From: Limisphaerales bacterium
GTDB lineage: Bacteria > Verrucomicrobiota > Verrucomicrobiia > Limisphaerales > UBA11358
Length of the DNA stretch: 64,000 bases
Assembly (NCBI GenBank): GCA_003161635.1
Contig: PMOA01000155.1
Span: forward strand, 23,768 to 87,767
Reading direction: 5' to 3'
In this document: positions 1-64,000 of the stretch, one piece after another
Layout of the letters: each line of letters opens with the position of its first letter
How positions within the stretch are numbered: position 1 is the first letter of the stretch
The notes under the pieces: model-generated
The model's database searches: none
The model's input: only the letters and a program-made list of their open reading frames with translations
Told to the model about the DNA's origin: nothing
Position numbers and translations under genes: made by a program

Positions 1-99
1 CCGTGAACGAAACCACTCAAACAAATCCGGAGGGACGAGCTATGCGAGTCCCTGACATCAGAGGCCTTGCGTAACTCGGCCCTCCGAAAATTTGTGCAA

Positions 100-1566
100 A
101 TGAACAAAATTTCCAAGAAAAGCAATTCAGGGGAGGTTGACGCTTCTTTGCGCGTGCCGTTGCTCGCGTTGTTTGGCGGGGCAGCGTTCTGGCTGGTTGT
201 CAGTTCGGTGCTCGCCATGATTGCCTCGATTAAATTTCATGCGCCCGATTTTCTCGCCAATTGCCCGTGGCTGACTTATGGCCGGGTTCAACCGGCTGCC
301 GACGACGCGCTGCTTTACGGCTTCTGCATTCCCGCCGGACTGGGTGTTGCGCTGTGGCTGTTCGCACAACTCGGCCGGGCACCGCTGCGCGGCGCAATCG
401 TGCCGGTCGTCGCGGCAAAACTCTGGCATCTTGGTGTGCTCGTCGGTCTGACTGGCATTTTGTCCGGCAACAGCACCGGCTTTGCGTGGCTTGAATTTCC
501 GCGCGCCGGTTCGATCATTTTGTTGTTCGCTTATTTGCTGCTGGCGTTGTGGGCGATGATGAATTTTGCCGCCCGCCGCGAACGCGCGCTGTTCCCGTCG
601 CACTGGTTTTTGGTCGCCGCGCTGTTCTGGTTTCCGTGGATTTACTCGACCGCCAATTTGTTTCTGGTCGCCTGGCCGGTGCGCGGTGTGGTCCAAGCCA
701 TCATCGGCTGGTGGTTCGCCGGCAATTTGCTCTTCGTCTGGCTCGCGCTGGTCGGCATCGGCACGGCGTTTTATTTCCTGCCAAAATTCAGCGGACGCCC
801 GCTGCAAAGTTATTATCTCGCGCTGTTCGCGTTTTGGACGCTGATTCTTTTCGGGACCTGGTGCGGCATTCCGCCGGGCGCGCCGGTGCCGGCCTGGATG
901 CCGGTGCTCAGTTCCTTCGCCGCCGTGCTGACCGTTGTGCCCGTGCTCGCCGTTGCCGCCATTGCGTGGCAAACCCTTTGCGGCTCGACCAACTGCGAAC
1001 CGAAGGGCGGGCCGTTTTGTTTCATCCGATTCGGCCTCATGTCCTTCGTTCTCTCGTCGCTGATGCTCATCGCGATGGCGTGCCCGCGAATCAGCCAGGT
1101 GACGGAATTCACCTGGTTCGGCCCGGCGCAGACCCAACTGCAACTCTACGGCTTCTTCGCCATGACGATGTTCGGTGCGATTTATTATTTGTTGCCACGC
1201 GCCGTCGGGTTTGAACTTCCGTTCCCGAAACTTGCACGCCTGCAATTCTGGCTTTCGATGTTTGGCGTATTGCTGTTCATCGTCCCGCTGGCCATCGGCG
1301 GGGTGGAGCAGGGGATGAAACTGAACAATCCCAACATCGCCTTCATGGATGCGACGAAGGCGATGTTGCCATTCCTGCGCACCAGCACCATCGGCCTGCT
1401 GTTGATTCTGTTGGGCAATTCGCTGTTCGCCCTGAACATTTTTGCGATGACGTTCGTTTGGGAAAAGTCGCTGGTTAAAAAAGCGTTTACCGTCGTGACT
1501 GCGCCGCTGGAGAAGCCGTCCGCCTCCGCTTCGCTACGGCGCGACCAAGGGGAGGTGAAGGTGTGA
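100..1566 (+). CDS. Heme-copper oxidase subunit I-like (CcoN, cbb3-type fold) polytopic membrane protein lacking the canonical heme/CuB histidine ligands
   Basis: ORF 67..1566 (TTG at 67, first ATG at 100). These blocks align to CcoN: CPWLTYGRVQPAADDALLYGF, FAWLEFP, GWWFAGNLL..GTAFYFLPKFSGRPLQSYYLALFAFW and LQLYGFFAMTMFGAIYYLLPR. The whole protein has only 3 His (KFHAP, LWHLG, PSHWF), none at a ligand position. It overlaps the next gene by 4 nt. Confidence 0.8.
   Translation: MNKISKKSNSGEVDASLRVPLLALFGGAAFWLVVSSVLAMIASIKFHAPDFLANCPWLTYGRVQPAADDALLYGFCIPAGLGVALWLFAQLGRAPLRGAIVPVVAAKLWHLGVLVGLTGILSGNSTGFAWLEFPRAGSIILLFAYLLLALWAMMNFAARRERALFPSHWFLVAALFWFPWIYSTANLFLVAWPVRGVVQAIIGWWFAGNLLFVWLALVGIGTAFYFLPKFSGRPLQSYYLALFAFWTLILFGTWCGIPPGAPVPAWMPVLSSFAAVLTVVPVLAVAAIAWQTLCGSTNCEPKGGPFCFIRFGLMSFVLSSLMLIAMACPRISQVTEFTWFGPAQTQLQLYGFFAMTMFGAIYYLLPRAVGFELPFPKLARLQFWLSMFGVLLFIVPLAIGGVEQGMKLNNPNIAFMDATKAMLPFLRTSTIGLLLILLGNSLFALNIFAMTFVWEKSLVKKAFTVVTAPLEKPSASASLRRDQGEVKV
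1515..1552. repeat. Family H short element (GCCGTC..TCCGCTTCGC..GCGC..CCAAGGGG) forming the C-terminal tail of the CcoN-like ORF
   Basis: Compare 19061..19093 (gccgtcttcgctccgcttcgccgcgccaagagg). Related pieces occur at 3441..3490 and 17069..17107. Confidence 0.6.
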
Positions 1567-2390
1567 AAAACGGCGCGCTGATTTTTCTCGCGGTGTTCGT
1601 CGCCCTGGGCGGTTCCTGGTGTGGCTTCGTGCTCGCGCCGGAATTGCAGTTGGGCGGCGCAAAACAGACGACCATTCTCAATTCATCCGATGTTTATCCG
1701 GTTGGACGCCCCGGCGAAGCAACACAGGGCTCGTCGGTTTATCGCGCCAACGGCTGCGCCGTCTGTCACACCGAACAGGTCCGGCAGACCGGTATCACGT
1801 GCGAAGTGGTGCTGACGGACGCCGGGAAAACACCGGCAGCGGTGACCAAAGTTTGTGTAGATATTGGGGTGAACATGACTGACAGAACATGGCCGCTACC
1901 ACTACCAAAAACCATTTTGACCGGCCTTACCAAGGAAGAAGCCGATGCCGCGTCCGGCAAAATTACCACCGCCGGCGGCAAGGTGGAAATTCACATTGCT
2001 GCGACCGGGCCGGACATCGCGCGCGGGTGGGGGATGCGCCAGAGCGTGGCCGAGGATTATCTCTACGACCAACCGGTGCAGCTCGGCAGCCTTCGCGCCG
2101 GGCCGGATTTGGCGAATGCCGGCGCACGCGCGGACGCGAACTGGCAGTTGCTTCACCTTTACGCACCAAAGAGCGTGATGAAAGGTTCGACCATGCCGCC
2201 GTTCCGTTACCTGTTTGAAGTTCGCAAAATCGGACGCGAACCCTCGCCGGACGCGCTGAAGTTGCCGCCGGAATTTGCCCCGCACGCCGGTTATGAAGTC
2301 GTGCCAACGCCGGAAGCTATGGAACTTGCGGCGTATTTGTCGAGCCTGCGCGCCACCGCGCCATTGTATAGCGCGCCCATCGCGCCATAG
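1563..2390 (+). CDS. Monoheme cytochrome c, CcoO/FixO-like subunit carrying a ~75-80 aa insertion
   Basis: N-terminal TM anchor and a CAVCH heme-c motif (nt ~1755-1769). The CcoO-like block LRAGPDLANAG..NWQLLHLYAPKSVMKGSTMPPFRYLF keeps the Met expected as distal ligand. The GTG start overlaps the upstream stop (GTGA). Confidence 0.75.
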   Translation: MKNGALIFLAVFVALGGSWCGFVLAPELQLGGAKQTTILNSSDVYPVGRPGEATQGSSVYRANGCAVCHTEQVRQTGITCEVVLTDAGKTPAAVTKVCVDIGVNMTDRTWPLPLPKTILTGLTKEEADAASGKITTAGGKVEIHIAATGPDIARGWGMRQSVAEDYLYDQPVQLGSLRAGPDLANAGARADANWQLLHLYAPKSVMKGSTMPPFRYLFEVRKIGREPSPDALKLPPEFAPHAGYEVVPTPEAMELAAYLSSLRATAPLYSAPIAP

Positions 2391-2450
2391 GCCCATGAGT
2401 GTTGAATGATTTAACAGGAGGTAACTGAGGGCACGGAGTGGGGAAAAAGC

Positions 2451-2495
2451 GAACCCTGAACCCTGAACCTTGAACCTTGAACCTTGAACCTTGAA
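2451..2495. repeat. Heptamer tandem array (GAACCCT)x2(GAACCTT)x4
   Basis: Read directly from the sequence. It is flanked by an imperfect inverted repeat: acaggaggtaactgagggcacggag (~2421-2446) and ctctgtttcctctgtttgctcctgt (~2524-2550). Confidence 0.85.
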
Positions 2496-2659
2496 AAAAG
2501 ACAGGCAGGAAACCTGTGCTACCTCTGTTTCCTCTGTTTGCTCCTGTAAATTCCATGAACGCACTTCTTCTTTCTGCTTTCCTTGCCGTGCCGAAATCAG
2601 ATGAAGGCGGGTGAATTCTGCCTTCCAAATTCCATTTTTTCCCTCATCGTGAGCCATAC

Positions 2660-3163
2660 ATGAAACCGCTGGAACCACCGGACAGCCATTATCTGTCAGC
2701 CGCCATCGGCTGGCTGGGATTGGGCAATGTCGCTGAGGCCAGCGCGGAACTGGAAAAAATCGCGCCGCAATTCCAGTCCCATCCGGACGTGCTCGCCGTC
2801 CAATTCGACATTCACGCCAGCGCCGGGAAATGGGATGCGGCGGCGGAAATTGCCGGGGCGCTCACCCGACTGGAACCGGGGCAACCGGGCACATGGATTT
2901 CGCTGGCGTATGCGACCCGGCGGAAAACCGGCGGAGGAATTTCCCGGGCCCGGGCGATTCTGATTCAAGCCCAGCAGACCTTTCCCAAGGAACAAATCAT
3001 CGCCTACAACCTGGCGTGTTATGACTGTCAGTTGGATGATTTGGACGCGGCCAAAGCCTGGCTGGATAAAGCCCGTACGCTGGGCGATGCCCACAAAATC
3101 AAACACATGGCCCTGCAAGATCCGGACCTGGAACCGCTGTGGCCGGACCTTCGCGGGACCTGA
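2660..3163 (+). CDS. TPR-like repeat protein
   Basis: 167-aa ORF that looks helical and Ala/Leu-rich, with TPR-like periodicity (AYNLACYDCQLDDLDAAKAWLDKA). No closer family recognised. Confidence 0.55.
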   Translation: MKPLEPPDSHYLSAAIGWLGLGNVAEASAELEKIAPQFQSHPDVLAVQFDIHASAGKWDAAAEIAGALTRLEPGQPGTWISLAYATRRKTGGGISRARAILIQAQQTFPKEQIIAYNLACYDCQLDDLDAAKAWLDKARTLGDAHKIKHMALQDPDLEPLWPDLRGT

Positions 3164-3504
3164 CTAGTCGCAAAGTTGAAAGTTGGCGACCCAAATCTCA
3201 AAACGATTGCAGGCGTTTCAATCACACCATCCAGCGAAAAGTCAACGGCAGGAGAGAAATGTGTCAAAGAGTGTTCTTACGGTTCAAGCAAGGGTTCCAA
3301 AACCGACTCCGCTTCAGATTTTTCGATAAACGCCAATCCTTTGTTCCCGATGCCCAATAGCCGATTCCTCGCCCAGCGCTGTCACTGGTGAACGTAAACG
3401 GATCGGTTATTATGATTGGCTGGTTTGGTCGAGACGTCCAACTTCGCCGAGGCTTCCGCCTTCGCCAGCGCTATGGTGCCCGCACTTCATATGGCAACGC
3501 CGTT

Positions 3505-5811
3505 TTATCTCCCGCGCCGACGCCCCCGGGCCGGCCGTCCCGGCGTTCCGCGCGGAGGCGGGTTCCAGCGTCCGGCCGGCGGCCGCGTAAAGCTTCCAAC
3601 TTCGTCCTGCGTTGCGGGACTTCCGCCTTCGCGATGCTTCAGCGCGACAGGTCGATGGACAGGTCGCCACGCGGCAGGCCGCGCAACCGGTTTGCGGTCT
3701 TCCACCAGACGAAAATCCACCTGCTTTTTGAAGCTGTCCACCTTGGCCACTCGCACAGTCAACTTATCGCCCAGACGGATCGTGCGGCGGGTGCGGCGGC
3801 CCGTGAGATTATTGCGCGCGGCGTCGAATACGTAGAAGTCATCCTCGATCGTGGACAACGGCACCAATCCGCTCATCGCCAGCCCGGACACATCCACGAA
3901 GAAGCCGAAGTTGCGCACGTCGGTCACCAGCGCGGGATAATGCTCCGGCTGGCCGGATGCGAGTTGCGCCTTCAGGAACGCGAACAGCTTCACGTCCTTG
4001 CTGTCGCGCTCGGCGTCGGCGGAGTTGCGTTCGGTGACGGAAATGTGTTCGGCGGTTTCCTTGAGCGCGGACACCGGCGCGTGGCTTTTCTCGAAGAGCG
4101 CCCGATGCACCACGAGGTCGGCGTAGCGGCGGATGGGGGAGGTGAAGTGCGTGTATTTCGCTTTGGCCAGGCCGTAATGCCCGAGCGGCTCGACGGCGTA
4201 ACGCGCGCGCATGAGCGATTTGAGAAAGCCGATCTTGAGCGCGGGGCCGATGGGCAGGGCGTTGAGCCGGTGCAACAACTTCTGCACCTCAGCGGGCTGG
4301 CCCAGGTTGCCGCACGGCACGTTCTGACTCAAAACCTCCTGGCGATATTCCTGCAAACGCCGCTCGTCCGGCACTTCGTGGACGCGATAAACCGCCGGCG
4401 TGCGCTGGCTCATCAACCGCTCCGCCACCGCCTCGTTCGCCAGCAACATGCATTCCTCGATCAACTGGTGCGACACGTCGTTCACGGTCTTCTCGATTCG
4501 CAAAATGCACCCGCGTTCATCCAGCCGGATTTTGGTTTCGGGAAAATCGAGGTCGAGCGAACCGGCCTTGAAACGCAATCGCCGGATGCGTTGGGCGAGT
4601 TCATGCGCCTGATGTAACATCTGTTCAACGGGATCGGACGCGGGTTTGCGCTGAAGAATCTTCAGCACTTCGCCGTAGGTGAAGCGCCGTTGCGAATGGA
4701 TCACGGCGGAATAAAACTTCGCGTTCAACACCCGCCCGTCATTCGACACGAGAAATTCAACGCATTTGGTCAGGCGATCCACGTCCGGCTTGAGCGAGCA
4801 CAGTTCGTTGCTCAACGCCTCCGGCAGCATCGGGATGACGCGGTCCACGAGATAGGTCGAGTTGCCGCGTTTGCGCGCCTCCGCGTCCAGCGCCGTGCCG
4901 GGCTTCACGTAATGCGACACGTCCGCAATGTGGACCCACAGCCGCCATTGTTCCGTCGAAACGCGCTCCAGACAGATGGCATCGTCGAAATCTTTTGCGT
5001 CGTCGGGATCAATCGTGACGACCCGGTGACGGCGGCAATCCACGCGACCCGCCCCGTCGCGCGCGTGAATCGTCGTGCCGATGGCGTGCGCCTCGTGCAG
5101 GACGGCTTTGGGAAAATGCAGCGGCAAATCGTATTGGCGCAGCACCGAGAGCATGTCCACGCCTTCCTCACCCGGCGCACCGAGGACTTCGACGATCTCG
5201 CCTTCCGGATTCGTGTGGCGCGATTCCCATTCGCGCAACTCGACCACCACCTTGTCGCCAATGCGCGCGGGCCGGCCCAGGTCGCGCGGCTCCGGCACAT
5301 AAATATCGTGCGGGATGCGCGGATCATCGGGAATGACGTAGAGAAACCGCCGTCCCCGTTGCAGCGTGCCGACCATCTGCGTGCGCCGTCGTTCCAAAAT
5401 GCGGACCACCGCGCCCGTGTCCGGCTCGGCGGCGCCGGAGCGCAATCCCTTTGGCCGGACATCGCGTCGCACCAGCACGCGATCTTCGTGCAAGGCCGTG
5501 CCGGTCGCGCCCTCCGGGATGGCAATTTCCTTGAGGCCGGCATCGTCCGGCTGGAGAAAGCCCTTGCCCTGGCGGTTCATCCGGATCCGGCCCGGAATCA
5601 AATCCGCCTCGCGCGGCTGGATGTAACGGTTGCCCTTGATGCGCGCGACGCGGCCCGTCTGCTCCAGTTCGCGGAGCGCGCCCTGCAACACCTGCTGACG
5701 GTTGGGCGGCAGCCGAAGCAGCCGGAGCAGCTCCGGCACATTGGCCGGGACGTAATCTTTTTGGTCCAACAGACGGACGATCTGGTCTTTCATGATTTGG
5801 AATTCCGGCAT
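3505..5811 (-). CDS. rnr: Ribonuclease R (3'-5' exoribonuclease, RNB family)
   Basis: 768 aa. RNB-domain motifs VTIDPDDAKDFDDAI and YLVDRVIPMLPE are present. The C-terminus has an S1-like region (GFFVDV) and an Arg/Pro-rich basic tail. Confidence 0.9.
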   Translation of the reverse strand: MPEFQIMKDQIVRLLDQKDYVPANVPELLRLLRLPPNRQQVLQGALRELEQTGRVARIKGNRYIQPREADLIPGRIRMNRQGKGFLQPDDAGLKEIAIPEGATGTALHEDRVLVRRDVRPKGLRSGAAEPDTGAVVRILERRRTQMVGTLQRGRRFLYVIPDDPRIPHDIYVPEPRDLGRPARIGDKVVVELREWESRHTNPEGEIVEVLGAPGEEGVDMLSVLRQYDLPLHFPKAVLHEAHAIGTTIHARDGAGRVDCRRHRVVTIDPDDAKDFDDAICLERVSTEQWRLWVHIADVSHYVKPGTALDAEARKRGNSTYLVDRVIPMLPEALSNELCSLKPDVDRLTKCVEFLVSNDGRVLNAKFYSAVIHSQRRFTYGEVLKILQRKPASDPVEQMLHQAHELAQRIRRLRFKAGSLDLDFPETKIRLDERGCILRIEKTVNDVSHQLIEECMLLANEAVAERLMSQRTPAVYRVHEVPDERRLQEYRQEVLSQNVPCGNLGQPAEVQKLLHRLNALPIGPALKIGFLKSLMRARYAVEPLGHYGLAKAKYTHFTSPIRRYADLVVHRALFEKSHAPVSALKETAEHISVTERNSADAERDSKDVKLFAFLKAQLASGQPEHYPALVTDVRNFGFFVDVSGLAMSGLVPLSTIEDDFYVFDAARNNLTGRRTRRTIRLGDKLTVRVAKVDSFKKQVDFRLVEDRKPVARPAAWRPVHRPVALKHREGGSPATQDEVGSFTRPPAGRWNPPPRGTPGRPARGRRRGR

Positions 5812-5931
5812 GGGCGATTGAACTGTGGCACGCGCGCCGATTTACCCGCGCCGAAGTCCGTCAACAGTATGGCGAATTGCGAGGCCTTGACCAGCCCCAC
5901 CTTTGCCCGGCGGCGACAAAGTTTCGCTGAT

Positions 5932-5954
5932 GGTTGAGAGTTGAAGGTTGAGTG
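5932..5954. repeat. Heptamer array GTTGAGA GTTGAAG GTTGAGT
   Basis: Read directly; lies in the queG-rnr intergenic region. Confidence 0.7.
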
Positions 5955-6032
5955 AATAATCCGTGAAATCCGCGTCAGTAATTCCGGACCTTTGCACCTT
6001 TGCGCTGAAACCGGTTGAAGGTGGAATTTGTT

Positions 6033-6066
6033 AACAAAACTTTGTCCCACGTGGGACAAAGTTTTG
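6033..6066. terminator. Perfect 34-bp palindrome downstream of queG (hairpin/terminator or operator)
   Basis: acaaaactttgtccca-cg-tgggacaaagttttgt with a CACGTG core. No clear T-tract follows it. Confidence 0.4.
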
Positions 6067-6084
6067 TCAGGGTGGATTAACCTT

Positions 6085-7173
6085 TTAAAGGGGCTTCCCC
6101 GGGGACGAAATCCGCTCGATTGCCCAGCGGGCGTGTTCGGCAATCAGCGGTTCGGAATCTTTGGCAGCCTGGCTCAAAGCGGGCAGGGCGGAGATATCGC
6201 CGGTGTTGCCCAACGCCACGCAAACATTTCGCAGCAAGCCGCGACGTTTCATCCTCAATATCGGCGTGCCGGCGAAGCGCGACTTGAAACCGGCCTCGTC
6301 CAGTTGCAGCAATTCAACCAGGTCCGGCGCGGCCAGGTCCGGCCGCGCATGTTTCTTCATCATTTGCCCTTCACGCGCGAAGCGATTCCACGGACACGCC
6401 GCCAGGCAATCATCACAGCCGAAAATGCGATGGCCGATGGCCGGACGCAGTTCAACCGGGATCGGCCCTTTTAACTCGATGGTGAGGTAGGATATGCAGA
6501 GCCGGGCGTCGAGTTGGAACGGCGCGGTGATGGCAGCGGTCGGACATGCGTCAATGCAGCGCGTGCAGTTGCCACAATGATTTTTCTCCGGCATGTCCGG
6601 TTCCAGTTCGAGTGTGGTGACAATCTCCGCCAGCAGGATCCAGTTGCCGAAGCGCCGGCTGATGACATTGGTGTGTTTGCCGATGAAACCAATTCCGGCG
6701 CGCTGAGCAAAGTCACGTTCCAGCAACGGCCCGGTATCCACATACCAAAGCGAATGCATTTCCGCGCCACCAAGTTGATTCACGAACTGTGTTAACTGCT
6801 TCAATCGTCCGCCGAGCAGCTCGTGATAATCGTCAAAGCGGGCGTAGCGGGCAATTAAGGCAGTCGAGGGTCGAGGGTCGAGGGTCGAGGGATGGGCATC
6901 GTCGCGTTGAGTGAAATCTCTGGCTCTCGACTCTCGTCTCTCGACTCTCGTCCCATAATTTGCCGCCAACATGATGATGCTTCTCGCACCGGGCAGGACT
7001 TTCTGAGGGTCAATCCGCTTCGACGCGTTGCGTTCAATCCAGGCCATCTCGCCGTGCTGCTTTCCGGCCACCCAGTTTTGGAATCGTTCCGCACTGGTGG
7101 GCGCAGCGGCGGTGGTGAACCGGCAATCGTCAAATCCCAATTCCAGCGCCCGCTGTCGGATCTTTTCTTTCAT
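6085..7173 (-). CDS. queG: Epoxyqueuosine reductase QueG, with an in-frame repeat-derived insertion
   Basis: Two 4Fe-4S ferredoxin motifs (CGNCTRCIDACPT, CDDCLAACPWN) and a C-terminal HEAT-like tail. Length (362 aa) is typical. The segment RRESRARDFTQRDDAHPSTLDPRPST is encoded by the repeat at 6864..6954. Confidence 0.85.
   Translation of the reverse strand: MKEKIRQRALELGFDDCRFTTAAAPTSAERFQNWVAGKQHGEMAWIERNASKRIDPQKVLPGARSIIMLAANYGTRVERRESRARDFTQRDDAHPSTLDPRPSTALIARYARFDDYHELLGGRLKQLTQFVNQLGGAEMHSLWYVDTGPLLERDFAQRAGIGFIGKHTNVISRRFGNWILLAEIVTTLELEPDMPEKNHCGNCTRCIDACPTAAITAPFQLDARLCISYLTIELKGPIPVELRPAIGHRIFGCDDCLAACPWNRFAREGQMMKKHARPDLAAPDLVELLQLDEAGFKSRFAGTPILRMKRRGLLRNVCVALGNTGDISALPALSQAAKDSEPLIAEHARWAIERISSPGKPL
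6864..6954. repeat. Cargo-less heptamer-arm hairpin element inside queG
   Basis: (TCGAGGG)x4 at 6864..6891, a 32-nt spacer, then ctctcgactctcgtctctcgactctcgtccc at 6924..6954. The arms pair with G:T wobbles on the + strand. Confidence 0.8.
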
Positions 7174-7202
7174 GGCGTTGTCTCAAACTAACCAAATTAA
7201 AA

Positions 7203-7314
7203 TTTGGACTGCGGCGGCAAGCGAAGCGCGACGCCGCTTTGGATCAGGCCAGCCACACTGGTTGTCCGCACAAAAGCGCTGTCGCCGCTGCGCTCTGCCA
7301 GCGCAGTCCAAAAG
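7203..7314. repeat. Family I nested palindrome (tttggactgcggcggca ... tgccagcgcagtccaaaa)
   Basis: Read directly in the aroK-queG spacer. Confidence 0.7.
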
Positions 7315-7378
7315 CTGCCGCCAGTTTTACGCGGCTTCTTCTCCGAGCATTTGATTTTGAAAACACGACCTGGCATTT

Positions 7379-7918
7379 TCATCGCCGACGGGAGGCTTCG
7401 AGTCGAAATTGATGCACCACCTGCTGCGCCACTTCGCGGACGGAGCGCAGCTCGGTGTTCAACAGCACATCGGCCTGGCGGTAAAACGGTTCGCGCGCGG
7501 CGAGCAGTTCGCGGATTTTTTTCTGCGGATCGGCATCGTGCAGCAAAGGCCGGTGCGTCTGGTTCTTCACACGTTCCCAGATTTTTTCCGGCGACGCCCA
7601 CAGGCAAACGACCAGCGCGTGCGTCTTAAGACTCACAAGATTTTGTGGATTCATCGGCAAACCGCCGCCGGTGGCAATGACTGTTTTTGTCCGCGCGGCG
7701 AGTTCTCCCACGAGTTCCTGTTCCATTTTGCGAAAAGCCGCCTCGCCATCGGTCGAAAAAATTTCCACGATGGGCCGGCCCGTGCGCGATTGAATGAGTT
7801 CGTCCGTGTCGAGATAATCGAAATGCAACTGCTCGGCGACGAGCCGGCCAACGGACGTCTTGCCCGCTCCCATGAAACCGATGAGCGCGAGATTGACGAT
7901 GAGGCGGTCGCTATGCAC
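7379..7918 (-). CDS. aroK: Shikimate kinase
   Basis: P-loop GFMGAGKTSVG followed by DTD and GGG motifs; 179 aa. Confidence 0.85.
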   Translation of the reverse strand: MHSDRLIVNLALIGFMGAGKTSVGRLVAEQLHFDYLDTDELIQSRTGRPIVEIFSTDGEAAFRKMEQELVGELAARTKTVIATGGGLPMNPQNLVSLKTHALVVCLWASPEKIWERVKNQTHRPLLHDADPQKKIRELLAAREPFYRQADVLLNTELRSVREVAQQVVHQFRLEASRRR

Positions 7919-8133
7919 AGCAACGGATTATCGGATTTTCAAGCGGGGCGCACGCCTCAAATTGCAACTGTAGCGTCGCGTGTCCTCACGCGACAGTCTG
8001 GAGTCCCGCGTTTACGCGGTTCGGGCAGGCGGTGCCGCCAGGGGAGCAGCCTGAAGGCTGGACACCAAACGGTGATACCCCGCTGTGAACTTTGGTTGAA
8101 GAATCGGAGACGAAGCCGGCCTGCTGAATTTAG

Positions 8134-9159
8134 CTATCCCCGCGCCGCCTGGAGGAACGCCTGGAGATTGGCGGTGGTCACGCCGGGAGGCACACCGCCG
8201 CCGCACGAGAGAATGAGCCGCAACGGGTCCTTCACCTCCGCCAGCAGTTTCTTCACGGCGGCGCGCACATCATCGGGTGTGCCCTGCGCCAGCACGTCGC
8301 GCGGTGGAATATTGCCAAGGATGGTGAGCTGGTGGCCGGAGAGCTGCCGCATCTCGGTGAGCGAGGTCTGGATGCCGGGGTTGTAAAGGTTGATGCCGAG
8401 GTCGGGATAATATTTGATGGATTTGGCGCACGGCGCGTCGTTGTGGAAAAATTTCACCGCAACCTTGACGTCATACAATTCACGAAGATAAGGCAGGCCG
8501 AACTCGACGAAATCCGGTTCGCCCATGAAGCCCACGATGTCGTCGAGCATCAACATGCCGTCAATCGTGGGGAACGTCTCGCGCTGGAGCGCGTGCCATT
8601 GCTTCAGGAAATCCGTGATGACCCGCAACAGCCGGTGCACCGGTTCCGGGTCGGTCTTGAGCGCCATCAGGAATTCGGTCGCGCCCATCAGGAAGGTCGC
8701 CACGTTCAGCGGGCCGCGCGAGACGGAGAACCGGATTTTGTGGCCGAGGTCTTCGATGCGCGGGCGCGCCCAGCGCAGGCGATTGAGCATGAACGGCAGC
8801 AAACCGTCCGTGGCTGGATTGGGAACCTTGAGATCGGCGATCTGTCCGGCATCGGTGATGATTTTTTCGGCGAAGGGGAATTCATTGCGCGGAAAAACGC
8901 AGCGGCTGCCAAACGCGGACGGTTCGGTGCACATGCCGAACTCGGACCAGAACCCCGGCAGGAACCAGACGTCGGGAAACGTCTCGATGGCCTTGCGGTT
9001 CGTCTCGAACCAGAGCGTCTCGCTCGACAGGTAATCGGCAATGTCCAGCCCCTGCCAGCCGGGCAGCCACGGGCAGTCAATGATGAAGCCCACGGGCGGC
9101 GGTTGCCGGAGTTCGCCGCGCAACACGGCGAGCAGATCGTTCCATTGTCGGTCGGTCAT
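8134..9159 (-). CDS. Uroporphyrinogen decarboxylase (URO-D)/MtaA-like family protein, function unknown
   Basis: ORF 8134..9276. The first 39 codons lie in repeat family B, so the likely start is MTDRQW at 9159. The URO-D-like C-terminal pattern (LILSCGGGVPPGVTTANL) supports the family call. Confidence 0.6.
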   Translation of the reverse strand: MTDRQWNDLLAVLRGELRQPPPVGFIIDCPWLPGWQGLDIADYLSSETLWFETNRKAIETFPDVWFLPGFWSEFGMCTEPSAFGSRCVFPRNEFPFAEKIITDAGQIADLKVPNPATDGLLPFMLNRLRWARPRIEDLGHKIRFSVSRGPLNVATFLMGATEFLMALKTDPEPVHRLLRVITDFLKQWHALQRETFPTIDGMLMLDDIVGFMGEPDFVEFGLPYLRELYDVKVAVKFFHNDAPCAKSIKYYPDLGINLYNPGIQTSLTEMRQLSGHQLTILGNIPPRDVLAQGTPDDVRAAVKKLLAEVKDPLRLILSCGGGVPPGVTTANLQAFLQAARG

Positions 9160-9223
9160 GGCCGGGTTTCTTTTGCTTGCAGAACGGATTAACGCAATTT
9201 CTGCCCCAGTGCACGCTGATAAT

Positions 9224-9291
9224 TGTAGCGGCGCTCTATGAGCGTCGCCGTTGAATCGGGATTTTGCGACGGTCACAGACCGCCGCTACAG
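9224..9291. repeat. Family B palindromic element (tGTAGCGGCGCTCT ... AGACCGCCGCTACAg)
   Basis: The outer 14-nt arms are complementary with 1 mismatch. There is an inner cgtcgc/gcgacg stem. Confidence 0.85.
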
Positions 9292-9342
9292 CCATCCCCA
9301 CCATCGCTCGACACTTCCGCCGGCTGTGCTTAGATTTGACGC

Positions 9343-9924
9343 GTGAATTTGCCGCCACTCATTCTCGCCTCGGCCTCGCCACGCCGCGCGGAATTGTTGC
9401 GGCAATTGAAACTGAAGTTTCAGGTTGTTTCCAGCGACGCAGCCGAAATTCTGGACGAACAACTGTCGCCGCTCGAACTTTGCCAGATCAACGCCCATCG
9501 CAAGGCGCGGGCGGTGGCAAAGAAAAATCCCGACTCACTTGTGCTCGGAGCGGACACGCTGGTTTTTCTTGCCGGCGAAATCATGGGCAAGCCCATAAGC
9601 CCCGCCGATGCGGAACGGATGCTGACGCGGCTGCAGGGCCGGACCCATCAAGTCGTCACCGGCATCAGCCTGATTCATTTGCGCGCACACCGGGAACGGA
9701 TTTTTGCGGTGAGCACGGACGTGATGTTTCATCCGCTCGATGCCGGACAAATCCGCGACTATCTGGCGAAGGTGAACCCGCTGGACAAGGCGGGTGCTTA
9801 CGCGATTCAGGAGCACGGCGACAAAATTATCGCGGAAATCTCCGGCTCTTACAGCAACGTCGTCGGTTTGCCGCTGGAAAAATTAAAAGAAGAGCTTCAA
9901 ATTTTGCAAACACGCGAAACTTGA
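9343..9924 (+). CDS. maf: Maf-like nucleoside triphosphate pyrophosphatase
   Basis: LILASASPRRAELL N-terminus and the AGAYAIQ motif; 193 aa. Confidence 0.85.
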   Translation: MNLPPLILASASPRRAELLRQLKLKFQVVSSDAAEILDEQLSPLELCQINAHRKARAVAKKNPDSLVLGADTLVFLAGEIMGKPISPADAERMLTRLQGRTHQVVTGISLIHLRAHRERIFAVSTDVMFHPLDAGQIRDYLAKVNPLDKAGAYAIQEHGDKIIAEISGSYSNVVGLPLEKLKEELQILQTRET

Positions 9925-10268
9925 TGGCGATGGGCGGCAAAAGTTTTGTAGCCCCAATTGAATAGATTTCGGCACAGGGGCACGATGGAAAAGAGATAAA
10001 ATGGACACGCCCACCAAATGCGTTTCATGGCGTATCGATAAACGTCTGCGCCTTGGATTTGGTCGCCGTTGGCCAGCAGCAATCTCAAGTCTTGCAACAA
10101 ATCTTTTTCATCCAACCGTATTTTTTGCCTGACCCAATCAGCTTGCAATGGCGCGATGGCAAAACCTCGCTTGAGCAAGGCATTTTCCCAGAACGGAACC
10201 CATCGCCGGCAAAAGCCGCAAGAGTCGTCATAAAGAAGCCAACCTTTGGGTGCTGCTGTACTCATCAT
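9897..10268 (-). CDS. DCC-family thiol-disulfide oxidoreductase (DUF393)
   Basis: YDDSCGFCRRWV (DxxCxxC) near the N-terminus; 123 aa. It overlaps the upstream gene by 4 nt. Confidence 0.7.
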   Translation of the reverse strand: MMSTAAPKGWLLYDDSCGFCRRWVPFWENALLKRGFAIAPLQADWVRQKIRLDEKDLLQDLRLLLANGDQIQGADVYRYAMKRIWWACPFYLFSIVPLCRNLFNWGYKTFAAHRHQVSRVCKI

Positions 10269-11005
10269 TTCAGCCGGACACCTTGATACACTTTCACCGC
10301 CGATCCTTCAGCCAGAAAGGCGGACGAGGGCGGCCGGTTCAAAGCGTTGCAATATGGTTTGCCGTAAAGAGCGGCGACGTCGCAATGCAGTTCCGCCGTT
10401 TGGGCCTCCCAAACCCGCCAACGCGGATGCTCCACACGATATTCCAATATTGAGCCGTCGCGTTGAACTGAATAGCCCCAATAATGTTCGGTGATGAATT
10501 CCTGTTCCGAGCCTTCAACCAGCGGTTGGGCGTTGCCGCGAGTGGCCAGCTTCAAACAATCTTCGTTTCCATTGATCCGCCAAAAATACGCCGCGTATTT
10601 GACCTCATCCGGCCGGGCGGGAGATTTTTCAATTTGATGGGCCATGGACAGCGCGACGTAATTTTCATTGTAAAACGTGCGCGCAATCAGGGCGATGACC
10701 ATGCGGGGAACCAGCTCTTTGATGAAAACCACGGCCCTGCGCCAACCATCATCCGCCTTTCGACGCACGTAAAACCGCAAATTCACCTCCTCAAAGTTGC
10801 GATGGAATGGGATCGGAATTCCGCCCACGCGCGTATTCTGAAAAAGAAATCCCACCACGCTGACAATGGTTTTGCCGTTCCAAAAATCCAATTCCGTTCC
10901 AGACGGAAGAAAAGGGGCGAGAATCTTCGGATCAATTTCGTAATTCAACATCGCCAAATAACGCCATTCGGCTGCCAGAAAAACAGACGTTGCATGGTTC
11001 TTCAT
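10265..11005 (-). CDS. DUF2071-family protein
   Basis: 246 aa. The N-terminal pattern AEWRYLAMLNYEIDP..LP is typical of DUF2071. It abuts the M20 gene stop with no gap. Confidence 0.55.
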   Translation of the reverse strand: MKNHATSVFLAAEWRYLAMLNYEIDPKILAPFLPSGTELDFWNGKTIVSVVGFLFQNTRVGGIPIPFHRNFEEVNLRFYVRRKADDGWRRAVVFIKELVPRMVIALIARTFYNENYVALSMAHQIEKSPARPDEVKYAAYFWRINGNEDCLKLATRGNAQPLVEGSEQEFITEHYWGYSVQRDGSILEYRVEHPRWRVWEAQTAELHCDVAALYGKPYCNALNRPPSSAFLAEGSAVKVYQGVRLK

Positions 11006-12406
11006 TCAAATGCGGCTTAACTCCTGCCACAGATGCGCGCTCATCGCCTGGCCTTTGGCGAAGCAATCGAGGTTGAATTTTTCGTTCGGCGAATGCGCGT
11101 TGTCGTCTGGCAAACCCAAACCCAAAAGCAATGAATCGGCGCGGAGAATTTTTTTGAAATCGTTGACGATGGGGATCGAGCCGCCTTCACGCATCAATAC
11201 CGGCTGGCATCCAAACGCGGCTTTGAGCGCGCGCAATGCCGCCTGCGCCTCGCAGCTCTGCGGCGAAACCAGATACGCCTCCGCGCCATGACCGGCCTCG
11301 ATTTCGAGCCGCACCGTCGGCGGACAGATTTTTTCGATATATCGGCAAACGAGTTCGCGAATCTTCGCCGGTCTTTGGTTCGGCACGAGGCGGCAGGTGA
11401 TTTTGGCGCGCGCCCACGCGGGCACAATCGTCTTGCTGCCCTGGCCTTGATAGCCGCTGGTCAGGCCGTTGATCTCGAACGTCGGGCGCGCACTGCGCTG
11501 TTCGGTGGGCGTGAAGCCGCGTTCGCCGAATAATTTTTTTACGCCGAGCAATTTTTGGAGGTCGCGGTCCTTGATGGGCAACCGGGCGAATTGTTTCCGT
11601 TCGTAAGCCGAAAGCGGCGCAATATCGTCGTAGAAACCCGGAATGGTCACGCGGCCACTGGCGTCACGGATTTGCGCGAGCAGGCGGGCGAGGGCCATCG
11701 CTGGATTTTCCACCGCCCCGCCAAAGACGCCGGAGTGCAAATCGCGCGACGGGCCATGCACCGTGATCTCAAACGCGATGATGCCACGCAACGAATAGGT
11801 GAGCGCCGGATGTTTCGGACTGGGCATGCCGGTGTCCGAGACGACGACGGCATCGCAACCCAGCTCCCGGCGATGGGCTTTGAGAAACTTCGCGAGGTTC
11901 GCGCTGCCGACTTCCTCCTCGCCTTCGATGACGAACGTGAGGTCGCAGGGCAGGGGAGTGCCGGTTTTGAGATAAGCCTCGACGGCTTTCAAATGTGCGA
12001 AGTTCTGGCCTTTGTTGTCCGTGCTGCCGCGGGCGTAAATCGAGCGGCCGACGATGCGCGGCGCGAACGGCGGCGACTTCCACAAATCGAGCGGCTCCGG
12101 CGGCTGCACGTCGTAATGGCCGTAAATCATGAAGTGCGGTTTGCGGGAATTATTGTTGCGCCCGCCTTCGCTGCGCTTCGGCGCGGCAAGCGGCGTCTTG
12201 GCGACGACGATGGGATGGCCGGCGGTCGGGCACAGGCGCGCGTCGAGGCCGATTTGCCGGCAATGGTTCATGAGCCAGGCGGCGCAAGCGCGCAAATCCT
12301 TTTTGTGTTGCGGCTGCGCGGAGACGCTGGGAAAGCGAAGGTATTCGCACAATTCCGCCACGAAGCGGGCCTGGTTGCGTTTCAAGTAATCGAGCACGAC
12401 TTGCAT
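11006..12406 (-). CDS. M20-family dipeptidase / peptidase
   Basis: YGHYDVQP, ARGSTDNKG and FVIEGEEEVGS metal-binding/catalytic blocks; 466 aa. Confidence 0.8.
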   Translation of the reverse strand: MQVVLDYLKRNQARFVAELCEYLRFPSVSAQPQHKKDLRACAAWLMNHCRQIGLDARLCPTAGHPIVVAKTPLAAPKRSEGGRNNNSRKPHFMIYGHYDVQPPEPLDLWKSPPFAPRIVGRSIYARGSTDNKGQNFAHLKAVEAYLKTGTPLPCDLTFVIEGEEEVGSANLAKFLKAHRRELGCDAVVVSDTGMPSPKHPALTYSLRGIIAFEITVHGPSRDLHSGVFGGAVENPAMALARLLAQIRDASGRVTIPGFYDDIAPLSAYERKQFARLPIKDRDLQKLLGVKKLFGERGFTPTEQRSARPTFEINGLTSGYQGQGSKTIVPAWARAKITCRLVPNQRPAKIRELVCRYIEKICPPTVRLEIEAGHGAEAYLVSPQSCEAQAALRALKAAFGCQPVLMREGGSIPIVNDFKKILRADSLLLGLGLPDDNAHSPNEKFNLDCFAKGQAMSAHLWQELSRI

Positions 12407-12432
12407 GGCGTTTAGTTAATCCGTGAATGGCG

Positions 12433-12452
12433 CGCTTGCCAAAACAAAACTC
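12433..12452 (+). repeat. 20-nt perfect direct repeat cgcttgccaaaacaaaactc, copy 1
   Basis: Identical to 12882..12901. Together the two copies bracket the 85-aa membrane-protein gene. Confidence 0.85.
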
Positions 12453-12617
12453 ACGGGTGGATTTAGGATGGTGGTACAGTTTGGGTGGGGCGAGGCTACT
12501 GACGAGCCGGCTCGCGAGGACTCTCGCCCCACCGAAATTGCAAACTTACCACTACCGGATTTATCGCTGGCTTGACAGGACGGCTGCCGTTGATTCAGCC
12601 TTGGCCGGAACGGCAAC

Positions 12618-12875
12618 ATGAAACCTTCCGAACTTTTTGGCGTGGTCATCCGGATGATCGGTTTTCTGGTCATCCTCTACGGCCTGTGGAACGTGTGGGC
12701 GGGCTTTGAAAACATCTTTGAAAACATCCTGCCCGCGAATCAAAGCGGCGATGCCGACCTGCCTTCGTCTCTTTCTTATTTCGCGTTTGGTGTCCCGGCG
12801 CTGGTGCTGGGGGCCGTTTGTTTCTTCCTTGCCGACTGGATTGTCAAACTGGCTTACCGGGATTCTTCCCAATAA
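12618..12875 (+). CDS. Small two-TM membrane protein, hypothetical
   Basis: 85-aa ORF with two hydrophobic helices, flanked by a perfect 20-nt direct repeat. Confidence 0.4.
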   Translation: MKPSELFGVVIRMIGFLVILYGLWNVWAGFENIFENILPANQSGDADLPSSLSYFAFGVPALVLGAVCFFLADWIVKLAYRDSSQ

Positions 12876-12881
12876 CGCGGC

Positions 12882-12901
12882 CGCTTGCCAAAACAAAACT
12901 C
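12882..12901 (+). repeat. 20-nt perfect direct repeat cgcttgccaaaacaaaactc, copy 2
   Basis: Identical to 12433..12452. Confidence 0.85.
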
Positions 12902-13173
12902 GCCGGCAAATTCAGCGCCTGATTGAGGCAAGGCCGCTCAAGCGCCGGGGATTTTTAAGTATCCATTTTTTGTCATACCTGCCTCAAATTGGGGCGTTTC
13001 CACCCTTTGACTTGCGAACAGGAAATTTTTGTTCCGCAGCAAGAAGGCTTTCGTGATGCGCTCTCGATAGTTCATGCCGAAAGGCAGGAATCGTTGCCCG
13101 TGTCCGGCGAATTGCTTTGCGCGCGTTGCAATTTTTATCTGGTTAAATTAAACGTTCCGGTACAAACTCCGTT

Positions 13174-13398
13174 ATGAAGAATCACAAGCCAACGCGCCGG
13201 ATCAGCCTTCAACCGCTGGAAACCGGTCAAATCTGGCGGATGGCGGAGTTAAATCTCAAGGTGGGACTTGTTGGCAAATTGCTGGTGCATTACAAACTCG
13301 CCAAACCCGACGCCATCAGAAGCTCCAACTCCTGCAGTGGTATAACGACCGTTGAGAAATATCTGAAAAAGAACAAGGCCGTCCTGGTTTCAGCATAG
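13174..13398 (+). CDS. Hypothetical small basic protein
   Basis: 74-aa ATG ORF in a lower-GC gap. No family recognised. It overlaps by 4 nt (ATGA) a dubious TTG-initiated 62-aa ORF at 12989..13177. Confidence 0.3.
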   Translation: MKNHKPTRRISLQPLETGQIWRMAELNLKVGLVGKLLVHYKLAKPDAIRSSNSCSGITTVEKYLKKNKAVLVSA

Positions 13399-13414
13399 TT
13401 CACCCGCCGAAAAA

Positions 13415-14521
<1,107 letters not shown>

Positions 14522-14590
14522 TCATTACTGAAGGGAAAAATAAAAGGCTCGAAGAAAAATCATTGGGCAGGGCAGGCGATTTAATGTCTT

Positions 14591-14745
14591 TGTAGAGCAG
14601 ACATTCCTGTCTGCTGGTTGGCGGAACTTTCCAGTTCCGCTTCATGGCGACAAGAATGTCGTCCGAACCCGCAGACTGGCCACTGTCGCGCCGAAGCGGC
14701 GCTATGATGCACCGCGAAGGCGGAAAAGTCTGCGCTACATGGACG
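14591..14745. repeat. Family A: cluster of GTAG-headed short hairpins with TTCC / TTTCCA loops
   Basis: gtag-agcagaca-ttcc-tgtctgct and gcggaac-tttcca-gttccgc, among others. A third partial inverted copy (caacaggaatgtctgcgctgc) lies at ~14829..14856. Confidence 0.8.
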
Positions 14746-14855
14746 CAGGGATGAGGATTGAATCACCGCGTGCCGGCCGAATTCTGGTGGACAAGAATGA
14801 GACCGGGAATAGGGCCGGGCCGGATTCACGCAACAGGAATGTCTGCGCTGCTGGC

Positions 14856-16796
14856 TTATTCACGAATTGAAATCGGCGGCAGGTATTCACCGATTAATTC
14901 GCGCTTCCACCAGGCGCCCGCCTGCGGGGACGAAGCTCCGACCTGTGTGTTGGAGCGAAGGCCCGCGGCGCGGCGTTCGGCGAGGTTGGTGAAACGATAA
15001 TCGTAAAATTCTGCCCGAATATAGCGCGGTGGATGACCGGGAAACGGATTTTTTTCCAGCAAGGCCAGGACTTCCGGCGAGCCCTGCAACAGCCGCTCGC
15101 AAAAATTCACGAACCAGGGGTTCTGCTGGGAATTGCCAAGGGCAGCAAACCACATCTGCCAGTCCAGCCGCGGTTGGTGGGGTGCAACAAATGCCGGCCG
15201 CCAGTTCACGTCACCGGGCTTGTATTTGAATTCGTAGGCCAGCCAGTTGGTTCCGTCGCTGCTGCCTTCCACCACGATCTCACGCCGTTCGGTCGTCATT
15301 ACGGCAAACAAACCGTAACTATTGAACGTCCGCAGCGGCCCAAGCCAGGCATCCACGACCGCTACCGGCAGAAACCAAACCGGTCGTGCGCCAAACAGGA
15401 GGGCCGTTTGAAAGAAGTAAATGAGCATCACCACGATGGCGAGCGGAACGATGACAGTGCGAGACCAACGGCGCGCCGGGTTGTGGGTTGAGGGTTGAGA
15501 GTTGAGGGTAAAGGCGTGACGCAGCCTGGCTGGTGCGAGTTTCGCCAGCGCAGAGTCGTCGAGCAGCAACAGGCAGAGCGCCAGCGTCAGCCAGTTGAAA
15601 AAAGTGTAATTGCCGGTCAACAGGATCAGGATTTGAAAAATGGCGATGGCCGCGCCGCCGCAAAACCTCAGCCGGCGCGGCGCAAAAATCAGCAACGATG
15701 CGCCGAGTTCGACGGCGAACATCACCAGGCAGGAGGCTTTTTGAAACCATCCCGGCAACTGGTCCGCATACCAGCCAATCCAAGTGGGCAGTGGCTGGGT
15801 CTGGTAGTGAAATGTGAGGGCCATGAGGTTGCGCCAGTTTGGATCACCGCTGAACAGCTTCACGCAACCGGACGAAAACATGAGCTTGAACAACAATAAT
15901 CGCAGCAGCCAGAGCACGACGCGCGAGGGTGGAGTTTCGCGCGCTGGCCGTGGCCACCATTGCATCGGCGCCAGGAAAATGGCGAGGAAACCGGCTTCGA
16001 GCAGCAGATTGTCCCATTGAAAACCGAGAAAATCACGGCCAACGGTCACCAGCGAAAGATAAAACAGCCAGAGCAGGGCCAGGCAGGGCGCGGGCGCAAG
16101 ATTGAAAATCAGCAGCAAGGCCAGCACTGAACCCGCCGCGCATTGGAAGTGCAAAAAGCCGTCGGACGCATTGAACCAGCACAACGTCGGCAGCAGGTAA
16201 TAGCGGTCCAGGCCGATTCCCTGCCGGTCGCATTGTTGTCCGGCTCCGGACATGAACTGGTCGGCCGGCAAAATGCCGTTGTGCCCGATGAGGCCGCTGA
16301 TTTGCGTCCACAACGAAACGAACGCGATGAGGTAAATCACGCCCAGGGTGCGCAGAAAAATCCGGCGCGTGAGAAAATGCGCCGGCGGCTCGATGTGTCG
16401 TCCCCAGAACCAGCGCGTCAGCCGGGAGAACAAGGTTCGATTTTCAGCGACCAGGCGGTAGGCCCATTCAGCGAGGTTCGCCAACATCGGCGATTTTTCG
16501 TAACCGCGCAGTGGCCATTGCCGGTTGGGATTGTGCGCCCACGTGCGGAAAACGGCCTCCGCACCGGAATAAACCAGGCCGTCGGTTTCGATGAGCACGA
16601 CGGCCGTGTCAAATTGCCGGCTGGGAATTTCGCGAAATTGCGCGGCGATGTGCGGGTCCTGGGCGGGCAGATAGTCCACGCTGTCGCCGGTCATTTGCTG
16701 CCAGCGGCGGATCCACAACGTGCAGAAATTGCAGTCGCCGTCAAAAACCAGCAACGGCTTGGCCGGCGGTGTGGCGACGCGGATGCCGCTTTGCAT
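14856..16796 (-). CDS. Fusion protein: N-terminal DCC thiol-disulfide oxidoreductase domain + lipase maturation factor (LMF1)-like polytopic membrane domain
   Basis: The N-terminus FDGDCNFCTLWIRRW is a DCC motif. It is followed by many TM helices and an LMF-like C-terminal region (LDWQMWFAAL). An in-frame heptamer array at 15486..15509 encodes TLNSQPST. Confidence 0.7.
   Translation of the reverse strand: MQSGIRVATPPAKPLLVFDGDCNFCTLWIRRWQQMTGDSVDYLPAQDPHIAAQFREIPSRQFDTAVVLIETDGLVYSGAEAVFRTWAHNPNRQWPLRGYEKSPMLANLAEWAYRLVAENRTLFSRLTRWFWGRHIEPPAHFLTRRIFLRTLGVIYLIAFVSLWTQISGLIGHNGILPADQFMSGAGQQCDRQGIGLDRYYLLPTLCWFNASDGFLHFQCAAGSVLALLLIFNLAPAPCLALLWLFYLSLVTVGRDFLGFQWDNLLLEAGFLAIFLAPMQWWPRPARETPPSRVVLWLLRLLLFKLMFSSGCVKLFSGDPNWRNLMALTFHYQTQPLPTWIGWYADQLPGWFQKASCLVMFAVELGASLLIFAPRRLRFCGGAAIAIFQILILLTGNYTFFNWLTLALCLLLLDDSALAKLAPARLRHAFTLNSQPSTHNPARRWSRTVIVPLAIVVMLIYFFQTALLFGARPVWFLPVAVVDAWLGPLRTFNSYGLFAVMTTERREIVVEGSSDGTNWLAYEFKYKPGDVNWRPAFVAPHQPRLDWQMWFAALGNSQQNPWFVNFCERLLQGSPEVLALLEKNPFPGHPPRYIRAEFYDYRFTNLAERRAAGLRSNTQVGASSPQAGAWWKRELIGEYLPPISIRE
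15486..15509. repeat. Heptamer array (GTTGAGG GTTGAGA GTTGAGG) in frame inside the DCC-LMF gene
   Basis: Read directly; encodes TLNSQPST on the minus strand. Confidence 0.75.
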
Positions 16797-16889
16797 GATT
16801 CAACGTTAAACCAGCGGCGGCATGGAATGCAACAGGCAGCGACGCGAACTTGCAAGCCGGTTTCCGGTGCAATCGGAGGGGCGAATTCC

Positions 16890-17189
16890 ATGAGCCCCCA
16901 ATTAGAAAAGCCGGCAGAGAAGTTAGGGCGTCGTGGAACTCCACCCTCCGAAACACGTCAAAAACCCTCTGCCCTCCTTGACACCCGCGTCGTTTATTGT
17001 GGCGACAATCTGGAACAGCTCGCGAAGCTGCCCGATGCCTGCGTGGATTTGATTTACATTGACCCGCCTGCGTGGCCGAAGCCACTTCGTCGCGGCGAAG
17101 GCCCGCCCTTCAACTCCAATCGCAACTACGAAGTCTTCTGGGGCGAGACCAATTCGCGGTGCAGCTCCATGGGAACGCGTTCCGTGTGA
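16890..17189 (+). pseudogene. Remnant (N-terminal ~95 aa) of an N6/N4 DNA methyltransferase, disrupted in the DPPF motif
   Basis: VYCGDNLEQLAKLPDACVDLIYIDPP[AWPKPLRRGEGPP]FNSNRNYEVFWGET, then an unrelated tail and a stop. The target-recognition and SAM-binding remainder is missing. Confidence 0.55.
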
Positions 17190-17251
17190 TAGGGAAATTT
17201 CCTTTTCTTCACCCGTTTTCCGGTTATCCTGCTGCGCTCTGATTTAAGACA

Positions 17252-19042
17252 ATGGACGCAGCACATATTCGCAATTTCAGCATCATTGCCCATATTGACC
17301 ATGGGAAGACGACGCTCTCGGACCGGCTCCTGCATCGCACCGGCACCATCGCCACCCGCGACATGGAGGCGCAATTGCTCGATTCCATGGACCTCGAAAA
17401 GGAACGCGGCATCACCATCAAGGCGCATCCGGTCACGATGCGTTACACGGCGCGCAACGGCGAGACTTACGAGCTGAACCTGATTGATACGCCGGGGCAC
17501 GTGGATTTTTCCTACGAAGTGTCGCGCAGCTTGAGCGCGTGCGAAGGAGCGTTGCTCATCGTGGACGCGGCGCAGGGCGTCGAGGCACAAACGGTCGCCA
17601 ACGTGCACCTGGCAATGAAGCAGAATCTCACCATCATCCCCATCATCAACAAGATTGATCTGCCGCATGCGAATGTCCCGGAAACCCGGCAACAGCTTGA
17701 AGACATTCTGGCAATTCCGGGTGACACGGCGATTCTGGCCAGCGCCAAAGAGGGGATTGGCATTGATGAAATTCTTGAGGCGATCATTGAGCGCATTCCG
17801 CCGCCGAAGCCGACCGGCGCACCGTCGGTGCAGGCGCTGGGCTTCGATTCCTATTTTGACACTTACAAGGGCGTCGTCACGCACGTGCGCGTATTCAACG
17901 GCGAGTTGAAGGCGGGAATGCATGTTAAGTTGCTGCACTCCGGCAAAAACGTGGAGATCAAGGAAGTCGGCAGTTTCAATCCCAAACCTTACGTCCGGGA
18001 AAAACTGGAAGTGGGCGAGACGGGTTATTTCACCGCGAACATCAAAAGCCCGAAGGAAGTGAAGATGGGCGACACGGTGACGGACGCGCGGAATCCTTCG
18101 CCGGTGCTGGCGGGGTTCAAGGAGATTCATCCGATGGTGTTCAGCGGGATTTATCCAATCAACACCGGCGATTACGAGCATCTCAAGGCGAACATGGGCA
18201 AGTTGCAGCTCAACGACTCGGCGTTTGTTTATCAGTCGGAAACGTCGGTCGCGCTCGGCTTCGGTTTTCGTTGCGGGTTTCTCGGTTTGTTGCATCTGGA
18301 AATTGTGCAGGAACGGTTGCGCCGCGAATACGGCATGGACATCATCGCGACGTATCCGAGCGTGGTGTATCGCGTGACGATGAGCGACGGCGTCGTGAAG
18401 CAAATTGACAACCCGGCGTTTTTGCCGGAACCGAATTACATCCAGAAAATCGAGGAGCCAATGGTCAAAGCCTTTGTGATTTGCCCGAACGAAAACATCG
18501 GCGACATGATGGCGTTGATTTCCGAGAAGCGCGGCGCGGTGGACCAGACGGAAACGCTGGACGCGCGGCGGGTCATGCTTACGAGCCTGTTGCCGTTGAA
18601 TGAGATTTTGATAGATTTCCATGACCGCATCAAAAGCATGACGCGCGGTTACGGTTCGATGGATTACGAACACGCCGATTATCAGGAGTCGGCGATGGTG
18701 AAGCTCGACCTGCTCGTGAACAACGAGTCGGTGGACGCGTTTTCGTGCATCGTGCATCGCGACAAGGCGGAGGGCAGGGGACGCGCGCTGGCGGCCAAGC
18801 TCAAGGAAGTCATCCCGCACCAGCAATATCAGGTCGCGATTCAGGCGGCCATCGGCGGAAAAATTGTCGCGCGCGAAACGGTCAGCGCCTTCCGCAAGGA
18901 TGTGACGGCGAAATGTTACGGCGGCGACATCACGCGCAAACGCAAACTTCTCGAAAAACAAAAGGAAGGCAAAAAACGCATGAAAGCGTTCGGCACGGTC
19001 AATATCCCGCAGGAAGCGTTTATCGAAGTGTTAAAAGCATGA
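17252..19042 (+). CDS. lepA: Elongation factor 4 (LepA)
   Basis: IRNFSIIAHIDHGKTTLSDR G1 motif and DTPGHVDF; full-length at 596 aa with the LepA C-terminal domain. Confidence 0.95.
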   Translation: MDAAHIRNFSIIAHIDHGKTTLSDRLLHRTGTIATRDMEAQLLDSMDLEKERGITIKAHPVTMRYTARNGETYELNLIDTPGHVDFSYEVSRSLSACEGALLIVDAAQGVEAQTVANVHLAMKQNLTIIPIINKIDLPHANVPETRQQLEDILAIPGDTAILASAKEGIGIDEILEAIIERIPPPKPTGAPSVQALGFDSYFDTYKGVVTHVRVFNGELKAGMHVKLLHSGKNVEIKEVGSFNPKPYVREKLEVGETGYFTANIKSPKEVKMGDTVTDARNPSPVLAGFKEIHPMVFSGIYPINTGDYEHLKANMGKLQLNDSAFVYQSETSVALGFGFRCGFLGLLHLEIVQERLRREYGMDIIATYPSVVYRVTMSDGVVKQIDNPAFLPEPNYIQKIEEPMVKAFVICPNENIGDMMALISEKRGAVDQTETLDARRVMLTSLLPLNEILIDFHDRIKSMTRGYGSMDYEHADYQESAMVKLDLLVNNESVDAFSCIVHRDKAEGRGRALAAKLKEVIPHQQYQVAIQAAIGGKIVARETVSAFRKDVTAKCYGGDITRKRKLLEKQKEGKKRMKAFGTVNIPQEAFIEVLKA

Positions 19043-19144
19043 AAACAAGCCGAGAGTCGAGCCGTCTTCGCTCCGCTTCGCCGCGCCAAGAGGTCGAAAG
19101 ACGAGGGCAGGGGAGAGGGGCGCATCTTGACACTGTCCTTAACT

Positions 19145-19241
19145 GGGGACTGGAAAGTCCCCAGAACCCGCAGGCTGGAAAGCCTGCGCTACGTAGCGCG
19201 GACATTCCTGTCCGCGGGTTCGGGCGACTTTCCAGTCGCCC
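19145..19241. repeat. Family A: four-hairpin near-palindromic element in the lepA-lepB spacer
   Basis: ggggac-tggaaa-gtcccc, gcaggc-tggaaa-gcctgc, ctacGTAGcgcggaca-ttcc-tgtccgcg, gggcgac-tttcca-gtcgccc. Flanked by the inverted pair cttgacactgtcctt / aagaacagtgtcgag. Confidence 0.85.
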
Positions 19242-19323
19242 GGTGCTCCCGGCCCAGACTTCCCGACCAAGAACAGTGTCGAGATGCACCCAGGGGATCG
19301 GCCTGCGGCCCAATTTGTTTTGA

Positions 19324-19353
19324 CTCTCAACTCTCAACTCTCAACCATCAACT
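19324..19353. repeat. Heptamer array (CTCTCAA)x3 + CCATCAACT, abutting the lepB start codon
   Basis: Read directly; it is the reverse complement of the TTGAGAG unit. Confidence 0.75.
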
Positions 19354-20601
19354 ATGATTTTCCGCTGGTTCTTTTCCTCAACCGTCCGCCAGGCATGCGC
19401 GGTGCGGAAGCACGTATACCATTTGCTGTGCGCGCAACGCGATGTCCTCACGCCACCGGCGATTGGCGGAGTGACCCTGGCGATGAATCAGTTGCAGGCG
19501 GCCATCGCGGAGGGAGCGAACATAGGGAAAATTCGGATCAAGATGGACGAGCTTGATTTCGCCGCGAACAAGTGGCTCAAGCCGTATCCAAACGCCCTGT
19601 GGCGCGAAAATGTCGAAGTCATTCTCGTGGCGGTGGCCGTGGCGATGGCCATTCGCACCTTCTTCGTGCAACCGTTCAAAATCCCGACCGGTTCGATGCA
19701 ACCGACGTTGTTCGGTGTCATCTCAAAAAATTATTTGTTGCACGACGGCCTGCGCAGCGAAGCGGATTTCAAAATCCCGACCGGCTGGGAACGGGTTCGA
19801 GAATGGTTTGAAGGAATTTCCTACGTTCACGTGGTTGCGCAAAGCGATGGCGCGATTGATTCCATCAGCCCGATGACGCACTTCCTTATTTTCAACATCA
19901 AGCAGACCCTTTGGATCGGCGGCCAGCCGCAAACGATCTGGTTTCCGCCGGATTACGGCGAACAAAGTCTGGCCGTGCGCGCGGGATGGGAGCCGGGACA
20001 TGTTTATCACAAAGGCGAGGACGTGGTGAAAATTCAAGTTGCTGCGGGCGATCATCTGTTTGTGGACCGGCTTAGTTATAATTTTCGCAAACCGCAACGC
20101 GGGGACATCATCGTTTTCGCAACGGCGGGAGTCCCGGAGGATCGCCGGGCGGCGGTCGGGATGCCGGGCGACCAGTTTTATATCAAACGCCTCGTGGGAC
20201 TGGGCGGCGAGACGCTCGCATTGGCCCCGGATTACGAAGTGACGGGGGCACCTCAATTCGGCGGCCAGGCCGTGCCGGTCGGACATCTCGTGGTGGATGG
20301 CCAGCCGCTGTCCGCGTCCACCCCGCATTTCGAAAATCTTTATTCATTTTCCGGTGTGCCGCTGGGAACCAAGACCCTTCAGTACCAGGATAACCGGTAT
20401 TATGGTCACGCGCTGATCAGAGCACTGGGACCGGGCCGCGAATTTCAGGTCTCAACCAATCATCTTTTCGTCATGGGAGACAATACGATGAACAGTCTGG
20501 ACTCGCGGTTTTGGGGCGATTTCCCGGCAGCGAGTTCCATCGGCAAATCCTTTTTTGTTTATTGGCCCATCACCAAACGGTTCGGTTGGGGAAATCAATA
20601 A
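19354..20601 (+). CDS. lepB: Signal peptidase I with a long N-terminal extension
   Basis: S26 boxes IPTGSMQPTL, GDHLFVDRLSY, YIKRLVGLGGE and GDNTMNSLDSRFWG. Confidence 0.85.
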   Translation: MIFRWFFSSTVRQACAVRKHVYHLLCAQRDVLTPPAIGGVTLAMNQLQAAIAEGANIGKIRIKMDELDFAANKWLKPYPNALWRENVEVILVAVAVAMAIRTFFVQPFKIPTGSMQPTLFGVISKNYLLHDGLRSEADFKIPTGWERVREWFEGISYVHVVAQSDGAIDSISPMTHFLIFNIKQTLWIGGQPQTIWFPPDYGEQSLAVRAGWEPGHVYHKGEDVVKIQVAAGDHLFVDRLSYNFRKPQRGDIIVFATAGVPEDRRAAVGMPGDQFYIKRLVGLGGETLALAPDYEVTGAPQFGGQAVPVGHLVVDGQPLSASTPHFENLYSFSGVPLGTKTLQYQDNRYYGHALIRALGPGREFQVSTNHLFVMGDNTMNSLDSRFWGDFPAASSIGKSFFVYWPITKRFGWGNQ

Positions 20602-20616
20602 CCCGCGCAAGGCAAA

Positions 20617-21414
20617 ATGAACGCCGCGAACAGCGAAACGGTTTTAATCACCGGGGCGTCGTCGGGAATCGGGCTGGAACTGGCGCGGTGCTTTGCGGCG
20701 GACGGATGCCGTCTGGTGTTGCTCGCCCGCAACACCGAAGCGTTGGAAACTCTGGCCAAAGAATTGCGTCAGGCGCACAAAATTGAAGCACTCGTTTTAA
20801 CCGCCGATCTTTCCCTGCCCGAAACTCCGGCGCACATCTTCAAGGAATTGCAGGGCAGGAGAATCATGGTGGACGTTTTGATCAACAACGCCGGATTTGG
20901 CGCGAACGGCACGTTTGCCGGGTTGCCGCTCCAGCGACACCTCGAAATGATCCAGGTCAACATAACCGCGCTCACGAACCTGACGGGGCTGTTTCTTCCG
21001 GGCATGATCGAACGCCGGCACGGCGGCGTGCTCAACGTCGGTTCACTGGCCGGATTCCTGCCCGGCCCCGGCATGGCGGTTTATTACGCAACCAAAGCCT
21101 TCGTGCTTTCATTCACCGAGGCGCTGGCGGAAGAACTCGCCGGCACCGGATTGACGGTGACGGCGCTTTGTCCCGGTCCAACCACAACCAATTTCGGCAA
21201 CGTCTCGCACGGTCAAAAAATGCGGCGGCTTGATACGCCCAAAATGCCGGCGGCAGCCGTTGCGCGCCACGGCCATCGTGCTTTTCGCAAGGGGAAATTG
21301 CTGGCCATTCCCGGCTGGCAATACCATTTTCTCGTTTTTCTGATTCGAATCATGCCACGTTGGTGCGTGCGTAAAATGGCCGGATTATTCAACCGCACAA
21401 AGGAACAGGTTTAA
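20617..21414 (+). CDS. Short-chain dehydrogenase/reductase (SDR)
   Basis: TGASSGIG cofactor motif, NNAG, and YxxxK (YYATKAF). Confidence 0.8.
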   Translation: MNAANSETVLITGASSGIGLELARCFAADGCRLVLLARNTEALETLAKELRQAHKIEALVLTADLSLPETPAHIFKELQGRRIMVDVLINNAGFGANGTFAGLPLQRHLEMIQVNITALTNLTGLFLPGMIERRHGGVLNVGSLAGFLPGPGMAVYYATKAFVLSFTEALAEELAGTGLTVTALCPGPTTTNFGNVSHGQKMRRLDTPKMPAAAVARHGHRAFRKGKLLAIPGWQYHFLVFLIRIMPRWCVRKMAGLFNRTKEQV

Positions 21415-21724
21415 AATTGGACTGATCGGTCAGGGAATTACTTTTGCAACACAGTGTTTGCTGTCCACCGCAAAAACGCTCACTTGCAGAAGTTTTGCCA
21501 GTATGGTCAAAATCTCGAAAAGAATCAGACCGCAATTTTGCGGCATAATGACAGGTTAGCCCTGTAGCGTAGGGCTGAAGGCCGGAGGCCGAGGGCGGTG
21601 GCACCTCTCCCGAGTCCACTGATTTAATTCTGAAATGAAACGCGCGAGGCGAACTGATCATGTAATCCCGACAAACATCATCGTGATATGCCAGCAAGCC
21701 ACCACAAGGGCAGAGTATGGCTGC

Positions 21725-21755
21725 TTAATTATCAACGACTTATACCGGTTTCAGC
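21725..21755 (+). repeat. ~35-nt imperfect direct repeat, copy 1 (ttaattatcaacgacttatacc..ggtttcagc)
   Basis: The partner at 21908..21946 is ttaattgataacgacttacacac..ggctttcagc. The two copies flank the family B element. Confidence 0.6.
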
Positions 21756-21781
21756 ATGTAATTGCACTATTTCGCATTTTT

Positions 21782-21843
21782 TGTAGCGGCGCTCTGTGAG
21801 TGCCGGTGGAATCAATGGCGACGGTCGCAGACCGCCGCTACAG
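21782..21843. repeat. Family B palindromic element, second copy
   Basis: tgtagcggcgctctgtgagtgccggtggaatcaatggcgacggtcgcagaccgccgctacag. The termini are identical to those of the copy at 9224. Confidence 0.85.
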
Positions 21844-21907
21844 TGCAAAAGCAAACTGTAAATGGTATTACACGCGTTATCGGTTGCCAGCCTCCAGTTA
21901 CTATCCA

Positions 21908-21946
21908 TTAATTGATAACGACTTACACACGTTTTCGGCTTTCAGC
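21908..21946 (+). repeat. ~35-nt imperfect direct repeat, copy 2
   Basis: See 21725..21755. Confidence 0.6.
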
Positions 21947-22168
21947 CCCGGCTACCAAGCCGGTTACCAGTAACCAAACGCACCTTTAAGTTTAACTATT
22001 AGTGGACACAAGAATAACAAACAGAACTTTATTATGTTGAATATCAGCGAGTTAAACTTGATTTAAATCAGTGCCCCGTTTTTAAATATAGTCGCACAAT
22101 GTTTGTTATATTTAATTCAGGTACAATCCTGTTGACGACGCGCCAACCATCCGCTTTATTAGCCAACG

Positions 22169-22549
22169 ATGAAAGTTCGTCTACCCATCATGTTTGTTCT
22201 GGGCAGCCTTGGCTTGGTGATGCCTGCCTTTGCAATGGATCGCTGGGAAGCGCTTTCCATGATTGAAAGCGGCAACAACGATCACGCCATCGGATTGGTT
22301 GGTGAAATTTCCCGCTTCCAAATCCGGCCCGAGCTTTGGCCGGGCGGAAATCCGCACAATCCGGAGCAGGCGCTGACCGCCGCACAAAAAACCATGATTC
22401 CGCGCCTGAATCAATTCGAACGCAGCCACAAGCGCCAGCCAACGGACTTTGAATTTTACGTCCTGTGGAACGCGCCGTGGGTGGTGGATCATCCGAGCGC
22501 CGTCGTCAAGGAACGCGCCCAGCGGTTCGTAAATCTTGTCCAGAGCTGA
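22169..22549 (+). CDS. Small secreted lytic-transglycosylase-like (SLT motif) protein
   Basis: Signal peptide, then IESGNNDHAIGLVGEISRFQI, which resembles the ES..GL.Q SLT catalytic motif. 126 aa. Its 3' end overlaps the convergent glgA by 44 nt. Confidence 0.45.
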   Translation: MKVRLPIMFVLGSLGLVMPAFAMDRWEALSMIESGNNDHAIGLVGEISRFQIRPELWPGGNPHNPEQALTAAQKTMIPRLNQFERSHKRQPTDFEFYVLWNAPWVVDHPSAVVKERAQRFVNLVQS

Positions 22550-23993
22550 TTTTTTCAGCCGTCTCGTAAATCTTCAGATACTCATCAACGGTTTGATTCC
22601 AGGAAAAATCCGTCTTCATGGCGTTTTGGCGATAACGCCGTAACAAACCGGATTGCTGGTAAAGCGCCAGGGCTTTCCGCATCGCCTTGGCCAGAGCACG
22701 GGCGGAGTATTCGCGGAATTTGATTCCGTTGGCGCGCGCCGCATCCTGCGAAAAATCAATCACGCTGTCATCCAGACCGCCAACGGCGCGGACGATGGGA
22801 ATCGTGCCGTAACGAAGGCTATACATCTGGTTCAGGCCACTCGGCTCGAAACGTGACGGCATGATGTAAAAATCGCACCCGGCTTCGATCCGGTGCGACA
22901 AGCCTTCGTCGTAGCCGATGTGAACGGCCGCTTGGGACGGAAAACGGCGGGACAGTTTGTGATAGCCGCGCTCAAAAGCCGGCGAGCCGCTGCCGAGCAA
23001 AACGAACTGGATGTCTGCGCTCAACATTTCTTCGAGCGCGCCCAATTGGATGTCCACGCCTTTTTGTTCGGCGAGCCGGGTGATGGTGCCGAACAGCGGT
23101 GCGTCCGCCGCTACCGGCAAACCCAGTTCCTTTTGCAACTCGATCTTGTTCTTCCGCTTGCCCGCCAGCCGCGTCGCGGAATAGGGATGTTTGAGAAACG
23201 GATCGTGCAGGGTGTTCCATTCCTCGTGATCCACGCCGTTGAGAATTCCGAAAAGCCGGTCCTGTCGCTGGCGCAAAAAACCGTCCAGGCCGCACCCGAA
23301 TTCCTCCGTCGTGATTTCGCGCGCGTAACGCGGACTCACCGTCGTAATCGCATCGGCAAACGCGATTCCGGCCTTGAGGCAATTCAATTGTTTGTAAAAC
23401 TCCGCGCCTTCAATGGTGAAAAATTCTTCCGGCAAATTTGTCAGCGCGAATGCGGCTGCCGGAAAAGTTCCCTGAAAAGCGAGATTGTGAATCGTCAGGC
23501 ACACCGGCGGCGGATTCCCCCACCCTTCCCCGCGCCGCTGGTGCAGCATCAATGCCGGCACCAGCCCGGCCTGCCAGTCGTTGACGTGAACGACGTCCGG
23601 CCGCCACGGCAGATAACGCGCCAGATTCGCGACGCACTTTGAAAAGAAAATGAATCGTTCGGCATTGTCCGGGTAACTGACGTGGTTCTCCAGGTAAATG
23701 CCGGCGCGTTGATAGAATTCCGGCTGGTCAACGAAATAAATCGTTGGTCCTTTTTCAACTTCCAGCGACCACAATTCCGCCTGCACCGGCTGCGCGCCCA
23801 ACGGCAAATTGAATTGCCAATCCACGCGGCGCAGGGCCGGGAATCGCTCGTGGATGCCCTGGTACAGCGGCGTGACGATGCACGCTTCATGGCCCGCGTG
23901 CGCCAGTGCCTTGCCCAGCGCGCCAACCATGTCCCCCAGCCCGCCGGTTTTGGAATACGGATGGACTTCGCTGCTGGCCAGAAGGATTTTCAT
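22506..23993 (-). CDS. glgA: Glycogen synthase (ADP-glucose type, GT5)
   Basis: MKILLASSEVHPYSKTGGLGDMVGAL N-terminus; 495 aa. Confidence 0.9.
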   Translation of the reverse strand: MKILLASSEVHPYSKTGGLGDMVGALGKALAHAGHEACIVTPLYQGIHERFPALRRVDWQFNLPLGAQPVQAELWSLEVEKGPTIYFVDQPEFYQRAGIYLENHVSYPDNAERFIFFSKCVANLARYLPWRPDVVHVNDWQAGLVPALMLHQRRGEGWGNPPPVCLTIHNLAFQGTFPAAAFALTNLPEEFFTIEGAEFYKQLNCLKAGIAFADAITTVSPRYAREITTEEFGCGLDGFLRQRQDRLFGILNGVDHEEWNTLHDPFLKHPYSATRLAGKRKNKIELQKELGLPVAADAPLFGTITRLAEQKGVDIQLGALEEMLSADIQFVLLGSGSPAFERGYHKLSRRFPSQAAVHIGYDEGLSHRIEAGCDFYIMPSRFEPSGLNQMYSLRYGTIPIVRAVGGLDDSVIDFSQDAARANGIKFREYSARALAKAMRKALALYQQSGLLRRYRQNAMKTDFSWNQTVDEYLKIYETAEKISSGQDLRTAGRVP

Positions 23994-24007
23994 TTCTGTA
24001 TGAACTT

Positions 24008-24092
24008 GCAGGAGTCGAGGTAACGAGACTCTAATTTTTGGTGCAAAAATTCTAGTGCAGAAAAAATGAGAATTCTCACGTCGTCTCCTACG
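24008..24092. repeat. Family J element (gcAGGAGTCGAGGTAACgAGACTC ... ACGTCGTCtCCTACG)
   Basis: The termini are inverted (gtaggagtcgaggt vs the reverse complement gtaggagacgacgt). It overlaps the serS stop. Confidence 0.75.
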
Positions 24093-25392
24093 TTGGAGTT
24101 ATGCGCTCCGTCTTCAGATACGGTTGCAGCGCTTTTGGAATCAGCACGCTGCCGTCCGCCTGCTGGTGCGTTTCAATCAGCGCGACAAACAATCGCGCCA
24201 GTGCCGTGCCGCTGCCATTGAGGATGTGCGGGAATTTATTTTCGCCCGCTTCCGTTTTAAACCGCAGATTCATCCGGCGCGCCTGGAAATCCTCGCAGTT
24301 CGAGCAGCTCGACACTTCGAGATAACTCCCCTGCCCCGGCGCCCACACCTCGATGTCGTAGGTCTTCGCGCTCGCAAAGCCCATGTCGCCCGTGCACAAC
24401 AACACCACGCGGTGATGCAGACCAAGCAATTGGAGCACGCGCTCCGCGTTCGTCACCATTTTCTCCAACTCATCGTAGCCGTGCTCCGGTTTCACAATCT
24501 TGATCAATTCAACCTTGTCGAACTGATGCACGCGAATCATGCCGCGCGTGCCGACGCCCGCCGCGCCCGCCTCGCCGCGAAAACACGGCGTGTAGGCGCA
24601 ATAATAAACTGGCAACTGGCTTTCCTTGAGAATTTCCTCGCGATGAATGTTTGCCACGGGCGTCTCGGCGGTCGGAACCAGATATAATTTCCCCAGCTTC
24701 TCTTTGTCGTCGCCTTCCGCCACGCCGTAATACTGGTCCTTGAATTTTGGAAATTGCCCGACGCCTTCGAGACATTGCGGCCCGACCACGAAGGGCGGCG
24801 ACACCTCCGTGTAACCGTGTTCGTGAGTGTGCAAATCAAGCAGCATTTGAATCAACGCCCGCTCCAGCCGCGCGCCCCAGTCCGTGTAGAGCAGGAAACC
24901 GCTGCCGGAAATTTTCGCCGCGCGTGCGAAATCCACCAGCTTGAGCGATTCGCAAAGTTCGACGTGAGACTTCGGTTTGAAGGCGAAAGCCGCCTTCTCA
25001 CCATGAACCCGCACCACCGGATTGTCCTCCACCGTTTTGCCGATCTTCACCGATTCATGCGGCAGATTCGGCAGACGCAGCATTAATTGATCTCGCGCCG
25101 CCTCGACTTCCAACGCCTGCTTGTCGAGCGCGGCGATGCGGTCGCCCAACTCGCGCATCTCCGCCTTCTTCGCCTCAGCCTCGGCGGTCTTCTTCTGGCC
25201 CATCAATGCACCGATTTCCTTCGATGCGCGGTTGCGTTGGGCCTTGAGCGTTTCGACCTCTGCGAGTGTTTTTCGTCGTATTTCGTCGGCCCGGAGAATT
25301 CCGTCAATGTGGGCTTCATCCCCTGCCCCGCGCGTGGCAAGGCGCGCGCGCGCAAAATCCGGCTTTTCACGAATCAATTTAATATCGAGCAC
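24088..25392 (-). CDS. serS: Seryl-tRNA synthetase
   Basis: ORF 24088..25452. The likely GTG start at 25392 (VLDIKLIREKPD) matches the SerS N-terminus. A coiled-coil arm and class II motifs (FRGEAG, GSGTALAR) are present. Confidence 0.9.
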   Translation of the reverse strand: MLDIKLIREKPDFARARLATRGAGDEAHIDGILRADEIRRKTLAEVETLKAQRNRASKEIGALMGQKKTAEAEAKKAEMRELGDRIAALDKQALEVEAARDQLMLRLPNLPHESVKIGKTVEDNPVVRVHGEKAAFAFKPKSHVELCESLKLVDFARAAKISGSGFLLYTDWGARLERALIQMLLDLHTHEHGYTEVSPPFVVGPQCLEGVGQFPKFKDQYYGVAEGDDKEKLGKLYLVPTAETPVANIHREEILKESQLPVYYCAYTPCFRGEAGAAGVGTRGMIRVHQFDKVELIKIVKPEHGYDELEKMVTNAERVLQLLGLHHRVVLLCTGDMGFASAKTYDIEVWAPGQGSYLEVSSCSNCEDFQARRMNLRFKTEAGENKFPHILNGSGTALARLFVALIETHQQADGSVLIPKALQPYLKTERITPT

Positions 25393-25524
25393 CGCGCAAT
25401 TATAGAAACTAAATCGCCAACGGCAAGGTGAAGTCCCGCAAAGGTGACGCATCCCCCGGGCGGAAAGGGAAAGTTATCAACCGAAATTTGTGTCCTTCGT
25501 GTCTTTGTGGTTAATTTCCTGGCG

Positions 25525-25866
25525 GTGAAACTGCCGGACAAACCAAATCACCTGTTCCGCGTGCCGCAATTGACGCGTGTCCGCATCGTCATCGCACTGG
25601 CCATCGCCGTGTTCGCGGACGGATTGCAATTTCTCCTCGGCCCATTCGGCTGGGCGTTCGTTGACCAGGCCATTGATGTGCTGGCGATGGGGTTGACGAG
25701 TTGGGCTGTCGGTTTTCATTGGCTGTTCCTGCCCACGTTCATCGTCGAATTCATTCCGTTGACAGACATGTTGCCGACGTGGACGGCCTGCACGATTGCG
25801 GTGATGGCGTTGCGCAAGCGCGAACAGCGCGCCATTCCGCCGCCCCAGCCGACCGTTGAAATCTGA
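25525..25866 (+). CDS. Small polytopic membrane protein, hypothetical
   Basis: ORF 25444..25866. The 5' part overlaps the serS start and a repeat, so a GTG at 25525 is proposed. Three hydrophobic helices. Confidence 0.35.
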   Translation: MKLPDKPNHLFRVPQLTRVRIVIALAIAVFADGLQFLLGPFGWAFVDQAIDVLAMGLTSWAVGFHWLFLPTFIVEFIPLTDMLPTWTACTIAVMALRKREQRAIPPPQPTVEI

Positions 25867-25910
25867 GATAATGTCCTAATTCAAATGTGAAGAATGCACC
25901 CGCCGCAAAT

Positions 25911-26038
25911 GGATCGCGGCTGTGTCCAATGGACCAGCCGCAGCAGGTGCGCAAACAAACGCACGCAGGAATGGGTCCAAAGTCCCCCGACATTTGGACG
26001 TGCTGCGGCTGGTGCTCCGCATACACAGCCGCGCTCCA
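25911..26038. repeat. Family C structured element (two conserved long-range stems, variable apex)
   Basis: cgcggctgtgt pairs with acacagccgcg, and accagccgcagca pairs with tgctgcggctggt. The apex is ~55 nt and differs from the other copy. Confidence 0.8.
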
Positions 26039-26096
26039 ATTTAGGACCCCACCAAATCTGATTGAAAATCGCGGCTGTTCACGGCACATTGGCGTC

Positions 26097-26651
26097 ATGC
26101 AATCAGTTTTTACCGGGCCGGTTTATGTGGTGCGCGACAACATTGACACCGACCAGATCATCCCCGCGCAGTATTTGACGCTGGTGCCGACGATGCCCGA
26201 CGAATACGAAAAGCTCGGCAGCCTCGCACTTTGCGGCCTGCCCGAATCGCTCTACCCGGCGCGCTACGTCAAGGATGGCCAGCTTGACAGCAAATATCCG
26301 ATTGTCGTGGCTGGAAAAAATTTCGGCTGCGGCAGTTCGCGCGAGCACGCGCCGATTGCGATGGGTTCGGCGGGTTGCAAAATCGTTTTGGCCGAGAGTT
26401 TCGCGCGCATTTTCTTCCGCAACTCCGTCGCCACCGGCGAACTTTATCCCTGCGAAATCACCGAACGCCTTTGCGATACGCTGAAAAATGGCGATGTGGT
26501 CACCGTTGATCTCGATGCGGCCACGGTCACCGTCAAGGCGACCGGCAAGGTTTTCAAATTCAAACCCCTCGGCGACGTCCGCCCGGTCGTGGACGCCGGC
26601 GGCTTGTTCAATTACGCGCGCAAGAGCGGCATGATTGCGGCACAGAAATGA
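26097..26651 (+). CDS. leuD: 3-isopropylmalate dehydratase small subunit (LeuD-type aconitase swivel domain), no adjacent large subunit
   Basis: ORF 25887..26651. The upstream 70 codons lie in repeat family C, so the start is placed at [12 protein letters not shown] (26097). [14 protein letters not shown] motif. Confidence 0.8.
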
Positions 26652-26725
26652 GCCAATCGAATGTTCAGTCCCGCTTTGCGGGATTGGATGTTCGATGTCT
26701 CGTTTGTTTCCGACAAACAAACATC

Positions 26726-26767
26726 GAACACTGAACATTGAACTCTGAACATCGAACCTTGAATCTG
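26726..26767. repeat. Degenerate heptamer array GAACACT GAACATT GAACTCT GAACATC GAACCTT GAATCTG, right arm of a long imperfect palindrome (26655..26767)
   Basis: The left side contains gaatgttcag, a small hairpin gtcccgctttgcgggat, and gatgttcgatgt..acatcgaacac. Confidence 0.7.
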
Positions 26768-28768
26768 CTCCCCTGCCCTCGCTCGTTGAAGCTTTGCCCG
26801 GGCACGTTCACCCTGCCCCGGCGCGCCACGCTGCAACTCGACGCCTCGCTTTCGTCCGACGTCGCGTGCGTGATCGCCAAGCGGCTGCAATCTGAATTGG
26901 AACGCCGGCCTCCGGCATGGCGCGAAGATCACGTTGGAGTTCAAGCCTTAGCTTGTTCGGGCGGCACGCTAAAGCGTGAACTCCAACGCGGCGGGTCGGA
27001 GACCGGCGCTCCGCCCGCAACCATCCGAGTCGTTCACAGCAAATCCGCCCCGACACATGCCGAGGGCTACAAGCTAACCATTGACCGCAACGGCGTGCGA
27101 ATCGAGTTTCGTGAAACTCCCGGTTTGCATGCCGCCGTTGCCACATTGCGACAATTGCTGCGCCAATACGGCCGGCATTTGCCGTGCCTGAAAATCCGCG
27201 ACTGGCCGGATTTTGCGCGTCGCGGCGTGATGTTGGACATCTCGCGCGGTCGCGTGCCCAAACTCAAAACACTGCTTGAACTGGTCGAGCACCTTGCCGA
27301 TTTCAAAATCAACGAATTTCAACTCTATACCGAACACACGTTTGCCTATCGCCGTTACCAATCCGTCTGGCAAAGCTGGGGTGCGCTGACCGGCGAGGAA
27401 ATTCGCAAGCTCGACGCGCGCTGCCAGCAACTGGGCATTGACCTCGTGCCCAACCAGAATTCCTTCGGCCATCTGGGACATATTCTGGAACATCCCCAGC
27501 TCAAAAAACTGGCCGAGGTCTCCGGGCCTTATCCCGACGCCAGTGGAGAATTTGTCCGCCAGCCTTCCACGCTGGCGCCGAATCATCCGGGCACCCTGCC
27601 CTTCCTGCGCGGACTTTACGACGAATTGCTGCCGAATTTCCCAAGCCGGTTTTTCAACGTTGGTTGCGACGAGACATTCGATCTCGGCCATGGTCGGAGC
27701 AAAAAACTTTGCGCCGTTAAAGGCCAGGGCCGCGTTTATCTCGATTTCCTCAAGCAGATTCATCGAGAGGTTTCCGCACGCGGCAAACGGATGATGTTCT
27801 GGGGCGACATCATCTTGAGATATCCGAAACTCATCAAAGAATTGGCCAAGCTCGGTAGGGATGCGCTGCCGCGCGTCCAGGCTGACCGGCAGGTCAGCCC
27901 TACCATTATCGCGCTCAACTGGGGTTATGAAGCGAATCATCCATTTGACCGGGAGGCCGCGTTGTTCGCCAAGGCAAAAATCCCGTTTTACGTCTGCCCC
28001 GGCACTTCAACGTGGCAGACGTTGATTGGCCGGCATGACAACGCGCTGGCTAATTTGCGCTCTGCCGCCCAAGCCGGGCGCAGGCACGGCGCGATGGGTT
28101 ATCTCATCACCGATTGGGGCGACGGCGGTCATCCGCAGCCGCTCGCCGTCAGTTATCTCCCCTATCTTGCCGGCGCGTCGCTGAGTTGGTGCGCCAAAAC
28201 CTTTGATGAGGCGAAGCTTATCCCGGTTTTGAACCGCGATGTTTTCAACGATTCGACCGGCAACGCGGCCAAAGCGGCGTTTGCGCTCGGCCGGGCACAT
28301 CGGAAGTTGAAATTCGCCGTTCCCAACGAAACGCCGCTGGGAACCGCCATCACCGTCCCACCGCCGGAACAGCACGAATTGTTTTGTCGGAACGGATTGA
28401 AACATCACGCATGGATTTCCGGCAAAAACATTCGCGCCACTTTGAAGGAAATAGAAAAGCAGCGTGCTGTGCTTCATCGGGCAAAACCTTCAAGCAAAAC
28501 TGGAAATGTTTTGTTGCATGAATTGGATCTGGCCGCGCGCATGGCCGCGCAGTCATGCCAGTTCATGCTTTGGCAGCAGGCGCGCGCGGCGGGAGAAAAC
28601 TCAAAGGCAAGGCATTTGGCGCGAACTGGCATCCGCGAATTGCGAAAACTGGAGAAGGATTTCAACGCCTACTGGTCTTTGCGCAACAAGGCCACGCCCA
28701 AACATTGCTCGGGGTTTCTTCGTTGGCGGATCCAAGATTATCGCAAATCACTCAATTTTTCTTTGTAG
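26738..28768 (+). CDS. GH20-like glycoside hydrolase (beta-hexosaminidase family), start uncertain
   Basis: IRDWPDFARRGVMLDISRG and FNVGCDETFDLG blocks resemble the GH20 catalytic domain. The TTG start lies inside a heptamer array. An in-frame palindromic repeat is present at 26932..26989. Confidence 0.6.
   Translation: MNSEHRTLNLLPCPRSLKLCPGTFTLPRRATLQLDASLSSDVACVIAKRLQSELERRPPAWREDHVGVQALACSGGTLKRELQRGGSETGAPPATIRVVHSKSAPTHAEGYKLTIDRNGVRIEFRETPGLHAAVATLRQLLRQYGRHLPCLKIRDWPDFARRGVMLDISRGRVPKLKTLLELVEHLADFKINEFQLYTEHTFAYRRYQSVWQSWGALTGEEIRKLDARCQQLGIDLVPNQNSFGHLGHILEHPQLKKLAEVSGPYPDASGEFVRQPSTLAPNHPGTLPFLRGLYDELLPNFPSRFFNVGCDETFDLGHGRSKKLCAVKGQGRVYLDFLKQIHREVSARGKRMMFWGDIILRYPKLIKELAKLGRDALPRVQADRQVSPTIIALNWGYEANHPFDREAALFAKAKIPFYVCPGTSTWQTLIGRHDNALANLRSAAQAGRRHGAMGYLITDWGDGGHPQPLAVSYLPYLAGASLSWCAKTFDEAKLIPVLNRDVFNDSTGNAAKAAFALGRAHRKLKFAVPNETPLGTAITVPPPEQHELFCRNGLKHHAWISGKNIRATLKEIEKQRAVLHRAKPSSKTGNVLLHELDLAARMAAQSCQFMLWQQARAAGENSKARHLARTGIRELRKLEKDFNAYWSLRNKATPKHCSGFLRWRIQDYRKSLNFSL
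26932..26989. repeat. Palindromic repeat translated in frame inside the GH20-like gene
   Basis: cgttggagttcaagccttagc-ttgttcgggcggcac-gctaaagcgtgaactccaacg encodes ..VGVQALACSGGTLKRELQR... A related unit (cagcctgaaggctggacaccaaac) lies at ~8045-8070. Confidence 0.7.
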
Positions 28769-28829
28769 GAGTCGAGGTAACAAGACTCATATTTTGAGAA
28801 GCCAGAGACCCCTTACGTCGTCCCCTACG
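28765..28829. repeat. Family J element, second copy
   Basis: gtaggagtcgaggtaacaagactc ... acgtcgtcccctacg. It overlaps the GH20 stop and abuts the oppC stop. Confidence 0.75.
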
Positions 28830-28830
28830 A

Positions 28831-29859
28831 TTATTTGCTTTTCACATCCCACGCATCGCGCAGGCCGTCGCCGAGAAAGTTCAGCGCCAGCAACGTCGTG
28901 ACGAGCACGCCACCGGGAAATGCAATCAACCACCAGTAAATCCGGATGGGATTGATTTGCGAAACGCCTTCCGCGATGAGCGTGCCCCAGCTCGCCATCG
29001 GCGGCTGCACACCCAAACCCAGGTAGCTCAGGAACGATTCGTAAAGCACGATCGCCGGCACGGTGAGCGCCAGATAGGTAATCACGACGCCAAAAACGTT
29101 CGGGATGATGTGCCGCGCCAAAATCCGCACCGGTCCGCCGCCCATCGCGCGGCTCGCTTCCACGAACGCACGCGTTCGCAAAGATAAAACCTGTCCGCGC
29201 ACGATTCGCGCCATCGTCAACCACGACACCGCGCCGAGGCCAACGAACAGCAACACGACGCGAAGTTGTCTGGTGAGCGCGGGTGAATTTTCGACAAAGT
29301 GCGATTGCTTGAGCAATTCGCCCAGCGTGGTCAGCAAAACAATCACGAAAATAATCGTGGGCAGTGAATAAAGAACATCCACGACGCGCATCAACGCGCT
29401 GTCCACGCGCCCGCCCACGTAACCGGCAATCGCGCCCCACAGCACGCCGATGACGAGGCTCACGCCCGCGCCGACAATGCCGACGAGCAGTGAAATTTGC
29501 GCGCCGAACAAAATGCGGGAAAAAACATCACGCCCATGCACGTCTGTGCCGAACCAGTGTTGCGCGCCCGGCGGCGCAAATGCTGCGTCGGAAAGCTGGT
29601 TGGGATCGTGAATTTGGGCAAATGTCCCGCCGGAAACTTTCAGGACGATGGGCCACGCGACGAGTGCCAGCAGCAGGAAAACCAGGTACCACGCGCTGAC
29701 AACTGCGGCACGATTTCGCCGGAAGCGCTGCCACGCGCGCTGGCCGGGACTGGAGTGCTGTCGAGGGTCGAGGGTCGAGGGTAGAGCGCCAGAAGGCGGT
29801 CGTCCGGGCGTCAGGTTGCCCTCGACTCTCGTCTCTCGTCTTTCGACCGGTTCACTCAT
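28831..29859 (-). CDS. Peptide/nickel ABC transporter permease (OppC/DppC-like)
   Basis: BPD-transporter permease with 6 TM. ATGAGTGA overlaps the upstream permease stop. The N-terminal tail is encoded by the repeat at 29761..29848. Confidence 0.8.
   Translation of the reverse strand: MSEPVERRETRVEGNLTPGRPPSGALPSTLDPRQHSSPGQRAWQRFRRNRAAVVSAWYLVFLLLALVAWPIVLKVSGGTFAQIHDPNQLSDAAFAPPGAQHWFGTDVHGRDVFSRILFGAQISLLVGIVGAGVSLVIGVLWGAIAGYVGGRVDSALMRVVDVLYSLPTIIFVIVLLTTLGELLKQSHFVENSPALTRQLRVVLLFVGLGAVSWLTMARIVRGQVLSLRTRAFVEASRAMGGGPVRILARHIIPNVFGVVITYLALTVPAIVLYESFLSYLGLGVQPPMASWGTLIAEGVSQINPIRIYWWLIAFPGGVLVTTLLALNFLGDGLRDAWDVKSK
29761..29848. repeat. Cargo-less heptamer-arm hairpin element inside the 5' end of oppC-like gene
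   Basis: (TCGAGGG)x3 at 29761..29781, a ~36-nt spacer, then gccctcgactctcgtctctcgtctttcgacc. It shares the identical 18-mer ctcgactctcgtctctcg with the queG copy. Confidence 0.8.
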
Positions 29860-30766
29860 ATTTCACGCGCGGGTCAAGCAGGGTGTAGGCGAAATCCACC
29901 ACCAAGTTCAGACCGATGAGCAATATTGCGTAGAGCAAGGAAAGGCCGACGATGAGGGGATAATCAAGATTCAACGAGCTGTTGACGAGAAAGACGCCAA
30001 TGCCGGGAATCTGGAAGATGTTTTCAATGACGAACGAACCGGTCAGCAGGTCGGCCAGCATCGGGCCGGAATAGGAAACGACCGGCAGCACGGCGATGCG
30101 GAAGGCGTGCCTGAGCAACAGCCGATTTTCGCCCAATCCTTTGGCGCGGGCCGCGGTGACGAACTCGGATTGCATGGCGTTTAACATTCCCTCGCGCATC
30201 AACCGGGCGACCTTGCCGGCAAAAAACAGGCCAAGGGCGATGGGCGGCAAAATCATATGCCACGGAGTTTCCCACAACCCAACCGGCAGCAATTTCCATT
30301 TGATCGAGAACAGCAGGATCAACAACGGTGCAATAACGAAGCCCGGCACGCAGACAACGAGCATGGAAAAAAAACTGCCGGCATAGTCCTCCCAGCGTCC
30401 GCGCCGGGCTGCGGTAAAAAACCCGACGGGCAACCCGACCCCCATCGCAAAGCCAAACGCCAGCGCGCCGAGCAGCATCGAGACCGGCAACCCTTGGGCG
30501 ATGATGTCGTTGACCGTATGGTTGCGATATTTGAGTGAGACACCGAAGTCGCCATGCGCCAGATCGCCTAGGTAGCGGAAATATTGTTTCCAAACCGGTT
30601 CATCGAGATGATATTTCGCTTTAATGGCACGTTCGATTTCCGGGGAAGCCGGCGCGCGTTCCCGGTCAAACGGTCCACCGGGAGCGAGATGCACCAAGGC
30701 GAACGCCAGCGCGCTGATGACAAGCAGCAGCGGCACGGCGAAGATAAGGCGCTTCAGAAAATACAT
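29852..30766 (-). CDS. Peptide/nickel ABC transporter permease (OppB/DppB-like)
   Basis: MYFLKRLIFAVPLLLVIS..F.LVHLAPGGPF is a canonical OppB N-terminus; 304 aa. Confidence 0.85.
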   Translation of the reverse strand: MYFLKRLIFAVPLLLVISALAFALVHLAPGGPFDRERAPASPEIERAIKAKYHLDEPVWKQYFRYLGDLAHGDFGVSLKYRNHTVNDIIAQGLPVSMLLGALAFGFAMGVGLPVGFFTAARRGRWEDYAGSFFSMLVVCVPGFVIAPLLILLFSIKWKLLPVGLWETPWHMILPPIALGLFFAGKVARLMREGMLNAMQSEFVTAARAKGLGENRLLLRHAFRIAVLPVVSYSGPMLADLLTGSFVIENIFQIPGIGVFLVNSSLNLDYPLIVGLSLLYAILLIGLNLVVDFAYTLLDPRVKYE

Positions 30767-30769
30767 GAT

Positions 30770-31201
30770 TCAGTCGAGAGTCGAGGGTCGAGGGTCGAGA
30801 GCCGGAGGCTTCGTGCGACGGAATGGAGTTTTTGAAGTTGGGACGGAAAGAGAACAATTTAAAGAAACGGTGCGTTTTGCGAGCCTTTCCAGTTCGTCAA
30901 AAAGCGGATCGAGATCGCTTTCCTTGACATAGCCTTCGTCAAGCACGAGGTAAAAAATGGATGCGACTTCCATGAGCGAACCGTAAGATTGTTCAAGAAA
31001 GTGCGCAAAGTCCTTGTCTGAATTTCGGCCGGAACCTTCCGCAATGTTGGACGAAACGGAAATGGAAGCGCGGCGGATTTGCGACGTCATGGCAAATAAT
31101 TCCTCCCTGAGGAATTTGCGGGTGAGCCGGTAAATAACTTGATTGATTTTTCTGGCTTCCTGCCAGACCTCCAGTTTTTCAAAACGGAATCGTGTTTTCA
31201 T
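30770..31201 (-). CDS. Four-helix-bundle protein (TIGR02436 / PF05635, '23S rRNA intervening sequence protein', Avd-like)
   Basis: ORF 30770..31360; the likely start is MKTRFRFEKLEVWQ at 31201. Signature FEKLEVWQEA...SQIRRASISVSSNIAEGSGR...FLEQSYGSLMEV. The C-terminal PPALDPRPSTLD is encoded by a heptamer arm. Confidence 0.8.
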   Translation of the reverse strand: MKTRFRFEKLEVWQEARKINQVIYRLTRKFLREELFAMTSQIRRASISVSSNIAEGSGRNSDKDFAHFLEQSYGSLMEVASIFYLVLDEGYVKESDLDPLFDELERLAKRTVSLNCSLSVPTSKTPFRRTKPPALDPRPSTLD

Positions 31202-31270
31202 TCTCCCATTCCTTTCATTGTTTGTTTGCGTTATCAAGCTCTCGACCCTCGACTCTGGACCCTCGACCCG
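30774..31270. mobile_element. IVS-like insertion: inverted heptamer-array arms (TCGAGRG x4 / CYCTSGA x4) enclosing the four-helix-bundle gene, between oppA-like and oppB-like genes
   Basis: The left arm 30774..30801 is tcgagagtcgagggtcgagggtcgagag. The reverse complement of the right arm (~31239..31269) is gggtcgagggtccagagtcgagggtcgagag, so the ~28-nt arms are near-complementary. The loop is ~437 nt and carries the cargo gene. Mobility is an inference. Confidence 0.45.
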
Positions 31271-32888
31271 TTTTGCGGATGGCTTGCAACGGATGGTTGT
31301 CCAAGACGTTTGGGTAAATGCCTTGAATCCTGTTGGTATCGTAATAGTTGATGCCGACATAGAAGTAAACCGGCACGATGGGAACTTCGTCTCGCACCAG
31401 AATCGTTTCCGCCCGCTGAAAAAGCTTTTCGCGCGCCTTCAAATCGGGCTCCTGGTTTGCCCGCTGGACGAGATCGTCGTATTGCGCGTTTTTCCAGCCG
31501 GTGCGGTTGTTGCCGTCATTGCTGGTAAACAGGCCCAGAAACGTGTTCGCGTCGTTGTAGTCGGCCACCCAGCCCGAGCGCGAGAGGTCGTAATCAAGTT
31601 GCGACTGCGCATTCAAATAAGCCGCCCATTCCATCTGCCTCAAGTCCATCTGGATGCCCAACTGATCGCGCCACATTTGCTGCAATTCGACGGCGATCTT
31701 TTCATGAATTTTTGAACCGCCACCCGCCGAGGCATTGAACATATATTGAAAGCGGGGAAAGCCCTGGCCGCCGGGATAACCGGCGTGGGCCAGTAATTTT
31801 CGCGCCCGCGCCGGGTCGTAACCCAATCCTTCCGGCGATGTGTAATTGGCCGTGCCGGCGGGAACGAGATGCGAAGCGGGTTGCTCACCGCCCTGGGTGA
31901 TTTTTTTTACGATGCGTTCCTTGTCCACAGCCAGCGCCAGTGCCTGGCGCACCCGCGGGTCGTCAAACGGTTTGCGCGTGACGTTGAATCGGAAAAAGTA
32001 AGTGTCGAGACAAATGAACGTGTGAAAGTCCGGACGCTTGAGCAGCACGTCCAGCAACCCGGCAGGAATCAAGGCCGCATCCCAAACGATGTCCGCCTCG
32101 CCTCGCTCATAAAGACTCAACGCCGCATTGGCCGAACCGACCGGCAGGATGTCAATGAGGTCCGACTGCGTGTTGGCGGCGTTCCAGTAACGGGGATTTT
32201 TCCGCAGGCGGATCTTGTCGTTCAACCGCCAGTAAACCAGATCGTAAGCGCCACTGACCGGCAGCGGTTTGGCCATAAGCCAGCGGTCACCGTATTTTTC
32301 AATCGTCTGGCGCGGCACCATACTGGTCACCGGTATGGCACAGATGTCGGAAAAAAACGGCGTGGGATGATTCAACTCAACGCGCACGGTCAACGGGTCA
32401 GCCGCGTGAACACCCACTTGGGTTGGATCTTTGATTTTGCCGTCAGTGAAATCCTGCGCATTTTTCAGGAAAAAAAGCTGCCCCGCGTATTCGGAAGCGG
32501 TGGCGGGGTTGAGCGCGCGAATCCACGAATAAACCACGTCGTCTGCCGTAATGGGTTCGCCGGTGGACCAAACCAGGTTCGACCGCAAATGAAAGGTGTA
32601 AGTGCAGCCGTCGGGTGAAATTTCCCAGCGTTCTGCCAAGCCGGGGATCGCACGCCCCGTTTTCGGGTCGAACTGTGTCAATCCCTCAAACACTCCCTGC
32701 GCCACCCGCATATCGGCCTGGCCGGAAAGGATGGCCGGATCCAGCGATTGCGGCTCTGCGCCGTTGAGGATGGTGATGTCTGCCGGCGGCTCATGACGGA
32801 CACAGCCCGTAAAACAAATCAAGATCGCGACGCAAAAAGCAAAACGCGCCCGCGAAAAAATCCGCCGGGCGCGTTGGGAAATGGACAT
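31215..32888 (-). CDS. Peptide ABC transporter substrate-binding lipoprotein (family 5 SBP, OppA/DppA-like)
   Basis: ORF 31215..32924; the start at MSISQRA (32888) avoids overlap with secG. Lipobox FTGC and SBP_bac_5-like length. The C-terminal GRGSRVEGRELD is encoded by a heptamer arm. Confidence 0.8.
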   Translation of the reverse strand: MSISQRARRIFSRARFAFCVAILICFTGCVRHEPPADITILNGAEPQSLDPAILSGQADMRVAQGVFEGLTQFDPKTGRAIPGLAERWEISPDGCTYTFHLRSNLVWSTGEPITADDVVYSWIRALNPATASEYAGQLFFLKNAQDFTDGKIKDPTQVGVHAADPLTVRVELNHPTPFFSDICAIPVTSMVPRQTIEKYGDRWLMAKPLPVSGAYDLVYWRLNDKIRLRKNPRYWNAANTQSDLIDILPVGSANAALSLYERGEADIVWDAALIPAGLLDVLLKRPDFHTFICLDTYFFRFNVTRKPFDDPRVRQALALAVDKERIVKKITQGGEQPASHLVPAGTANYTSPEGLGYDPARARKLLAHAGYPGGQGFPRFQYMFNASAGGGSKIHEKIAVELQQMWRDQLGIQMDLRQMEWAAYLNAQSQLDYDLSRSGWVADYNDANTFLGLFTSNDGNNRTGWKNAQYDDLVQRANQEPDLKAREKLFQRAETILVRDEVPIVPVYFYVGINYYDTNRIQGIYPNVLDNHPLQAIRKTGRGSRVEGRELDNANKQ

Positions 32889-32892
32889 CGCG

Positions 32893-33330
32893 TTATTTCG
32901 ATTGCGTCGGCGCAGCCGGGGCATTGGTTGGCGCAGACAGGGGCAATGACAGCAAATTGTTTGTGGGCGCAGCCGCCGGTTGGGAAACGGGCGGCGTCAC
33001 CGGCTGGGGCGCGGAAATCGGCGTTTGCATTTGCTGTTTTTGTTGAACTTGTTTTTCAAATTCCAATGCGCCGCCTTGTTTATGCACCCGGTCTTGCAAA
33101 TAGCCGAGCACCAGGGCCAACCCGAAGAAAATTATGGTCGCGTATTTCGTGACCTTGGTCAGCACGTTACCCGAACCCGCGCCAAACAGCGCGTCCGCCG
33201 CCGCCCCGCCAAACGCCATGCCGGCACCGGCGTCTTTCTTTGGCAGTTGAATCAAAATCAGCAGAATCAACAATGCGCAATTGATAACCAGAAAAAATGT
33301 CAAAATTCCAACGATGAAACTCATAATCAA
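32893..33330 (-). CDS. secG: Preprotein translocase subunit SecG with a Pro/Gln-rich C-terminal extension
   Basis: Two TM helices with LIQLPKKDAGAGMAFGG..ADALFGA between them. Confidence 0.8.
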   Translation of the reverse strand: MIMSFIVGILTFFLVINCALLILLILIQLPKKDAGAGMAFGGAAADALFGAGSGNVLTKVTKYATIIFFGLALVLGYLQDRVHKQGGALEFEKQVQQKQQMQTPISAPQPVTPPVSQPAAAPTNNLLSLPLSAPTNAPAAPTQSK

Positions 33331-33333
33331 TTT

Positions 33334-34098
33334 CTATATTGAATTCTTAATAATGTCAGCAAAACTTCGCGCTTCGAGCGACGCGCCGCCGACCAGCGCG
33401 CCGTCCACGTCCGGCTGGCCCATCAACTCGAGCGCGTTCGCCGGTTTCACACTGCCGCCGTATTGAATGCGGACTTTTTTGGCGACGCCTTCGTCAAAAA
33501 CCTTCACCAGCAGCGAACGAATGAAGGCATGCGCGTCCTGCGCCTGCTGCGTGGTCGCCGTTTTGCCCGTGCCGATGGCCCAAACCGGTTCGTAAGCAAT
33601 GATGGTCTCAACCATTTGTTCTTTCGTCAAACCGGCGAGGCTGCCGCGCACTTGCGTCTCCAAAACCTTTTCCGTCTGTCCCTCCTCGCGTTCGGCGAGC
33701 GTTTCACCAACACAGACGATGGGTTTGAGCGAGGCACCATGGACCGCCGCCGCTTTTCTGGCAATGAGCGCGTTGGATTCCTTTTGATACTGGCGCCGCT
33801 CGGAATGGCCGAGAATGACGTAGCGCACGGAAAATTCCTTGAGCATCCCGGCGCAAATCTCGCCGGTGAACGCGCCGAAATTCTGCGCGCTCATGTTTTG
33901 CGCGCCGAGCCGGAGGTTCGAGTCAAGGATGACCTTCGACACCGATTCCAGCGCCGTGAATGGCGGGCAGATGACGATGTCCACTTCCCTGATATTGGCC
34001 AATTCCAGCTTGAGGTTGCTGACCAATGCCAGCGCCTCGGCAGCCGTTTTATTCATCTTCCAGTTGCCGGCAATAATCAATTTACGTTCTTTGTTCAT
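33334..34098 (-). CDS. tpiA: Triosephosphate isomerase
   Basis: AGNWKMN, GHSERR, AYEPVWAIGTG and GGSV motifs. Confidence 0.92.
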   Translation of the reverse strand: MNKERKLIIAGNWKMNKTAAEALALVSNLKLELANIREVDIVICPPFTALESVSKVILDSNLRLGAQNMSAQNFGAFTGEICAGMLKEFSVRYVILGHSERRQYQKESNALIARKAAAVHGASLKPIVCVGETLAEREEGQTEKVLETQVRGSLAGLTKEQMVETIIAYEPVWAIGTGKTATTQQAQDAHAFIRSLLVKVFDEGVAKKVRIQYGGSVKPANALELMGQPDVDGALVGGASLEARSFADIIKNSI

Positions 34099-34107
34099 GT
34101 CTTAAAA

Positions 34108-34176
34108 ATCGTCCTCCTCCTCGTTCTCGTCCTCGGCATCTCGATTACGAGAACGAGGACGAAGGACGAGGAGGAT
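34108..34176. repeat. Intercistronic (pgk-tpiA) long imperfect hairpin built from GAGGAC/CGAGGA short repeats
   Basis: atcgtcctcctcctcgttctcgtcctcggcatctcgattacgagaacgaggacgaaggacgaggaggat. The inner stem ctcgttctcg/cgagaacgag is perfect (10 bp) and the outer stem is tcctcctc/gaggagga. Confidence 0.8.
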
Positions 34177-34179
34177 AAA

Positions 34180-35436
34180 TTATTTCTCGCTCAGCGCCGC
34201 GACGCCGGGCAGGACCGCGCCTTCCAAAAATTCCAAACTCGCGCCGCCACCGGTGCTCATGAACGTCACCTTGTCGCCAAGTTTGGCCTGGTTGAGCGCC
34301 TTCACGCTGTCACCGCCGCCGATGATGCTCTTCGCGCCGTTCTTTTGTGTCGCGTCCGCCACGGCCTGCGCGACGGCGTTCGTGCCGGCGGCAAATTGTT
34401 TGTTTTCAAACAAGCCCATGGGTCCGTTCCATAAAATTGTCTTCGCCCTGGCCACCACATCCGAATACGCCTTGACCGTCGCCGGACCGATATCCAGCCC
34501 TGCCGCATCAGCCGGACAATTCATGTCCGAGCTTGCGCGCGGATTCTGCCATTCGATGACCGGCTTGCCCTTTTTATCGAGCTTGTCGGTCTTCACCGGC
34601 ACGGCCACCACGTCGTCCAACGGCAAAAGGAATTGAACTTTCCTGGCCTTGGCTTTTTCGAGTGCGGACTTGGCGATGTTGATCGCATCCGACTCAACCA
34701 GCGATTTGCCGGTCTGGTAACCCTGCGCCAGGCGGAACGTGTAAGCCATTGCACCGCCAATCAAAATCGAGTCCGCCTTTTCCAGCAGCCGGTCAATGAC
34801 CTTGATCTTGTCGGAAACTTTCGCGCCGCCAAGAATCACGACAAACGGGCGCGCCGGTTTGTCCAATTCATCGCCGAGAAATTTCAATTCGCGTTCCATC
34901 AGCAGACCGGCGGCGCACTTGCCACCGCGTTTGGCAACCACGCGGGCGACGCCTTCCGTCGAAGCGTGCGCGCGATGCGCCGAGCCGAATGCGTCGTTCA
35001 CATAAACGTCGGCGACCTTCGCGAGCTTTTCGGCGAACGCCGGGTCGTTGGCCTCCTCCTCATTGTAATAACGGACGTTTTCGAGCAGCACCACGTCGCC
35101 ATTTTTCATTCCCGCAACGGCTTTCTCGACCTTTTCGCCGATGCAATCGTCCACGAACCCGACGGGTTTGCCGAGCAACTCGGACAATTTGGCTGCGACC
35201 GGCTTCAGCGACATGGTCGCGTCGCGTTTGCCTTTGGGCCGGCCAAGGTGCGCGGTCAAAATCAACTTACCGCCCTTCTCGATGAGCAATTTCAGCGTGG
35301 GTAGCGTCTCGACGATGCGCGTGGCATCGGTGATGACCATCTGGCCATCTTTTTCTTCCAGCGGCACGTTATAATCCACGCGCATGAAAACGCGTTTGCC
35401 GCGAACATCCAAATCACGAACCGTAAGTTTTGCCAT
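34180..35436 (-). CDS. pgk: Phosphoglycerate kinase
   Basis: RVDYNVPL N-terminus, GGAKVSDKI and MSTGGGASLEFLEG. Confidence 0.95.
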   Translation of the reverse strand: MAKLTVRDLDVRGKRVFMRVDYNVPLEEKDGQMVITDATRIVETLPTLKLLIEKGGKLILTAHLGRPKGKRDATMSLKPVAAKLSELLGKPVGFVDDCIGEKVEKAVAGMKNGDVVLLENVRYYNEEEANDPAFAEKLAKVADVYVNDAFGSAHRAHASTEGVARVVAKRGGKCAAGLLMERELKFLGDELDKPARPFVVILGGAKVSDKIKVIDRLLEKADSILIGGAMAYTFRLAQGYQTGKSLVESDAINIAKSALEKAKARKVQFLLPLDDVVAVPVKTDKLDKKGKPVIEWQNPRASSDMNCPADAAGLDIGPATVKAYSDVVARAKTILWNGPMGLFENKQFAAGTNAVAQAVADATQKNGAKSIIGGGDSVKALNQAKLGDKVTFMSTGGGASLEFLEGAVLPGVAALSEK

Positions 35437-35528
35437 AAAACTGTGCTGATTCCGAAAAATTCAGGAGCGGGAGGATACCCCAGAAACGCGGCGAGTAAAG
35501 TGAATTCCAGCGTCCGGTTTTGGTTTGG

Positions 35529-35693
35529 GCGCATCCGCGCACTGACCCTGGAGCGCGGCTGTGTCCCGCAAAGCGGGACCAGCCGCAGCAGCTTCGCAAA
35601 ACCAGCCTGCTGGAATACGCCTGATGCCGCAGAGCTTTTCCACGTGCTGCGGCTGGTGCTTTGCACCCAGCCGCGCTCCAATCCGGATGCGCC
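35529..35693. repeat. Family C structured element, second copy, immediately upstream of pgk
   Basis: Three nested stems: ggcgcatccg/cggatgcgcc, tggagcgcggctg/cagccgcgctcca (13 bp perfect) and accagccgcagca/tgctgcggctggt (13 bp perfect). A side hairpin gtcccgcaaagcgggac is also present. Confidence 0.85.
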
Positions 35694-36018
35694 CTTTTGA
35701 TTTTTCCCGGCAGTTTCAACCGGTTTGATTGGGTTTGATTCAGTTTGATTCCTGTCCATTGACCAAGCACTCGCGGTGTTGGCGGTTTAGCGCATCAAGC
35801 TGCAAGCAGCTCGCAACCGTGGACGTACCGCGGACGACAATTCTCCCTCTCCGTAACCCCTCGCCCGTCGGACGGGAGAGGGTGCCGAAGGCGGGTTGTG
35901 TGTGAGCGGATTGTTGCTGACGCTTTTCATCCCAGAAACCGCTGGTTCTAGTCATCAAGTCTGGCCTGGGGAAAACACCCCATAGCGCCCGCAAGATAAA
36001 ATGGTAATTTAAGCAAAA

Positions 36019-36144
36019 ATGGATGCTGCCCGAGATAATGGCGATGAACTAAACACACGGAAACTTGAGCTTTATAAAAGCTTGGCCATCGGTCTGCTAG
36101 CCTTCATGGTCACTTTTGTCCTTTTAAGATGGGTCTTATTTTAA
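36019..36144 (+). CDS. Candidate 41-aa small membrane peptide (unsupported beyond ORF shape)
   Basis: ATG ORF MDAARDNGDELNTRKLELYKSLAIGLLAFMVTFVLLRWVLF sits in an AT-rich pocket of a ~990-bp gene-free gap. Polar N-terminus and a single C-terminal TM. No obvious Shine-Dalgarno sequence. Confidence 0.2.
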   Translation: MDAARDNGDELNTRKLELYKSLAIGLLAFMVTFVLLRWVLF

Positions 36145-36426
36145 GACCTCCTCCACACGCGACCACCCCGACACGCTCCGCCGGTTTCTTCCGGCCCACT
36201 TCGACCCTCGCCATTTGATTTCTCCTGCGGCCCATTTCTTTAACGCTCAACCTTCAACCCCTCGTCGCGCCAAAGTGTAACGACGGCGGATCAACCTTCA
36301 ACCAGTTTATCCAGCCCATGCGACAAAGGCTGGTGCCCGGTTTGCGTTTATGGGATAAGAGCATGGCCCAAAACCGCAGCGAGTTCATTCTGGCGCGAAC
36401 GCCGCGCGCGGACATAAACTGACCGT

Positions 36427-38754
36427 ATGACGACCCTTCAACCACGCGAAACCCGCCGCGCCTTCCTCAAAAAAAGCGCCGCCGCGACCGTCATGTTCGC
36501 CGGTGTTGATTTCATCGCGCTGGCCGCGAGCGCGACGAAGGATGTTTCTGTTTCCACCAAGGCCGGTCCGGGCGGCCTGCTCCCGTGGTATCGCCGCGCC
36601 TTGCGCTGGGGACAGACGAACATCACGGAGATTGACCCGCAACGATACGACATCGCCTGGTGGCGGCAACACTGGAAACGCACGCAGATTCAGGGCGTCA
36701 TCATCAATGCCGGCGGCATTGTTGCCTATTATCCCAGCAAGTTTCCGCTGCATTATCGCGCCGCCGCGCTCGGTGACCGCGATCTTTACGGCGAACTCGC
36801 CCGCGCCGCGCACGAGGACGGACTGGCCGTGCTCGCCCGCATGGATTCCAATCGCGCGCATGAGGACTTTTATCGCGCGCACCCGGATTGGTTCACCCTG
36901 GACGCCGGCGGCCAGGCGTATCGGAACACCGGCCTCTACGTCACGTGCGTCAACAGCCCTTATTATGACGAATACATTCCGTCCGTGCTCCGCGAAATCA
37001 TCGAGCGCTCGCACCCGGATGGAATCACGGACAACAACTGGAACGGCCTGGAGCGCGACAGCATCTGCTACTGCGAAAATTGTCAGCGCAAGTTTCACGA
37101 GCAGGCCGGCCAGCCGGTCCCGCGCGCGAAGAATTGGGGCGATCCGGTCTATCGCCAGTGGATCCAGTGGAACTACGCGCGCCGGCTCGAAGTCTGGGAC
37201 CTGTTCAATCGCACCACGCGCTAAGCCGGCGGACCGCATTGTCTCTGGCTCGGAATGAACAGCGGCACGATTCCCGCCCAGGCCCAGAAGTTCCGCGATT
37301 ACAAGGCGATCTGCGAGCGGTCGGAGATTGTGATGCTCGACGAGCAGGCGCGGAATGACGCCACCGGATTTCAGCACAACGGCGAGGCGGGCAAGTTGAT
37401 CCACGGCCTGCTCGGCTGGGACAAACTCATTCCCGAAAGCATGGCCATGTATCAGGCGGGCCGGCCCCAGTTCCGGCTGGCCAGCAAACCTGATGCCGAA
37501 GCGCGGCTCTGGATGCTGGAAGGTTTCGCCGGCGGCATTCAGCCGTGGTGGCACCACGTCGGCGCGTATCAGGAAGACCAGCGCATGTTCCGCACCGCCG
37601 AACCGGTCCTTCGCTGGCACGCGGAGAACCAACAATACCTGATCAACCGCCGGCCCATCGCCACGGTCGGGTTGGTCTGGTCGCAGTCGAACACCGACTT
37701 CTACGGACGCGACAATCCCGACGAACTGGTCGAACTGCCCTGGCGCGGCTGGACCAACGCGCTGGTCCGCGCCCGCATTCCCTACCTTCCGGTCCACGCG
37801 AACCACATCGCGCGCGACGCGGACCAGTTTTCAGTTCTCATTCTGCCCAACCTCGCCGCCCTGTCCGACGCCCAAGTCGAAGCTGTCCGGCGTTTTGTTG
37901 AACGCGGCGGCGGCCTCATCGCCACGGGCGAAGCCGGTCGCTGCAATGAATCGGGTGAACCGCAACCCGACTTCGCGCTGGCGGACGTGTTCGGCGCCCA
38001 CATCATCAGCGGACAACCCGCCTCCGCCGATTCCACCATGCGCCGTTGGGCGGCGGAGACGCAACACACCTACCTGCGGCTGACGCCGGAACTGCGCGCG
38101 CGCGGCCCGGGACCGAAGACCGGAGACGAACCGGCGGTGGCCGGCGAACGGCACCCCGCCCTGAAAGGTTTTGACGAGACGGACATTCTCCCCTTTGGCG
38201 GCATGTTGGAACCGCTGCGCGTGGACGGCGGAGCAACCATCCTGGCGACGTTCATTTCCGCGTTTCCAAGCTCCCCACCCGAGGCCGCCTGGATGCGCCA
38301 GCCGCGCACGGACATCCCGGCGCTCATCGTGAACGAGGCCGGCGGTCACGGTCGCGTGGCTTTCCTGCCCGCGGACCTCGACCGCCGCTTCGGGCGCGAC
38401 AACCTGCCGGACCACGCCAACCTGCTGGCCAACCTCGTTCGCTGGACGGCGCGCGACAATTTCCCGTTGCAAGTCGAGGGCGCAGGATTTTTGGACTGCC
38501 ATTTGTATGAGCAGCCGGGGCGGCTTGTGTTGCATCTGGTCAACCTCACGAGCGCGGGCACGTGGCGCGCGCCGGTGGATGAGTTGATCCGCGTGGGTCC
38601 ATTGAGCGTGCGTGTGCGGCTCCCGGCCGGCGTGCGCGGCAACCGCATCCAGCTCCTCGTTTCAAAACGTTCGACGAAAGCCGCGGTAAAGAACGGGTGG
38701 ACCCGCTTTGATCTCCCAACGATTCTGGACCACGAAGTCGCGGTGATTGGCTGA
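36427..38754 (+). pseudogene. Tat-exported GHL6 / beta-galactosidase-trimerisation-domain-like glycoside hydrolase interrupted by one in-frame TAA (37222..37224)
   Basis: ORFs 36427..37224 and 37255..38754 are in the same frame. They are separated only by TAA plus 10 sense codons (..LFNRTTR*AGGPHCLWLGMNSG..). Twin-arginine signal RETRRAFLKKSAAA. Confidence 0.6.
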
Positions 38755-38941
38755 AGCCATGACCCTGCAGTTCGGTTTTTAACGCAACCCGTCGCGCCAG
38801 AATCAAATGAAAGCGGATGAAGACGGAAGCAGCGCGCTCGCTGCGCGGCTATCAGCGTCAATCTTCGTGTCTTTGCGTCTTGGTTGTTGAATTCAACACC
38901 TCATACCATTTCCCGATAATAATCGGCACCTATTCCAGACG

Positions 38942-38998
38942 GTAGGGCCGCGTTGCTGCGTGGCCATCATACCCGGCGGCGCAGCAGCGCCGCCCTAC
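38942..38998. repeat. Family G GTAG-headed palindrome (GTAGGGCCGCGTTGCTGCG ... CGCAGCAGCGCCGCCCTAC)
   Basis: 19-nt imperfect inverted arms; overlaps the GH27 stop. Confidence 0.75.
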
Positions 38999-40728
38999 CC
39001 ATTGCACCGATTGTCTCTGGGAATTGGTATCACAGAAAGAGAAAGGGCTTGGTTTGGAGAATGCAGCCGAAGCAAAGTGCAGCCGTGCGGTGGCAGTTCC
39101 ACAACGAAGTTTTCCTGCCGGCCCAAATCCTGACGCAGCCATAAATCACGGACTTCGGGCGCGGACAAAAATCCCAGATTTCGCCAGGGAAAATTGACTT
39201 TCACCGGCTGGGCGGAACGGTTGAAAAATCCGACGGCGAATGAGCCGTCCGCCAGTTCCTTCATCCACGTTTCGACGACTTGCGGCGGGCCAGTCATCCG
39301 GCGCGCGGCGCGTCCAAGCGAATCCTGGTTCACCGCCAGCACTTCGGGATTCGAGAGAATGGCGGTCGTCCAGTCGTCGTTATCCGGCAAATTCATGCCG
39401 AGCATGAGCGGCGATGGCGCGAGCGCCCAGAGCGACATGAGGGTGAGCTGCTCATCACGGGTGAAGCGCGTCCAGCGGCCGGGATGCACGTCACAGTTCC
39501 GCTGACAGATGTGACCGAACGGAATCATGTCGCCGTCCGGCCAGTGTCCTGGTCCGCCGTCGTCGTACCACGCGGCAAACAGGCCGAAGTTGTGGTCGAG
39601 CGACGGCCAGTTGTCCCAGAAATCGCCGGAGATGCGCCACAGGTTGGCGAATTGTTTCACGTGCGGCCCGGCATTCACCGGCGTGGCGCCGGGTGAAAGA
39701 CTCAAAACAATCGAGCGGCCGGAATTCTTCAGGCTGGTGGAGAGCGCTTCAATTTCCGCTGCGTCGTAAAATTTGCCGCGGTGGAGATTCGCGATGTCGT
39801 CGCATTTGATGTAGTCCACGCCCCAATCGGCGTATTGCCGGGCGATGCTCGCATACCATGCCCTGCCCGCTTCCGTCGTGGCGTCCACGCCGAACATGTC
39901 GCGGTTCCAGACGCAGGTGCGATTGGTGTCGCCTTCCGGCAGGACCGCCTGCGCGGCGGTGAATTTCGAGCCGGCGATCGGCAGATTTTGTTCAACGGCC
40001 TGGCGCGGGATGCCGCGCATGATGTGGATGCCGAATTTCAAACCCAGCGCGTGGATTTTGTCCGCCAGTGGTTTGAACCCCGCGCTCCCGCAGAGCGGGA
40101 CGGCGGACGGAAAGCGGTTGGTGGGCGGGACGCAACGGCCAGATTCGTCAATCGTCACGCCCTCGGGATTTTGCACCCGCACACCATCAGCCAGACGATC
40201 ATACCAGCGAAAATCAATCACCACCGTGTCCCAGCCCAGCGGTTGAAGATGTTCCTTGAGCCAGGCAGCGTTGGCGAGCACTTCGGATTCGATGACGGAA
40301 TCGCCGAAGGCGTCGTAACTGTTCCAGCCCATAGACGGCGTGAGCGCAAGTTTATCGCCGCAAACAATTTTGATTTCCGTTTCAGTTTTTCCGGCGGAAT
40401 TTTGGGCAGCAGCTTTGAACCGGTATTCGCCGGCAGACTTGAGCGAACCGATGATGATTCCGGTTTTTGAATCGAGCGACAAACCGGCGGGCAGATTGTC
40501 CACGGTGAAACTCATGGGCCGTTCACCACTCACGGCCAGCGAATGCAAAAACGGCGTGCCGGGCCGGACGCCGACGACCATCGCCCCATTGAAATGCGGC
40601 GCGGCGCCGGGTTTGGTGGCGGCGATGATTTGTTCCTCGCGCGCGGTGAGATTGGTGTTCGGCGAAAGCACCTGGGCGTTCAGAACATTCGCCGCCAAGA
40701 ACAGAAGGAAAATTCCTGCGGACTTCAT
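38995..40728 (-). CDS. GH27-family glycosidase (alpha-galactosidase / possibly beta-L-arabinopyranosidase) with N-terminal Ig-like domain
   Basis: Signal peptide and a putative Ig domain (FTVDNLPAGLSLDSKTGIIIG). The PSMGWNSYDAF GH27 motif and YIKCDD are present. Confidence 0.75.
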   Translation of the reverse strand: MKSAGIFLLFLAANVLNAQVLSPNTNLTAREEQIIAATKPGAAPHFNGAMVVGVRPGTPFLHSLAVSGERPMSFTVDNLPAGLSLDSKTGIIIGSLKSAGEYRFKAAAQNSAGKTETEIKIVCGDKLALTPSMGWNSYDAFGDSVIESEVLANAAWLKEHLQPLGWDTVVIDFRWYDRLADGVRVQNPEGVTIDESGRCVPPTNRFPSAVPLCGSAGFKPLADKIHALGLKFGIHIMRGIPRQAVEQNLPIAGSKFTAAQAVLPEGDTNRTCVWNRDMFGVDATTEAGRAWYASIARQYADWGVDYIKCDDIANLHRGKFYDAAEIEALSTSLKNSGRSIVLSLSPGATPVNAGPHVKQFANLWRISGDFWDNWPSLDHNFGLFAAWYDDGGPGHWPDGDMIPFGHICQRNCDVHPGRWTRFTRDEQLTLMSLWALAPSPLMLGMNLPDNDDWTTAILSNPEVLAVNQDSLGRAARRMTGPPQVVETWMKELADGSFAVGFFNRSAQPVKVNFPWRNLGFLSAPEVRDLWLRQDLGRQENFVVELPPHGCTLLRLHSPNQALSLSVIPIPRDNRCNG

Positions 40729-40793
40729 GATTGTATTTTGACCGGCGCCGGATGTTGATTCATCCGGCGCCAGAAAGACCCGTCAGCAAACGG

Positions 40794-42620
40794 CTATCCC
40801 CGGAAGTAGAGGTAACCGCCCAGGATGACAACCAACACAAAGATGGAGGCGGCCACTTCCAACTTACCCCAACTCTTGGCGCTCTCGGTGCGGTGTTCGT
40901 CCGTGACCGTGCCGAACGAGAGGTTCTTGATCTTATTGTAGTCGGGGGCCGACGTCATATAACTCACCACGACCATGACCACCGCGGAGATGATGGTGAT
41001 GAGAATGCTGAAGTACTGGAAGTTGATGTTATTAATGATCCAGAGGAAAGAGCCATGGGGATAGCCCTTGGCGATGGTCTTCGCGGCGTCCTCGTAGCCA
41101 AACGACCCCAGCGTGATCGGTGTGTCCACCAGCATACGGAACAGGCCAACGACAAAGCCGATAACCATGGCCCACAGGCAGCCTTGGGCATTGAGGCGTT
41201 TCCAGAATACGCCAAAGAAGAAGACCACAAAAATCGGCGGGGCCAGGTAGCCCTGGATGGATTGCAGATAACCGTAGAGGCCGTGTGCTCCCTGAACGAC
41301 CGGGATCCACGCCATGGCGATGAGCACCATCGTGGTGGTGGCAATGCGGCCCATGCGGACGATTTCATGTTGCGATGCCTTAGGTCGCAGCTTTTGGTAA
41401 ATGTCCACCGTGAAGAGCGTCGAACAGGCGTTGAACACACCGGCGAGCGAACCCATCAACGCGGAAAGCAAACCGGCGACGACGAGGCCGCGCAATCCCG
41501 GCGGCAACAGATATTGCACCAGCATGGGAAAGGCGCCCTGCGAACCCGGGCCATTGGGGTCGTTGAACGCGGTCGTCAGTTCGGGGATCTTGCCGCTCTT
41601 GGCGAGCGCGTAACAAATCAGGCCGGGGATTATGAACAGGTACACCGGGAACAATTTCAAGATGGCGGCAAAAATACTGCCACGGCGGGCGACCTGTTCA
41701 TTGGGCGCGCCGAGCACGCGCTGGACGATGTACTGGTCGGTGCACCAGTACCAGAGACCGATGACCGGCGCGCAGATGGCCATGCCCAGCCAAGGGAAGT
41801 TCTGGTTGAAATACCACGCTTCCTTGACAATCTGCCCGGCGTCGTTTTTCACCAGCACCGGGGCCCAGGAGGATTCCACGCCCGCCGGGATGAGCGGTTT
41901 CCAGAGGTTGAACATGTCCGAGCCGCAAATGCTTCTCAGTTCACCCCAACCGCCGAGTTTCATAAGCCCGTAAATGGTCAGCGAGGCGGAGCCGAGGATG
42001 AGCACGGTGACCTGGACGGCGTCGTTGTAGGCCACGGCGCGCATGCCGCCCAACGCGGTGTAAAGACCGGTGAGCGCAATCACCAGCACCGACCCAATCC
42101 AGAAACTGTTGATGGCGCCAATGTGCAGTTCCGGCAACAGGGTGGCGAACACCACGCCGCCGGCGAAAATGCCCACGGCGATCTTCGACACGATGAACGT
42201 GACCAGCGAGACGATGGAGAGGACGTAACGCGAGCCGGCGGAGAAGCGGCGCTCCAGAAATTCCGGCATGGTGAACACGAGCGAGCGGGCGTAAAACGGC
42301 ACGAATACCCAGGCGAGTACCAGCAGGCACCAGGCATGAAACTCGTAATGCGCCATCGCCACGCCGTCCTTGGCCCCGGAACCGGCCAGCCCGACGATGT
42401 GTTCCGAGCCGATGTTGGACGCGAAGATGGACGCGCCGATGATCCACCAGCTGAGGTTGCGTCCGGCGAGAAAGTAATCCGCTGCGGTGTCCTTGCGCCG
42501 CTTGATGACCCACCAGGCCACGCACGCAAGGATGCCGAAGTAGAGCGCGATTGCCAGCCAGTCGATCCCGATCAGGGTGGTGCCCCCAATGGCGGCGAAG
42601 AGAGGAGTCAGAGGTTTCAT
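40794..42620 (-). CDS. Sodium:solute symporter family (SGLT-like) sugar transporter
   Basis: ORF 40794..42872; the start at MKPLTPLFAAIGG (42620) removes the overlap with galM. YFLAGRNLSWWIIGASIFASNIGSEHIVGLAG is an SSF signature. Confidence 0.85.
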   Translation of the reverse strand: MKPLTPLFAAIGGTTLIGIDWLAIALYFGILACVAWWVIKRRKDTAADYFLAGRNLSWWIIGASIFASNIGSEHIVGLAGSGAKDGVAMAHYEFHAWCLLVLAWVFVPFYARSLVFTMPEFLERRFSAGSRYVLSIVSLVTFIVSKIAVGIFAGGVVFATLLPELHIGAINSFWIGSVLVIALTGLYTALGGMRAVAYNDAVQVTVLILGSASLTIYGLMKLGGWGELRSICGSDMFNLWKPLIPAGVESSWAPVLVKNDAGQIVKEAWYFNQNFPWLGMAICAPVIGLWYWCTDQYIVQRVLGAPNEQVARRGSIFAAILKLFPVYLFIIPGLICYALAKSGKIPELTTAFNDPNGPGSQGAFPMLVQYLLPPGLRGLVVAGLLSALMGSLAGVFNACSTLFTVDIYQKLRPKASQHEIVRMGRIATTTMVLIAMAWIPVVQGAHGLYGYLQSIQGYLAPPIFVVFFFGVFWKRLNAQGCLWAMVIGFVVGLFRMLVDTPITLGSFGYEDAAKTIAKGYPHGSFLWIINNINFQYFSILITIISAVVMVVVSYMTSAPDYNKIKNLSFGTVTDEHRTESAKSWGKLEVAASIFVLVVILGGYLYFRG

Positions 42621-42655
42621 GGTTTGTGGTCGGGTTTGGGTTTGGCAGTCAGGGG

Positions 42656-43810
42656 TTATCGGGTGGAGAACCTGTAAATGATGGTGTTCTGATAGGTCTC
42701 GCCGGGCTTCAACTCCGTGGTGGGAAACATCGGTTTGTTCGGTGAATCCGGATAGTGCTGCGGTTCCATGCAGAAGCCGGTGCGCCGCTGATAAACCTTG
42801 CCGGCCTTGCCGGTGATGGTGCCGTCGAGGAAATTGCCGGCATAGAACTGCAGGCCCGGCTCGGTGCTCCACACTTCCATGACGCGGCCGGTGGTTGGTT
42901 CATAAACGCGCGCCTGGAGGCCGAGTTTGCCCATCGGTTTGTTGATGACCCAGTTGTGGTCGTAACCGGGGCCGTACTGAAGTTGCTGGTCGGGGTCGTT
43001 GATCCGCGCACCGATGGCGGTGGGCTTGCGGAAGTCGAACGGCGTGCCATCCACGGGCGCAAATTCGCCGGTCGTGATCAATTCCTTGTCCACGGGCGTG
43101 GTTTTGTCCGAGTTGATATAGACTTCGTGGTCGAGAATGTCGCCGTTCCCCTGCCCGGCCAGGTTGAAATACGAATGATGCGTCAGGTTGCAGACCGTGG
43201 GTTGGTCCGTCGTGGCGGTGAAGTTCAGACGCAGTTCGTTGTTGTCAGTGAGGGTATAAACCGCCGTCACCTTGAAGTTGCCGGGGAAGCCTTCCTCGCC
43301 GTCCTTGCTGAAATAGGTGAGTTGCAGCGCGGGACTGTCGGCGGTCATGAGTGAGGTTGCTTTCCAGACCACCTTGTCAAAGCCCTTGATGCCGCCGTGG
43401 AGCGAGTTGGGGCCGTTGTTCGTCGCCAGCGTATAGGTTTTGCCTTCGAGCGTGAATTTGGCGCCGCCGATGCGGTTGCCGTAGCGGCCGATGAGCGCGC
43501 CGAAGTACGGAGTGGCCTTGAGATAGCCGTCCAGATCATCGTAGCCGAGCACGACATCGCCGAGTTTACCGTTTTTGTCCGGCACTTTGAGCGACTGGAC
43601 GATGCCGCCGTAGGTCATGATGCGCGCTTCCATTCCCTTGGTGTTGCGCAGGGTGTAAATTGCCACCGGCGTGCCGTCCGGGGTATTGCCGAAGGGAGCT
43701 TGGCTGATGGTTCCGCTTGGGGTTGGGTTTGACATGGAGGCGCAGCCTATAAGACAGGCGGCACCCAGTCCAGCCGATGTTAACATGACGAATTGTGTGA
43801 TTTTTTTCAT
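42656..43810 (-). CDS. galM: Aldose 1-epimerase (mutarotase), predicted lipoprotein
   Basis: Lipobox LIGC at the N-terminus. Aldose-epimerase blocks NGPNSLHGG, THHSYFNL and FCMEPQHYPDSPN. Confidence 0.85.
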   Translation of the reverse strand: MKKITQFVMLTSAGLGAACLIGCASMSNPTPSGTISQAPFGNTPDGTPVAIYTLRNTKGMEARIMTYGGIVQSLKVPDKNGKLGDVVLGYDDLDGYLKATPYFGALIGRYGNRIGGAKFTLEGKTYTLATNNGPNSLHGGIKGFDKVVWKATSLMTADSPALQLTYFSKDGEEGFPGNFKVTAVYTLTDNNELRLNFTATTDQPTVCNLTHHSYFNLAGQGNGDILDHEVYINSDKTTPVDKELITTGEFAPVDGTPFDFRKPTAIGARINDPDQQLQYGPGYDHNWVINKPMGKLGLQARVYEPTTGRVMEVWSTEPGLQFYAGNFLDGTITGKAGKVYQRRTGFCMEPQHYPDSPNKPMFPTTELKPGETYQNTIIYRFSTR

Positions 43811-43828
43811 TGGGGATCTCCGGTTGTT

Positions 43829-44521
43829 TTATTTCTGCCCGTAATATGCTTTCGGGCCGTGTTTGCGCAGGAAATGTTTGTCGAGCAGCACGGATTGCAT
43901 CGGCCCGGTTTTCGGATTGATGCGGAGCGTTTCGCTCGCCAGCCGCGCAATAAATTCGAGCACCGTCGCATTATGCACCGCTTCATTCACATCCCTGCCC
44001 CAGGTGAACGGACCGTGGCTCGCCACCAGCACGGCGGGATGCTGCATCGGATCGAGATCCTTGAAAGTATCAATAATGACCCGGCCGGTGTTCGCTTCGT
44101 AAGCGTCCTTGATTTCTTTCGACGTCAACGAGCGCGTGCAAGGCACATCACCGTACCAATAATCAGCCTGGGTCGTGCCGTAAGCAGGAATTCCTTTGGC
44201 CGCCTGTGCCCAGGCCGTGGCGTAAAGGCTGTGCGTATGCACAATCCCGCCGATGTTTTTAAAAGCGTGGTAAAGCGCCAGATGCGTCGGCGTGTCGGAG
44301 CTGGGTACGAGATAGCCGTCAACAACTTTGCCGGTTTCCAGCGAAACGACGACCATGTGATCCGGCTTCATGCCGTTGTATGGCATGCCGGACGGTTTGA
44401 TGATGATGAGGCCGCGTGCGCGGTCAATGCCGCTCGCATTGCCCCAAGTCTGTAACACCAGACCTTCCTTCACCAAATCAAGGTTGGCCTGGCAGACCTG
44501 TTTTTTTAGTTGTTCAAGCAC
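43829..44521 (-). CDS. araD: L-ribulose-5-phosphate 4-epimerase
   Basis: ORF 43829..44587. A GTG at 44521 gives (M)LEQLKKQVCQANLDL, colinear with the E. coli AraD N-terminus MLEDLKRQVLEANLAL. The upstream codons are repeat-derived. Confidence 0.85.
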   Translation of the reverse strand: MLEQLKKQVCQANLDLVKEGLVLQTWGNASGIDRARGLIIIKPSGMPYNGMKPDHMVVVSLETGKVVDGYLVPSSDTPTHLALYHAFKNIGGIVHTHSLYATAWAQAAKGIPAYGTTQADYWYGDVPCTRSLTSKEIKDAYEANTGRVIIDTFKDLDPMQHPAVLVASHGPFTWGRDVNEAVHNATVLEFIARLASETLRINPKTGPMQSVLLDKHFLRKHGPKAYYGQK

Positions 44522-44536
44522 GGGATCAAAGAGAGT

Positions 44537-44646
44537 TGAAATCCGAAGTGCGAAATCCGAATCAACCCCGCACGCGCCGGCGCGCATCCGGGTTTCGTCC
44601 CGCTCTGCGGGATTTCGGGCTTCGACATTCGGATTTCGGACTTGAG
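44537..44646. repeat. Intercistronic (araB-araD) palindromic element with GAAATCC-type heptamer arms
   Basis: The left arm is gaaatccgaagtgcgaaatccgaatc and the right arm is gatttcgggcttcgacattcggatttcggacttgag. The centre holds the gcgcgccggcgcgc palindrome and the gtcccgctctgcgggat hairpin. Confidence 0.8.
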
Positions 44647-44651
44647 TGTAT

Positions 44652-46328
44652 TCACTTTCTCGCCTGACTGCGAATCTCGACCAGTTGTTTCATGACGCCA
44701 TAAAGGTTCCCGTTCCATTCTTTCGTGCCGAAGGCATCGTGGCATTGTTTGTAGAGCGCGTAAAGCCCGCGATAAACGGCGTGCGCCTTCGGATCCGGCC
44801 TGAAAACGCGGGGCTTCAAGCCCGTCATCGCCTTTTGCGCCGAGGCGAAATCCTTGTGCGCCCCGGCCACGACCGCCCCGGCGATGGCCGCGCCCAGCGC
44901 GCACGTCTGCGCCGAACGCGAAATCTTCATCGGCCGGCCGGTCACGTCGGCGTAAATCTGCATCACCAGCGGGCTTTTCTCCGCTATCCCGCCGCAGTTT
45001 AACACCTGTTCGACCTTCACGCCGTATTCCTCGAAGCGGTTGATGATCGTCAGCGCGCCATAGGCCGTGGCTTCAATCAACGCGCGATAAATTTCCGCCG
45101 GCGTCGTGTAAAGCGTCTGGCCGACGAGCAGGCCGGTCAGCCGCTGGTCCACCAGAATCGTGCGATTGCCGTTGTTCCAGTCAAGCGCGAGCAAACCGGA
45201 TTCGCCCGGCTGCAGTTTCGCCGCGCCTTTTGTGAGTTCCTCGTGCGAGCCGGCCTTTTTGCCGCCCGGCTGGAGGTAATTGACGAACCAGTTGAAAATG
45301 TCGCCCACGGCAGACTGGCCGGCTTCAAGTCCAAAATACCCCGGCAGCACGCTGCCGTTGACGATGCCGCACAGGCCGGGAACGTCCGCCAAATTTTCCG
45401 TGTTCGGCCAGACGCTGATGTCGCATGTGCTGGTGCCGATGATTTTCACGAGCACACCCGGCGTTACGCCGCTGCCAACCGCGCCGAGGTGCGCGTCGAA
45501 CGCGCCGACCGCAACTAGAATTCCGGCCGGCAAGCCGGTTTTCCTTGACCATCCCGCCGTCAAACCGCCAACGGCAGAGTCAATGGCCCGGACGCGCGGG
45601 CAAAGACGGTCGCGCAATTCGCCGAGTTTGGGACCGAGTTGCGAAAGAAATTCCTTGTCCGGATAGCCGCCCCAATTTTTGTTGTACATCGCCTTGTGAC
45701 CGGCGGCACAAACACCCGCAGTGAGTCTGGCCGGCGCTTCGGTGCCGGTGAGCGCGGCGGGAACGTAATCCGCAAGTTCAACCCAGGAGTGCGCGGCGTT
45801 GAAAACTTTCGGACTGGTCCGCAGACAATGGAGAATTTTGCTCCAGAACCATTCGCTGGAATAGGTTCCGCCGCATTTTGCGAGATAGCGCGGTCGAATC
45901 TTCCGGGCCAGGGCTGTGATTTCCACCGCTTCGGCAACGCCGGTGTGGTCTTTCCACAACCATGCCATTGCCGCCGGATTTTTGGCGAACCGTTTGTCGA
46001 ACGCGAGCGGCTGGCCTTTGGCGTCCACCGGCAACGGCGTGCTGCCCGTGGTGTCCACGCCAATGCCGACAATCTGATCGGCACTGAAACCTTTCACGGC
46101 TTTCTTCGCCTCGGCAATGGCCTTCTTGATGGTGACCTCCGCGCCTTTGATGTAGTCGGCGGGATGCTGCCGGGCGAGGTTTGGATCGCGGCTGAGAATC
46201 ACTCCCGCCTCGCCGTGTTCGTAGCCCCAGACGGCGGTGGCCACTTCGCGTCCGTTGGCCGTGTTGACAACAAGGGCACGGACGGAATTCGTGCCGTAAT
46301 CGAGGCCGACCGTGTATTTCGCGCTCAT
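44652..46328 (-). CDS. araB: Ribulokinase (FGGY family)
   Basis: YTVGLDYGTNSVRALVV N-terminus; 558 aa, AraB-like length and blocks. Confidence 0.85.
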   Translation of the reverse strand: MSAKYTVGLDYGTNSVRALVVNTANGREVATAVWGYEHGEAGVILSRDPNLARQHPADYIKGAEVTIKKAIAEAKKAVKGFSADQIVGIGVDTTGSTPLPVDAKGQPLAFDKRFAKNPAAMAWLWKDHTGVAEAVEITALARKIRPRYLAKCGGTYSSEWFWSKILHCLRTSPKVFNAAHSWVELADYVPAALTGTEAPARLTAGVCAAGHKAMYNKNWGGYPDKEFLSQLGPKLGELRDRLCPRVRAIDSAVGGLTAGWSRKTGLPAGILVAVGAFDAHLGAVGSGVTPGVLVKIIGTSTCDISVWPNTENLADVPGLCGIVNGSVLPGYFGLEAGQSAVGDIFNWFVNYLQPGGKKAGSHEELTKGAAKLQPGESGLLALDWNNGNRTILVDQRLTGLLVGQTLYTTPAEIYRALIEATAYGALTIINRFEEYGVKVEQVLNCGGIAEKSPLVMQIYADVTGRPMKISRSAQTCALGAAIAGAVVAGAHKDFASAQKAMTGLKPRVFRPDPKAHAVYRGLYALYKQCHDAFGTKEWNGNLYGVMKQLVEIRSQARK

Positions 46329-46343
46329 GAGTGTGCCGCTAGC

Positions 46344-47759
46344 CTACTCGTGATGGTAGATTTCCCAGCCGAGATATTTGCCCAGGGCTTCTTTTACGCC
46401 GGCGGCGACACGCGTCGGGTTGATGGCCACGTGATGTTCGAAGCCATTTTCGCAAATGTAGCGGAGCAGCTTCTGCAAATTCGGAATCCTGACCACGCCA
46501 TAACCGCCGAACGTTTTCAGCGGGTCGTTGGTCAACTCGCCTTCGCCAATGTAGGCGCGGATTTTGCCCGCCGCATCATCGGTGCTCACACGCAGGTAGG
46601 TGAACGGCGACGCCTTCACGCGGCCCACGATCGTGCCGTAGGTGTTTTCCTTGCCCACGGTTCCCGCGATGATTTCCTGATAATCCATCACCGGTTTGCC
46701 TTCGCCCTGCTCGACGAACACGTCCTTGGGCAGGTTGCTGCAATGAAAGATGACGCCTTTGTCCGGGTCTTCGCCGTAATTGTTGTTCCAGTCCACCAGC
46801 GCGCTGGGCTTGCCGCTGGCCTGGGCCATGGCATACATTGCGACGGTGCCCATGATGTCCACTTCGCACGCGCTGCTCATCAGCAGGTTGCTCATCATGC
46901 TCATGAGCGTGCAGGGCACAACGCCGAAGAATTCCTCCATCGCCGTCCAACACTGAATGGCCGTCGCATTGAGTCTGGTGTCTTTCATCCATTTGTCCAC
47001 GGCCACGCCGAACTTGGCCATTTTCAACAGGGCCACCGGCGGGATGGATTTGGACGCGACATAATTTTGAATTTCCTTCAGCTTGGCCTCCACCGCAGCG
47101 TCGCCGTCCTTCAGTTTGCCGACCCAGCCGAACAATTCGTAGAGATCGAGCGTCTCAATGCTGATGCCGGACTGTTCGAGCAATTTCTCGCTGTAACGAA
47201 CGGTGTTGAAAGCCGTGGGCCGGGCGCCGAGCGCGCCGATGCGCAGATTTTTCAACGCCTTGATGGCGCGGCAGGTCACAACGAAGTCCTGCAAATCCTG
47301 CGCGAGGCTCTTGCTGTCGGGCGCGCAAGTGTGCAGCCGGGTGAGGGTGAAGGGAACGTTGTATTGGCGAAGGTTGTTGCAGACCGACATTTTGCCGCAG
47401 AACGAATCGCGCCGGTCCTTGATGGTCATGTTTTCCGGATCGTCATTGAAGGCGTGAACGAGCACCGGTACGCGCAGGCCGGACCAGCGGAGGGCGTTGG
47501 CCACGCCACGTTCGTCGCCGAAGTTCGGCAGCGTGACAAGGATGCCGTCAATCTTGCCGGCGTTTTGTTTGAACAGATCGGCGCACTTTTGCGCGTCTTC
47601 CACGGATTCGACCGCGCCAAATTTGGTTGCATTCTTCGGCAGCGTGACCACGCCAATGCCGAGCTTTTCGAGTGTGGCCAGGATTTCCTTGCGCCCGGTG
47701 TCGCAGAGGTGGGCCGGAAAGAAACCGCGATTGCCGATGATAATGCCGAGTTTGATCAT
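46344..47759 (-). CDS. L-fucose/L-arabinose isomerase superfamily (COG2407-like) sugar isomerase; L-arabinose isomerase role inferred from context
   Basis: 471 aa, MIKLGIIIGNRGFFP N-terminus. It is not colinear with classical 500-aa AraA and sits immediately upstream of araB-araD. Confidence 0.65.
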   Translation of the reverse strand: MIKLGIIIGNRGFFPAHLCDTGRKEILATLEKLGIGVVTLPKNATKFGAVESVEDAQKCADLFKQNAGKIDGILVTLPNFGDERGVANALRWSGLRVPVLVHAFNDDPENMTIKDRRDSFCGKMSVCNNLRQYNVPFTLTRLHTCAPDSKSLAQDLQDFVVTCRAIKALKNLRIGALGARPTAFNTVRYSEKLLEQSGISIETLDLYELFGWVGKLKDGDAAVEAKLKEIQNYVASKSIPPVALLKMAKFGVAVDKWMKDTRLNATAIQCWTAMEEFFGVVPCTLMSMMSNLLMSSACEVDIMGTVAMYAMAQASGKPSALVDWNNNYGEDPDKGVIFHCSNLPKDVFVEQGEGKPVMDYQEIIAGTVGKENTYGTIVGRVKASPFTYLRVSTDDAAGKIRAYIGEGELTNDPLKTFGGYGVVRIPNLQKLLRYICENGFEHHVAINPTRVAAGVKEALGKYLGWEIYHHE

Positions 47760-47845
47760 AGATGATAAAGCATGTGCGTGTTAAATGTTTTAATAAGACT
47801 ACGAACTTCCCGGGATTAAGGCAATACTTTCACCAAAACGAAGAA

Positions 47846-47872
47846 GCGCATCATCGTTTTGCGATGATGCGC
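47846..47872 (-). terminator. Rho-independent terminator after the giant PME gene
   Basis: On the minus strand: gcgcatcatcg-caaaa-cgatgatgcgc (11-bp perfect stem) followed by ttcttcgtttt. Confidence 0.7.
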
Positions 47873-47932
47873 CTGCTTCGCCAGCAAAGAATGTTTTTTA
47901 CTTTGCTTTGATCCGTTTCAACCGGCGGTTTG

Positions 47933-50900
47933 TCACGGCCAATACACCGAGCGATAAAACCGCTGCGTATAATTTGTCGCCTGTGTGTCGGTGAATTGCC
48001 ACAAGCCGTTGATGTCCGCTGTGTTTGTGCTGACCGGCGTCCAAACCACCGGCGGCATCAAATCCAGCGTCGCTTCCACCAGATAAGTGTAATCGGGAAC
48101 GCCGACAAAGCTCAGGGTCACACTGCCATTGCCGTTGACGACCGTCCCCGCAATGGAATTTGTCGGCGGTGGCCCGACGACGACGTTGATCACACTGGCG
48201 GCGGTCCCGCCCTGGCCGTCACCAACCGTGTAATTGATCTGGTCAGCCACGTCATTGGCGTTGGTGTAATAAACATAGCTGCTGTCGTAGCTCACCGTCG
48301 CCGCATTGGTGCTGCTGATGCCGCTCGTCAACGCCAGCGGGTCACCGTCCGCATCACTCCAATTCGTCGCCAGATTGCCGGCGATGATGATGTTCAACGG
48401 GTATCCCGCCGGACGCGAATAAGTGGACGGGTTGGCGACCGGCGCCGTATTGTTGTAAGTCAGCGTGGCAACAATGCTTGTCACACTGCCGGAACCGTTG
48501 CTCACGACCACGGCATAACTGCCGGCATTGGTTGCCACCGCACTGGCAATGCTGTAGTTGGTGGCCGTCGCGCCAGTGATGGGCGAGCCATCCTTGAGCC
48601 ATTGATAAGTCGGATCGGGAATGCCGGTAGCCGTCACGATGAAGTTCGCGGACTGCCCCTGACTGACGGACTGGTTGGCCGGCTGGCCGATGATGTTGGG
48701 CGCCAATGCCGGCATCCAGCCATAAAGCCAGTTCGTCACACTTTGAGCGGCCAACAAACGCGGGTCATTGTTCGTCAGCACAGTGAGGCCCAACGAAACC
48801 GGAAGCGTGCCGTCAATATTGCTGTTGGCATATTCCCACAGAACATAAGTGCTCAAAATACCCGCTGCGGGGGTCACATAGTGGTTGGTGTCAATCAAGC
48901 AGTTGATGAACGATACCAAACCGTTGGCGGTGCCGTTGGCGCCTTCCAAGGTAATGGTGGTAACCGCGGGATCCGCTTGAAGCCTGCACTTCACATACGA
49001 AAAGCCATCGGCCGTGTAAGAGCCGGCAGGGTTCAGCCAACGATACGTCGCATTACTGGTAACGTTGAAGTCTGTCCGCGCGGCGTTCATATTGAAATTG
49101 TTGGTAACATAGATATTCGGAATGGTGAAGATCAAACAGTTGGTGAAGAAGAGGTTGCCACCGCCCCAGATGTAGTCGAAATTACCCCGCACCGTGGTGT
49201 TGTAGAAATACCCCTGGGCTGAGTTGACGTTGGCCAGAATGGTGTCCTGGAGGCTGTTCACGTCACAGTTGTTCACGATGAACCGACTGGCCCCCGTGTT
49301 GATCATGATCGTTTCGGCTTGTGAGCCACCTTGCGGCGTACGGTTGACGACCGTCATATTTTCTATCGCGATGTAGCTGCCGTTCACCTTAAATGCCATG
49401 CGGCTGGCGGTGGAGCCGCCTGGGGCAATGTTCGCATTGTTGCCGTAACCGACCACGGTGCCCGTGCGGCTTTGTCCGCGAAAGGTAACATTGGTCTTGC
49501 CCGAGATGTTCACGATTTCCACGTAATTGCCGTTGCGGATGTTGATCAACGTGTAATTGATATTGTTGAGCGGGATGGAATCCACGGCCCCCTGCACGGT
49601 GACAAAGTCGCCGCTGCCATCGGCAGCCACCACCAGATTGGTCGGATTGGCCGGGCCGGCCGGCTTGGTGGTAAAGCGCCATGCATTCGTGTCGGAGATG
49701 CCGGCAAAGTACGCCCCCGCGCTGTTCTTCACGATGCCGGAATCCATCGTCACGTAGTAAGTCTGATTGGAAGTCAACACGCCCGAGTGCGGATAAATCG
49801 CCGCCGTGTTGTTCGTAATGATGACCGGGAAATAATTGAAGAGTGTGCTATCACCCTGGAACAGGCTGTGCGCCTGGACGTTGTTGGTCAGAGTAATCCC
49901 CAGACCGGCGTTGAGGGTGCTGATAATCACGGTGTTGGCACCCATGTCAATCGTATCCACCGGCGTAACGGGGTTGGTGGCGTTATAGATGCGAATCTTG
50001 CCGCTGTTGACGATTGAGATCGCCCCGTTGAAGGTGACATACAGCGGCGTGTCATAGCACACACCGGTCGCACTGTTGGCGGGAGATACAGTGGTCTGGG
50101 CCAGGGTCGTGGAATTGACCTGGAGCGTCGCATTGAAACTGAACACCGTGCCCGCCGTGTTCGTGGCCATGAGTGAGTAAACTCCATTGTCCGACCCCAG
50201 GGCACTGGCGAAAAAGAGCGTGGCATTGGTCTGGTTGGGGATGTTGACCCCGTTTTTGCGCCATTGCAGGGAAGGCGCGGGGTGGCCGTCGGCGCCCGAG
50301 ACCAAGGTCACGGCATCACCCACATTGACAGTGATATTTGTCGGTTGCGGGGTGATCGTGGGCGGCACCAGGACCGTCAGGATCGCACTATTGGTTTCCA
50401 TGCAGGCGGCGTTGCTCACGATGACAGAAACCGTGGTGGCATTCAGCGCATGCTGGATGTTGGTGAACGTCAGCGAAGAATTCGTTGCGCCGGCAACATT
50501 CACGCCATTGGTCTGCCACTGGAACGCGGGTTGAGGATTGGCCAGAATGACCGTGACGGTAAAAGTGCCACTATTGTCTTGAGTGACTATCAGGCTGTTC
50601 GGTCCGGAGAGGTCGGGGCAGTAGTTGCCAACAATCAAACCCGCAAACGAACTGGTCACGGAGTTGTAGATGTTGGTGACGACGACGGCGTAAAGGCCGG
50701 AATTAGTCAACTGGGCGTTTGCAAGCGAAAACACGGTGTTGGTCTGGTCGGCAACGGGTATCGGCATATTCGTGGCAGAACTGCCGTAAAAATACCATTG
50801 GTAGGACAGCGGCGAACTGCCAGTGGCGGCGACCGAGGAAGTCAGATTGCCACCAACGCTAACCGCATTATTTGTCGGCTGGCTGGTGATGACCACTTGG

Positions 50901-53413
50901 GGAATAACCGCCAGCTTGATCTGGCCAGCCGTGCTTTCATCAATTGATACCGATCCGTTTATAGATCCGCCGACAACAACCACCGTAGGATTAAACGAGC
51001 CGGATTTCGTTCCGGTGTAGGTAATCAACGTATTGGTTACCGGCTCCAACGCCGCGCCCAATATACTGACGGCAATCGTGCAATTGGTCTGGATGGTCAG
51101 ATTGCCCTGGACTTGCAGTAAATCACCGGCAACAGAGTTCGATTCCTCAAAGAGACTTGTTGAACCGCTTTCCAGCGTGAGGTTGGTTGCCAGAGCGAGC
51201 GTGCCGACGCTGGCACCGGGTGAAATCGTGCCACCGTTCTTGACCGTCACGGCCCCCATGATTTTGCCCGTGCCGCCCAACACGCCACCATAAACCGCCA
51301 CCCTGCCCGCGTTGAAGGTGGTCAGGTCATAAGTATTGGTGCCATTGACGAGGAGCGTGCCGTTGCTCACCACGGTGAGGCCGTTGAAATAGTTGCTGCC
51401 CGTAAGCACCAGCTTGCCGCTGCCGATCTTTGAAAGTCCGCCCAAATTGCCCATCAAACTGCCGGCGGTGGCGTTCACGATCTGAACGCCGTCGGAATTG
51501 TTGAGGTTGTTGGTCACCACGAGTGTCGTGCCGGAACTGCTAACATCAAACGTCCCGCCCAGACCGTTGAGCGTGATCGCGTGGGTGTTCGTCGTGTCTG
51601 TGCCCGTATAGCGCAGCGTGCCGGCATTCATGACCAAGGGCCCGCTGGCCAACGCGCTCAAATCACTGACTTCCACAACGCCACCATTGAAATAATTGGT
51701 GCCGGTCATGTTGTTCGCTGCCGGACTCAAGACCAGCTTGCCGCTGCCGGACTTGGTCAGTGACGAGCCGCCGTTATTGGCCAAAGTCGAACTGATGGTC
51801 AGATCCGCAGAACTGTTTTGAATCACCACCAGGTCACCGCCGCTGGCGCCGCCCGTCAACGAGCCACCCGTAATCGCCGTTGCTCCGCTGCCGGTGACCA
51901 GCAGGCCGCCGGAAGAAAGGGTCAGGGTCTTGGCGGAATTGATGGTGACGGTCGAAGCAGCAGTCAGCCGCAACGAATTGATCGTCACATCATCCGAGTT
52001 TGGCGAAGGATTGCCTACCAGGCTAACGTTATTGGCCGCCACCCATGTGGTCGGGTCGATGCCGGTTGTGTAGGCAGAGTAGGCAGCGAACGTAGTGCCC
52101 ACGAGCCAATCGGCTCCGGCCCAGGTGGCCCAGCCGCCCAAAATAGCGTTATTATTGGCGGTGGTGGTCGAGAAGGTACCGGAACCGGTCTTGCTGGCAA
52201 TGTCCAGCGTGCCGCCGACTTTGCGGGTCAACGCACCAAAGGTGGCATTTCCGCCCGAGGCGCCGGCGTTGTTGCCCGAAACGGAAGATGCCCCGGGATT
52301 GATCGTCGTGCCTGCCGTGCCGGGATTTTCCGCCGTGGGATTGATGGTGCTGTTCCCGTTGCTGAAGACCAGCGAGCCTCCGCCCAGCGTCAGCACGGCG
52401 TTGGGGAGCAAGCGGTTGGCGCTCTGGCTGCTCTTGTCAAAAATGAGCGTGCCCGCGTTCATGCTTACGATGTAACCGTCGGTGCCGGCGGTGTTCGGCC
52501 GGTTCGAAATAATCATCGTTCCCGCAGTTGCCTTGACCAAGGTCATGATGATGGCCCGATACAGGTTGGGATAGATGTAACCGCTGCGGGCATCAATGTT
52601 GGTTGGATCGAAATAGCAGTTACCGGCAGCAGTCGGTGCCATGATGATGGCGCCGTTGTTGTCCAGAACCAGTTTGGCAAAGGGCAGATATTTTCCACTG
52701 ACGTTGGCGGCAACCGTACCGCCGTTTACCACGAGTGTCGCACTGGGCAGGATTACTCCACCGGCGGCGCCACCACTGGTGAAACGAAAAGTACCCGCGG
52801 GGTTTACCTGCAAATCTCCGTTTATGTATATCCGGGCGTCGTTGCCGCCACACTGAAGAATGCCGTTGTTGATGATTGTCTGGCCGGTATAGGTGTTGTT
52901 GCCGCCCGGATTAAGAACCAGCACGCCGGCGCCTTCTTTGGTAAAACTGGTGCCGGAAACAAACGAACCAATGATGTTGGACGTGCCCGTGGCCGTGGTG
53001 ATGGTGGGATAATTGGTCAAGGTCAGCGTCCCACTTGAATTAGCCAGCGTGTAGTTGGTATTGAAGGTGATGTTTCCCACCACGATATTGGGGGAAGTGG
53101 TGGGCAAAGTCACCGTTCCGCCCGCCCCGCCTGCCCCGAAGATGGCGTTGTCACCGTTGGCATTGGTCCAGGCAATGCTGGTGGAACCATTCCACCAGTT
53201 GGCGGTATTGGTGTCCCAGTTGCCGGAGCCATCCTGCGCACCCGCAGTGACGCTATTCGTGTCCCAAGTCAAAGTGGCCGCCGGCGCCACAGGCACCAAC
53301 GCGAGTTGGACAAGCAAAGCCAGGGCGACAAGGATGAATCGCTTTGGTGTGTGCCGGCAGACCAAAGTGGAGAACCGGCCGATATTACCAAGGATAAGGG
53401 CGATTTGCTTCAT
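47933..53413 (-). CDS. Giant secreted multidomain protein: PATR (autotransporter-associated beta-strand) repeats + Ig-like domains + CE8 pectin methylesterase + Ig/cadherin-like domains + C-terminal RFYR module
   Basis: ORF 47933..53596; the likely start is MKQIALILG (53413), with a signal/TM segment. PATR-like GxGxLxL repeats are present. The Ig-like repeat SYQWYFYG / FQWQTNGVNV / LQWRKNGVNI / YQWLKDGSPI recurs. CE8 motifs are GDFVTVQGAVDS, NGNYVE, SQAETIMI, LQDTIL and GNFDYIWGGG. No autotransporter barrel was recognised. Confidence 0.8.
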   Translation of the reverse strand: MKQIALILGNIGRFSTLVCRHTPKRFILVALALLVQLALVPVAPAATLTWDTNSVTAGAQDGSGNWDTNTANWWNGSTSIAWTNANGDNAIFGAGGAGGTVTLPTTSPNIVVGNITFNTNYTLANSSGTLTLTNYPTITTATGTSNIIGSFVSGTSFTKEGAGVLVLNPGGNNTYTGQTIINNGILQCGGNDARIYINGDLQVNPAGTFRFTSGGAAGGVILPSATLVVNGGTVAANVSGKYLPFAKLVLDNNGAIIMAPTAAGNCYFDPTNIDARSGYIYPNLYRAIIMTLVKATAGTMIISNRPNTAGTDGYIVSMNAGTLIFDKSSQSANRLLPNAVLTLGGGSLVFSNGNSTINPTAENPGTAGTTINPGASSVSGNNAGASGGNATFGALTRKVGGTLDIASKTGSGTFSTTTANNNAILGGWATWAGADWLVGTTFAAYSAYTTGIDPTTWVAANNVSLVGNPSPNSDDVTINSLRLTAASTVTINSAKTLTLSSGGLLVTGSGATAITGGSLTGGASGGDLVVIQNSSADLTISSTLANNGGSSLTKSGSGKLVLSPAANNMTGTNYFNGGVVEVSDLSALASGPLVMNAGTLRYTGTDTTNTHAITLNGLGGTFDVSSSGTTLVVTNNLNNSDGVQIVNATAGSLMGNLGGLSKIGSGKLVLTGSNYFNGLTVVSNGTLLVNGTNTYDLTTFNAGRVAVYGGVLGGTGKIMGAVTVKNGGTISPGASVGTLALATNLTLESGSTSLFEESNSVAGDLLQVQGNLTIQTNCTIAVSILGAALEPVTNTLITYTGTKSGSFNPTVVVVGGSINGSVSIDESTAGQIKLAVIPQVVITSQPTNNAVSVGGNLTSSVAATGSSPLSYQWYFYGSSATNMPIPVADQTNTVFSLANAQLTNSGLYAVVVTNIYNSVTSSFAGLIVGNYCPDLSGPNSLIVTQDNSGTFTVTVILANPQPAFQWQTNGVNVAGATNSSLTFTNIQHALNATTVSVIVSNAACMETNSAILTVLVPPTITPQPTNITVNVGDAVTLVSGADGHPAPSLQWRKNGVNIPNQTNATLFFASALGSDNGVYSLMATNTAGTVFSFNATLQVNSTTLAQTTVSPANSATGVCYDTPLYVTFNGAISIVNSGKIRIYNATNPVTPVDTIDMGANTVIISTLNAGLGITLTNNVQAHSLFQGDSTLFNYFPVIITNNTAAIYPHSGVLTSNQTYYVTMDSGIVKNSAGAYFAGISDTNAWRFTTKPAGPANPTNLVVAADGSGDFVTVQGAVDSIPLNNINYTLINIRNGNYVEIVNISGKTNVTFRGQSRTGTVVGYGNNANIAPGGSTASRMAFKVNGSYIAIENMTVVNRTPQGGSQAETIMINTGASRFIVNNCDVNSLQDTILANVNSAQGYFYNTTVRGNFDYIWGGGNLFFTNCLIFTIPNIYVTNNFNMNAARTDFNVTSNATYRWLNPAGSYTADGFSYVKCRLQADPAVTTITLEGANGTANGLVSFINCLIDTNHYVTPAAGILSTYVLWEYANSNIDGTLPVSLGLTVLTNNDPRLLAAQSVTNWLYGWMPALAPNIIGQPANQSVSQGQSANFIVTATGIPDPTYQWLKDGSPITGATATNYSIASAVATNAGSYAVVVSNGSGSVTSIVATLTYNNTAPVANPSTYSRPAGYPLNIIIAGNLATNWSDADGDPLALTSGISSTNAATVSYDSSYVYYTNANDVADQINYTVGDGQGGTAASVINVVVGPPPTNSIAGTVVNGNGSVTLSFVGVPDYTYLVEATLDLMPPVVWTPVSTNTADINGLWQFTDTQATNYTQRFYRSVYWP

Positions 53414-53473
53414 ATACGTAATGTGTTTGGGAATAGTATGGGTTATTATTACGCCATAATGACCAAATTCCAT

Positions 53474-53484
53474 AATTTGCCTAG
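53474..53484 (-). promoter_or_regulatory. Shared upstream motif CTAGGCAAATT, 60 nt before the giant PME gene start
   Basis: The same 9-mer CTAGGCAAA occurs 63 nt before the PEP-CTERM gene start. Both upstream regions are AT-rich and also share aacccata and gtaataa words. Confidence 0.3.
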
Positions 53485-53607
53485 CTGCACAAATGTATGG
53501 TTTTTGGGGGGAGCGGGGAGTCTGGACGCACCCCTGACACCCGTAAAAGCGGGCTTCCAAGACTGTCAACGAGAAGCGCATCCTTGCGCCCGGCACCCAT
53601 CAAACAC

Positions 53608-53625
53608 GCGGACGAAGGTGTCCGC
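53608..53625 (-). terminator. Weak hairpin after the response-regulator gene
   Basis: On the minus strand: gcggac-accttc-gtccgc followed by gtgtttgat. Confidence 0.25.
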
Positions 53626-53635
53626 ACCCCTCGAT

Positions 53636-54277
53636 TCATTCAGCTTTGGCCGACTTGAACTTCAGCGCCGCTTCGGTGCGGGAGCGGACATGCAGTTTGT
53701 TGTAAACATGCCGAAGATGCCACCGGACGGTCCCATCGCTGACTCCCACGCGGTGGGCGATTTCCTTGTTGGGAAAGCCCTGGGCCAGCAATTCAAGGAT
53801 CTCGCGTTCACGGGGCGAGAGTTCTTCCACCTCTGCCGCCGCCTTGAGCGGCTCCTGGAACGAGGCAATAACCTTGCGCGCAATTTCCCGCGACATCGGC
53901 GCACCGCCCTGTCGGACCTCGCGAACGGCAGAAATGAGTTCTTCCGGTGTGCACCGTTTTAACAAATAGCCGCAGGCCCCAGCACGCAGCGCCCTGAAAA
54001 TCCTTTCGGTGTCCTCATACACGGTCACCATGATGATGTGGAGTGAGGGGAGCAATCGTTTGAGTTGGGCGGTGCATTCGATGCCCGAGAGTTTCGGCAA
54101 TTGAATGTCCATCAGCACGATCTCGGGCTGGTGCCGAGGGATGGCCTCCAGGGCTTCCTCCGCAGTCGCGCAGGCGCACACGCAGCAAAACTCCGGATCC
54201 GCCTGGACAAATTCCATGAGACTTTCGCGGATGGTCTTGTTGTCCTCGACAATGGCAATCCGGGTCATAATTTTCAT
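53636..54277 (-). CDS. Response regulator, NarL/FixJ (LuxR HTH) family
   Basis: REC domain (IAIVEDN..D..LMDIQLP) plus a LuxR HTH (LSPREREILELLAQGFPNKEIA). It overlaps the kinase gene by 4 nt. Confidence 0.9.
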   Translation of the reverse strand: MKIMTRIAIVEDNKTIRESLMEFVQADPEFCCVCACATAEEALEAIPRHQPEIVLMDIQLPKLSGIECTAQLKRLLPSLHIIMVTVYEDTERIFRALRAGACGYLLKRCTPEELISAVREVRQGGAPMSREIARKVIASFQEPLKAAAEVEELSPREREILELLAQGFPNKEIAHRVGVSDGTVRWHLRHVYNKLHVRSRTEAALKFKSAKAE

Positions 54278-57090
54278 TTCGCAGGCACATGGAACCGCAC
54301 GGTGGTGCCCTGTCCGGCTTCGCCCACAATTTCAAACCGCCCGCCCAGTTTTTCAATGCGCGAACGCATGTTGGCCACGCCGTCCATTTCCCCGGTGCGG
54401 GCGTTCAATGGCAGGCCGCGTCCGTTGTCGGCAATGGACAGCAGCAACTCCCCCGGTTCAACCTGAATGCCCAGGCGAACTTCGGTGGCGCCTGAATGGC
54501 GCACGATATTGGTAAGCGCTTCCTTGAAGGCCAGGAATAATTGGTGCCGATGCCGGGAGTCCACCACCTGGTCAGCCGGTCCGGTTGGGCCTTCGAGCCG
54601 CCAGGTGATGTTCGCCAATCCCAGGAAACGGTCCGCGTAAAGGCAGAAATAACTGACGAGCGAGGCCAGCGAGTCATGGGTGGGGTTCATGGCCCAGACG
54701 ATTTCGTCCAAGGCGGTGACCAGCTCCCGCGCTTTGCCACCCATCTGATCGAGATGCTGGTTTCGCTTCTCGTCGGGGGCGGACGCGGATTTCGCCCGGT
54801 CGGCCAGCATGCCGATTTCGGTGATACCCGAGCCGAGTTCATCGTGCAGGTCCTGGGCGATGCGGGCGCGTTCCTGTTCCATCGTGCGCTGATGTTCCAC
54901 GCGCTGACGGGTTTGAATTTGTGTTTCGAGTTCGGTGGTGCGCTCCTCGACCTGCCGGTGGAGTTGGGTGATCCACAACACCATGCCGGCCAGCACGCAC
55001 GCGAGCACGCCGACGATTACCAGCAGCTTTCGCAGCGTCCACCAGGACGGTTGCGCCAGCACCTTGATGTCCGAAGGCGAGTTGAGTAACAAGCCAAAGG
55101 AAGCGACGTCCTCGCCCAACGCCCGGTTCCCACCTTGCGCCGCGTACACGCCCGTCAATTCCAGTTGACTGCCAACGCGGAGCAACCGTGCGGATTCAGC
55201 CGGCGCATTCAATCGGGCCGGAAACCGCCATGGTCCGGCCTGCATTTCCAGCACCTGGTTCGTTTCGGTTTGTCTCACCCCGACCAGCAGCGCCTCAATC
55301 CGCACCCGGGTCGAGTCGTTGCCCGCCCGGACCAAATCGTCCGGTGACAACTTTTTTGCCTCCGGCAGAGCGGCCTGCCCGGTCTGGCGCGCCTCCGCCT
55401 CGCACAAAACCGGTGCGGCGCCGCTCAACTCCGGAAAGCCCACCACTTCCACCAGGTCGCCGGCCTTCAACCCCGGCGGCTGCCGGGTCAGGAACCGCAC
55501 GCCGTTGGTGCCATCCATCATGAAATATTTCGCGCCTTGCACGTAAACAATTTGTCCCGACACCTTCACCCGTTGAAGCGCGCTGGCTTGGGGATCAAAC
55601 AGCATCAGTTCCGCCGCCGTCTTGCCGGGGGTCGAAAACAAATCCGCCGGCGCGGGTTGATCCTCGGTGATGTCGTTGACGAACATCCGTATCTCTTCCC
55701 TTCTCACCTGGCCGGTCTCAACATCCCAGGAAACAAAAAGACATCCCCGCAGGCGGACCACGGCGTTGGCATAATGTTCCAGCATTTCTGGGATCATGCC
55801 GGGCACCCGAAAATCCACCGGCAGGGTACCACCCTGCGTGCGCAGCCGGATGGACGTCCACCCCAGCGGGCGATAAGACATGGATACGATGACCCCCTTT
55901 AACTCCACCCATTGATCGTCGAGGCTGCCATTCATCAACTGGTCCCAGGTCGGTTGGATGGGATCGGGCAGACTCCCCAAACCCAGGATGTTGACCTGGC
56001 GTGCCCGGACAATCGGGGCAAACGAACCTTTGTCCGTCTTGCCTTCCACTTCCAGATAAGAGCCGATTTGAGGCAGCTCGGAAATGATCGCCGAATCAAC
56101 GACCACATAAACCGCGCGCGTGGCATCCTGAACAATGAAGGCGGGACGGTTCGACACGACGCAGATGACCACGCCCTGGATTTTGACCGGGTAAGCGCTT
56201 TGGGCCTCCTCACGTTTCATCTGGTTGACGGCGGCGGCGCTCGTCAGCACGGGAAGCGTCTCCTTGTTCCCATTCGTAACGCTGAAGGCATCGTGATGAG
56301 CCGGAGTTTCAATAAACTCAATCTCCTTGCGACTCGGCACCAGGAGCACCCCGGGGACCTTCTGCCCGGTGGTGGTGAATGCGCTCTGGCAAAATCCCAT
56401 GGCGCGAATCCGGCGATTCAACAACGAGGCAGCGGACAAACCGGAGACGTCCCCGACCTCCACGCGCATGTGCCCGCCCATCGCGCTCAGTTCCATGTGC
56501 AGGCCGTCCGGCTGTTCACTCACCAGGGTCACCTCGCCTTCCACTTCCGCCCAGGGATCTTCATCTCCCTGAGACAACGGTTGACCAATGGCGATCCAGC
56601 GCAGGTCCGGGAACGCCCCGCGCCCGATCACTTCCAGCCGCAACGGCGATGCGCCACCGGCAACCAGGGATCCACCCGCGCCGATTCTGAAATCCGCGCC
56701 CCTCCGGGTGATGGTGCCGTTTCCCTCCAAACGCACCCGCTGTCCTGATTGCACGGGCTGGGTATGGAAATCCATTTCCAGCTCCGCGGTCCCGGACGTA
56801 TCATGCAGCACCAGTTTCCGCTGGGTTGGATTGGCCCACCAGACATTACCCTCCAGACGAATCGAGTATCGGGCGTTTGATCCCTGAGAACTCAAACGTC
56901 GCAACTGCGCAATATTGGGCACCGCGGGAGACGAAAGCCCCGCCGTCTCCTGGCCCGTCGCGGCAATTCCGGTCGCAACCAAAATGACCGTCAACGCCAG
57001 GCGGCAACGGCCCGCCGTCCGTCCCGAACGGGCAAAGGAAATGGCGTGCATGGAAACAGGGTAAATCATCGCCACGGCTTTTTGAACCAT
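54274..57090 (-). CDS. Sensor histidine kinase (HisKA_3/NarX-type) with ~650-aa extracytoplasmic N-terminal domain
   Basis: A single TM (LLVIVGVLACVLAGMVLWI) precedes RARIAQDLHDELGSGIT (H-box) and an HATPase_c (DNGRGL..GG). The start may be a few codons downstream. Confidence 0.85.
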   Translation of the reverse strand: MVQKAVAMIYPVSMHAISFARSGRTAGRCRLALTVILVATGIAATGQETAGLSSPAVPNIAQLRRLSSQGSNARYSIRLEGNVWWANPTQRKLVLHDTSGTAELEMDFHTQPVQSGQRVRLEGNGTITRRGADFRIGAGGSLVAGGASPLRLEVIGRGAFPDLRWIAIGQPLSQGDEDPWAEVEGEVTLVSEQPDGLHMELSAMGGHMRVEVGDVSGLSAASLLNRRIRAMGFCQSAFTTTGQKVPGVLLVPSRKEIEFIETPAHHDAFSVTNGNKETLPVLTSAAAVNQMKREEAQSAYPVKIQGVVICVVSNRPAFIVQDATRAVYVVVDSAIISELPQIGSYLEVEGKTDKGSFAPIVRARQVNILGLGSLPDPIQPTWDQLMNGSLDDQWVELKGVIVSMSYRPLGWTSIRLRTQGGTLPVDFRVPGMIPEMLEHYANAVVRLRGCLFVSWDVETGQVRREEIRMFVNDITEDQPAPADLFSTPGKTAAELMLFDPQASALQRVKVSGQIVYVQGAKYFMMDGTNGVRFLTRQPPGLKAGDLVEVVGFPELSGAAPVLCEAEARQTGQAALPEAKKLSPDDLVRAGNDSTRVRIEALLVGVRQTETNQVLEMQAGPWRFPARLNAPAESARLLRVGSQLELTGVYAAQGGNRALGEDVASFGLLLNSPSDIKVLAQPSWWTLRKLLVIVGVLACVLAGMVLWITQLHRQVEERTTELETQIQTRQRVEHQRTMEQERARIAQDLHDELGSGITEIGMLADRAKSASAPDEKRNQHLDQMGGKARELVTALDEIVWAMNPTHDSLASLVSYFCLYADRFLGLANITWRLEGPTGPADQVVDSRHRHQLFLAFKEALTNIVRHSGATEVRLGIQVEPGELLLSIADNGRGLPLNARTGEMDGVANMRSRIEKLGGRFEIVGEAGQGTTVRFHVPAK

Positions 57091-57156
57091 TAAAGGTTGT
57101 CACGGAGGAACCGGTTTCGGGCTGATGAAGTTCAACCGGTTTGTCCGGGGTTGGAA

Positions 57157-59766
57157 TTATTCCCGTTGAGCGTTTGCTTTGGCAATGGCAACCGCACTGT
57201 CACTGGTCGCGGGCGCGCTGGTGCGTGAATCGGCGCGGGCCACGACCTCCTCGTTCACCAGGATTGCCGCCCGCAATTGCGGCGCATTCCGGACCGGCCC
57301 CGAATATACCGGTGACCGGGCGGAAGGCTCGGTGCCGTCCGTGGTGTAATGGATTTTGTAGTCTGGCACCTTGGTTCCATCAGGTGAAGCTGCTGCGGAC
57401 AATATCCGGGTACGGTTCTTTTCATTCATCAAACAAATGGCATAAATCGCGCAGCGGGGTTTCGGGATGTCGCTGGCCACCAATACCGTGGCAGTTCCCG
57501 CTTCACTCATGATGGGATTGTCTCCGACCAGTTGCACCGGGCCGGTGGTCCCGAAGAAAACCGGCATCCGGGCGGCCGGAACGAGCGTGCCGGTCTTGTC
57601 TTTCAAGCTGGTATAGCAAAACGTCATGTCCTTGTCGCCCCCCGCAAAAGGCCGACCGCTCAAATCGAATTCCAGGGTCAACCCGCTGAGTTCGCCCGGG
57701 GTGCGACGTTCAAACCGCGTCACCTCGCGTCCGCCAATGTAACCGACGGCCTGCAACGTGCCCGGCTGGAAGCGGTCGGGTTTGAAGGTGAAGGGCGCGT
57801 GTTTCAGGTGGGTGGACACGCGCGAGGTGTCGGGGCGACGCCGTTCCACCAGCTTCCCGTTCAAATAAAGGGCCACTTCCTCGCAATTGCTGTAGACCCG
57901 CACCTCGAGGGGGGAGTCGGCCGTCCAGTAGTTGGCAATGTAAATCACGGGCCTCAGGGGATGGCCGGCAATCAGCTCGCCGGCATCGCGTTGACTGCGG
58001 AAAAACCAGTAGCTGAACTTGGGCAGCCGGAAGATGTCCATCACGCCGGACGATTCCAAATCCGGGGCGTAACCGCGATTGTAGTCGAACATGACCCAGA
58101 CACCGTCGGCGAACGCGGAAGTTTTCAGGTCGTCGTTGTGCGCTTCCTGAAAATTCAGGGCCTGTTGCAACAATCGGACCTCGCCGTCACCGCGCAACTG
58201 GCGGCTGCTGCGCGCGGCGGGTTGCAGGTCCTGCCATTGGTCCTGCGCGAAGCCGGCGCTTTGGGCGTAGTATTCCCAGTCGCCGTATTCGCTGACGAGA
58301 CAGGGCCGGTTGGTGATTCCGCGGCAGCCGCCATGCTGGCGCGCCTGGATGAAAACATCATAGCCTTTCTCCCAGCTGGCGGTATAGCACTGGTCGCCGG
58401 GATATTCCTCGTGGGCAATGGCGTTGGCGCGTTCAATAAACGATTGGGGCATGTCGCTCTCGTTCAAGGAAACTTCCCACAGGATCACACTGGGATGGTT
58501 GCGGTCGCGGCGGATGAGCTGGCGGCATTCCTGGAATTTTTGCCCGGCAAAAGCCGGATCCGGGTTGAAATACTGCCAGCCAAGGATGCTGTCCATGACG
58601 ACCAGTCCCAACTCGTCGCACGCGTCGAGAAACGCGGGTGATTGCGGGTAGTGCGACAGGCGAACGTAATCGAAGCCGGCCTCCTTGATTTTTAAAGCGT
58701 CACGATACTGCGCGTCGTCGGGCACCGCGTTGCCAAGGTAAGGATATTCTTGGTGACGATTGCAGCCGCGCAGGAACATTTTTTCGTCGTTGATCCAGAA
58801 ACCGTCCCTGGTGATTCGAATCCGCCGGATGCCGATGCGGGTTTGTTCCGCATCGGTAACCTCGCCTTTGGCAACCAACTCCGAGCGTACTTGATAAAGA
58901 TAGGGCGATTGCGGCGACCAGAGTTCAGGGTTGGCAACGGAAATTTCCTGGGTGATTTCCCGCTCTGCGCCCGCGGCAAGTTCAACCGCAGCGGATTCAA
59001 CGGACGAAACTCTTTTCCCTTTGGCGTTCAACAAAATGGTTTTGACAACGAACGTGCGCGGAATGGCATCTTGGTTTTGAACATGGGTTTTCACGCTGAT
59101 GACCGCCTGTGTTTTGGTCACGACCGGAAAGGTCACGAACACGCCACCGCTCGCAATCTTGTCCGCGAGGGTGGGATCGGTGATGTACAACTTGTCTTTG
59201 ATAACCAGATGCGCGTCGCGGTAGAGGCCGCCGTAGAGGTTGAAATCCAAGTCAGCCAGTGGCTTGGGGCCGGTGACGGGGTTGTCGCGATTGTCCAGGC
59301 GGACCGAGATGACGTTCTTTTCACCGAGCCGGGCGAACTTTGAAATATCCATGACGTAGGGCAGATAACCGCCCATGAATTTCCCGGCGGATTGGCCGTT
59401 GACCCAGACTTCCGCCGCGTTCATCGCCCCGTCGAACCGGAGGATGATTTCCTTGTCGCGGGCTTCCGCTGCCAGGTCAAACATTTTCCGGTACCAACAA
59501 ATGCCCTGCCACTGGCGTGCGCCCTGGCCGGTCACCAACGGTTCGGTGTGGGCGGTGTGCGGCAGGGTCACCGTCTCCCACGCCCGATCGTCAAATTCCG
59601 GCGTCTGCGCCTGTGGCATCTCGGCCCGGACAAACCGCCACTGGCTGTCAAAAGGAACCGCCAGCGGTTCCGCCGCGGTTGCCCACCATGCGCCCAAAAG
59701 CAGCATCGCCAAAAATACCCCCGGTTTGGCGTGTATGCTCAATCGGTTTGTCCTTCCAAATTCCAT
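57157..59766 (-). CDS. GH2 beta-galactosidase with C-terminal chitobiase/FN3-associated-like domain
   Basis: Signal peptide and GH2 sugar-binding/TIM blocks (WVNGQSAGKFMGGYLPY, NHPSVILWEVSLNES, EYGDWEY). C-terminal HYTTDGTEPS motif. Confidence 0.85.
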   Translation of the reverse strand: MEFGRTNRLSIHAKPGVFLAMLLLGAWWATAAEPLAVPFDSQWRFVRAEMPQAQTPEFDDRAWETVTLPHTAHTEPLVTGQGARQWQGICWYRKMFDLAAEARDKEIILRFDGAMNAAEVWVNGQSAGKFMGGYLPYVMDISKFARLGEKNVISVRLDNRDNPVTGPKPLADLDFNLYGGLYRDAHLVIKDKLYITDPTLADKIASGGVFVTFPVVTKTQAVISVKTHVQNQDAIPRTFVVKTILLNAKGKRVSSVESAAVELAAGAEREITQEISVANPELWSPQSPYLYQVRSELVAKGEVTDAEQTRIGIRRIRITRDGFWINDEKMFLRGCNRHQEYPYLGNAVPDDAQYRDALKIKEAGFDYVRLSHYPQSPAFLDACDELGLVVMDSILGWQYFNPDPAFAGQKFQECRQLIRRDRNHPSVILWEVSLNESDMPQSFIERANAIAHEEYPGDQCYTASWEKGYDVFIQARQHGGCRGITNRPCLVSEYGDWEYYAQSAGFAQDQWQDLQPAARSSRQLRGDGEVRLLQQALNFQEAHNDDLKTSAFADGVWVMFDYNRGYAPDLESSGVMDIFRLPKFSYWFFRSQRDAGELIAGHPLRPVIYIANYWTADSPLEVRVYSNCEEVALYLNGKLVERRRPDTSRVSTHLKHAPFTFKPDRFQPGTLQAVGYIGGREVTRFERRTPGELSGLTLEFDLSGRPFAGGDKDMTFCYTSLKDKTGTLVPAARMPVFFGTTGPVQLVGDNPIMSEAGTATVLVASDIPKPRCAIYAICLMNEKNRTRILSAAASPDGTKVPDYKIHYTTDGTEPSARSPVYSGPVRNAPQLRAAILVNEEVVARADSRTSAPATSDSAVAIAKANAQRE

Positions 59767-59793
59767 GGGTCAAAGCTTGCGAACCTAAAGGCA

Positions 59794-61155
59794 TCAGTTC
59801 GACTGCAAACGGTAAAAGCGGCTTTGGCTGGAATCCAGCGGCCGGGTGACGGTAAACACCGCTCCTGTGTTCTGGATCGGATCGGGCACCAACGACCATG
59901 CTGTCGAAGGCGCCAAAGTGGTTGTCGTCATCAACTTCGAAGCAGCTCCACTGAATGGCCACTGTAGCTGCAGATTTGAGCCATTGAGGGAGGTTCCTAT
60001 CAAGAGTGGGGCAGCCATTCCACCAACGGCGTCGGCCACTGGCAGAACATTGCCACCGGTATCAAAAAACGACGCCGTATTGAAACCGGCTTCATTGACG
60101 CCGTTGGCCGCTTGATATTCTGCTCCCCAATAGAAGACGCCAGCCCCGAGTTGGTTGGTCACACTTTTCACGACCTTGGCCAGCGCCGCGATGAAGCTGA
60201 CCTGACCGGCTCTGGTGGGCGGGTAGCCGTAAAGACTCCCAAAGTTCGTCCAAGAGGTGGGGAAGGTGTTGGTCCAAGGAAAAGCGGTTTCTGCGACAAT
60301 TATAGGTTTGCCGTAACGAACAGCAGCGTTGCTAAGGCAGATGTTCAGACTCGTCGGTGAGCCGTGCCACCACGGGTAATAACTCTCGCCGATGATATCG
60401 TAAGGAACTCCTTGAAAGTTCAGGTTGTCAAAAAACCACATGGTCGTGGCCCAATCTCCACCACGGTCAATATGGACAATGATTGTGGGCATTTTAGCGC
60501 CCGTAGCGTTCGTAGCGTCCTTGATTCCCTGGATTGCAGCATTCATCAATTGGCCAAGTTGTGACCATGACGTGTTTTGGCTTCCGCTGACCTGTCCATC
60601 CGGAAACAACATGCCTTGGGGGATTTCATTTCCAACCTGGACGTAATCCGGCATCGCCCCTGCGGCTGCGAAGGCAGCGATGTTGTTGCTGTTGTAGGTG
60701 CGCATCTGCTGGACAAGTTGGGGAAAGGTCAGGCTTGCCCAAGCGGCGGGCTTGGCTTGATCGTTAGGGTCGGCCCAAGTGTCGGAGTAATGAAAATCCA
60801 GGCAGAAGAGCAGGCCGGCATTCTTGACTCGCACTGCCAGCGGCACAGTGTAAGTGAGATTGTTTGTGTAATTGTAGGCGTTCGCTTGAGCTTGGGCTGC
60901 GCTGCTGGTCCAGAGCCGCAGTCTTATGCAATTGATGCCATGGTCCTTGAGAATCTGAAACCCGTCCTTAACCTGTCCGCCGTCCTTGTAAACCTTGCCC
61001 CGGCTTTCGAAAAAACTCAGGTCCGAAAAGTCCGCGCCGGCCACGAACGGAGCGGCGGGTGCCGCAAAAGCCGCCCCTAGCAACAAGCCGGCCAGAACAC
61101 CGGCCTTTTTTGTGCCGTTCATGAAGCCGGCAGGAACTAGATTTGCGAATTTCAT
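59794..61155 (-). CDS. GH53 arabinogalactan endo-beta-1,4-galactanase with C-terminal RFYR module
   Basis: ORF 59794..61218; the start is probably MKFANLV (61155). GADFSDLSFFESRG..ILKDHGINCIRLRLW and VQVGNEI are GH53 blocks. Confidence 0.85.
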   Translation of the reverse strand: MKFANLVPAGFMNGTKKAGVLAGLLLGAAFAAPAAPFVAGADFSDLSFFESRGKVYKDGGQVKDGFQILKDHGINCIRLRLWTSSAAQAQANAYNYTNNLTYTVPLAVRVKNAGLLFCLDFHYSDTWADPNDQAKPAAWASLTFPQLVQQMRTYNSNNIAAFAAAGAMPDYVQVGNEIPQGMLFPDGQVSGSQNTSWSQLGQLMNAAIQGIKDATNATGAKMPTIIVHIDRGGDWATTMWFFDNLNFQGVPYDIIGESYYPWWHGSPTSLNICLSNAAVRYGKPIIVAETAFPWTNTFPTSWTNFGSLYGYPPTRAGQVSFIAALAKVVKSVTNQLGAGVFYWGAEYQAANGVNEAGFNTASFFDTGGNVLPVADAVGGMAAPLLIGTSLNGSNLQLQWPFSGAASKLMTTTTLAPSTAWSLVPDPIQNTGAVFTVTRPLDSSQSRFYRLQSN

Positions 61156-61285
61156 GCCCATGCGACTGCTTACAACCAGACCCAACTCCACCAAATCAAA
61201 GCCGGAACTGTTCTGCAATCTTCAAACAGTCCCGGCTTCCTAACGGTCGCCATCGATCCGGACGGCGGTTTTTATTTATAATGAT

Positions 61286-62062
61286 TCAAGCTGCACGATT
61301 TCCCGAGACGCGGCGTCGCTGCGCCAGCAGGAGGATTACCCCTCCGCTCAACAGCGCCAACGTGGTGGGTTCGGGAACGGCTACGGTGTAGATGGTCGAA
61401 CTGAAGGTCGAACCGGTGGCTGTAGCAGAGTCATAAAATGTTGCAACGGTCGGATTCCAAGGAGTATAGGAACCATCTGTCTCCGCTGGAGTAGTCGCAG
61501 TATCCAATGCCCCATAAGCAGATTGCGGGCTACCATTTTGCCAGCCAGTGAACGTTGACACAACGTCGAAGTTGAAACTGTTGCCGACACTCAAACCGAG
61601 GCTACTTAACGGTACCGTCATTGTGACGTAATTAAATGTAGGGCCACCACCAGTAACGGCCCCCCCTGCGTTCTGCGTCCAAATACCACCACCATATGTG
61701 TATGCACCGAAAGTTCCAGCATTGTCATTAAGCACGGCGGTTTCACCGGTACTGATGCCAAGTGTGGGGCTGCCAGCCCAGATAGGGTTAGATAATACTG
61801 TATATCCGCCCGCGCCATTCTGAATGTCGATCGCAAAAAATACGTATGCACTCTGGATCGCGCTCGAATTGATGGTGAAAGTGATATCGCTCGCGGTGTT
61901 GTTGACCACAACGCTGCTAATACCTGCTCCATCCGTAACGGCGGCACCGCCGTTAGAGAAGCCGGAGCCAGTATAAGTGACCTGAGCTTTCGCAGGCAAA
62001 ATGGCCAATGCCAAGGCGGCGAGGACTGAAGTGACTGAGATAATGATTTTCATGGGTTTCAT
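61286..62062 (-). CDS. PEP-CTERM-anchored secreted protein, Thr/Gly/Ser-rich beta-type, function unknown
   Basis: Signal peptide. The C-terminus VAVPEPTTLALLSGGVILLLAQRRR is a PEP motif + TM + basic cluster. Confidence 0.75.
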   Translation of the reverse strand: MKPMKIIISVTSVLAALALAILPAKAQVTYTGSGFSNGGAAVTDGAGISSVVVNNTASDITFTINSSAIQSAYVFFAIDIQNGAGGYTVLSNPIWAGSPTLGISTGETAVLNDNAGTFGAYTYGGGIWTQNAGGAVTGGGPTFNYVTMTVPLSSLGLSVGNSFNFDVVSTFTGWQNGSPQSAYGALDTATTPAETDGSYTPWNPTVATFYDSATATGSTFSSTIYTVAVPEPTTLALLSGGVILLLAQRRRVSGNRAA

Positions 62063-62125
62063 AGCTTGTTATTACGGTGTTATTATGGGTTTCTACTAGT
62101 TGCTGAATTATCGCTGATTTATTGG

Positions 62126-62136
62126 ATTTTGCCTAG
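62126..62136 (-). promoter_or_regulatory. Shared upstream motif CTAGGCAAAAT, 63 nt before the PEP-CTERM gene start
   Basis: See 53474..53484. Confidence 0.3.
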
Positions 62137-62154
62137 CCTGACAAACGTCAGGCT
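62135..62154 (-). terminator. Short hairpin between GH53-2 and the PEP-CTERM gene
   Basis: agcctgac-aaac-gtcaggct (8-bp stem) with a weak T-tail. Confidence 0.3.
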
Positions 62155-62264
62155 CGGGAAAATCCCTTTAAAATCAGTAAAAAGCCGCGGCGTTGCCAAA
62201 ATATTGCCATTGGATGACTGACTTGGCGTGCGTTTCAACCGCAGATTGATGGTATTCACGGATA

Positions 62265-64000
62265 TCAGTTATTGTAGAAAAAGGCATCCAAGACCGGCAG
62301 CGCATGGCCGGTAAAGTCAAACAGGGTGGTGTTATCCACAACGTTCGGTTGTCCAAGCTCCCACCCCTCACCCGGCACGCAGATGAAAATCGGGTCCCAA
62401 TACAAATCCCCGATGCAATGGCCTTGGTTGACCATCTTTATGGCGTTGAAACAATTCAGCATGAACTCCTTCTGGCCCAGGGGCGTGCTGGGGAACGGTT
62501 CGGGCCCGTTGTTGGCCAATTGGCCGGTGTATCCGTCGCATCGATTTGAAGCCCAGTTGTACCCCGTCTCCATGATCAGCACCGGTTTGTTGTAGGTCGA
62601 ATACCAGGAATTAATCTGGTCCCGGGCTTGTTCGGCGGTAAATCCGCTCCAGAACGGGTAATACGAACACCCGATGATGTCCCAATTGACACCATGACTG
62701 ACGGCTTGATTGAAGAATCCGGCAACGGTATTTGAGCTAATATTGGAATTCAGGTGCAGGATGACCTGCGTGGAGGGAGAAACCGCCTTGACCCCCGCGT
62801 AGCCCATCTTGAGCAGTTGGGCCAGTTGCGGCCAGTTGCTGCTGCTTCCATCGGGAGTCAAAATCCCTCCGTTGATCTCATTGCCAAGGGAAACGTATTC
62901 GGGGGTTGTGCCCTGGTTTTTCATCAGCGTCATGAAGTTCGTCGTGAAGTTGTACACCGCGTTGGTGAGCTGGAGAAACGAAAGATTTGCCCAGTCGTGC
63001 GGTTTGACGTTGTCCCAGCCGTCGCTGTAGTAAAAGGTCAGTTCGATTTGAAGTCCCTTTGCCTTTGCCCGCGCCGCCAGGTCCAAAATGTTCGTGGGAC
63101 TTTGAATCCCCGGCGGCAGCAGGTTCGAAGGAGAGAAATTGGGATTGCCCGGGTCGTTATACAGGCGCAGCCGAACGATGTTACACCCGTGATTCTTCAA
63201 AATCTGCAAACAATCCATCGGCACACCATTCGTCTCGTAAAATACGCCACCACCCTGCTCCACATAGGTCAGCTCGGAGATGTCGCCGCCTTTCAAAAAG
63301 GTGTAGGGAAGGTCGTCCTTGATCAATTGAATCAAATCCACCCTGCACCAGTTGCCGCCGGTGCCGTCATTGGAATAAACGCTGACCAGGCATTGTCCAT
63401 TGGTGACATTGATTCCCCTTACAATGGTGTTGGTCCATCGCGAGGAAATTGGCAGGCTGGTCATCCGGTCATTGCCACTGATGTAACAAACATTTTGGCC
63501 GCCACTATTTTTGACCATGGCCGTCAGTTTATAGTAGCCGTTGGGCAAATTGGTGACCAGTTGATACGTTTGCACCTGGTAGGGAACAGGATTGCTTTGT
63601 TGCAAACATAGTGAACCGGAGAACGCGTTGCCGGACAACAGAGAAGCCGCAGCGGTATTTCCCGAACTCTGCCAGTGCGCCGCAAGGTTGCCGGACTCAA
63701 AATCACCGTCCTGCAATCCGCCGATGGGAACCGCGGACAGCCGGAAGAATGTTGACGTGGTGTTCATCGGCATCATCGCTGAACCTTGTCCGGCGGTCAC
63801 GGGAAAAGCGTTCCAAGCACCTGCGCTTAGATTCGTCGAGTTCTGAAGACGAACATTCAATGCGGCAGGCCAGGAAAGCGAAACCATTCCGTTCGAGATG
63901 GAACCAACCGCCAAATTGCCAACGTTGGCAGCGGTAATGAGAAAATTGTCAAAATTAAACGTTCCGCCAGTCCCAGTGTGGGTGAAGACCAGTCCGGCGC
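62265..64000 (-). CDS. Second GH53 endo-beta-1,4-galactanase with N-terminal RFYR-like module and CBM-like domain; 5' end outside window
   Basis: The reading frame stays open to the window edge. KGGDISELTYVEQGG..LKNHGCNIVRLRLYNDPG and SLGNEINGG are GH53 blocks. They are preceded by a beta-sandwich-like segment (DGDFESG..YYKLTAMVKNSGG). Confidence 0.8.
   Translation of the reverse strand, partial: AGLVFTHTGTGGTFNFDNFLITAANVGNLAVGSISNGMVSLSWPAALNVRLQNSTNLSAGAWNAFPVTAGQGSAMMPMNTTSTFFRLSAVPIGGLQDGDFESGNLAAHWQSSGNTAAASLLSGNAFSGSLCLQQSNPVPYQVQTYQLVTNLPNGYYKLTAMVKNSGGQNVCYISGNDRMTSLPISSRWTNTIVRGINVTNGQCLVSVYSNDGTGGNWCRVDLIQLIKDDLPYTFLKGGDISELTYVEQGGGVFYETNGVPMDCLQILKNHGCNIVRLRLYNDPGNPNFSPSNLLPPGIQSPTNILDLAARAKAKGLQIELTFYYSDGWDNVKPHDWANLSFLQLTNAVYNFTTNFMTLMKNQGTTPEYVSLGNEINGGILTPDGSSSNWPQLAQLLKMGYAGVKAVSPSTQVILHLNSNISSNTVAGFFNQAVSHGVNWDIIGCSYYPFWSGFTAEQARDQINSWYSTYNKPVLIMETGYNWASNRCDGYTGQLANNGPEPFPSTPLGQKEFMLNCFNAIKMVNQGHCIGDLYWDPIFICVPGEGWELGQPNVVDNTTLFDFTGHALPVLDAFFYNN

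What the first reader, a model, noticed from the sequence alone, without database searches (positions are those of the whole stretch)
100..1566. CcoN-like oxidase subunit with every heme/CuB histidine ligand replaced, yet intact and coupled to a CcoO-like cytochrome c
The protein is colinear with cbb3 oxidase subunit CcoN across the conserved blocks. Each position that carries a metal-ligand His in CcoN is substituted:
- RPLHTNAV -> QPAADDAL (low-spin heme ligand)
- ILHVVNNL -> WIYSTANL
- WWYGHNAV -> WWFAGNLL (this also loses the cross-linked Tyr)
- GPHHLHY -> GIPPGAP (CuB ligands)
- GHVHAG -> QTQLQL (heme b3/b ligands)

Only 3 His remain in 499 aa, none at these sites. The ORF has no frameshift or stop. 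It keeps the hydrophobic architecture and overlaps by 4 nt a CcoO-like gene that retains CXXCH and the distal Met. This looks like a conserved pseudo-oxidase scaffold for a c-type cytochrome rather than a decaying gene. No ccoP/ccoQ follow. I know of no described function for such a ligand-less HCO subunit. The reference CcoN blocks are recalled from the Pseudomonas stutzeri enzyme and should be re-aligned.
Basis: partly seen in the sequence, partly recalled or inferred. Interest (0 to 1): 0.75.

Follow-up and report, generated by a model that had tools for sequence, protein, structure and literature searches.

The report
Cofactor-less cbb3 oxidase relic in ACIII operon
This gene encodes an intact, conserved copy of the catalytic subunit of a cbb3 oxygen reductase that has lost every residue needed to bind its hemes and copper; it sits at the end of an alternative complex III operon with a real heme-c partner, and databases and papers on Verrucomicrobia count it as a high-affinity oxidase, which it cannot be.

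Summary
ORF 100-1566 is a full-length, colinear CcoN homologue: Pfam COX1 E 1.9e-38, AF2 pLDDT 92.6, TM 0.84-0.88 to solved CcoN. All six metal-ligand His (H60, H207, H257, H258, H345, H347) and the cross-linked Tyr251 are replaced.

It overlaps by 4 nt a CcoO-like gene that keeps its membrane anchor, CXXCH and the Met-ligand motif.

It is not a decaying gene:
- It is intact in all 80 species genomes fetched.
- dN/dS is 0.14-0.29, like the neighbouring ActF and ActE.
- Of 126 full-length clusters at 50% identity, 122 keep at most two of the seven catalytic residues.

The window cuts off the key context. The pair always closes an alternative complex III operon (actABCDEF, an ActG-like gene, pseudo-ccoN, ccoO). 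In Methylacidiphilum, Methylacidimicrobium and a Prosthecobacter-like lineage, a monoheme cytochrome c and a genuine aa3 oxidase follow directly. Canonical relatives in Planctomycetota and Opitutales keep all ligands and the copper-assembly genes.

Best reading: a fossil cbb3 module kept as a non-catalytic membrane scaffold that holds c-type heme(s) relaying electrons out of ACIII. That role is inferred, not shown.

The literature I could search calls these genes a high-affinity cbb3 oxidase.

The parts
1..99 (+). Spacer between the upstream ActG-like gene (which ends just before the window) and the pseudo-ccoN start
   Evidence: Identical contigs L001-L006 place a 124-aa single-TM protein ending 99 nt before the ATG. 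No sigma-70-like promoter was found in 1-3600. This is consistent with co-transcription with the act genes, but that is inferred.
100..1566 (+). Pseudo-CcoN: 488-aa, 12-helix heme-copper-oxidase fold lacking all heme and CuB ligands
   Evidence: Pfam COX1 1.9e-38. TIGR00780 far below cutoff. Colinear with 3mk7_A. AF2 pLDDT 92.6 and pTM 0.92. Foldseek TM 0.84-0.88 to CcoN chains. dN/dS 0.14-0.29.
298..300 (+). Ala67, at the position of heme b ligand His60
   Evidence: Ala in 120 of 121 close homologues.
721..723 (+). Gly208, at the position of CuB ligand His207 (WWYGHN -> WWFAGN)
   Evidence: Numbering recounted.
853..876 (+). Gly252 ... Pro258-Pro259, at the positions of cross-linked Tyr251 and CuB ligands His257/His258
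1129..1137 (+). Gln344-Thr-Gln346, at the positions of heme b3 ligand His345 and heme b ligand His347
1563..2390 (+). CcoO-like monoheme cytochrome c (275 aa), translationally coupled by a GTGA overlap, with an N-terminal membrane anchor
   Evidence: Pfam FixO 73.6 bits. Aligns to CcoO chains 8smr_F and 3mk7_B in two blocks. TM segment at aa 3-26. Overlap seen.
1755..1769 (+). CAVCH heme-c attachment motif (aa 65-69)
   Evidence: Present in all 88 CcoO-like ORFs matched in the window and the loci then held. C65, C68 and H69 are invariant in A3.
1788..2039 (+). Insertion of about 84 aa (aa 76-159) replacing a roughly 10-residue stretch of canonical CcoO
   Evidence: Query 49-75 aligns to chain 49-75 and query 160-253 to chain 86-179. 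CXXCH-to-GPDL distance is 96-133 aa in most Limisphaerales copies against 45-47 in Telmatocola and Opitutales. It has a conserved core plus a variable sub-insertion. A Pfam L7/L12 C-terminal match is below cutoff (E 3e-4, 21.5 bits against 25.9).
2193..2195 (+). Met211 of the MPPF motif, the predicted sixth heme ligand
   Evidence: Aligned with the 'mpay' motif of solved CcoO. M211 and P212 are invariant. The motif is found in 84 of 88 ORFs.

Best explanation
The gene pair is the remnant of a cbb3-type oxidase that was genetically coupled to alternative complex III in an ancestor of the Planctomycetota-Verrucomicrobiota group.

In most Verrucomicrobiota the catalytic subunit CcoN lost both hemes, CuB, the cross-linked Tyr and most polar residues of its proton path. 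It kept its 12-helix fold. The protein can no longer reduce O2.

It is retained, under purifying selection, as a membrane scaffold. It holds the membrane-anchored monoheme cytochrome c CcoO and, in most lineages, a second monoheme cytochrome c next to ACIII. Electrons from quinol oxidation by ACIII would pass from ActE to these c hemes and on to a separate terminal oxidase. In several lineages an aa3 oxidase is encoded immediately downstream.

Shown here: loss of ligands, retained fold, selection, operon membership, and transcription in a relative. Inferred: physical association with ACIII and the electron-relay role.
For: **Ligands lost, fold kept.**

**Family, not an accident.** Of 126 full-length clusters at 50% identity, 73 keep 0 of the 7 catalytic residues, 38 keep 1 and 11 keep 2. 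Only 2 keep all 7. 513 pattern-matched stretches in the one-genome-per-species GTDB collection encode a relative.

**Selection.** NG86 dN/dS for pseudo-CcoN is 0.14-0.29, against ActF 0.16-0.26, ActE 0.13-0.25 and CcoO 0.16-0.30.

**Operon.** The order actB-C-D-E-F, ActG-like gene, pseudo-ccoN, ccoO is invariant wherever the contig reaches, across 80 Limisphaerales loci.

**Ancestral state.**
- Telmatocola has act genes, FixS, a ligand-complete CcoN, CcoO, a cytochrome c and a P-type ATPase.
- One Opitutales copy keeps the heme ligands and H207 but lost Y251, H257 and H258.

**Link to a real oxidase.**
- In M. tartarophylax, M. infernorum and a Prosthecobacter-like lineage the order is ACIII, pseudo-CcoN, CcoO, monoheme cytochrome c, A-type COX1, COX3, COX4, COX2.
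- The M. tartarophylax COX2 scanned has a cupredoxin domain only, with no fused c domain. It therefore needs an external c-type donor.
- At least 53 of 88 loci with a CcoO-like ORF carry the extra cytochrome c. Two Limisphaerales loci carry aa3 genes about 4 kb downstream.

**Other support.**
- CcoO keeps CXXCH and the Met motif in nearly all copies.
- The pseudo operons seen carry no FixS or Cu-ATPase gene, unlike the canonical ones.
- M. caldifontis IT6_00902 (pseudo-ccoN) is transcribed at 110/83, ccoO at 239/81 and ActF at 102/44 in the units of the supplementary table.
- Polar residues I recall as proton-path residues are mostly apolar here, for example S240 -> Ala in 109 of 130.
Against: - No direct evidence that the protein binds ACIII or CcoO, or that CcoO's heme is on the ACIII exit path.
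- The window's own lineage lacks both the downstream cytochrome c and nearby aa3 genes. Its CcoO carries a large insertion of unknown role, so the relay partner here is unknown.
- I could not check whether this genome has a bona fide terminal oxidase. Only 64 kb is visible, and it holds none.
- The predicted periplasmic face is only marginally more conserved than the cytoplasmic face (entropy 1.96 against 2.29, p = 0.04).
- No usable model of CcoO or of the pair was obtained.
- About half of the family keeps Glu at the Ca-site position E122, and 21 of 130 keep H207. Residual metal binding in some members is therefore not excluded.
Confidence: 0.6

Rival explanations
1. A lineage-specific decaying pseudogene of a cbb3 oxidase, with no function.
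For: All catalytic residues are gone and the ccoN equivalog score is far below cutoff. No ccoP, ccoQ or assembly genes are present in the window.
Against: - The ORF is intact here and in 80 species genomes.
- dN/dS is 0.14-0.29, equal to neighbouring essential ACIII subunits.
- Synteny is conserved across at least four verrucomicrobial orders.
- The substituted residues are themselves conserved.
- AF2 confidence is 92.6.
- A cultured relative transcribes it.
Confidence: 0.02
2. Still a redox enzyme: it binds heme or metal through non-His ligands (Gln, Tyr, Met) and catalyses a different reaction.
For: Gln at both H345 and H347 and Tyr182 are conserved within the close clade. Heme-copper oxidase relatives with altered active sites, such as gNOR and nNOR, are known.
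Against: - Across the family the ligand columns are not conserved for any ligand-capable residue. H60 becomes A, F, Q or S. H345 becomes L, Q, R or V. H347 becomes Q, L or M. H257 and H258 become P, A, S or R.
- Pro-Pro at the CuB site cannot ligate metal.
- Tyr182 sits at H175, which is not among the six metal ligands and is Tyr in the ligand-complete relatives too.
- No FixS or Cu-ATPase gene is present in the pseudo operons.
Confidence: 0.05
3. The membrane domain has gained a new, non-redox job of its own. Candidates are ion or proton conduction coupled to ACIII, lipid or quinone binding, or acting purely as an assembly or stability factor for ACIII. CcoO would then be incidental.
For: - TM cores are as conserved as the periplasmic face (entropy 1.98 against 1.96).
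- The window's lineage has no downstream cytochrome c or oxidase.
- ACIII already contains cofactor-less relics such as the ActB1 domain and ActF (paper PMC5928083).
- Retention of ligand-less respiratory proteins for structural reasons has been proposed in Acetobacteraceae.
Against: - Polar residues I recall as forming the cbb3 proton path are mostly replaced by apolar ones: S240 -> A, Y251 -> G/A, E323 -> L/M, and Y223 and Y317 -> F in about half.
- CcoO always co-occurs, stays translationally coupled and keeps its heme motifs. It is therefore not incidental.
Confidence: 0.2

Closest known systems
cbb3-type cytochrome c oxidase core CcoN/CcoO (P. stutzeri 3MK7/5DJQ, P. aeruginosa 8SMR, R. 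capsulatus 6XKW)
   Same: Same 12-helix subunit I fold (TM 0.84-0.88, rmsd 2.1-2.4 A). Same ccoN-ccoO gene order with coupled translation. CcoO keeps its TM anchor, CXXCH and Met motif.
   Different: - None of the six His ligands, Tyr251 or Glu323 remains.
- Identity is 20-21%, and TIGR00780 gives 118 bits against a cutoff of 583.
- No ccoP, ccoQ or ccoGHIS genes are present.
- CcoO carries an insertion of about 84 aa.
ACIII-linked canonical cbb3 of Planctomycetota and Opitutales (Telmatocola sphagniphila QVL33256.1, Opitutaceae bacterium TAV1)
   Same: These are the nearest ligand-complete sequence relatives. Telmatocola scores about 300 bits against about 80 for proteobacterial CcoN. Telmatocola has the same placement directly after actABCDEF plus a small TM protein. 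They share Tyr at the P. stutzeri H175 position.
   Different: They keep all ligands and Tyr251. In Telmatocola a CcoO of 210 aa, a cytochrome c, FixS and a P-type ATPase accompany the CcoN.
ACIII-oxidase supercomplexes (Flavobacterium johnsoniae ACIII-aa3, Rhodothermus marinus ACIII-caa3)
   Same: The act operon is followed by oxidase genes. Electrons pass directly from ACIII c hemes to the oxidase without a soluble carrier (paper PMC5928083).
   Different: In those systems the bridging c heme is an extra domain of ActA or a domain fused to subunit II. Here the candidate bridge is CcoO, with or without another cytochrome c, carried on a dead CcoN. That arrangement is not described in the papers I could search.
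Ligand-less 'deranged' COX1-like protein of Acetobacter, and ligand-less bc1 of acidophilic Acetobacteraceae (PMC10715153)
   Same: These are respiratory catalytic subunits that lost all metal ligands yet are retained, with a structural role proposed.
   Different: - Those are A-family COX1 next to ctaB, or bc1 subunits, in one alphaproteobacterial family.
- This is a C-family CcoN with a functional-looking heme-c partner.
- It is embedded in ACIII operons across a phylum.

Membership tests
C-family heme-copper oxygen reductase, subunit CcoN (TIGR00780 / cbb3 subunit I) | 12-TM COX1 fold, colinear with CcoN | tested here: met
   Pfam COX1 132.9 bits. phmmer to 3mk7_A spans 30-454. Foldseek TM 0.84-0.88.
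C-family heme-copper oxygen reductase, subunit CcoN (TIGR00780 / cbb3 subunit I) | Bis-His ligation of low-spin heme b (H60, H347) | tested here: not met
   Ala67 and Gln346.
C-family heme-copper oxygen reductase, subunit CcoN (TIGR00780 / cbb3 subunit I) | Proximal His of high-spin heme b3 (H345) | tested here: not met
   Gln344.
C-family heme-copper oxygen reductase, subunit CcoN (TIGR00780 / cbb3 subunit I) | Three His ligands of CuB (H207, H257, H258) | tested here: not met
   Gly208, Pro258 and Pro259.
C-family heme-copper oxygen reductase, subunit CcoN (TIGR00780 / cbb3 subunit I) | Cross-linked active-site Tyr (Y251, helix 7) | tested here: not met
   Gly252. Gly or Ala in 109 of 130 family members.
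C-family heme-copper oxygen reductase, subunit CcoN (TIGR00780 / cbb3 subunit I) | Curated equivalog score of at least 583 bits | tested here: not met
   118.6 bits.
C-family heme-copper oxygen reductase, subunit CcoN (TIGR00780 / cbb3 subunit I) | O2 reduction, with heme b and Cu content | not testable with these tools
   Needs purified protein.
CcoO / FixO monoheme subunit II | N-terminal TM anchor, CXXCH, and Met sixth ligand in the MPxY/F motif | tested here: met
   TM at aa 3-26. CAVCH at 65-69 and MPPF at 211-214, invariant in A3.
CcoO / FixO monoheme subunit II | Family score cutoffs | tested here: inconclusive
   Pfam FixO gives 73.6 bits against a cutoff of 29.6, which is met. TIGR00781 gives 64 bits against a cutoff of 200.65, which is not met. 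The match is split by an insertion of about 84 aa.
Alternative complex III operon (accessory subunits) | Encoded in one gene string with actA-F | tested here: met
   Contigs identical to the window carry actA, actB, actC, actD, actE, actF and an ActG-like gene immediately upstream. The same order occurs in 80 species loci and in Methylacidiphilales and Verrucomicrobiales loci.
Alternative complex III operon (accessory subunits) | Physical subunit of the ACIII complex or supercomplex | not testable with these tools
   Needs co-purification or cryo-EM.

The most novel reading that the evidence does not exclude
A dead cbb3 oxidase is an obligate structural adaptor of a verrucomicrobial ACIII-aa3 (or ACIII-other oxidase) supercomplex. 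Its CcoO and CcoP-like hemes would wire ActE to CuA, a bridging solution unlike those known in Flavobacterium or Rhodothermus. If so, the 'cbb3 high-affinity oxidase' credited to Methylacidiphilum, Methylacidimicrobium and many Verrucomicrobiota MAGs does not exist. Their low-O2 physiology, and ccoN-based (K00404) inferences of microaerobic respiration for this phylum, would need re-reading.
Probability: 0.45. Interest if true: 0.78.

Novelty: new variant of a known kind. Interest (0 to 1): 0.68.

Why it matters
[quoted passage not shown] Reviews and genome papers cite them as the high-affinity terminal oxidase of verrucomicrobial methanotrophs and link them to low-O2 growth. The sequences of M. 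infernorum, M. caldifontis and three Methylacidimicrobium strains or species cannot bind the cofactors. Counts of ccoN as a marker of microaerobic respiration would be inflated for this phylum.

**Mechanism.** This may be a new way of coupling ACIII to a terminal oxidase.

**Evolution.** It offers a graded series: canonical copies, a copy with only the CuB site lost, and fully ligand-less copies. The series shows a catalytic subunit turning into a structural one. The idea that respiratory complexes retain dead subunits for structural reasons has a precedent in Acetobacteraceae, so this is not a new principle.

Tried and rejected
**A wrong lead of my own.** I briefly thought the Planctomycete and Opitutaceae relatives lacked CuB ligand H207. 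That came from mis-numbering. The His of 'ILHVVNN' is H175, and H207 is the His of 'WWYGHN'.

**An insensitive test, then redone.** My first test for other oxidases (phmmer with a CcoN query) could not see A-type COX1. I repeated it with a real A-type COX1, COX2 and COX3. The window holds none. Two Limisphaerales loci have aa3 genes downstream.

**An idea that did not generalise.** I thought the CcoO insertion tracked ligand loss. It does not. Methylacidiphilales and the Prosthecobacter-like lineage have ligand-less CcoN with a CcoO of 197-227 aa, near canonical length.

**Structure attempts that failed.**
- AF2 of CcoO from a single sequence gave pLDDT 36.

**Other dead ends.**
- The search for related loci with the 43-sequence alignment had no stretch conserved enough.
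- Eight literature searches found no description of a ligand-less CcoN.
- Refojo et al. 2010 (BBA), the paper most likely to have noticed it, is not held.
- The 85-aa ORF called between actB and actC in L001 is conserved in only 1 of the later loci. I treat it as a spurious gene call.
- The NJ tree is a comb of long branches. I do not use it to count independent losses.
Full report
**What is at the coordinates.**
- The + strand carries an ORF at 100..1566 (488 aa from ATG; 499 aa from an upstream TTG at 67) and a second ORF at 1563..2390 (275 aa, GTG start).
- The two overlap in the sequence GTGA, with a GGGGAGG ribosome-binding site just upstream.
- The first protein matches Pfam COX1 end to end (E 1.9e-38, 132.9 bits). 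It reaches only 118.6 bits on the NCBIfam ccoN equivalog, whose cutoff is 583.
- The second matches FixO/CcoO at 73.6 bits.

**Checking the ligand claim.**
- phmmer against all PDB sequences finds only CcoN chains (8smr_E, 3mk7_A, 9g6b_A, 6xkw_n, 9g83_t) at E 1e-13 to 1e-22, aligned colinearly over about 425 residues.
- I recounted P. stutzeri numbering from that alignment and re-derived it with MAFFT anchored on the P. stutzeri sequence.
- The substitutions are:
  - H60 -> Ala67
  - H207 -> Gly208
  - Tyr251 -> Gly252
  - H257/H258 -> Pro258/Pro259
  - Glu323 -> Met322
  - H345 -> Gln344
  - H347 -> Gln346
- The protein has three His in all (47, 110, 168), so the result does not depend on alignment detail.
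  - The His of 'ILHVVNNL' is H175, not one of the six metal ligands. It is Tyr even in ligand-complete relatives.
  - The Tyr of 'WWYGHN' is not the cross-linked Tyr. The cross-linked Tyr is Y251 on helix 7. The His of that motif is CuB ligand H207.
- The identities of the ligands in P. stutzeri cbb3 are from my knowledge of the 3MK7 structure paper. The mapping itself is computed.

**The fold is kept.** An AlphaFold2 model built on a 43-sequence alignment has mean pLDDT 92.6 and pTM 0.92, with twelve long helices. Foldseek against the PDB ranks CcoN chains first (TM 0.82-0.88, rmsd 2.1-2.7 A over about 450 columns, 20-22% identity). cNOR NorB and A/B-family subunit I follow.

**It is a family, not an accident.**
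- A word-indexed search returns 1853 hits. [quoted passage not shown]
- In those 120 the replacement residues are themselves conserved: Ala, Gly/Asn/Asp, Gly, Pro, Pro, Gln, Gln.
- An exhaustive HMMER scan of 1.84 billion cluster representatives gives 377 clusters at E <= 1e-30.
- Of 126 full-length representatives among the top 150 (30-54% identical to the query):
  - 73 keep none of the seven catalytic residues
  - 38 keep one
  - 11 keep two
  - 1 keeps three
  - 1 keeps four
  - 2 keep all seven
- A pattern scan of one genome per GTDB species finds 513 loci encoding a relative. The best 80 are almost all labelled Verrucomicrobiota, most as Verrucomicrobiia, Limisphaerales or 'subdivision 3'.

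**Selection.**
- The 80 loci hold uninterrupted copies. A few are cut by a contig end.
- Nei-Gojobori dN/dS against the window copy, from the printed pairs with unsaturated dS:

| Gene | dN/dS |
|---|---|
| pseudo-CcoN | 0.14-0.29 |
| ActF | 0.16-0.26 |
| ActE | 0.13-0.25 |
| CcoO-like | 0.16-0.30 |
| ActC | 0.09-0.24 |

- The pseudogene reading is therefore rejected.

**Context the window cuts off.**
- Contigs that encode the identical CcoO-like protein show the full gene order: actA (multiheme c), actB (1069 aa, Fe-S), actC (NrfD), actD, actE (monoheme c), a 444-aa ActF, a 124-aa single-TM protein, pseudo-ccoN, ccoO-like. A TPR gene and the convergent RNase R gene follow.
- The window starts exactly after the 124-aa gene.
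- That small protein resembles the one annotated ActG in M. caldifontis.
- tblastn shows the same order, actB through ccoO, in every one of the 80 species loci as far as each contig reaches.
- The rest of the window holds housekeeping and polysaccharide-utilisation genes. It has no other respiratory gene.

**Relatives with and without ligands.**
- Ligand-complete relatives:
  - Telmatocola sphagniphila (Planctomycetota) scores about 300 bits to the query, against about 80 for proteobacterial CcoN.
  - Others are from Opitutaceae bacterium TAV1, a Puniceicoccaceae MAG and a subdivision-3 MAG. All have all six His and Tyr251.
  - In Telmatocola the gene follows an act operon with FixS, a 210-aa CcoO, a cytochrome c and a P-type ATPase.
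  - The subdivision-3 copy is a stand-alone ccoNOP plus ATPase operon.
- One Opitutales MAG copy is intermediate. It keeps H60, H207, H345 and H347 but lost Tyr251, H257 and H258.
- Named ligand-less members include:
  - Methylacidimicrobium tartarophylax WP_178086931.1
  - Verrucomicrobium sp. 3C
  - Methylacidimicrobium sp. AP8
  - Ca. Methylacidiphilum infernorum
  - a Prosthecobacter MAG
  - an Opitutaceae MAG
- In M. tartarophylax, M. infernorum and the Prosthecobacter-like lineage the order is as follows:
  - ACIII, a small TM protein, pseudo-CcoN, CcoO (197-227 aa), a monoheme cytochrome c.
  - Then an A-type COX1 (433 bits on Pfam COX1), COX3, COX4 and COX2.
  - The M. tartarophylax COX2 that I scanned matches only the COX2 periplasmic and cupredoxin domains.
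- Among the 88 loci with a CcoO-like ORF, at least 53 have the extra monoheme cytochrome c right after ccoO. Two Limisphaerales loci have aa3 genes about 4 kb downstream. The window's own lineage has neither.

**The CcoO-like partner.**
- It keeps an N-terminal TM helix, CAVCH and the MPPF motif. These align with the heme-binding motif and the Met-ligand region of solved CcoO.
- C65, C68, H69, M211 and P212 are invariant in 30 orthologues.
- About 84 residues (76-159) replace roughly ten residues of canonical CcoO. The insertion has a conserved core and a variable sub-insertion, and gives a sub-threshold Pfam hit to the ribosomal L7/L12 C-terminal domain.
- The insertion is a Limisphaerales feature, not a general correlate of ligand loss.

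**Expression.** The supplementary table of Awala et al. 2024 (PMC11102522) prints the M. caldifontis IT6_00902 'ccoN' sequence. It shows the ligand-less motifs GRIELASF, WWFNEG, SSASH and AFLVLF. Expression in two conditions, in the table's own units:

| Gene | Condition 1 | Condition 2 |
|---|---|---|
| pseudo-ccoN (IT6_00902) | 110 | 83 |
| ccoO | 239 | 81 |
| adjacent cytochrome c | 245 | 115 |
| ActG | 150 | 169 |
| ActF | 102 | 44 |

**Mechanism.**
- Shown: the protein cannot ligate heme b, heme b3 or CuB. It is folded, selected for, co-transcribed-looking and always paired with a heme-c protein at the end of an ACIII operon.
- Inferred: it is a fossil of an ancestral ACIII-coupled cbb3 oxidase. 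It would now serve as a membrane scaffold that positions CcoO, and usually a second cytochrome c, to take electrons from ActE and pass them to a separate oxidase.
- The ACIII / pseudo-cbb3 / aa3 gene strings fit this, as does the absence of a fused c domain in the COX2 I scanned.
- A proton-conducting role seems unlikely. Residues I recall as forming the cbb3 proton path are largely apolar in the family (S240 -> Ala in 109 of 130; Y251, E323).
- The periplasmic face is only slightly better conserved than the cytoplasmic one (p = 0.04), so the docking argument is weak on its own.

**What is known.**
- Reviews and genome papers describe the ACIII-adjacent genes of verrucomicrobial methanotrophs as a high-affinity cbb3 oxidase. 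They count three oxidase types in these organisms.
- A 2026 description of Limisphaera lists bd, caa3 and cbb3 oxidases plus ACIII.
- None of the papers found mentions missing ligands.
- The 2024 survey of heme-copper oxidase families describes altered active sites but, in the passages I searched, no ligand-less family.
- A precedent exists in another lineage. A ligand-less COX1-like protein in Acetobacter and ligand-less bc1 complexes in acidophilic Acetobacteraceae are both suggested to persist for structural reasons.
- I therefore rate this a new variant of a known kind: a pseudo-catalytic subunit retained in a respiratory assembly. It has practical consequences for annotation and for the physiology ascribed to Verrucomicrobiota.
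- The older subscription literature on ACIII gene clusters could not be read, so prior notice there cannot be excluded.

**Limits.**
- There is no direct evidence of protein-protein association.
- There is no model of the pair.
- The oxidase complement of this particular genome is unknown.
- The acceptor of CcoO's electrons in the window's lineage, which lacks the adjacent cytochrome c and aa3 genes, is unknown.

Noticed in passing
window 1788-2039 (aa 76-159 of the CcoO-like protein): An insertion of about 84 aa sits right after the heme-binding motif. It has a conserved core (G77, C80, L84, G88 ... G138, K140, E142) and a variable sub-insertion. It gives a sub-threshold Pfam match to the ribosomal L7/L12 C-terminal domain (E 3e-4). 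It is seen in the Limisphaerales copies and not in the Telmatocola, Opitutales, Methylacidiphilales or Prosthecobacter-like copies examined.
   Followed up: partly
L093 / M. caldifontis IT6 table: [quoted passage not shown] It labels the ligand-less CcoN (IT6_RS04550) simply 'cytochrome oxidase'. The annotation of this locus is confused in both directions.
   Followed up: partly
L089:9299-9964: In this distant member's locus the ~400-444-aa ActF is missing. Only 149-aa and 68-aa ORFs lie between actE and pseudo-ccoN. This could be a real ACIII variant without ActF or an assembly or frameshift artefact.
   Followed up: no
Ligand-complete Planctomycetota/Verrucomicrobiota CcoN (P0186, P0355, P0368 and others): These relatives have Gln or Ile at the P. 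stutzeri Glu323 column, Gly at H243 and Tyr at H175. The active-site Glu said to be mandatory in C-family oxidases (paper PMC5492636) is therefore not aligned as Glu in this clade. This rests on the alignment only.
   Followed up: no
L001:3759-4016: An 85-aa gene is called between actB and actC. It has no TM segment and no Pfam hit, and tblastn finds it in only 1 of the later loci. It is probably a spurious gene call.
   Followed up: partly
window 127-1245 (-), 549-1214 (+), 3388-4617 (+), 4690-5937 (+), 17126-18961 (-): Long ORFs lie antisense to, or out of frame with, real genes (pseudo-ccoN, RNase R, lepA). The one I scanned (17126-18961) has no family match. They look like by-products of the 58-62% G+C content.
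   Followed up: partly
window 47933-53596 (-): A 1887-aa protein combines autotransporter-type PATR repeats, Ig-like domains, a pectinesterase domain and Big_9/cadherin-like domains. It lies in a stretch rich in carbohydrate-active genes, including two GH53 genes at 59794-61218 and 62265-63914, a GH2, an alpha-galactosidase and a fucose isomerase / FGGY kinase / aldolase set.
   Followed up: no
window 14856-16796 (-): A bacterial protein joins a DCC1-like thiol-disulfide oxidoreductase domain to lipase maturation factor (LMF1 and LMF1_C) domains, which are best known from eukaryotes.
   Followed up: no
paper PMC11102522: In M. caldifontis IT6 a nos (N2O reductase) gene cluster is reported inserted inside the ACIII gene string, next to the pseudo-cbb3 and aa3 genes. 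The same ACIII and c-heme module may therefore feed more than one terminal reductase.
   Followed up: no

Follow-up and report, generated by a model that had tools for sequence, protein, structure and literature searches.

A four-helix-bundle gene between inverted heptamer arrays in an opp operon of Verrucomicrobiota, a probable mRNA counterpart of the ORF-bearing 23S rRNA intervening sequences

The DNA analysed here, referred to as the window, is a stretch of 64,000 nt from a Limisphaerales bacterium (contig PMOA01000155.1, positions 23,768 to 87,767). Its minus strand carries a string of genes in the order pgk, tpiA, secG, oppA-like, a 143-aa ORF, oppB-like and oppC-like. The protein encoded by the 143-aa ORF (30770-31201, minus strand) matched PF05635 (E 8e-34) and TIGR02436, "four helix bundle protein" (E 3e-31), and the only solved structure matched by its sequence in a PDB search was 2GSC, XCC0516 of Xanthomonas (E 3e-17). 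The features of the locus and two related hairpins in the window are as follows.

31215..32924, minus strand: oppA-like solute-binding protein gene (SBP_bac_5), the upstream host gene
31238..31267, minus strand: 5' arm in mRNA sense, GTCGAGG-GTCCAGA-GTCGAGG-GTCGAGA + GC
31202..31237, minus strand: leader within the loop, comprising the last 7 oppA-like codons and the stop (31215-31217), then a 13-nt spacer
30770..31201, minus strand: 143-aa four-helix-bundle gene, PF05635 / TIGR02436, nearest solved structure 2GSC
30773..30802, minus strand: 3' arm, GC + TCTCGAC-CCTCGAC-CCTCGAC-TCTCGAC
29852..30766, minus strand: oppB-like permease gene, the downstream host gene
28831..29859, minus strand: oppC-like permease gene
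29759..29847: cargo-less inverted GTCGAGR hairpin with a 39-nt loop, in frame within the first ~35 codons of the oppC-like gene
6862..6952: cargo-less inverted GTCGAGR hairpin with a 34-nt loop, in frame within the variable loop of queG

The original prediction had described a four-helix-bundle gene between oppA and oppB with heptamer arms around it, and both its coordinates and its description were right. An inverted-repeat search found arms at 30773-30802 and 31238-31267, 30 nt each, 27/30 complementary (90%) and 435 nt apart, and each arm is made of four tandem GTCGAGR heptamers. The pattern TCGAGRGTCGAGRG (at most 1 mismatch) gave 15 matches in the window vs. 0.05 expected. These matches were confined to three sites, 6864-6951, 29761-29832 and 30774-31266, each of which is an inverted pair.

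The 5' arm lies within the 3' end of the oppA-like ORF, where it codes for GRGSRVEGRE, and it starts at the last conserved residue of the binding protein. The oppA-like ORF continues 7 codons (LDNANKQ) beyond the arm into the loop, and its stop lies 13 nt before the ATG of the bundle gene; the 13-nt spacer contains GGGAG (read from the sequence). The last ten codons of the bundle gene (ALDPRPSTLD) come from the 3' arm, with the TGA stop directly after, and the oppB ATG (30766) follows 3 nt past this stop. The expectation that the arms supply the last codons of both proteins was thus borne out for the bundle protein and is slightly loose for the solute-binding protein, whose ORF runs 7 codons further. 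Because the oppA, bundle and oppB frames abut head to tail, the cassette exactly fills the junction between the cistrons, and judged from this layout the three frames appear to be packed as in translationally coupled genes. The orientation of the cassette is that of the operon. A consensus scan found no promoter-like or terminator-like sites inside the element (promoter types in this phylum may differ), and no Rfam family reached threshold anywhere in the window.

Folded by themselves, the arms reach about -56 kcal/mol on both strands, with z scores of -7.6 and -8.5. The long-range stem was included in the minimum-energy fold of 30755-31285 on the mRNA strand, so the pairing that had been proposed for the arms is found again at exact coordinates, at the 27 complementary positions of 30.

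We next compared this position across the Verrucomicrobiota clade. The exact 143-aa protein was present in 53 blocks of the collection, and all 24 contigs examined had the oppA/oppB context. Homologues of 74-99% identity were numerous and belonged to Verrucomicrobiota wherever they were named. The order oppA / bundle / oppB was found in all of the loci L001-L016, L018-L020 and L023; in L011-L016, L018-L020 and L023 the identities were 71-85% for the bundle protein, 60-72% for OppA and 69-81% for OppB. The four-heptamer arms were kept in every such opp locus, including those with 133-aa forms of the protein in which the arm comes after the stop. A bundle gene at the opp position without flanking arms, which would have counted against the proposed association, was found in none of the sampled relatives.

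Comparison of the relatives with the window over the first 115 codons of the bundle gene gave dN/dS of 0.04-0.12, at synonymous differences (pS) of 0.62-0.82, that is, near saturation. By these codon comparisons the bundle protein is under strong purifying selection. Given the low dN/dS and the fixed place, the gene belongs to the operon of this clade as a maintained and probably expressed member, as opposed to an insertion in decay. The arms were aligned in 8 sequences, with arms chosen by best pairing. In this set the mean column identity was 89%, 92% of the cells were paired, 6/30 arm pairs had changed on both sides, and the observed covariation score was reached in 4/500 shuffles. The alignment indicates that a stem of ~30 bp is maintained in the clade too.

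No empty oppA-oppB junction was found by an OppB homologue search that gave only relatives of at least 86% identity, and the sampled relatives down to 69% OppB identity all carried the cassette. The cassette is fixed in a clade whose OppA identities have fallen to 60-72%, from which we conclude that the opp copy did not arrive recently. The ancestor of the clade would have acquired the cassette at the oppA-oppB junction, where it would have been inherited since. We infer an insertion at the opp site because the cassette also occurs in a second context, next to a tRNA gene.

In this second context (L017), the protein is 80% identical to that of the window. The arms belong to the same type of heptamer as at opp, are 31/32 complementary and include the variant heptamers GACGAGG and GCCGAGG, mirrored in both arms. 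There tRNA-Glu(CTC) immediately precedes the cassette, a weak ParE-like ORF follows it, and the vicinity contains no transporter. The same succession of tRNA-Glu(CTC), cassette and ParE-like ORF was found in a named Verrucomicrobiota genome (L021), whose protein is 67% identical. The opp and tRNA-Glu copies therefore show that the gene and its arms occur as one unit at two unrelated sites; no enzyme for movement was present.

A broader survey covered 80 loci from species-representative genomes, retrieved with an alignment built from the protein and its closer relatives. The survey represents one PF05635 subfamily, being made up of the 80 loci with the best matches to the query (37-88% identity), and includes Verrucomicrobiota, Planctomycetota, Bacteroidota, Ignavibacteriae, Armatimonadota and other phyla. 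Within these loci, 83 PF05635 genes with enough flank were located by profile, and for each the strongest inverted repeat without gaps was scored, with one arm in the 190 nt spanning the start and the other in the 250 nt spanning the stop. A score of at least 12 was reached by 79.5% of the PF05635 genes, 2.4% of random placements with the same geometry and 8.8% of neighbouring genes. At a score of at least 16 the corresponding values were 52%, 0.9% and 4.4%. These controls, the complementarity of the arms and the pattern counts in the window exclude chance.

In the 53 loci with a score of at least 14, the median arm length was 30 nt, and the arms end 24 nt before the start codon and resume 5 nt after the stop. 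Arm self-identity was 0.70 at lag 7 and 0.69 at lag 14 vs. 0.22-0.32 at other lags; the best period was 7 in 41/49 arm pairs and 8 in 8/49, with four as the mode of repeats per arm. The arm that reads inward was purine-rich throughout (65%). Heptamer sequences vary between loci, and do so even inside 6 kb of a single genome: three PF05635 genes in L090 have three different heptamers, and L031, L037 and L051 have two each. Examples are GGGTTGA in a Pirellula MAG (L048), AGCTGAG in a Chthonomonas MAG (L061), TAATTGA in Prevotellaceae (L051), GAGTATT in Bacteroidota (L082) and ATCGTAT for a paralogue in L011. The purine-rich 5' arm was discarded as a marker of gene orientation, since the arm polarity of a hairpin is identical on both strands. 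Orientation was instead judged by the adjacent genes, and 52 of the 54 genes between co-directional neighbours shared the neighbours' direction. None of the 80 loci contained rRNA; the RNA families detected there were one tRNA and two unrelated sRNA families. We concluded from these 83 genes that packaging in a hairpin is the usual state of this PF05635 subfamily, usually in ordinary gene strings. The element in the window belongs to a widespread and apparently undescribed class of cassettes; no published description of heptamer-armed PF05635 genes outside rRNA was found in the literature covered, which was incomplete.

Cargo-less copies with the same arms had been noted in queG and oppC, and both are indeed inverted arrays read in frame (6862-6952 and 29759-29847). 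The oppC hairpin lies just past the oppB/oppC overlap, and the heptamer arrays at this site are kept in relatives, as a pair in L013 and as one detected array in L011. The queG and oppC hairpins fold at -35 and -36 kcal/mol on the host mRNA strand vs. -57 and -52 kcal/mol on the opposite strand; the fold is weaker on the host mRNA strand because the mismatches of these hairpins are of the A.C type there. Neither loop is related to the other or to the cassette, and the heptamer arms alone are shared. Scanning of metagenome contigs for three GTCGAGR units gave at least 120 stretches, of which 80 were analysed and held 84 arrays. Among the matches listed, 25 arrays had a partner within 150 nt and 7 had one at 150-900 nt, and a PF05635 ORF was present at 5 array loci and bracketed in 4 of them. 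Array copy number varies, up to 119 nt in L146. The loops of 25 short GTCGAGR hairpins, including the two of the window, were 15-144 nt long and unrelated. With such loops, we rejected the idea that the cargo-less hairpins are simple deletion derivatives of the cassette. The mobile or RNA-processing element family that had been proposed, with the bundle-gene form as its autonomous member, gains from the second site at tRNA-Glu, but its scheme of a parent and its derivatives finds no support in the form proposed.

The site in queG is variable among relatives. In 120 QueG homologues (70-91% identity, all but four at least 74%), the insert segment was 41-112 aa long and occurred as short forms, as the GTCGAGR-type peptide, as other repeat-derived peptides and as nested inserts. 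At the same queG codon position, L219 has an inverted array of GTGACAA-type heptamers and L220 has a solo array of AGTCC-type heptamers. The queG site is thus a hot spot whose heptamer arrays differ by lineage. Of the features of a MITE, presence/absence polymorphism between related genomes is seen in the queG segment variants, and a shared internal sequence is lacking in the cargo-less hairpins (25 unrelated loops). By eye, no target duplication was evident at the arm borders of the opp, tRNA-Glu and queG copies, and no transposase was found among the window ORFs examined.

Whether the arms are kept at the RNA or the DNA level bears on how the cassette is read. A stem selected as RNA should tolerate G.U mismatches and not A.C mismatches. 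The sense-strand arms of the 53 loci with a score of at least 14 had 33 mismatches of the G.U type and 33 of the A.C type. The equal counts therefore give no strand-specific sign of selection on an RNA stem, and wobble bias was set aside as a mark of an RNA-level stem. Two-sided arm changes sometimes span several adjacent bases, e.g., GAATG/CATT in L015, and copying from one arm to the other accounts for such changes more readily than separate point mutations would. Irrespective of any role of the stem as RNA, the arms may be kept alike at the DNA level, and DNA-level maintenance by template switching or arm conversion would fit the absent wobble bias at least as well. In addition, ribosomes would often hold the stem open here because both arms are translated sequence.

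The extreme form of this explanation is a DNA-level palindrome with no RNA role, selfish or neutral, whose arms are kept alike by template switching or arm-to-arm conversion. Its arrays would grow and shrink by slippage and its translation would be tolerated, GTCGAGR having no stop codon in any frame (read from the sequence). The 33 vs. 33 mismatches, the adjacent two-sided changes in L015, the variable array copy number and the different or solo arrays at the queG site in relatives all agree with it. We nevertheless regard it as unlikely, as it leaves unexplained why genes of a single family occupy the loop in the majority of 83 cases from several phyla, why 52/54 genes are co-oriented with their neighbours, and why the arm sequence is 89% identical where synonymous sites are saturated. 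An RNA role of a different sort would be that of a host regulatory hairpin, an intercistronic mRNA stabiliser or processing site that secures an excess of binding protein over permease, in whose loop the bundle gene merely landed as a passenger. The REP hairpin between malE and malF of E. coli sets such an excess. The place exactly at the junction of binding protein and permease, the second hairpin at the oppB/oppC junction and the ~5-fold excess of cargo-less over cargo-bearing forms among GTCGAGR arrays in metagenomes (among the matches listed) speak for a host hairpin, as do the Correia elements of Neisseria mRNAs, whose paired repeats bind RNase III, with either cleavage or protection as the outcome (PMC2649163; PMC10969869). 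But the same gene and arms adjoin a tRNA without any transporter, the two go together across phyla with arm sequences that differ even within 6 kb (L090, L031, L051 and L037), and the bundle protein is strongly conserved. A passenger gene in a host hairpin is, on balance, quite improbable.

We also considered that the element might be what is left of a diversity-generating retroelement, in which case the bundle protein would be the Avd accessory subunit. PF05635 is a Pfam family that matches the Avd-like proteins of these retroelements, and the four-helix-bundle fold is shared as well (PMC10053308). However, neither the genes called within 10 kb nor 20 more of the window's large ORFs (a set that leaves out the two large ORFs 3505-5811 and 47933-53596) included a reverse transcriptase or transposase, and no direct repeat of at least 40 nt that could form a template/variable pair was present in 20000-42000. 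Within these ranges the original prediction, that reverse transcriptase, template/variable repeats and transposase are absent, stands. The PDB search matched only the rRNA-IVS-type protein 2GSC and not Avd, and the position in the operon is the same throughout the clade. PADLOC and PHROGs gave no matches, so defence and phage families are not represented and a defence or phage origin was rejected. A retroelement remnant is close to refuted, and we give it hardly any weight.

Taken together, the element in the window is probably a compact hairpin-bracketed gene cassette in an operon, of the kind so far known from 23S rRNA IVS. In the operon transcript, the arms of such a cassette would pair whenever no ribosome crosses them, and the resulting long duplex, of the perfect type, could be cleaved by RNase III as in the rRNA versions. 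By analogy with the rRNA elements and with Correia elements, the stem in the operon transcript is a candidate RNase III site. Cleavage would part the oppA message from the permease message and free the bundle-gene RNA. Translation through the arms would open the stem and hand ribosomes to the next gene, which would couple the three genes. The presence of a second site next to tRNA-Glu suggests that the cassette can relocate as a whole. The conserved heptamer arrays would be the part that is recognised by some factor, most likely the bundle protein itself.

XCC0516 is a homopentamer (PMC4990558). A more speculative reading, which we consider unlikely, is that PF05635 proteins are putative ring-forming binders of tandem 7-nt repeats, each gene having its own code in the flanking arrays. 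The grounds for it are that the period is conserved, that four repeats per arm is the mode, that heptamers are specific to the locus and that the protein is under purifying selection. A protein of this sort, by binding its own arm and the dispersed hairpins with the same heptamer (queG and oppC), would decide whether the stem forms, and in this way it would govern cleavage by RNase III and the translation of downstream genes in the host operons. Another possibility is that the protein spreads the hairpins. Paralogues with their own heptamers would define separate sets of marked transcripts, and the 23S rRNA IVS would merely be members that landed in rRNA.

The ORF-bearing rRNA IVS have been a puzzle for three decades; to our knowledge, neither where they come from nor what their protein does has been established. 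Should they be just those members that reside in rRNA, out of a much larger class of heptamer-armed PF05635 cassettes found within ordinary operons of many phyla, the question of their origin becomes a comparative one. The PF05635 family (~18,000 cluster representatives at E up to 0.001) would then gain a candidate nucleic-acid partner, its own flanking repeats, and many "four helix bundle protein" genes in operons would be candidates for built-in mRNA processing sites. The in-frame hairpins of queG and oppC are an example outside Rickettsia of palindromic repeats written into proteins.

Among known systems, the Rickettsia palindromic elements lie in frame in unrelated protein-coding genes, to which they add a peptide segment (PMC10969869), and the queG and oppC hairpins are likewise inserted in frame. 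The Rickettsia elements are ~150 bp long with a conserved encoded peptide per family, whereas here two heptamer arrays surround a variable loop and the queG site carries different heptamer families in relatives. Correia elements (CREE/NEMIS) are short, have terminal inverted repeats, are co-transcribed into mRNAs and alter the expression of adjacent genes (PMC2649163; PMC10969869). By this analogy they are the nearest functional model for the cargo-less hairpins and for the stem in the operon. Correia copies share an internal sequence, contain no gene and have target duplications. In contrast, the arms described here consist of tandem 7-nt units, the elements have nothing but these heptamer arms in common, their loops being unrelated, and no target duplication was seen.

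The closest parallel is the ORF-bearing 23S IVS of Coxiella burnetii, Leptospira and others. The Coxiella IVS has 428 nt and a 28-bp terminal-inverted-repeat stem, with three or four tandem heptamers (GACAGAT) starting at the 5' RNase III site; its loop contains the S23p (PF05635) ORF, and RNase III cleaves it within the stem (PMC4990558). The opp cassette has the same terminal stem of ~28 bp, the same 5' tandem heptamers and a PF05635 (S23p) ORF in its loop, at a total of ~430-500 nt, and both are embedded in and co-oriented with the host transcript. The two differ in that the host RNA here is a protein-coding operon, the cassette lying between oppA-like and oppB-like and not in helix 25 or 45 of 23S rRNA, and in that the arms here are translated as the tails of two proteins. 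RNase III cleavage, shown for the 23S IVS, is for the opp cassette what we infer from the likeness. The ORF of the Coxiella IVS was reported to be decaying and probably untranslated, whereas the codon comparisons place the ORF described here under strong purifying selection. The resemblance to rRNA IVS that was originally proposed is therefore upheld: the same parts, at the same sizes, recur here in an mRNA and at a second site next to tRNA-Glu, and most of the 83 related genes are built alike.

Periodic hairpins other than those with GTCGAGR arms, such as the opp cassette, in which a PF05635 four-helix-bundle gene lies between inverted GTCGAGR heptamer arms, were found at two further places in the window.

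44538-44637, hairpin of a heptamer family other than GTCGAGR (GAAATCC-GAAGTGC-GAAATCC ... TTCGGGC-TTCGACA-TTCGGAT)
34103-34176, hairpin with hexamers in place of heptamers as its units (CGTCCT/CGTTCT ... CGAGAA/CGAGGA)

The first has 24-nt arms with a lag-7 identity of 0.76 and a 52-nt loop without a gene. The hexamer hairpin lies in the pgk/tpiA spacer, in the same operon as the opp cassette. Heptamers were also found as degenerate arrays around a separate palindrome and as solo tandem arrays.

19049-19345, degenerate arrays (left GCCGAGAGTCGAG, GTCGAAAGACGAGG; right CTCTCAA, three times) around the palindrome
2451-2495, six tandem GAACCYT heptamers (solo array), in the spacer that follows a FixO-like gene
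15478-15506, solo GGGTTGA/GAGTTGA array, in frame in an LMF1-family gene

The arrays at 19049-19345 enclose a 96-nt palindrome (19145-19240) built of GGGGACTGGAAAGTCCCC-type sub-hairpins, and the whole may be a heptamer hairpin that has taken another repeat into its loop. No inverted partner of the GAACCYT array was found nearby. The GGGTTGA/GAGTTGA array sits in the linker between the LMF1 and LMF1_C domains (gene 14856-16796, minus strand). Further inverted repeats of 24-32 nt with short loops (9224-9290, 12477-12540 and 26932-26988) lack the 7-nt period and are apparently intergenic hairpins of other, ordinary kinds.

The queG gene, which carries a hairpin without a PF05635 gene in the window, was compared at two loci of relatives.

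L219, 2001-3080, queG homologue
L220, 2001-3035, queG homologue

At the same queG codon position, L219 has an inverted heptamer array of the GTGACAA type and L220 a solo array of the AGTCC type. In some queG homologues, nested inserts of 10-50 aa lie within the 3' arm.

Genes related to the bundle gene of the window occupy a second cassette site, without opp genes, at two loci (L017 and L021), and additional PF05635 genes were found at others.

L017, 5798-6760, and L021, 2835-3807, tRNA-Glu(CTC), then the cassette, then an ORF of 121-122 aa
L011 (locus of a relative), 15586-15945, a second PF05635 gene, of 119 aa, at 5 kb from the opp cassette there
L090, 1430-1798, 2986-3357 and 5640-6065, three PF05635 genes

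The ORF after the tRNA-Glu cassette gave a sub-threshold match to ParE toxin (21.7 bits vs. a cut-off of 23), and an HNH endonuclease gene lies close to this site on the other strand. The heptamer that flanks the second PF05635 gene of L011 is a different one (ATCGTAT/AATCGTA) and is partly mirrored upstream; the gene itself lies between genes for a flotillin-like protein and a carbonic anhydrase. Each of the three L090 cassettes has a separate heptamer (TGGCTTY, GTTKAGA and AATTGAT); several PF05635 cassettes, each with its own heptamer, stand within 6 kb of one genome in L090, and also in L031, L037 and L051.
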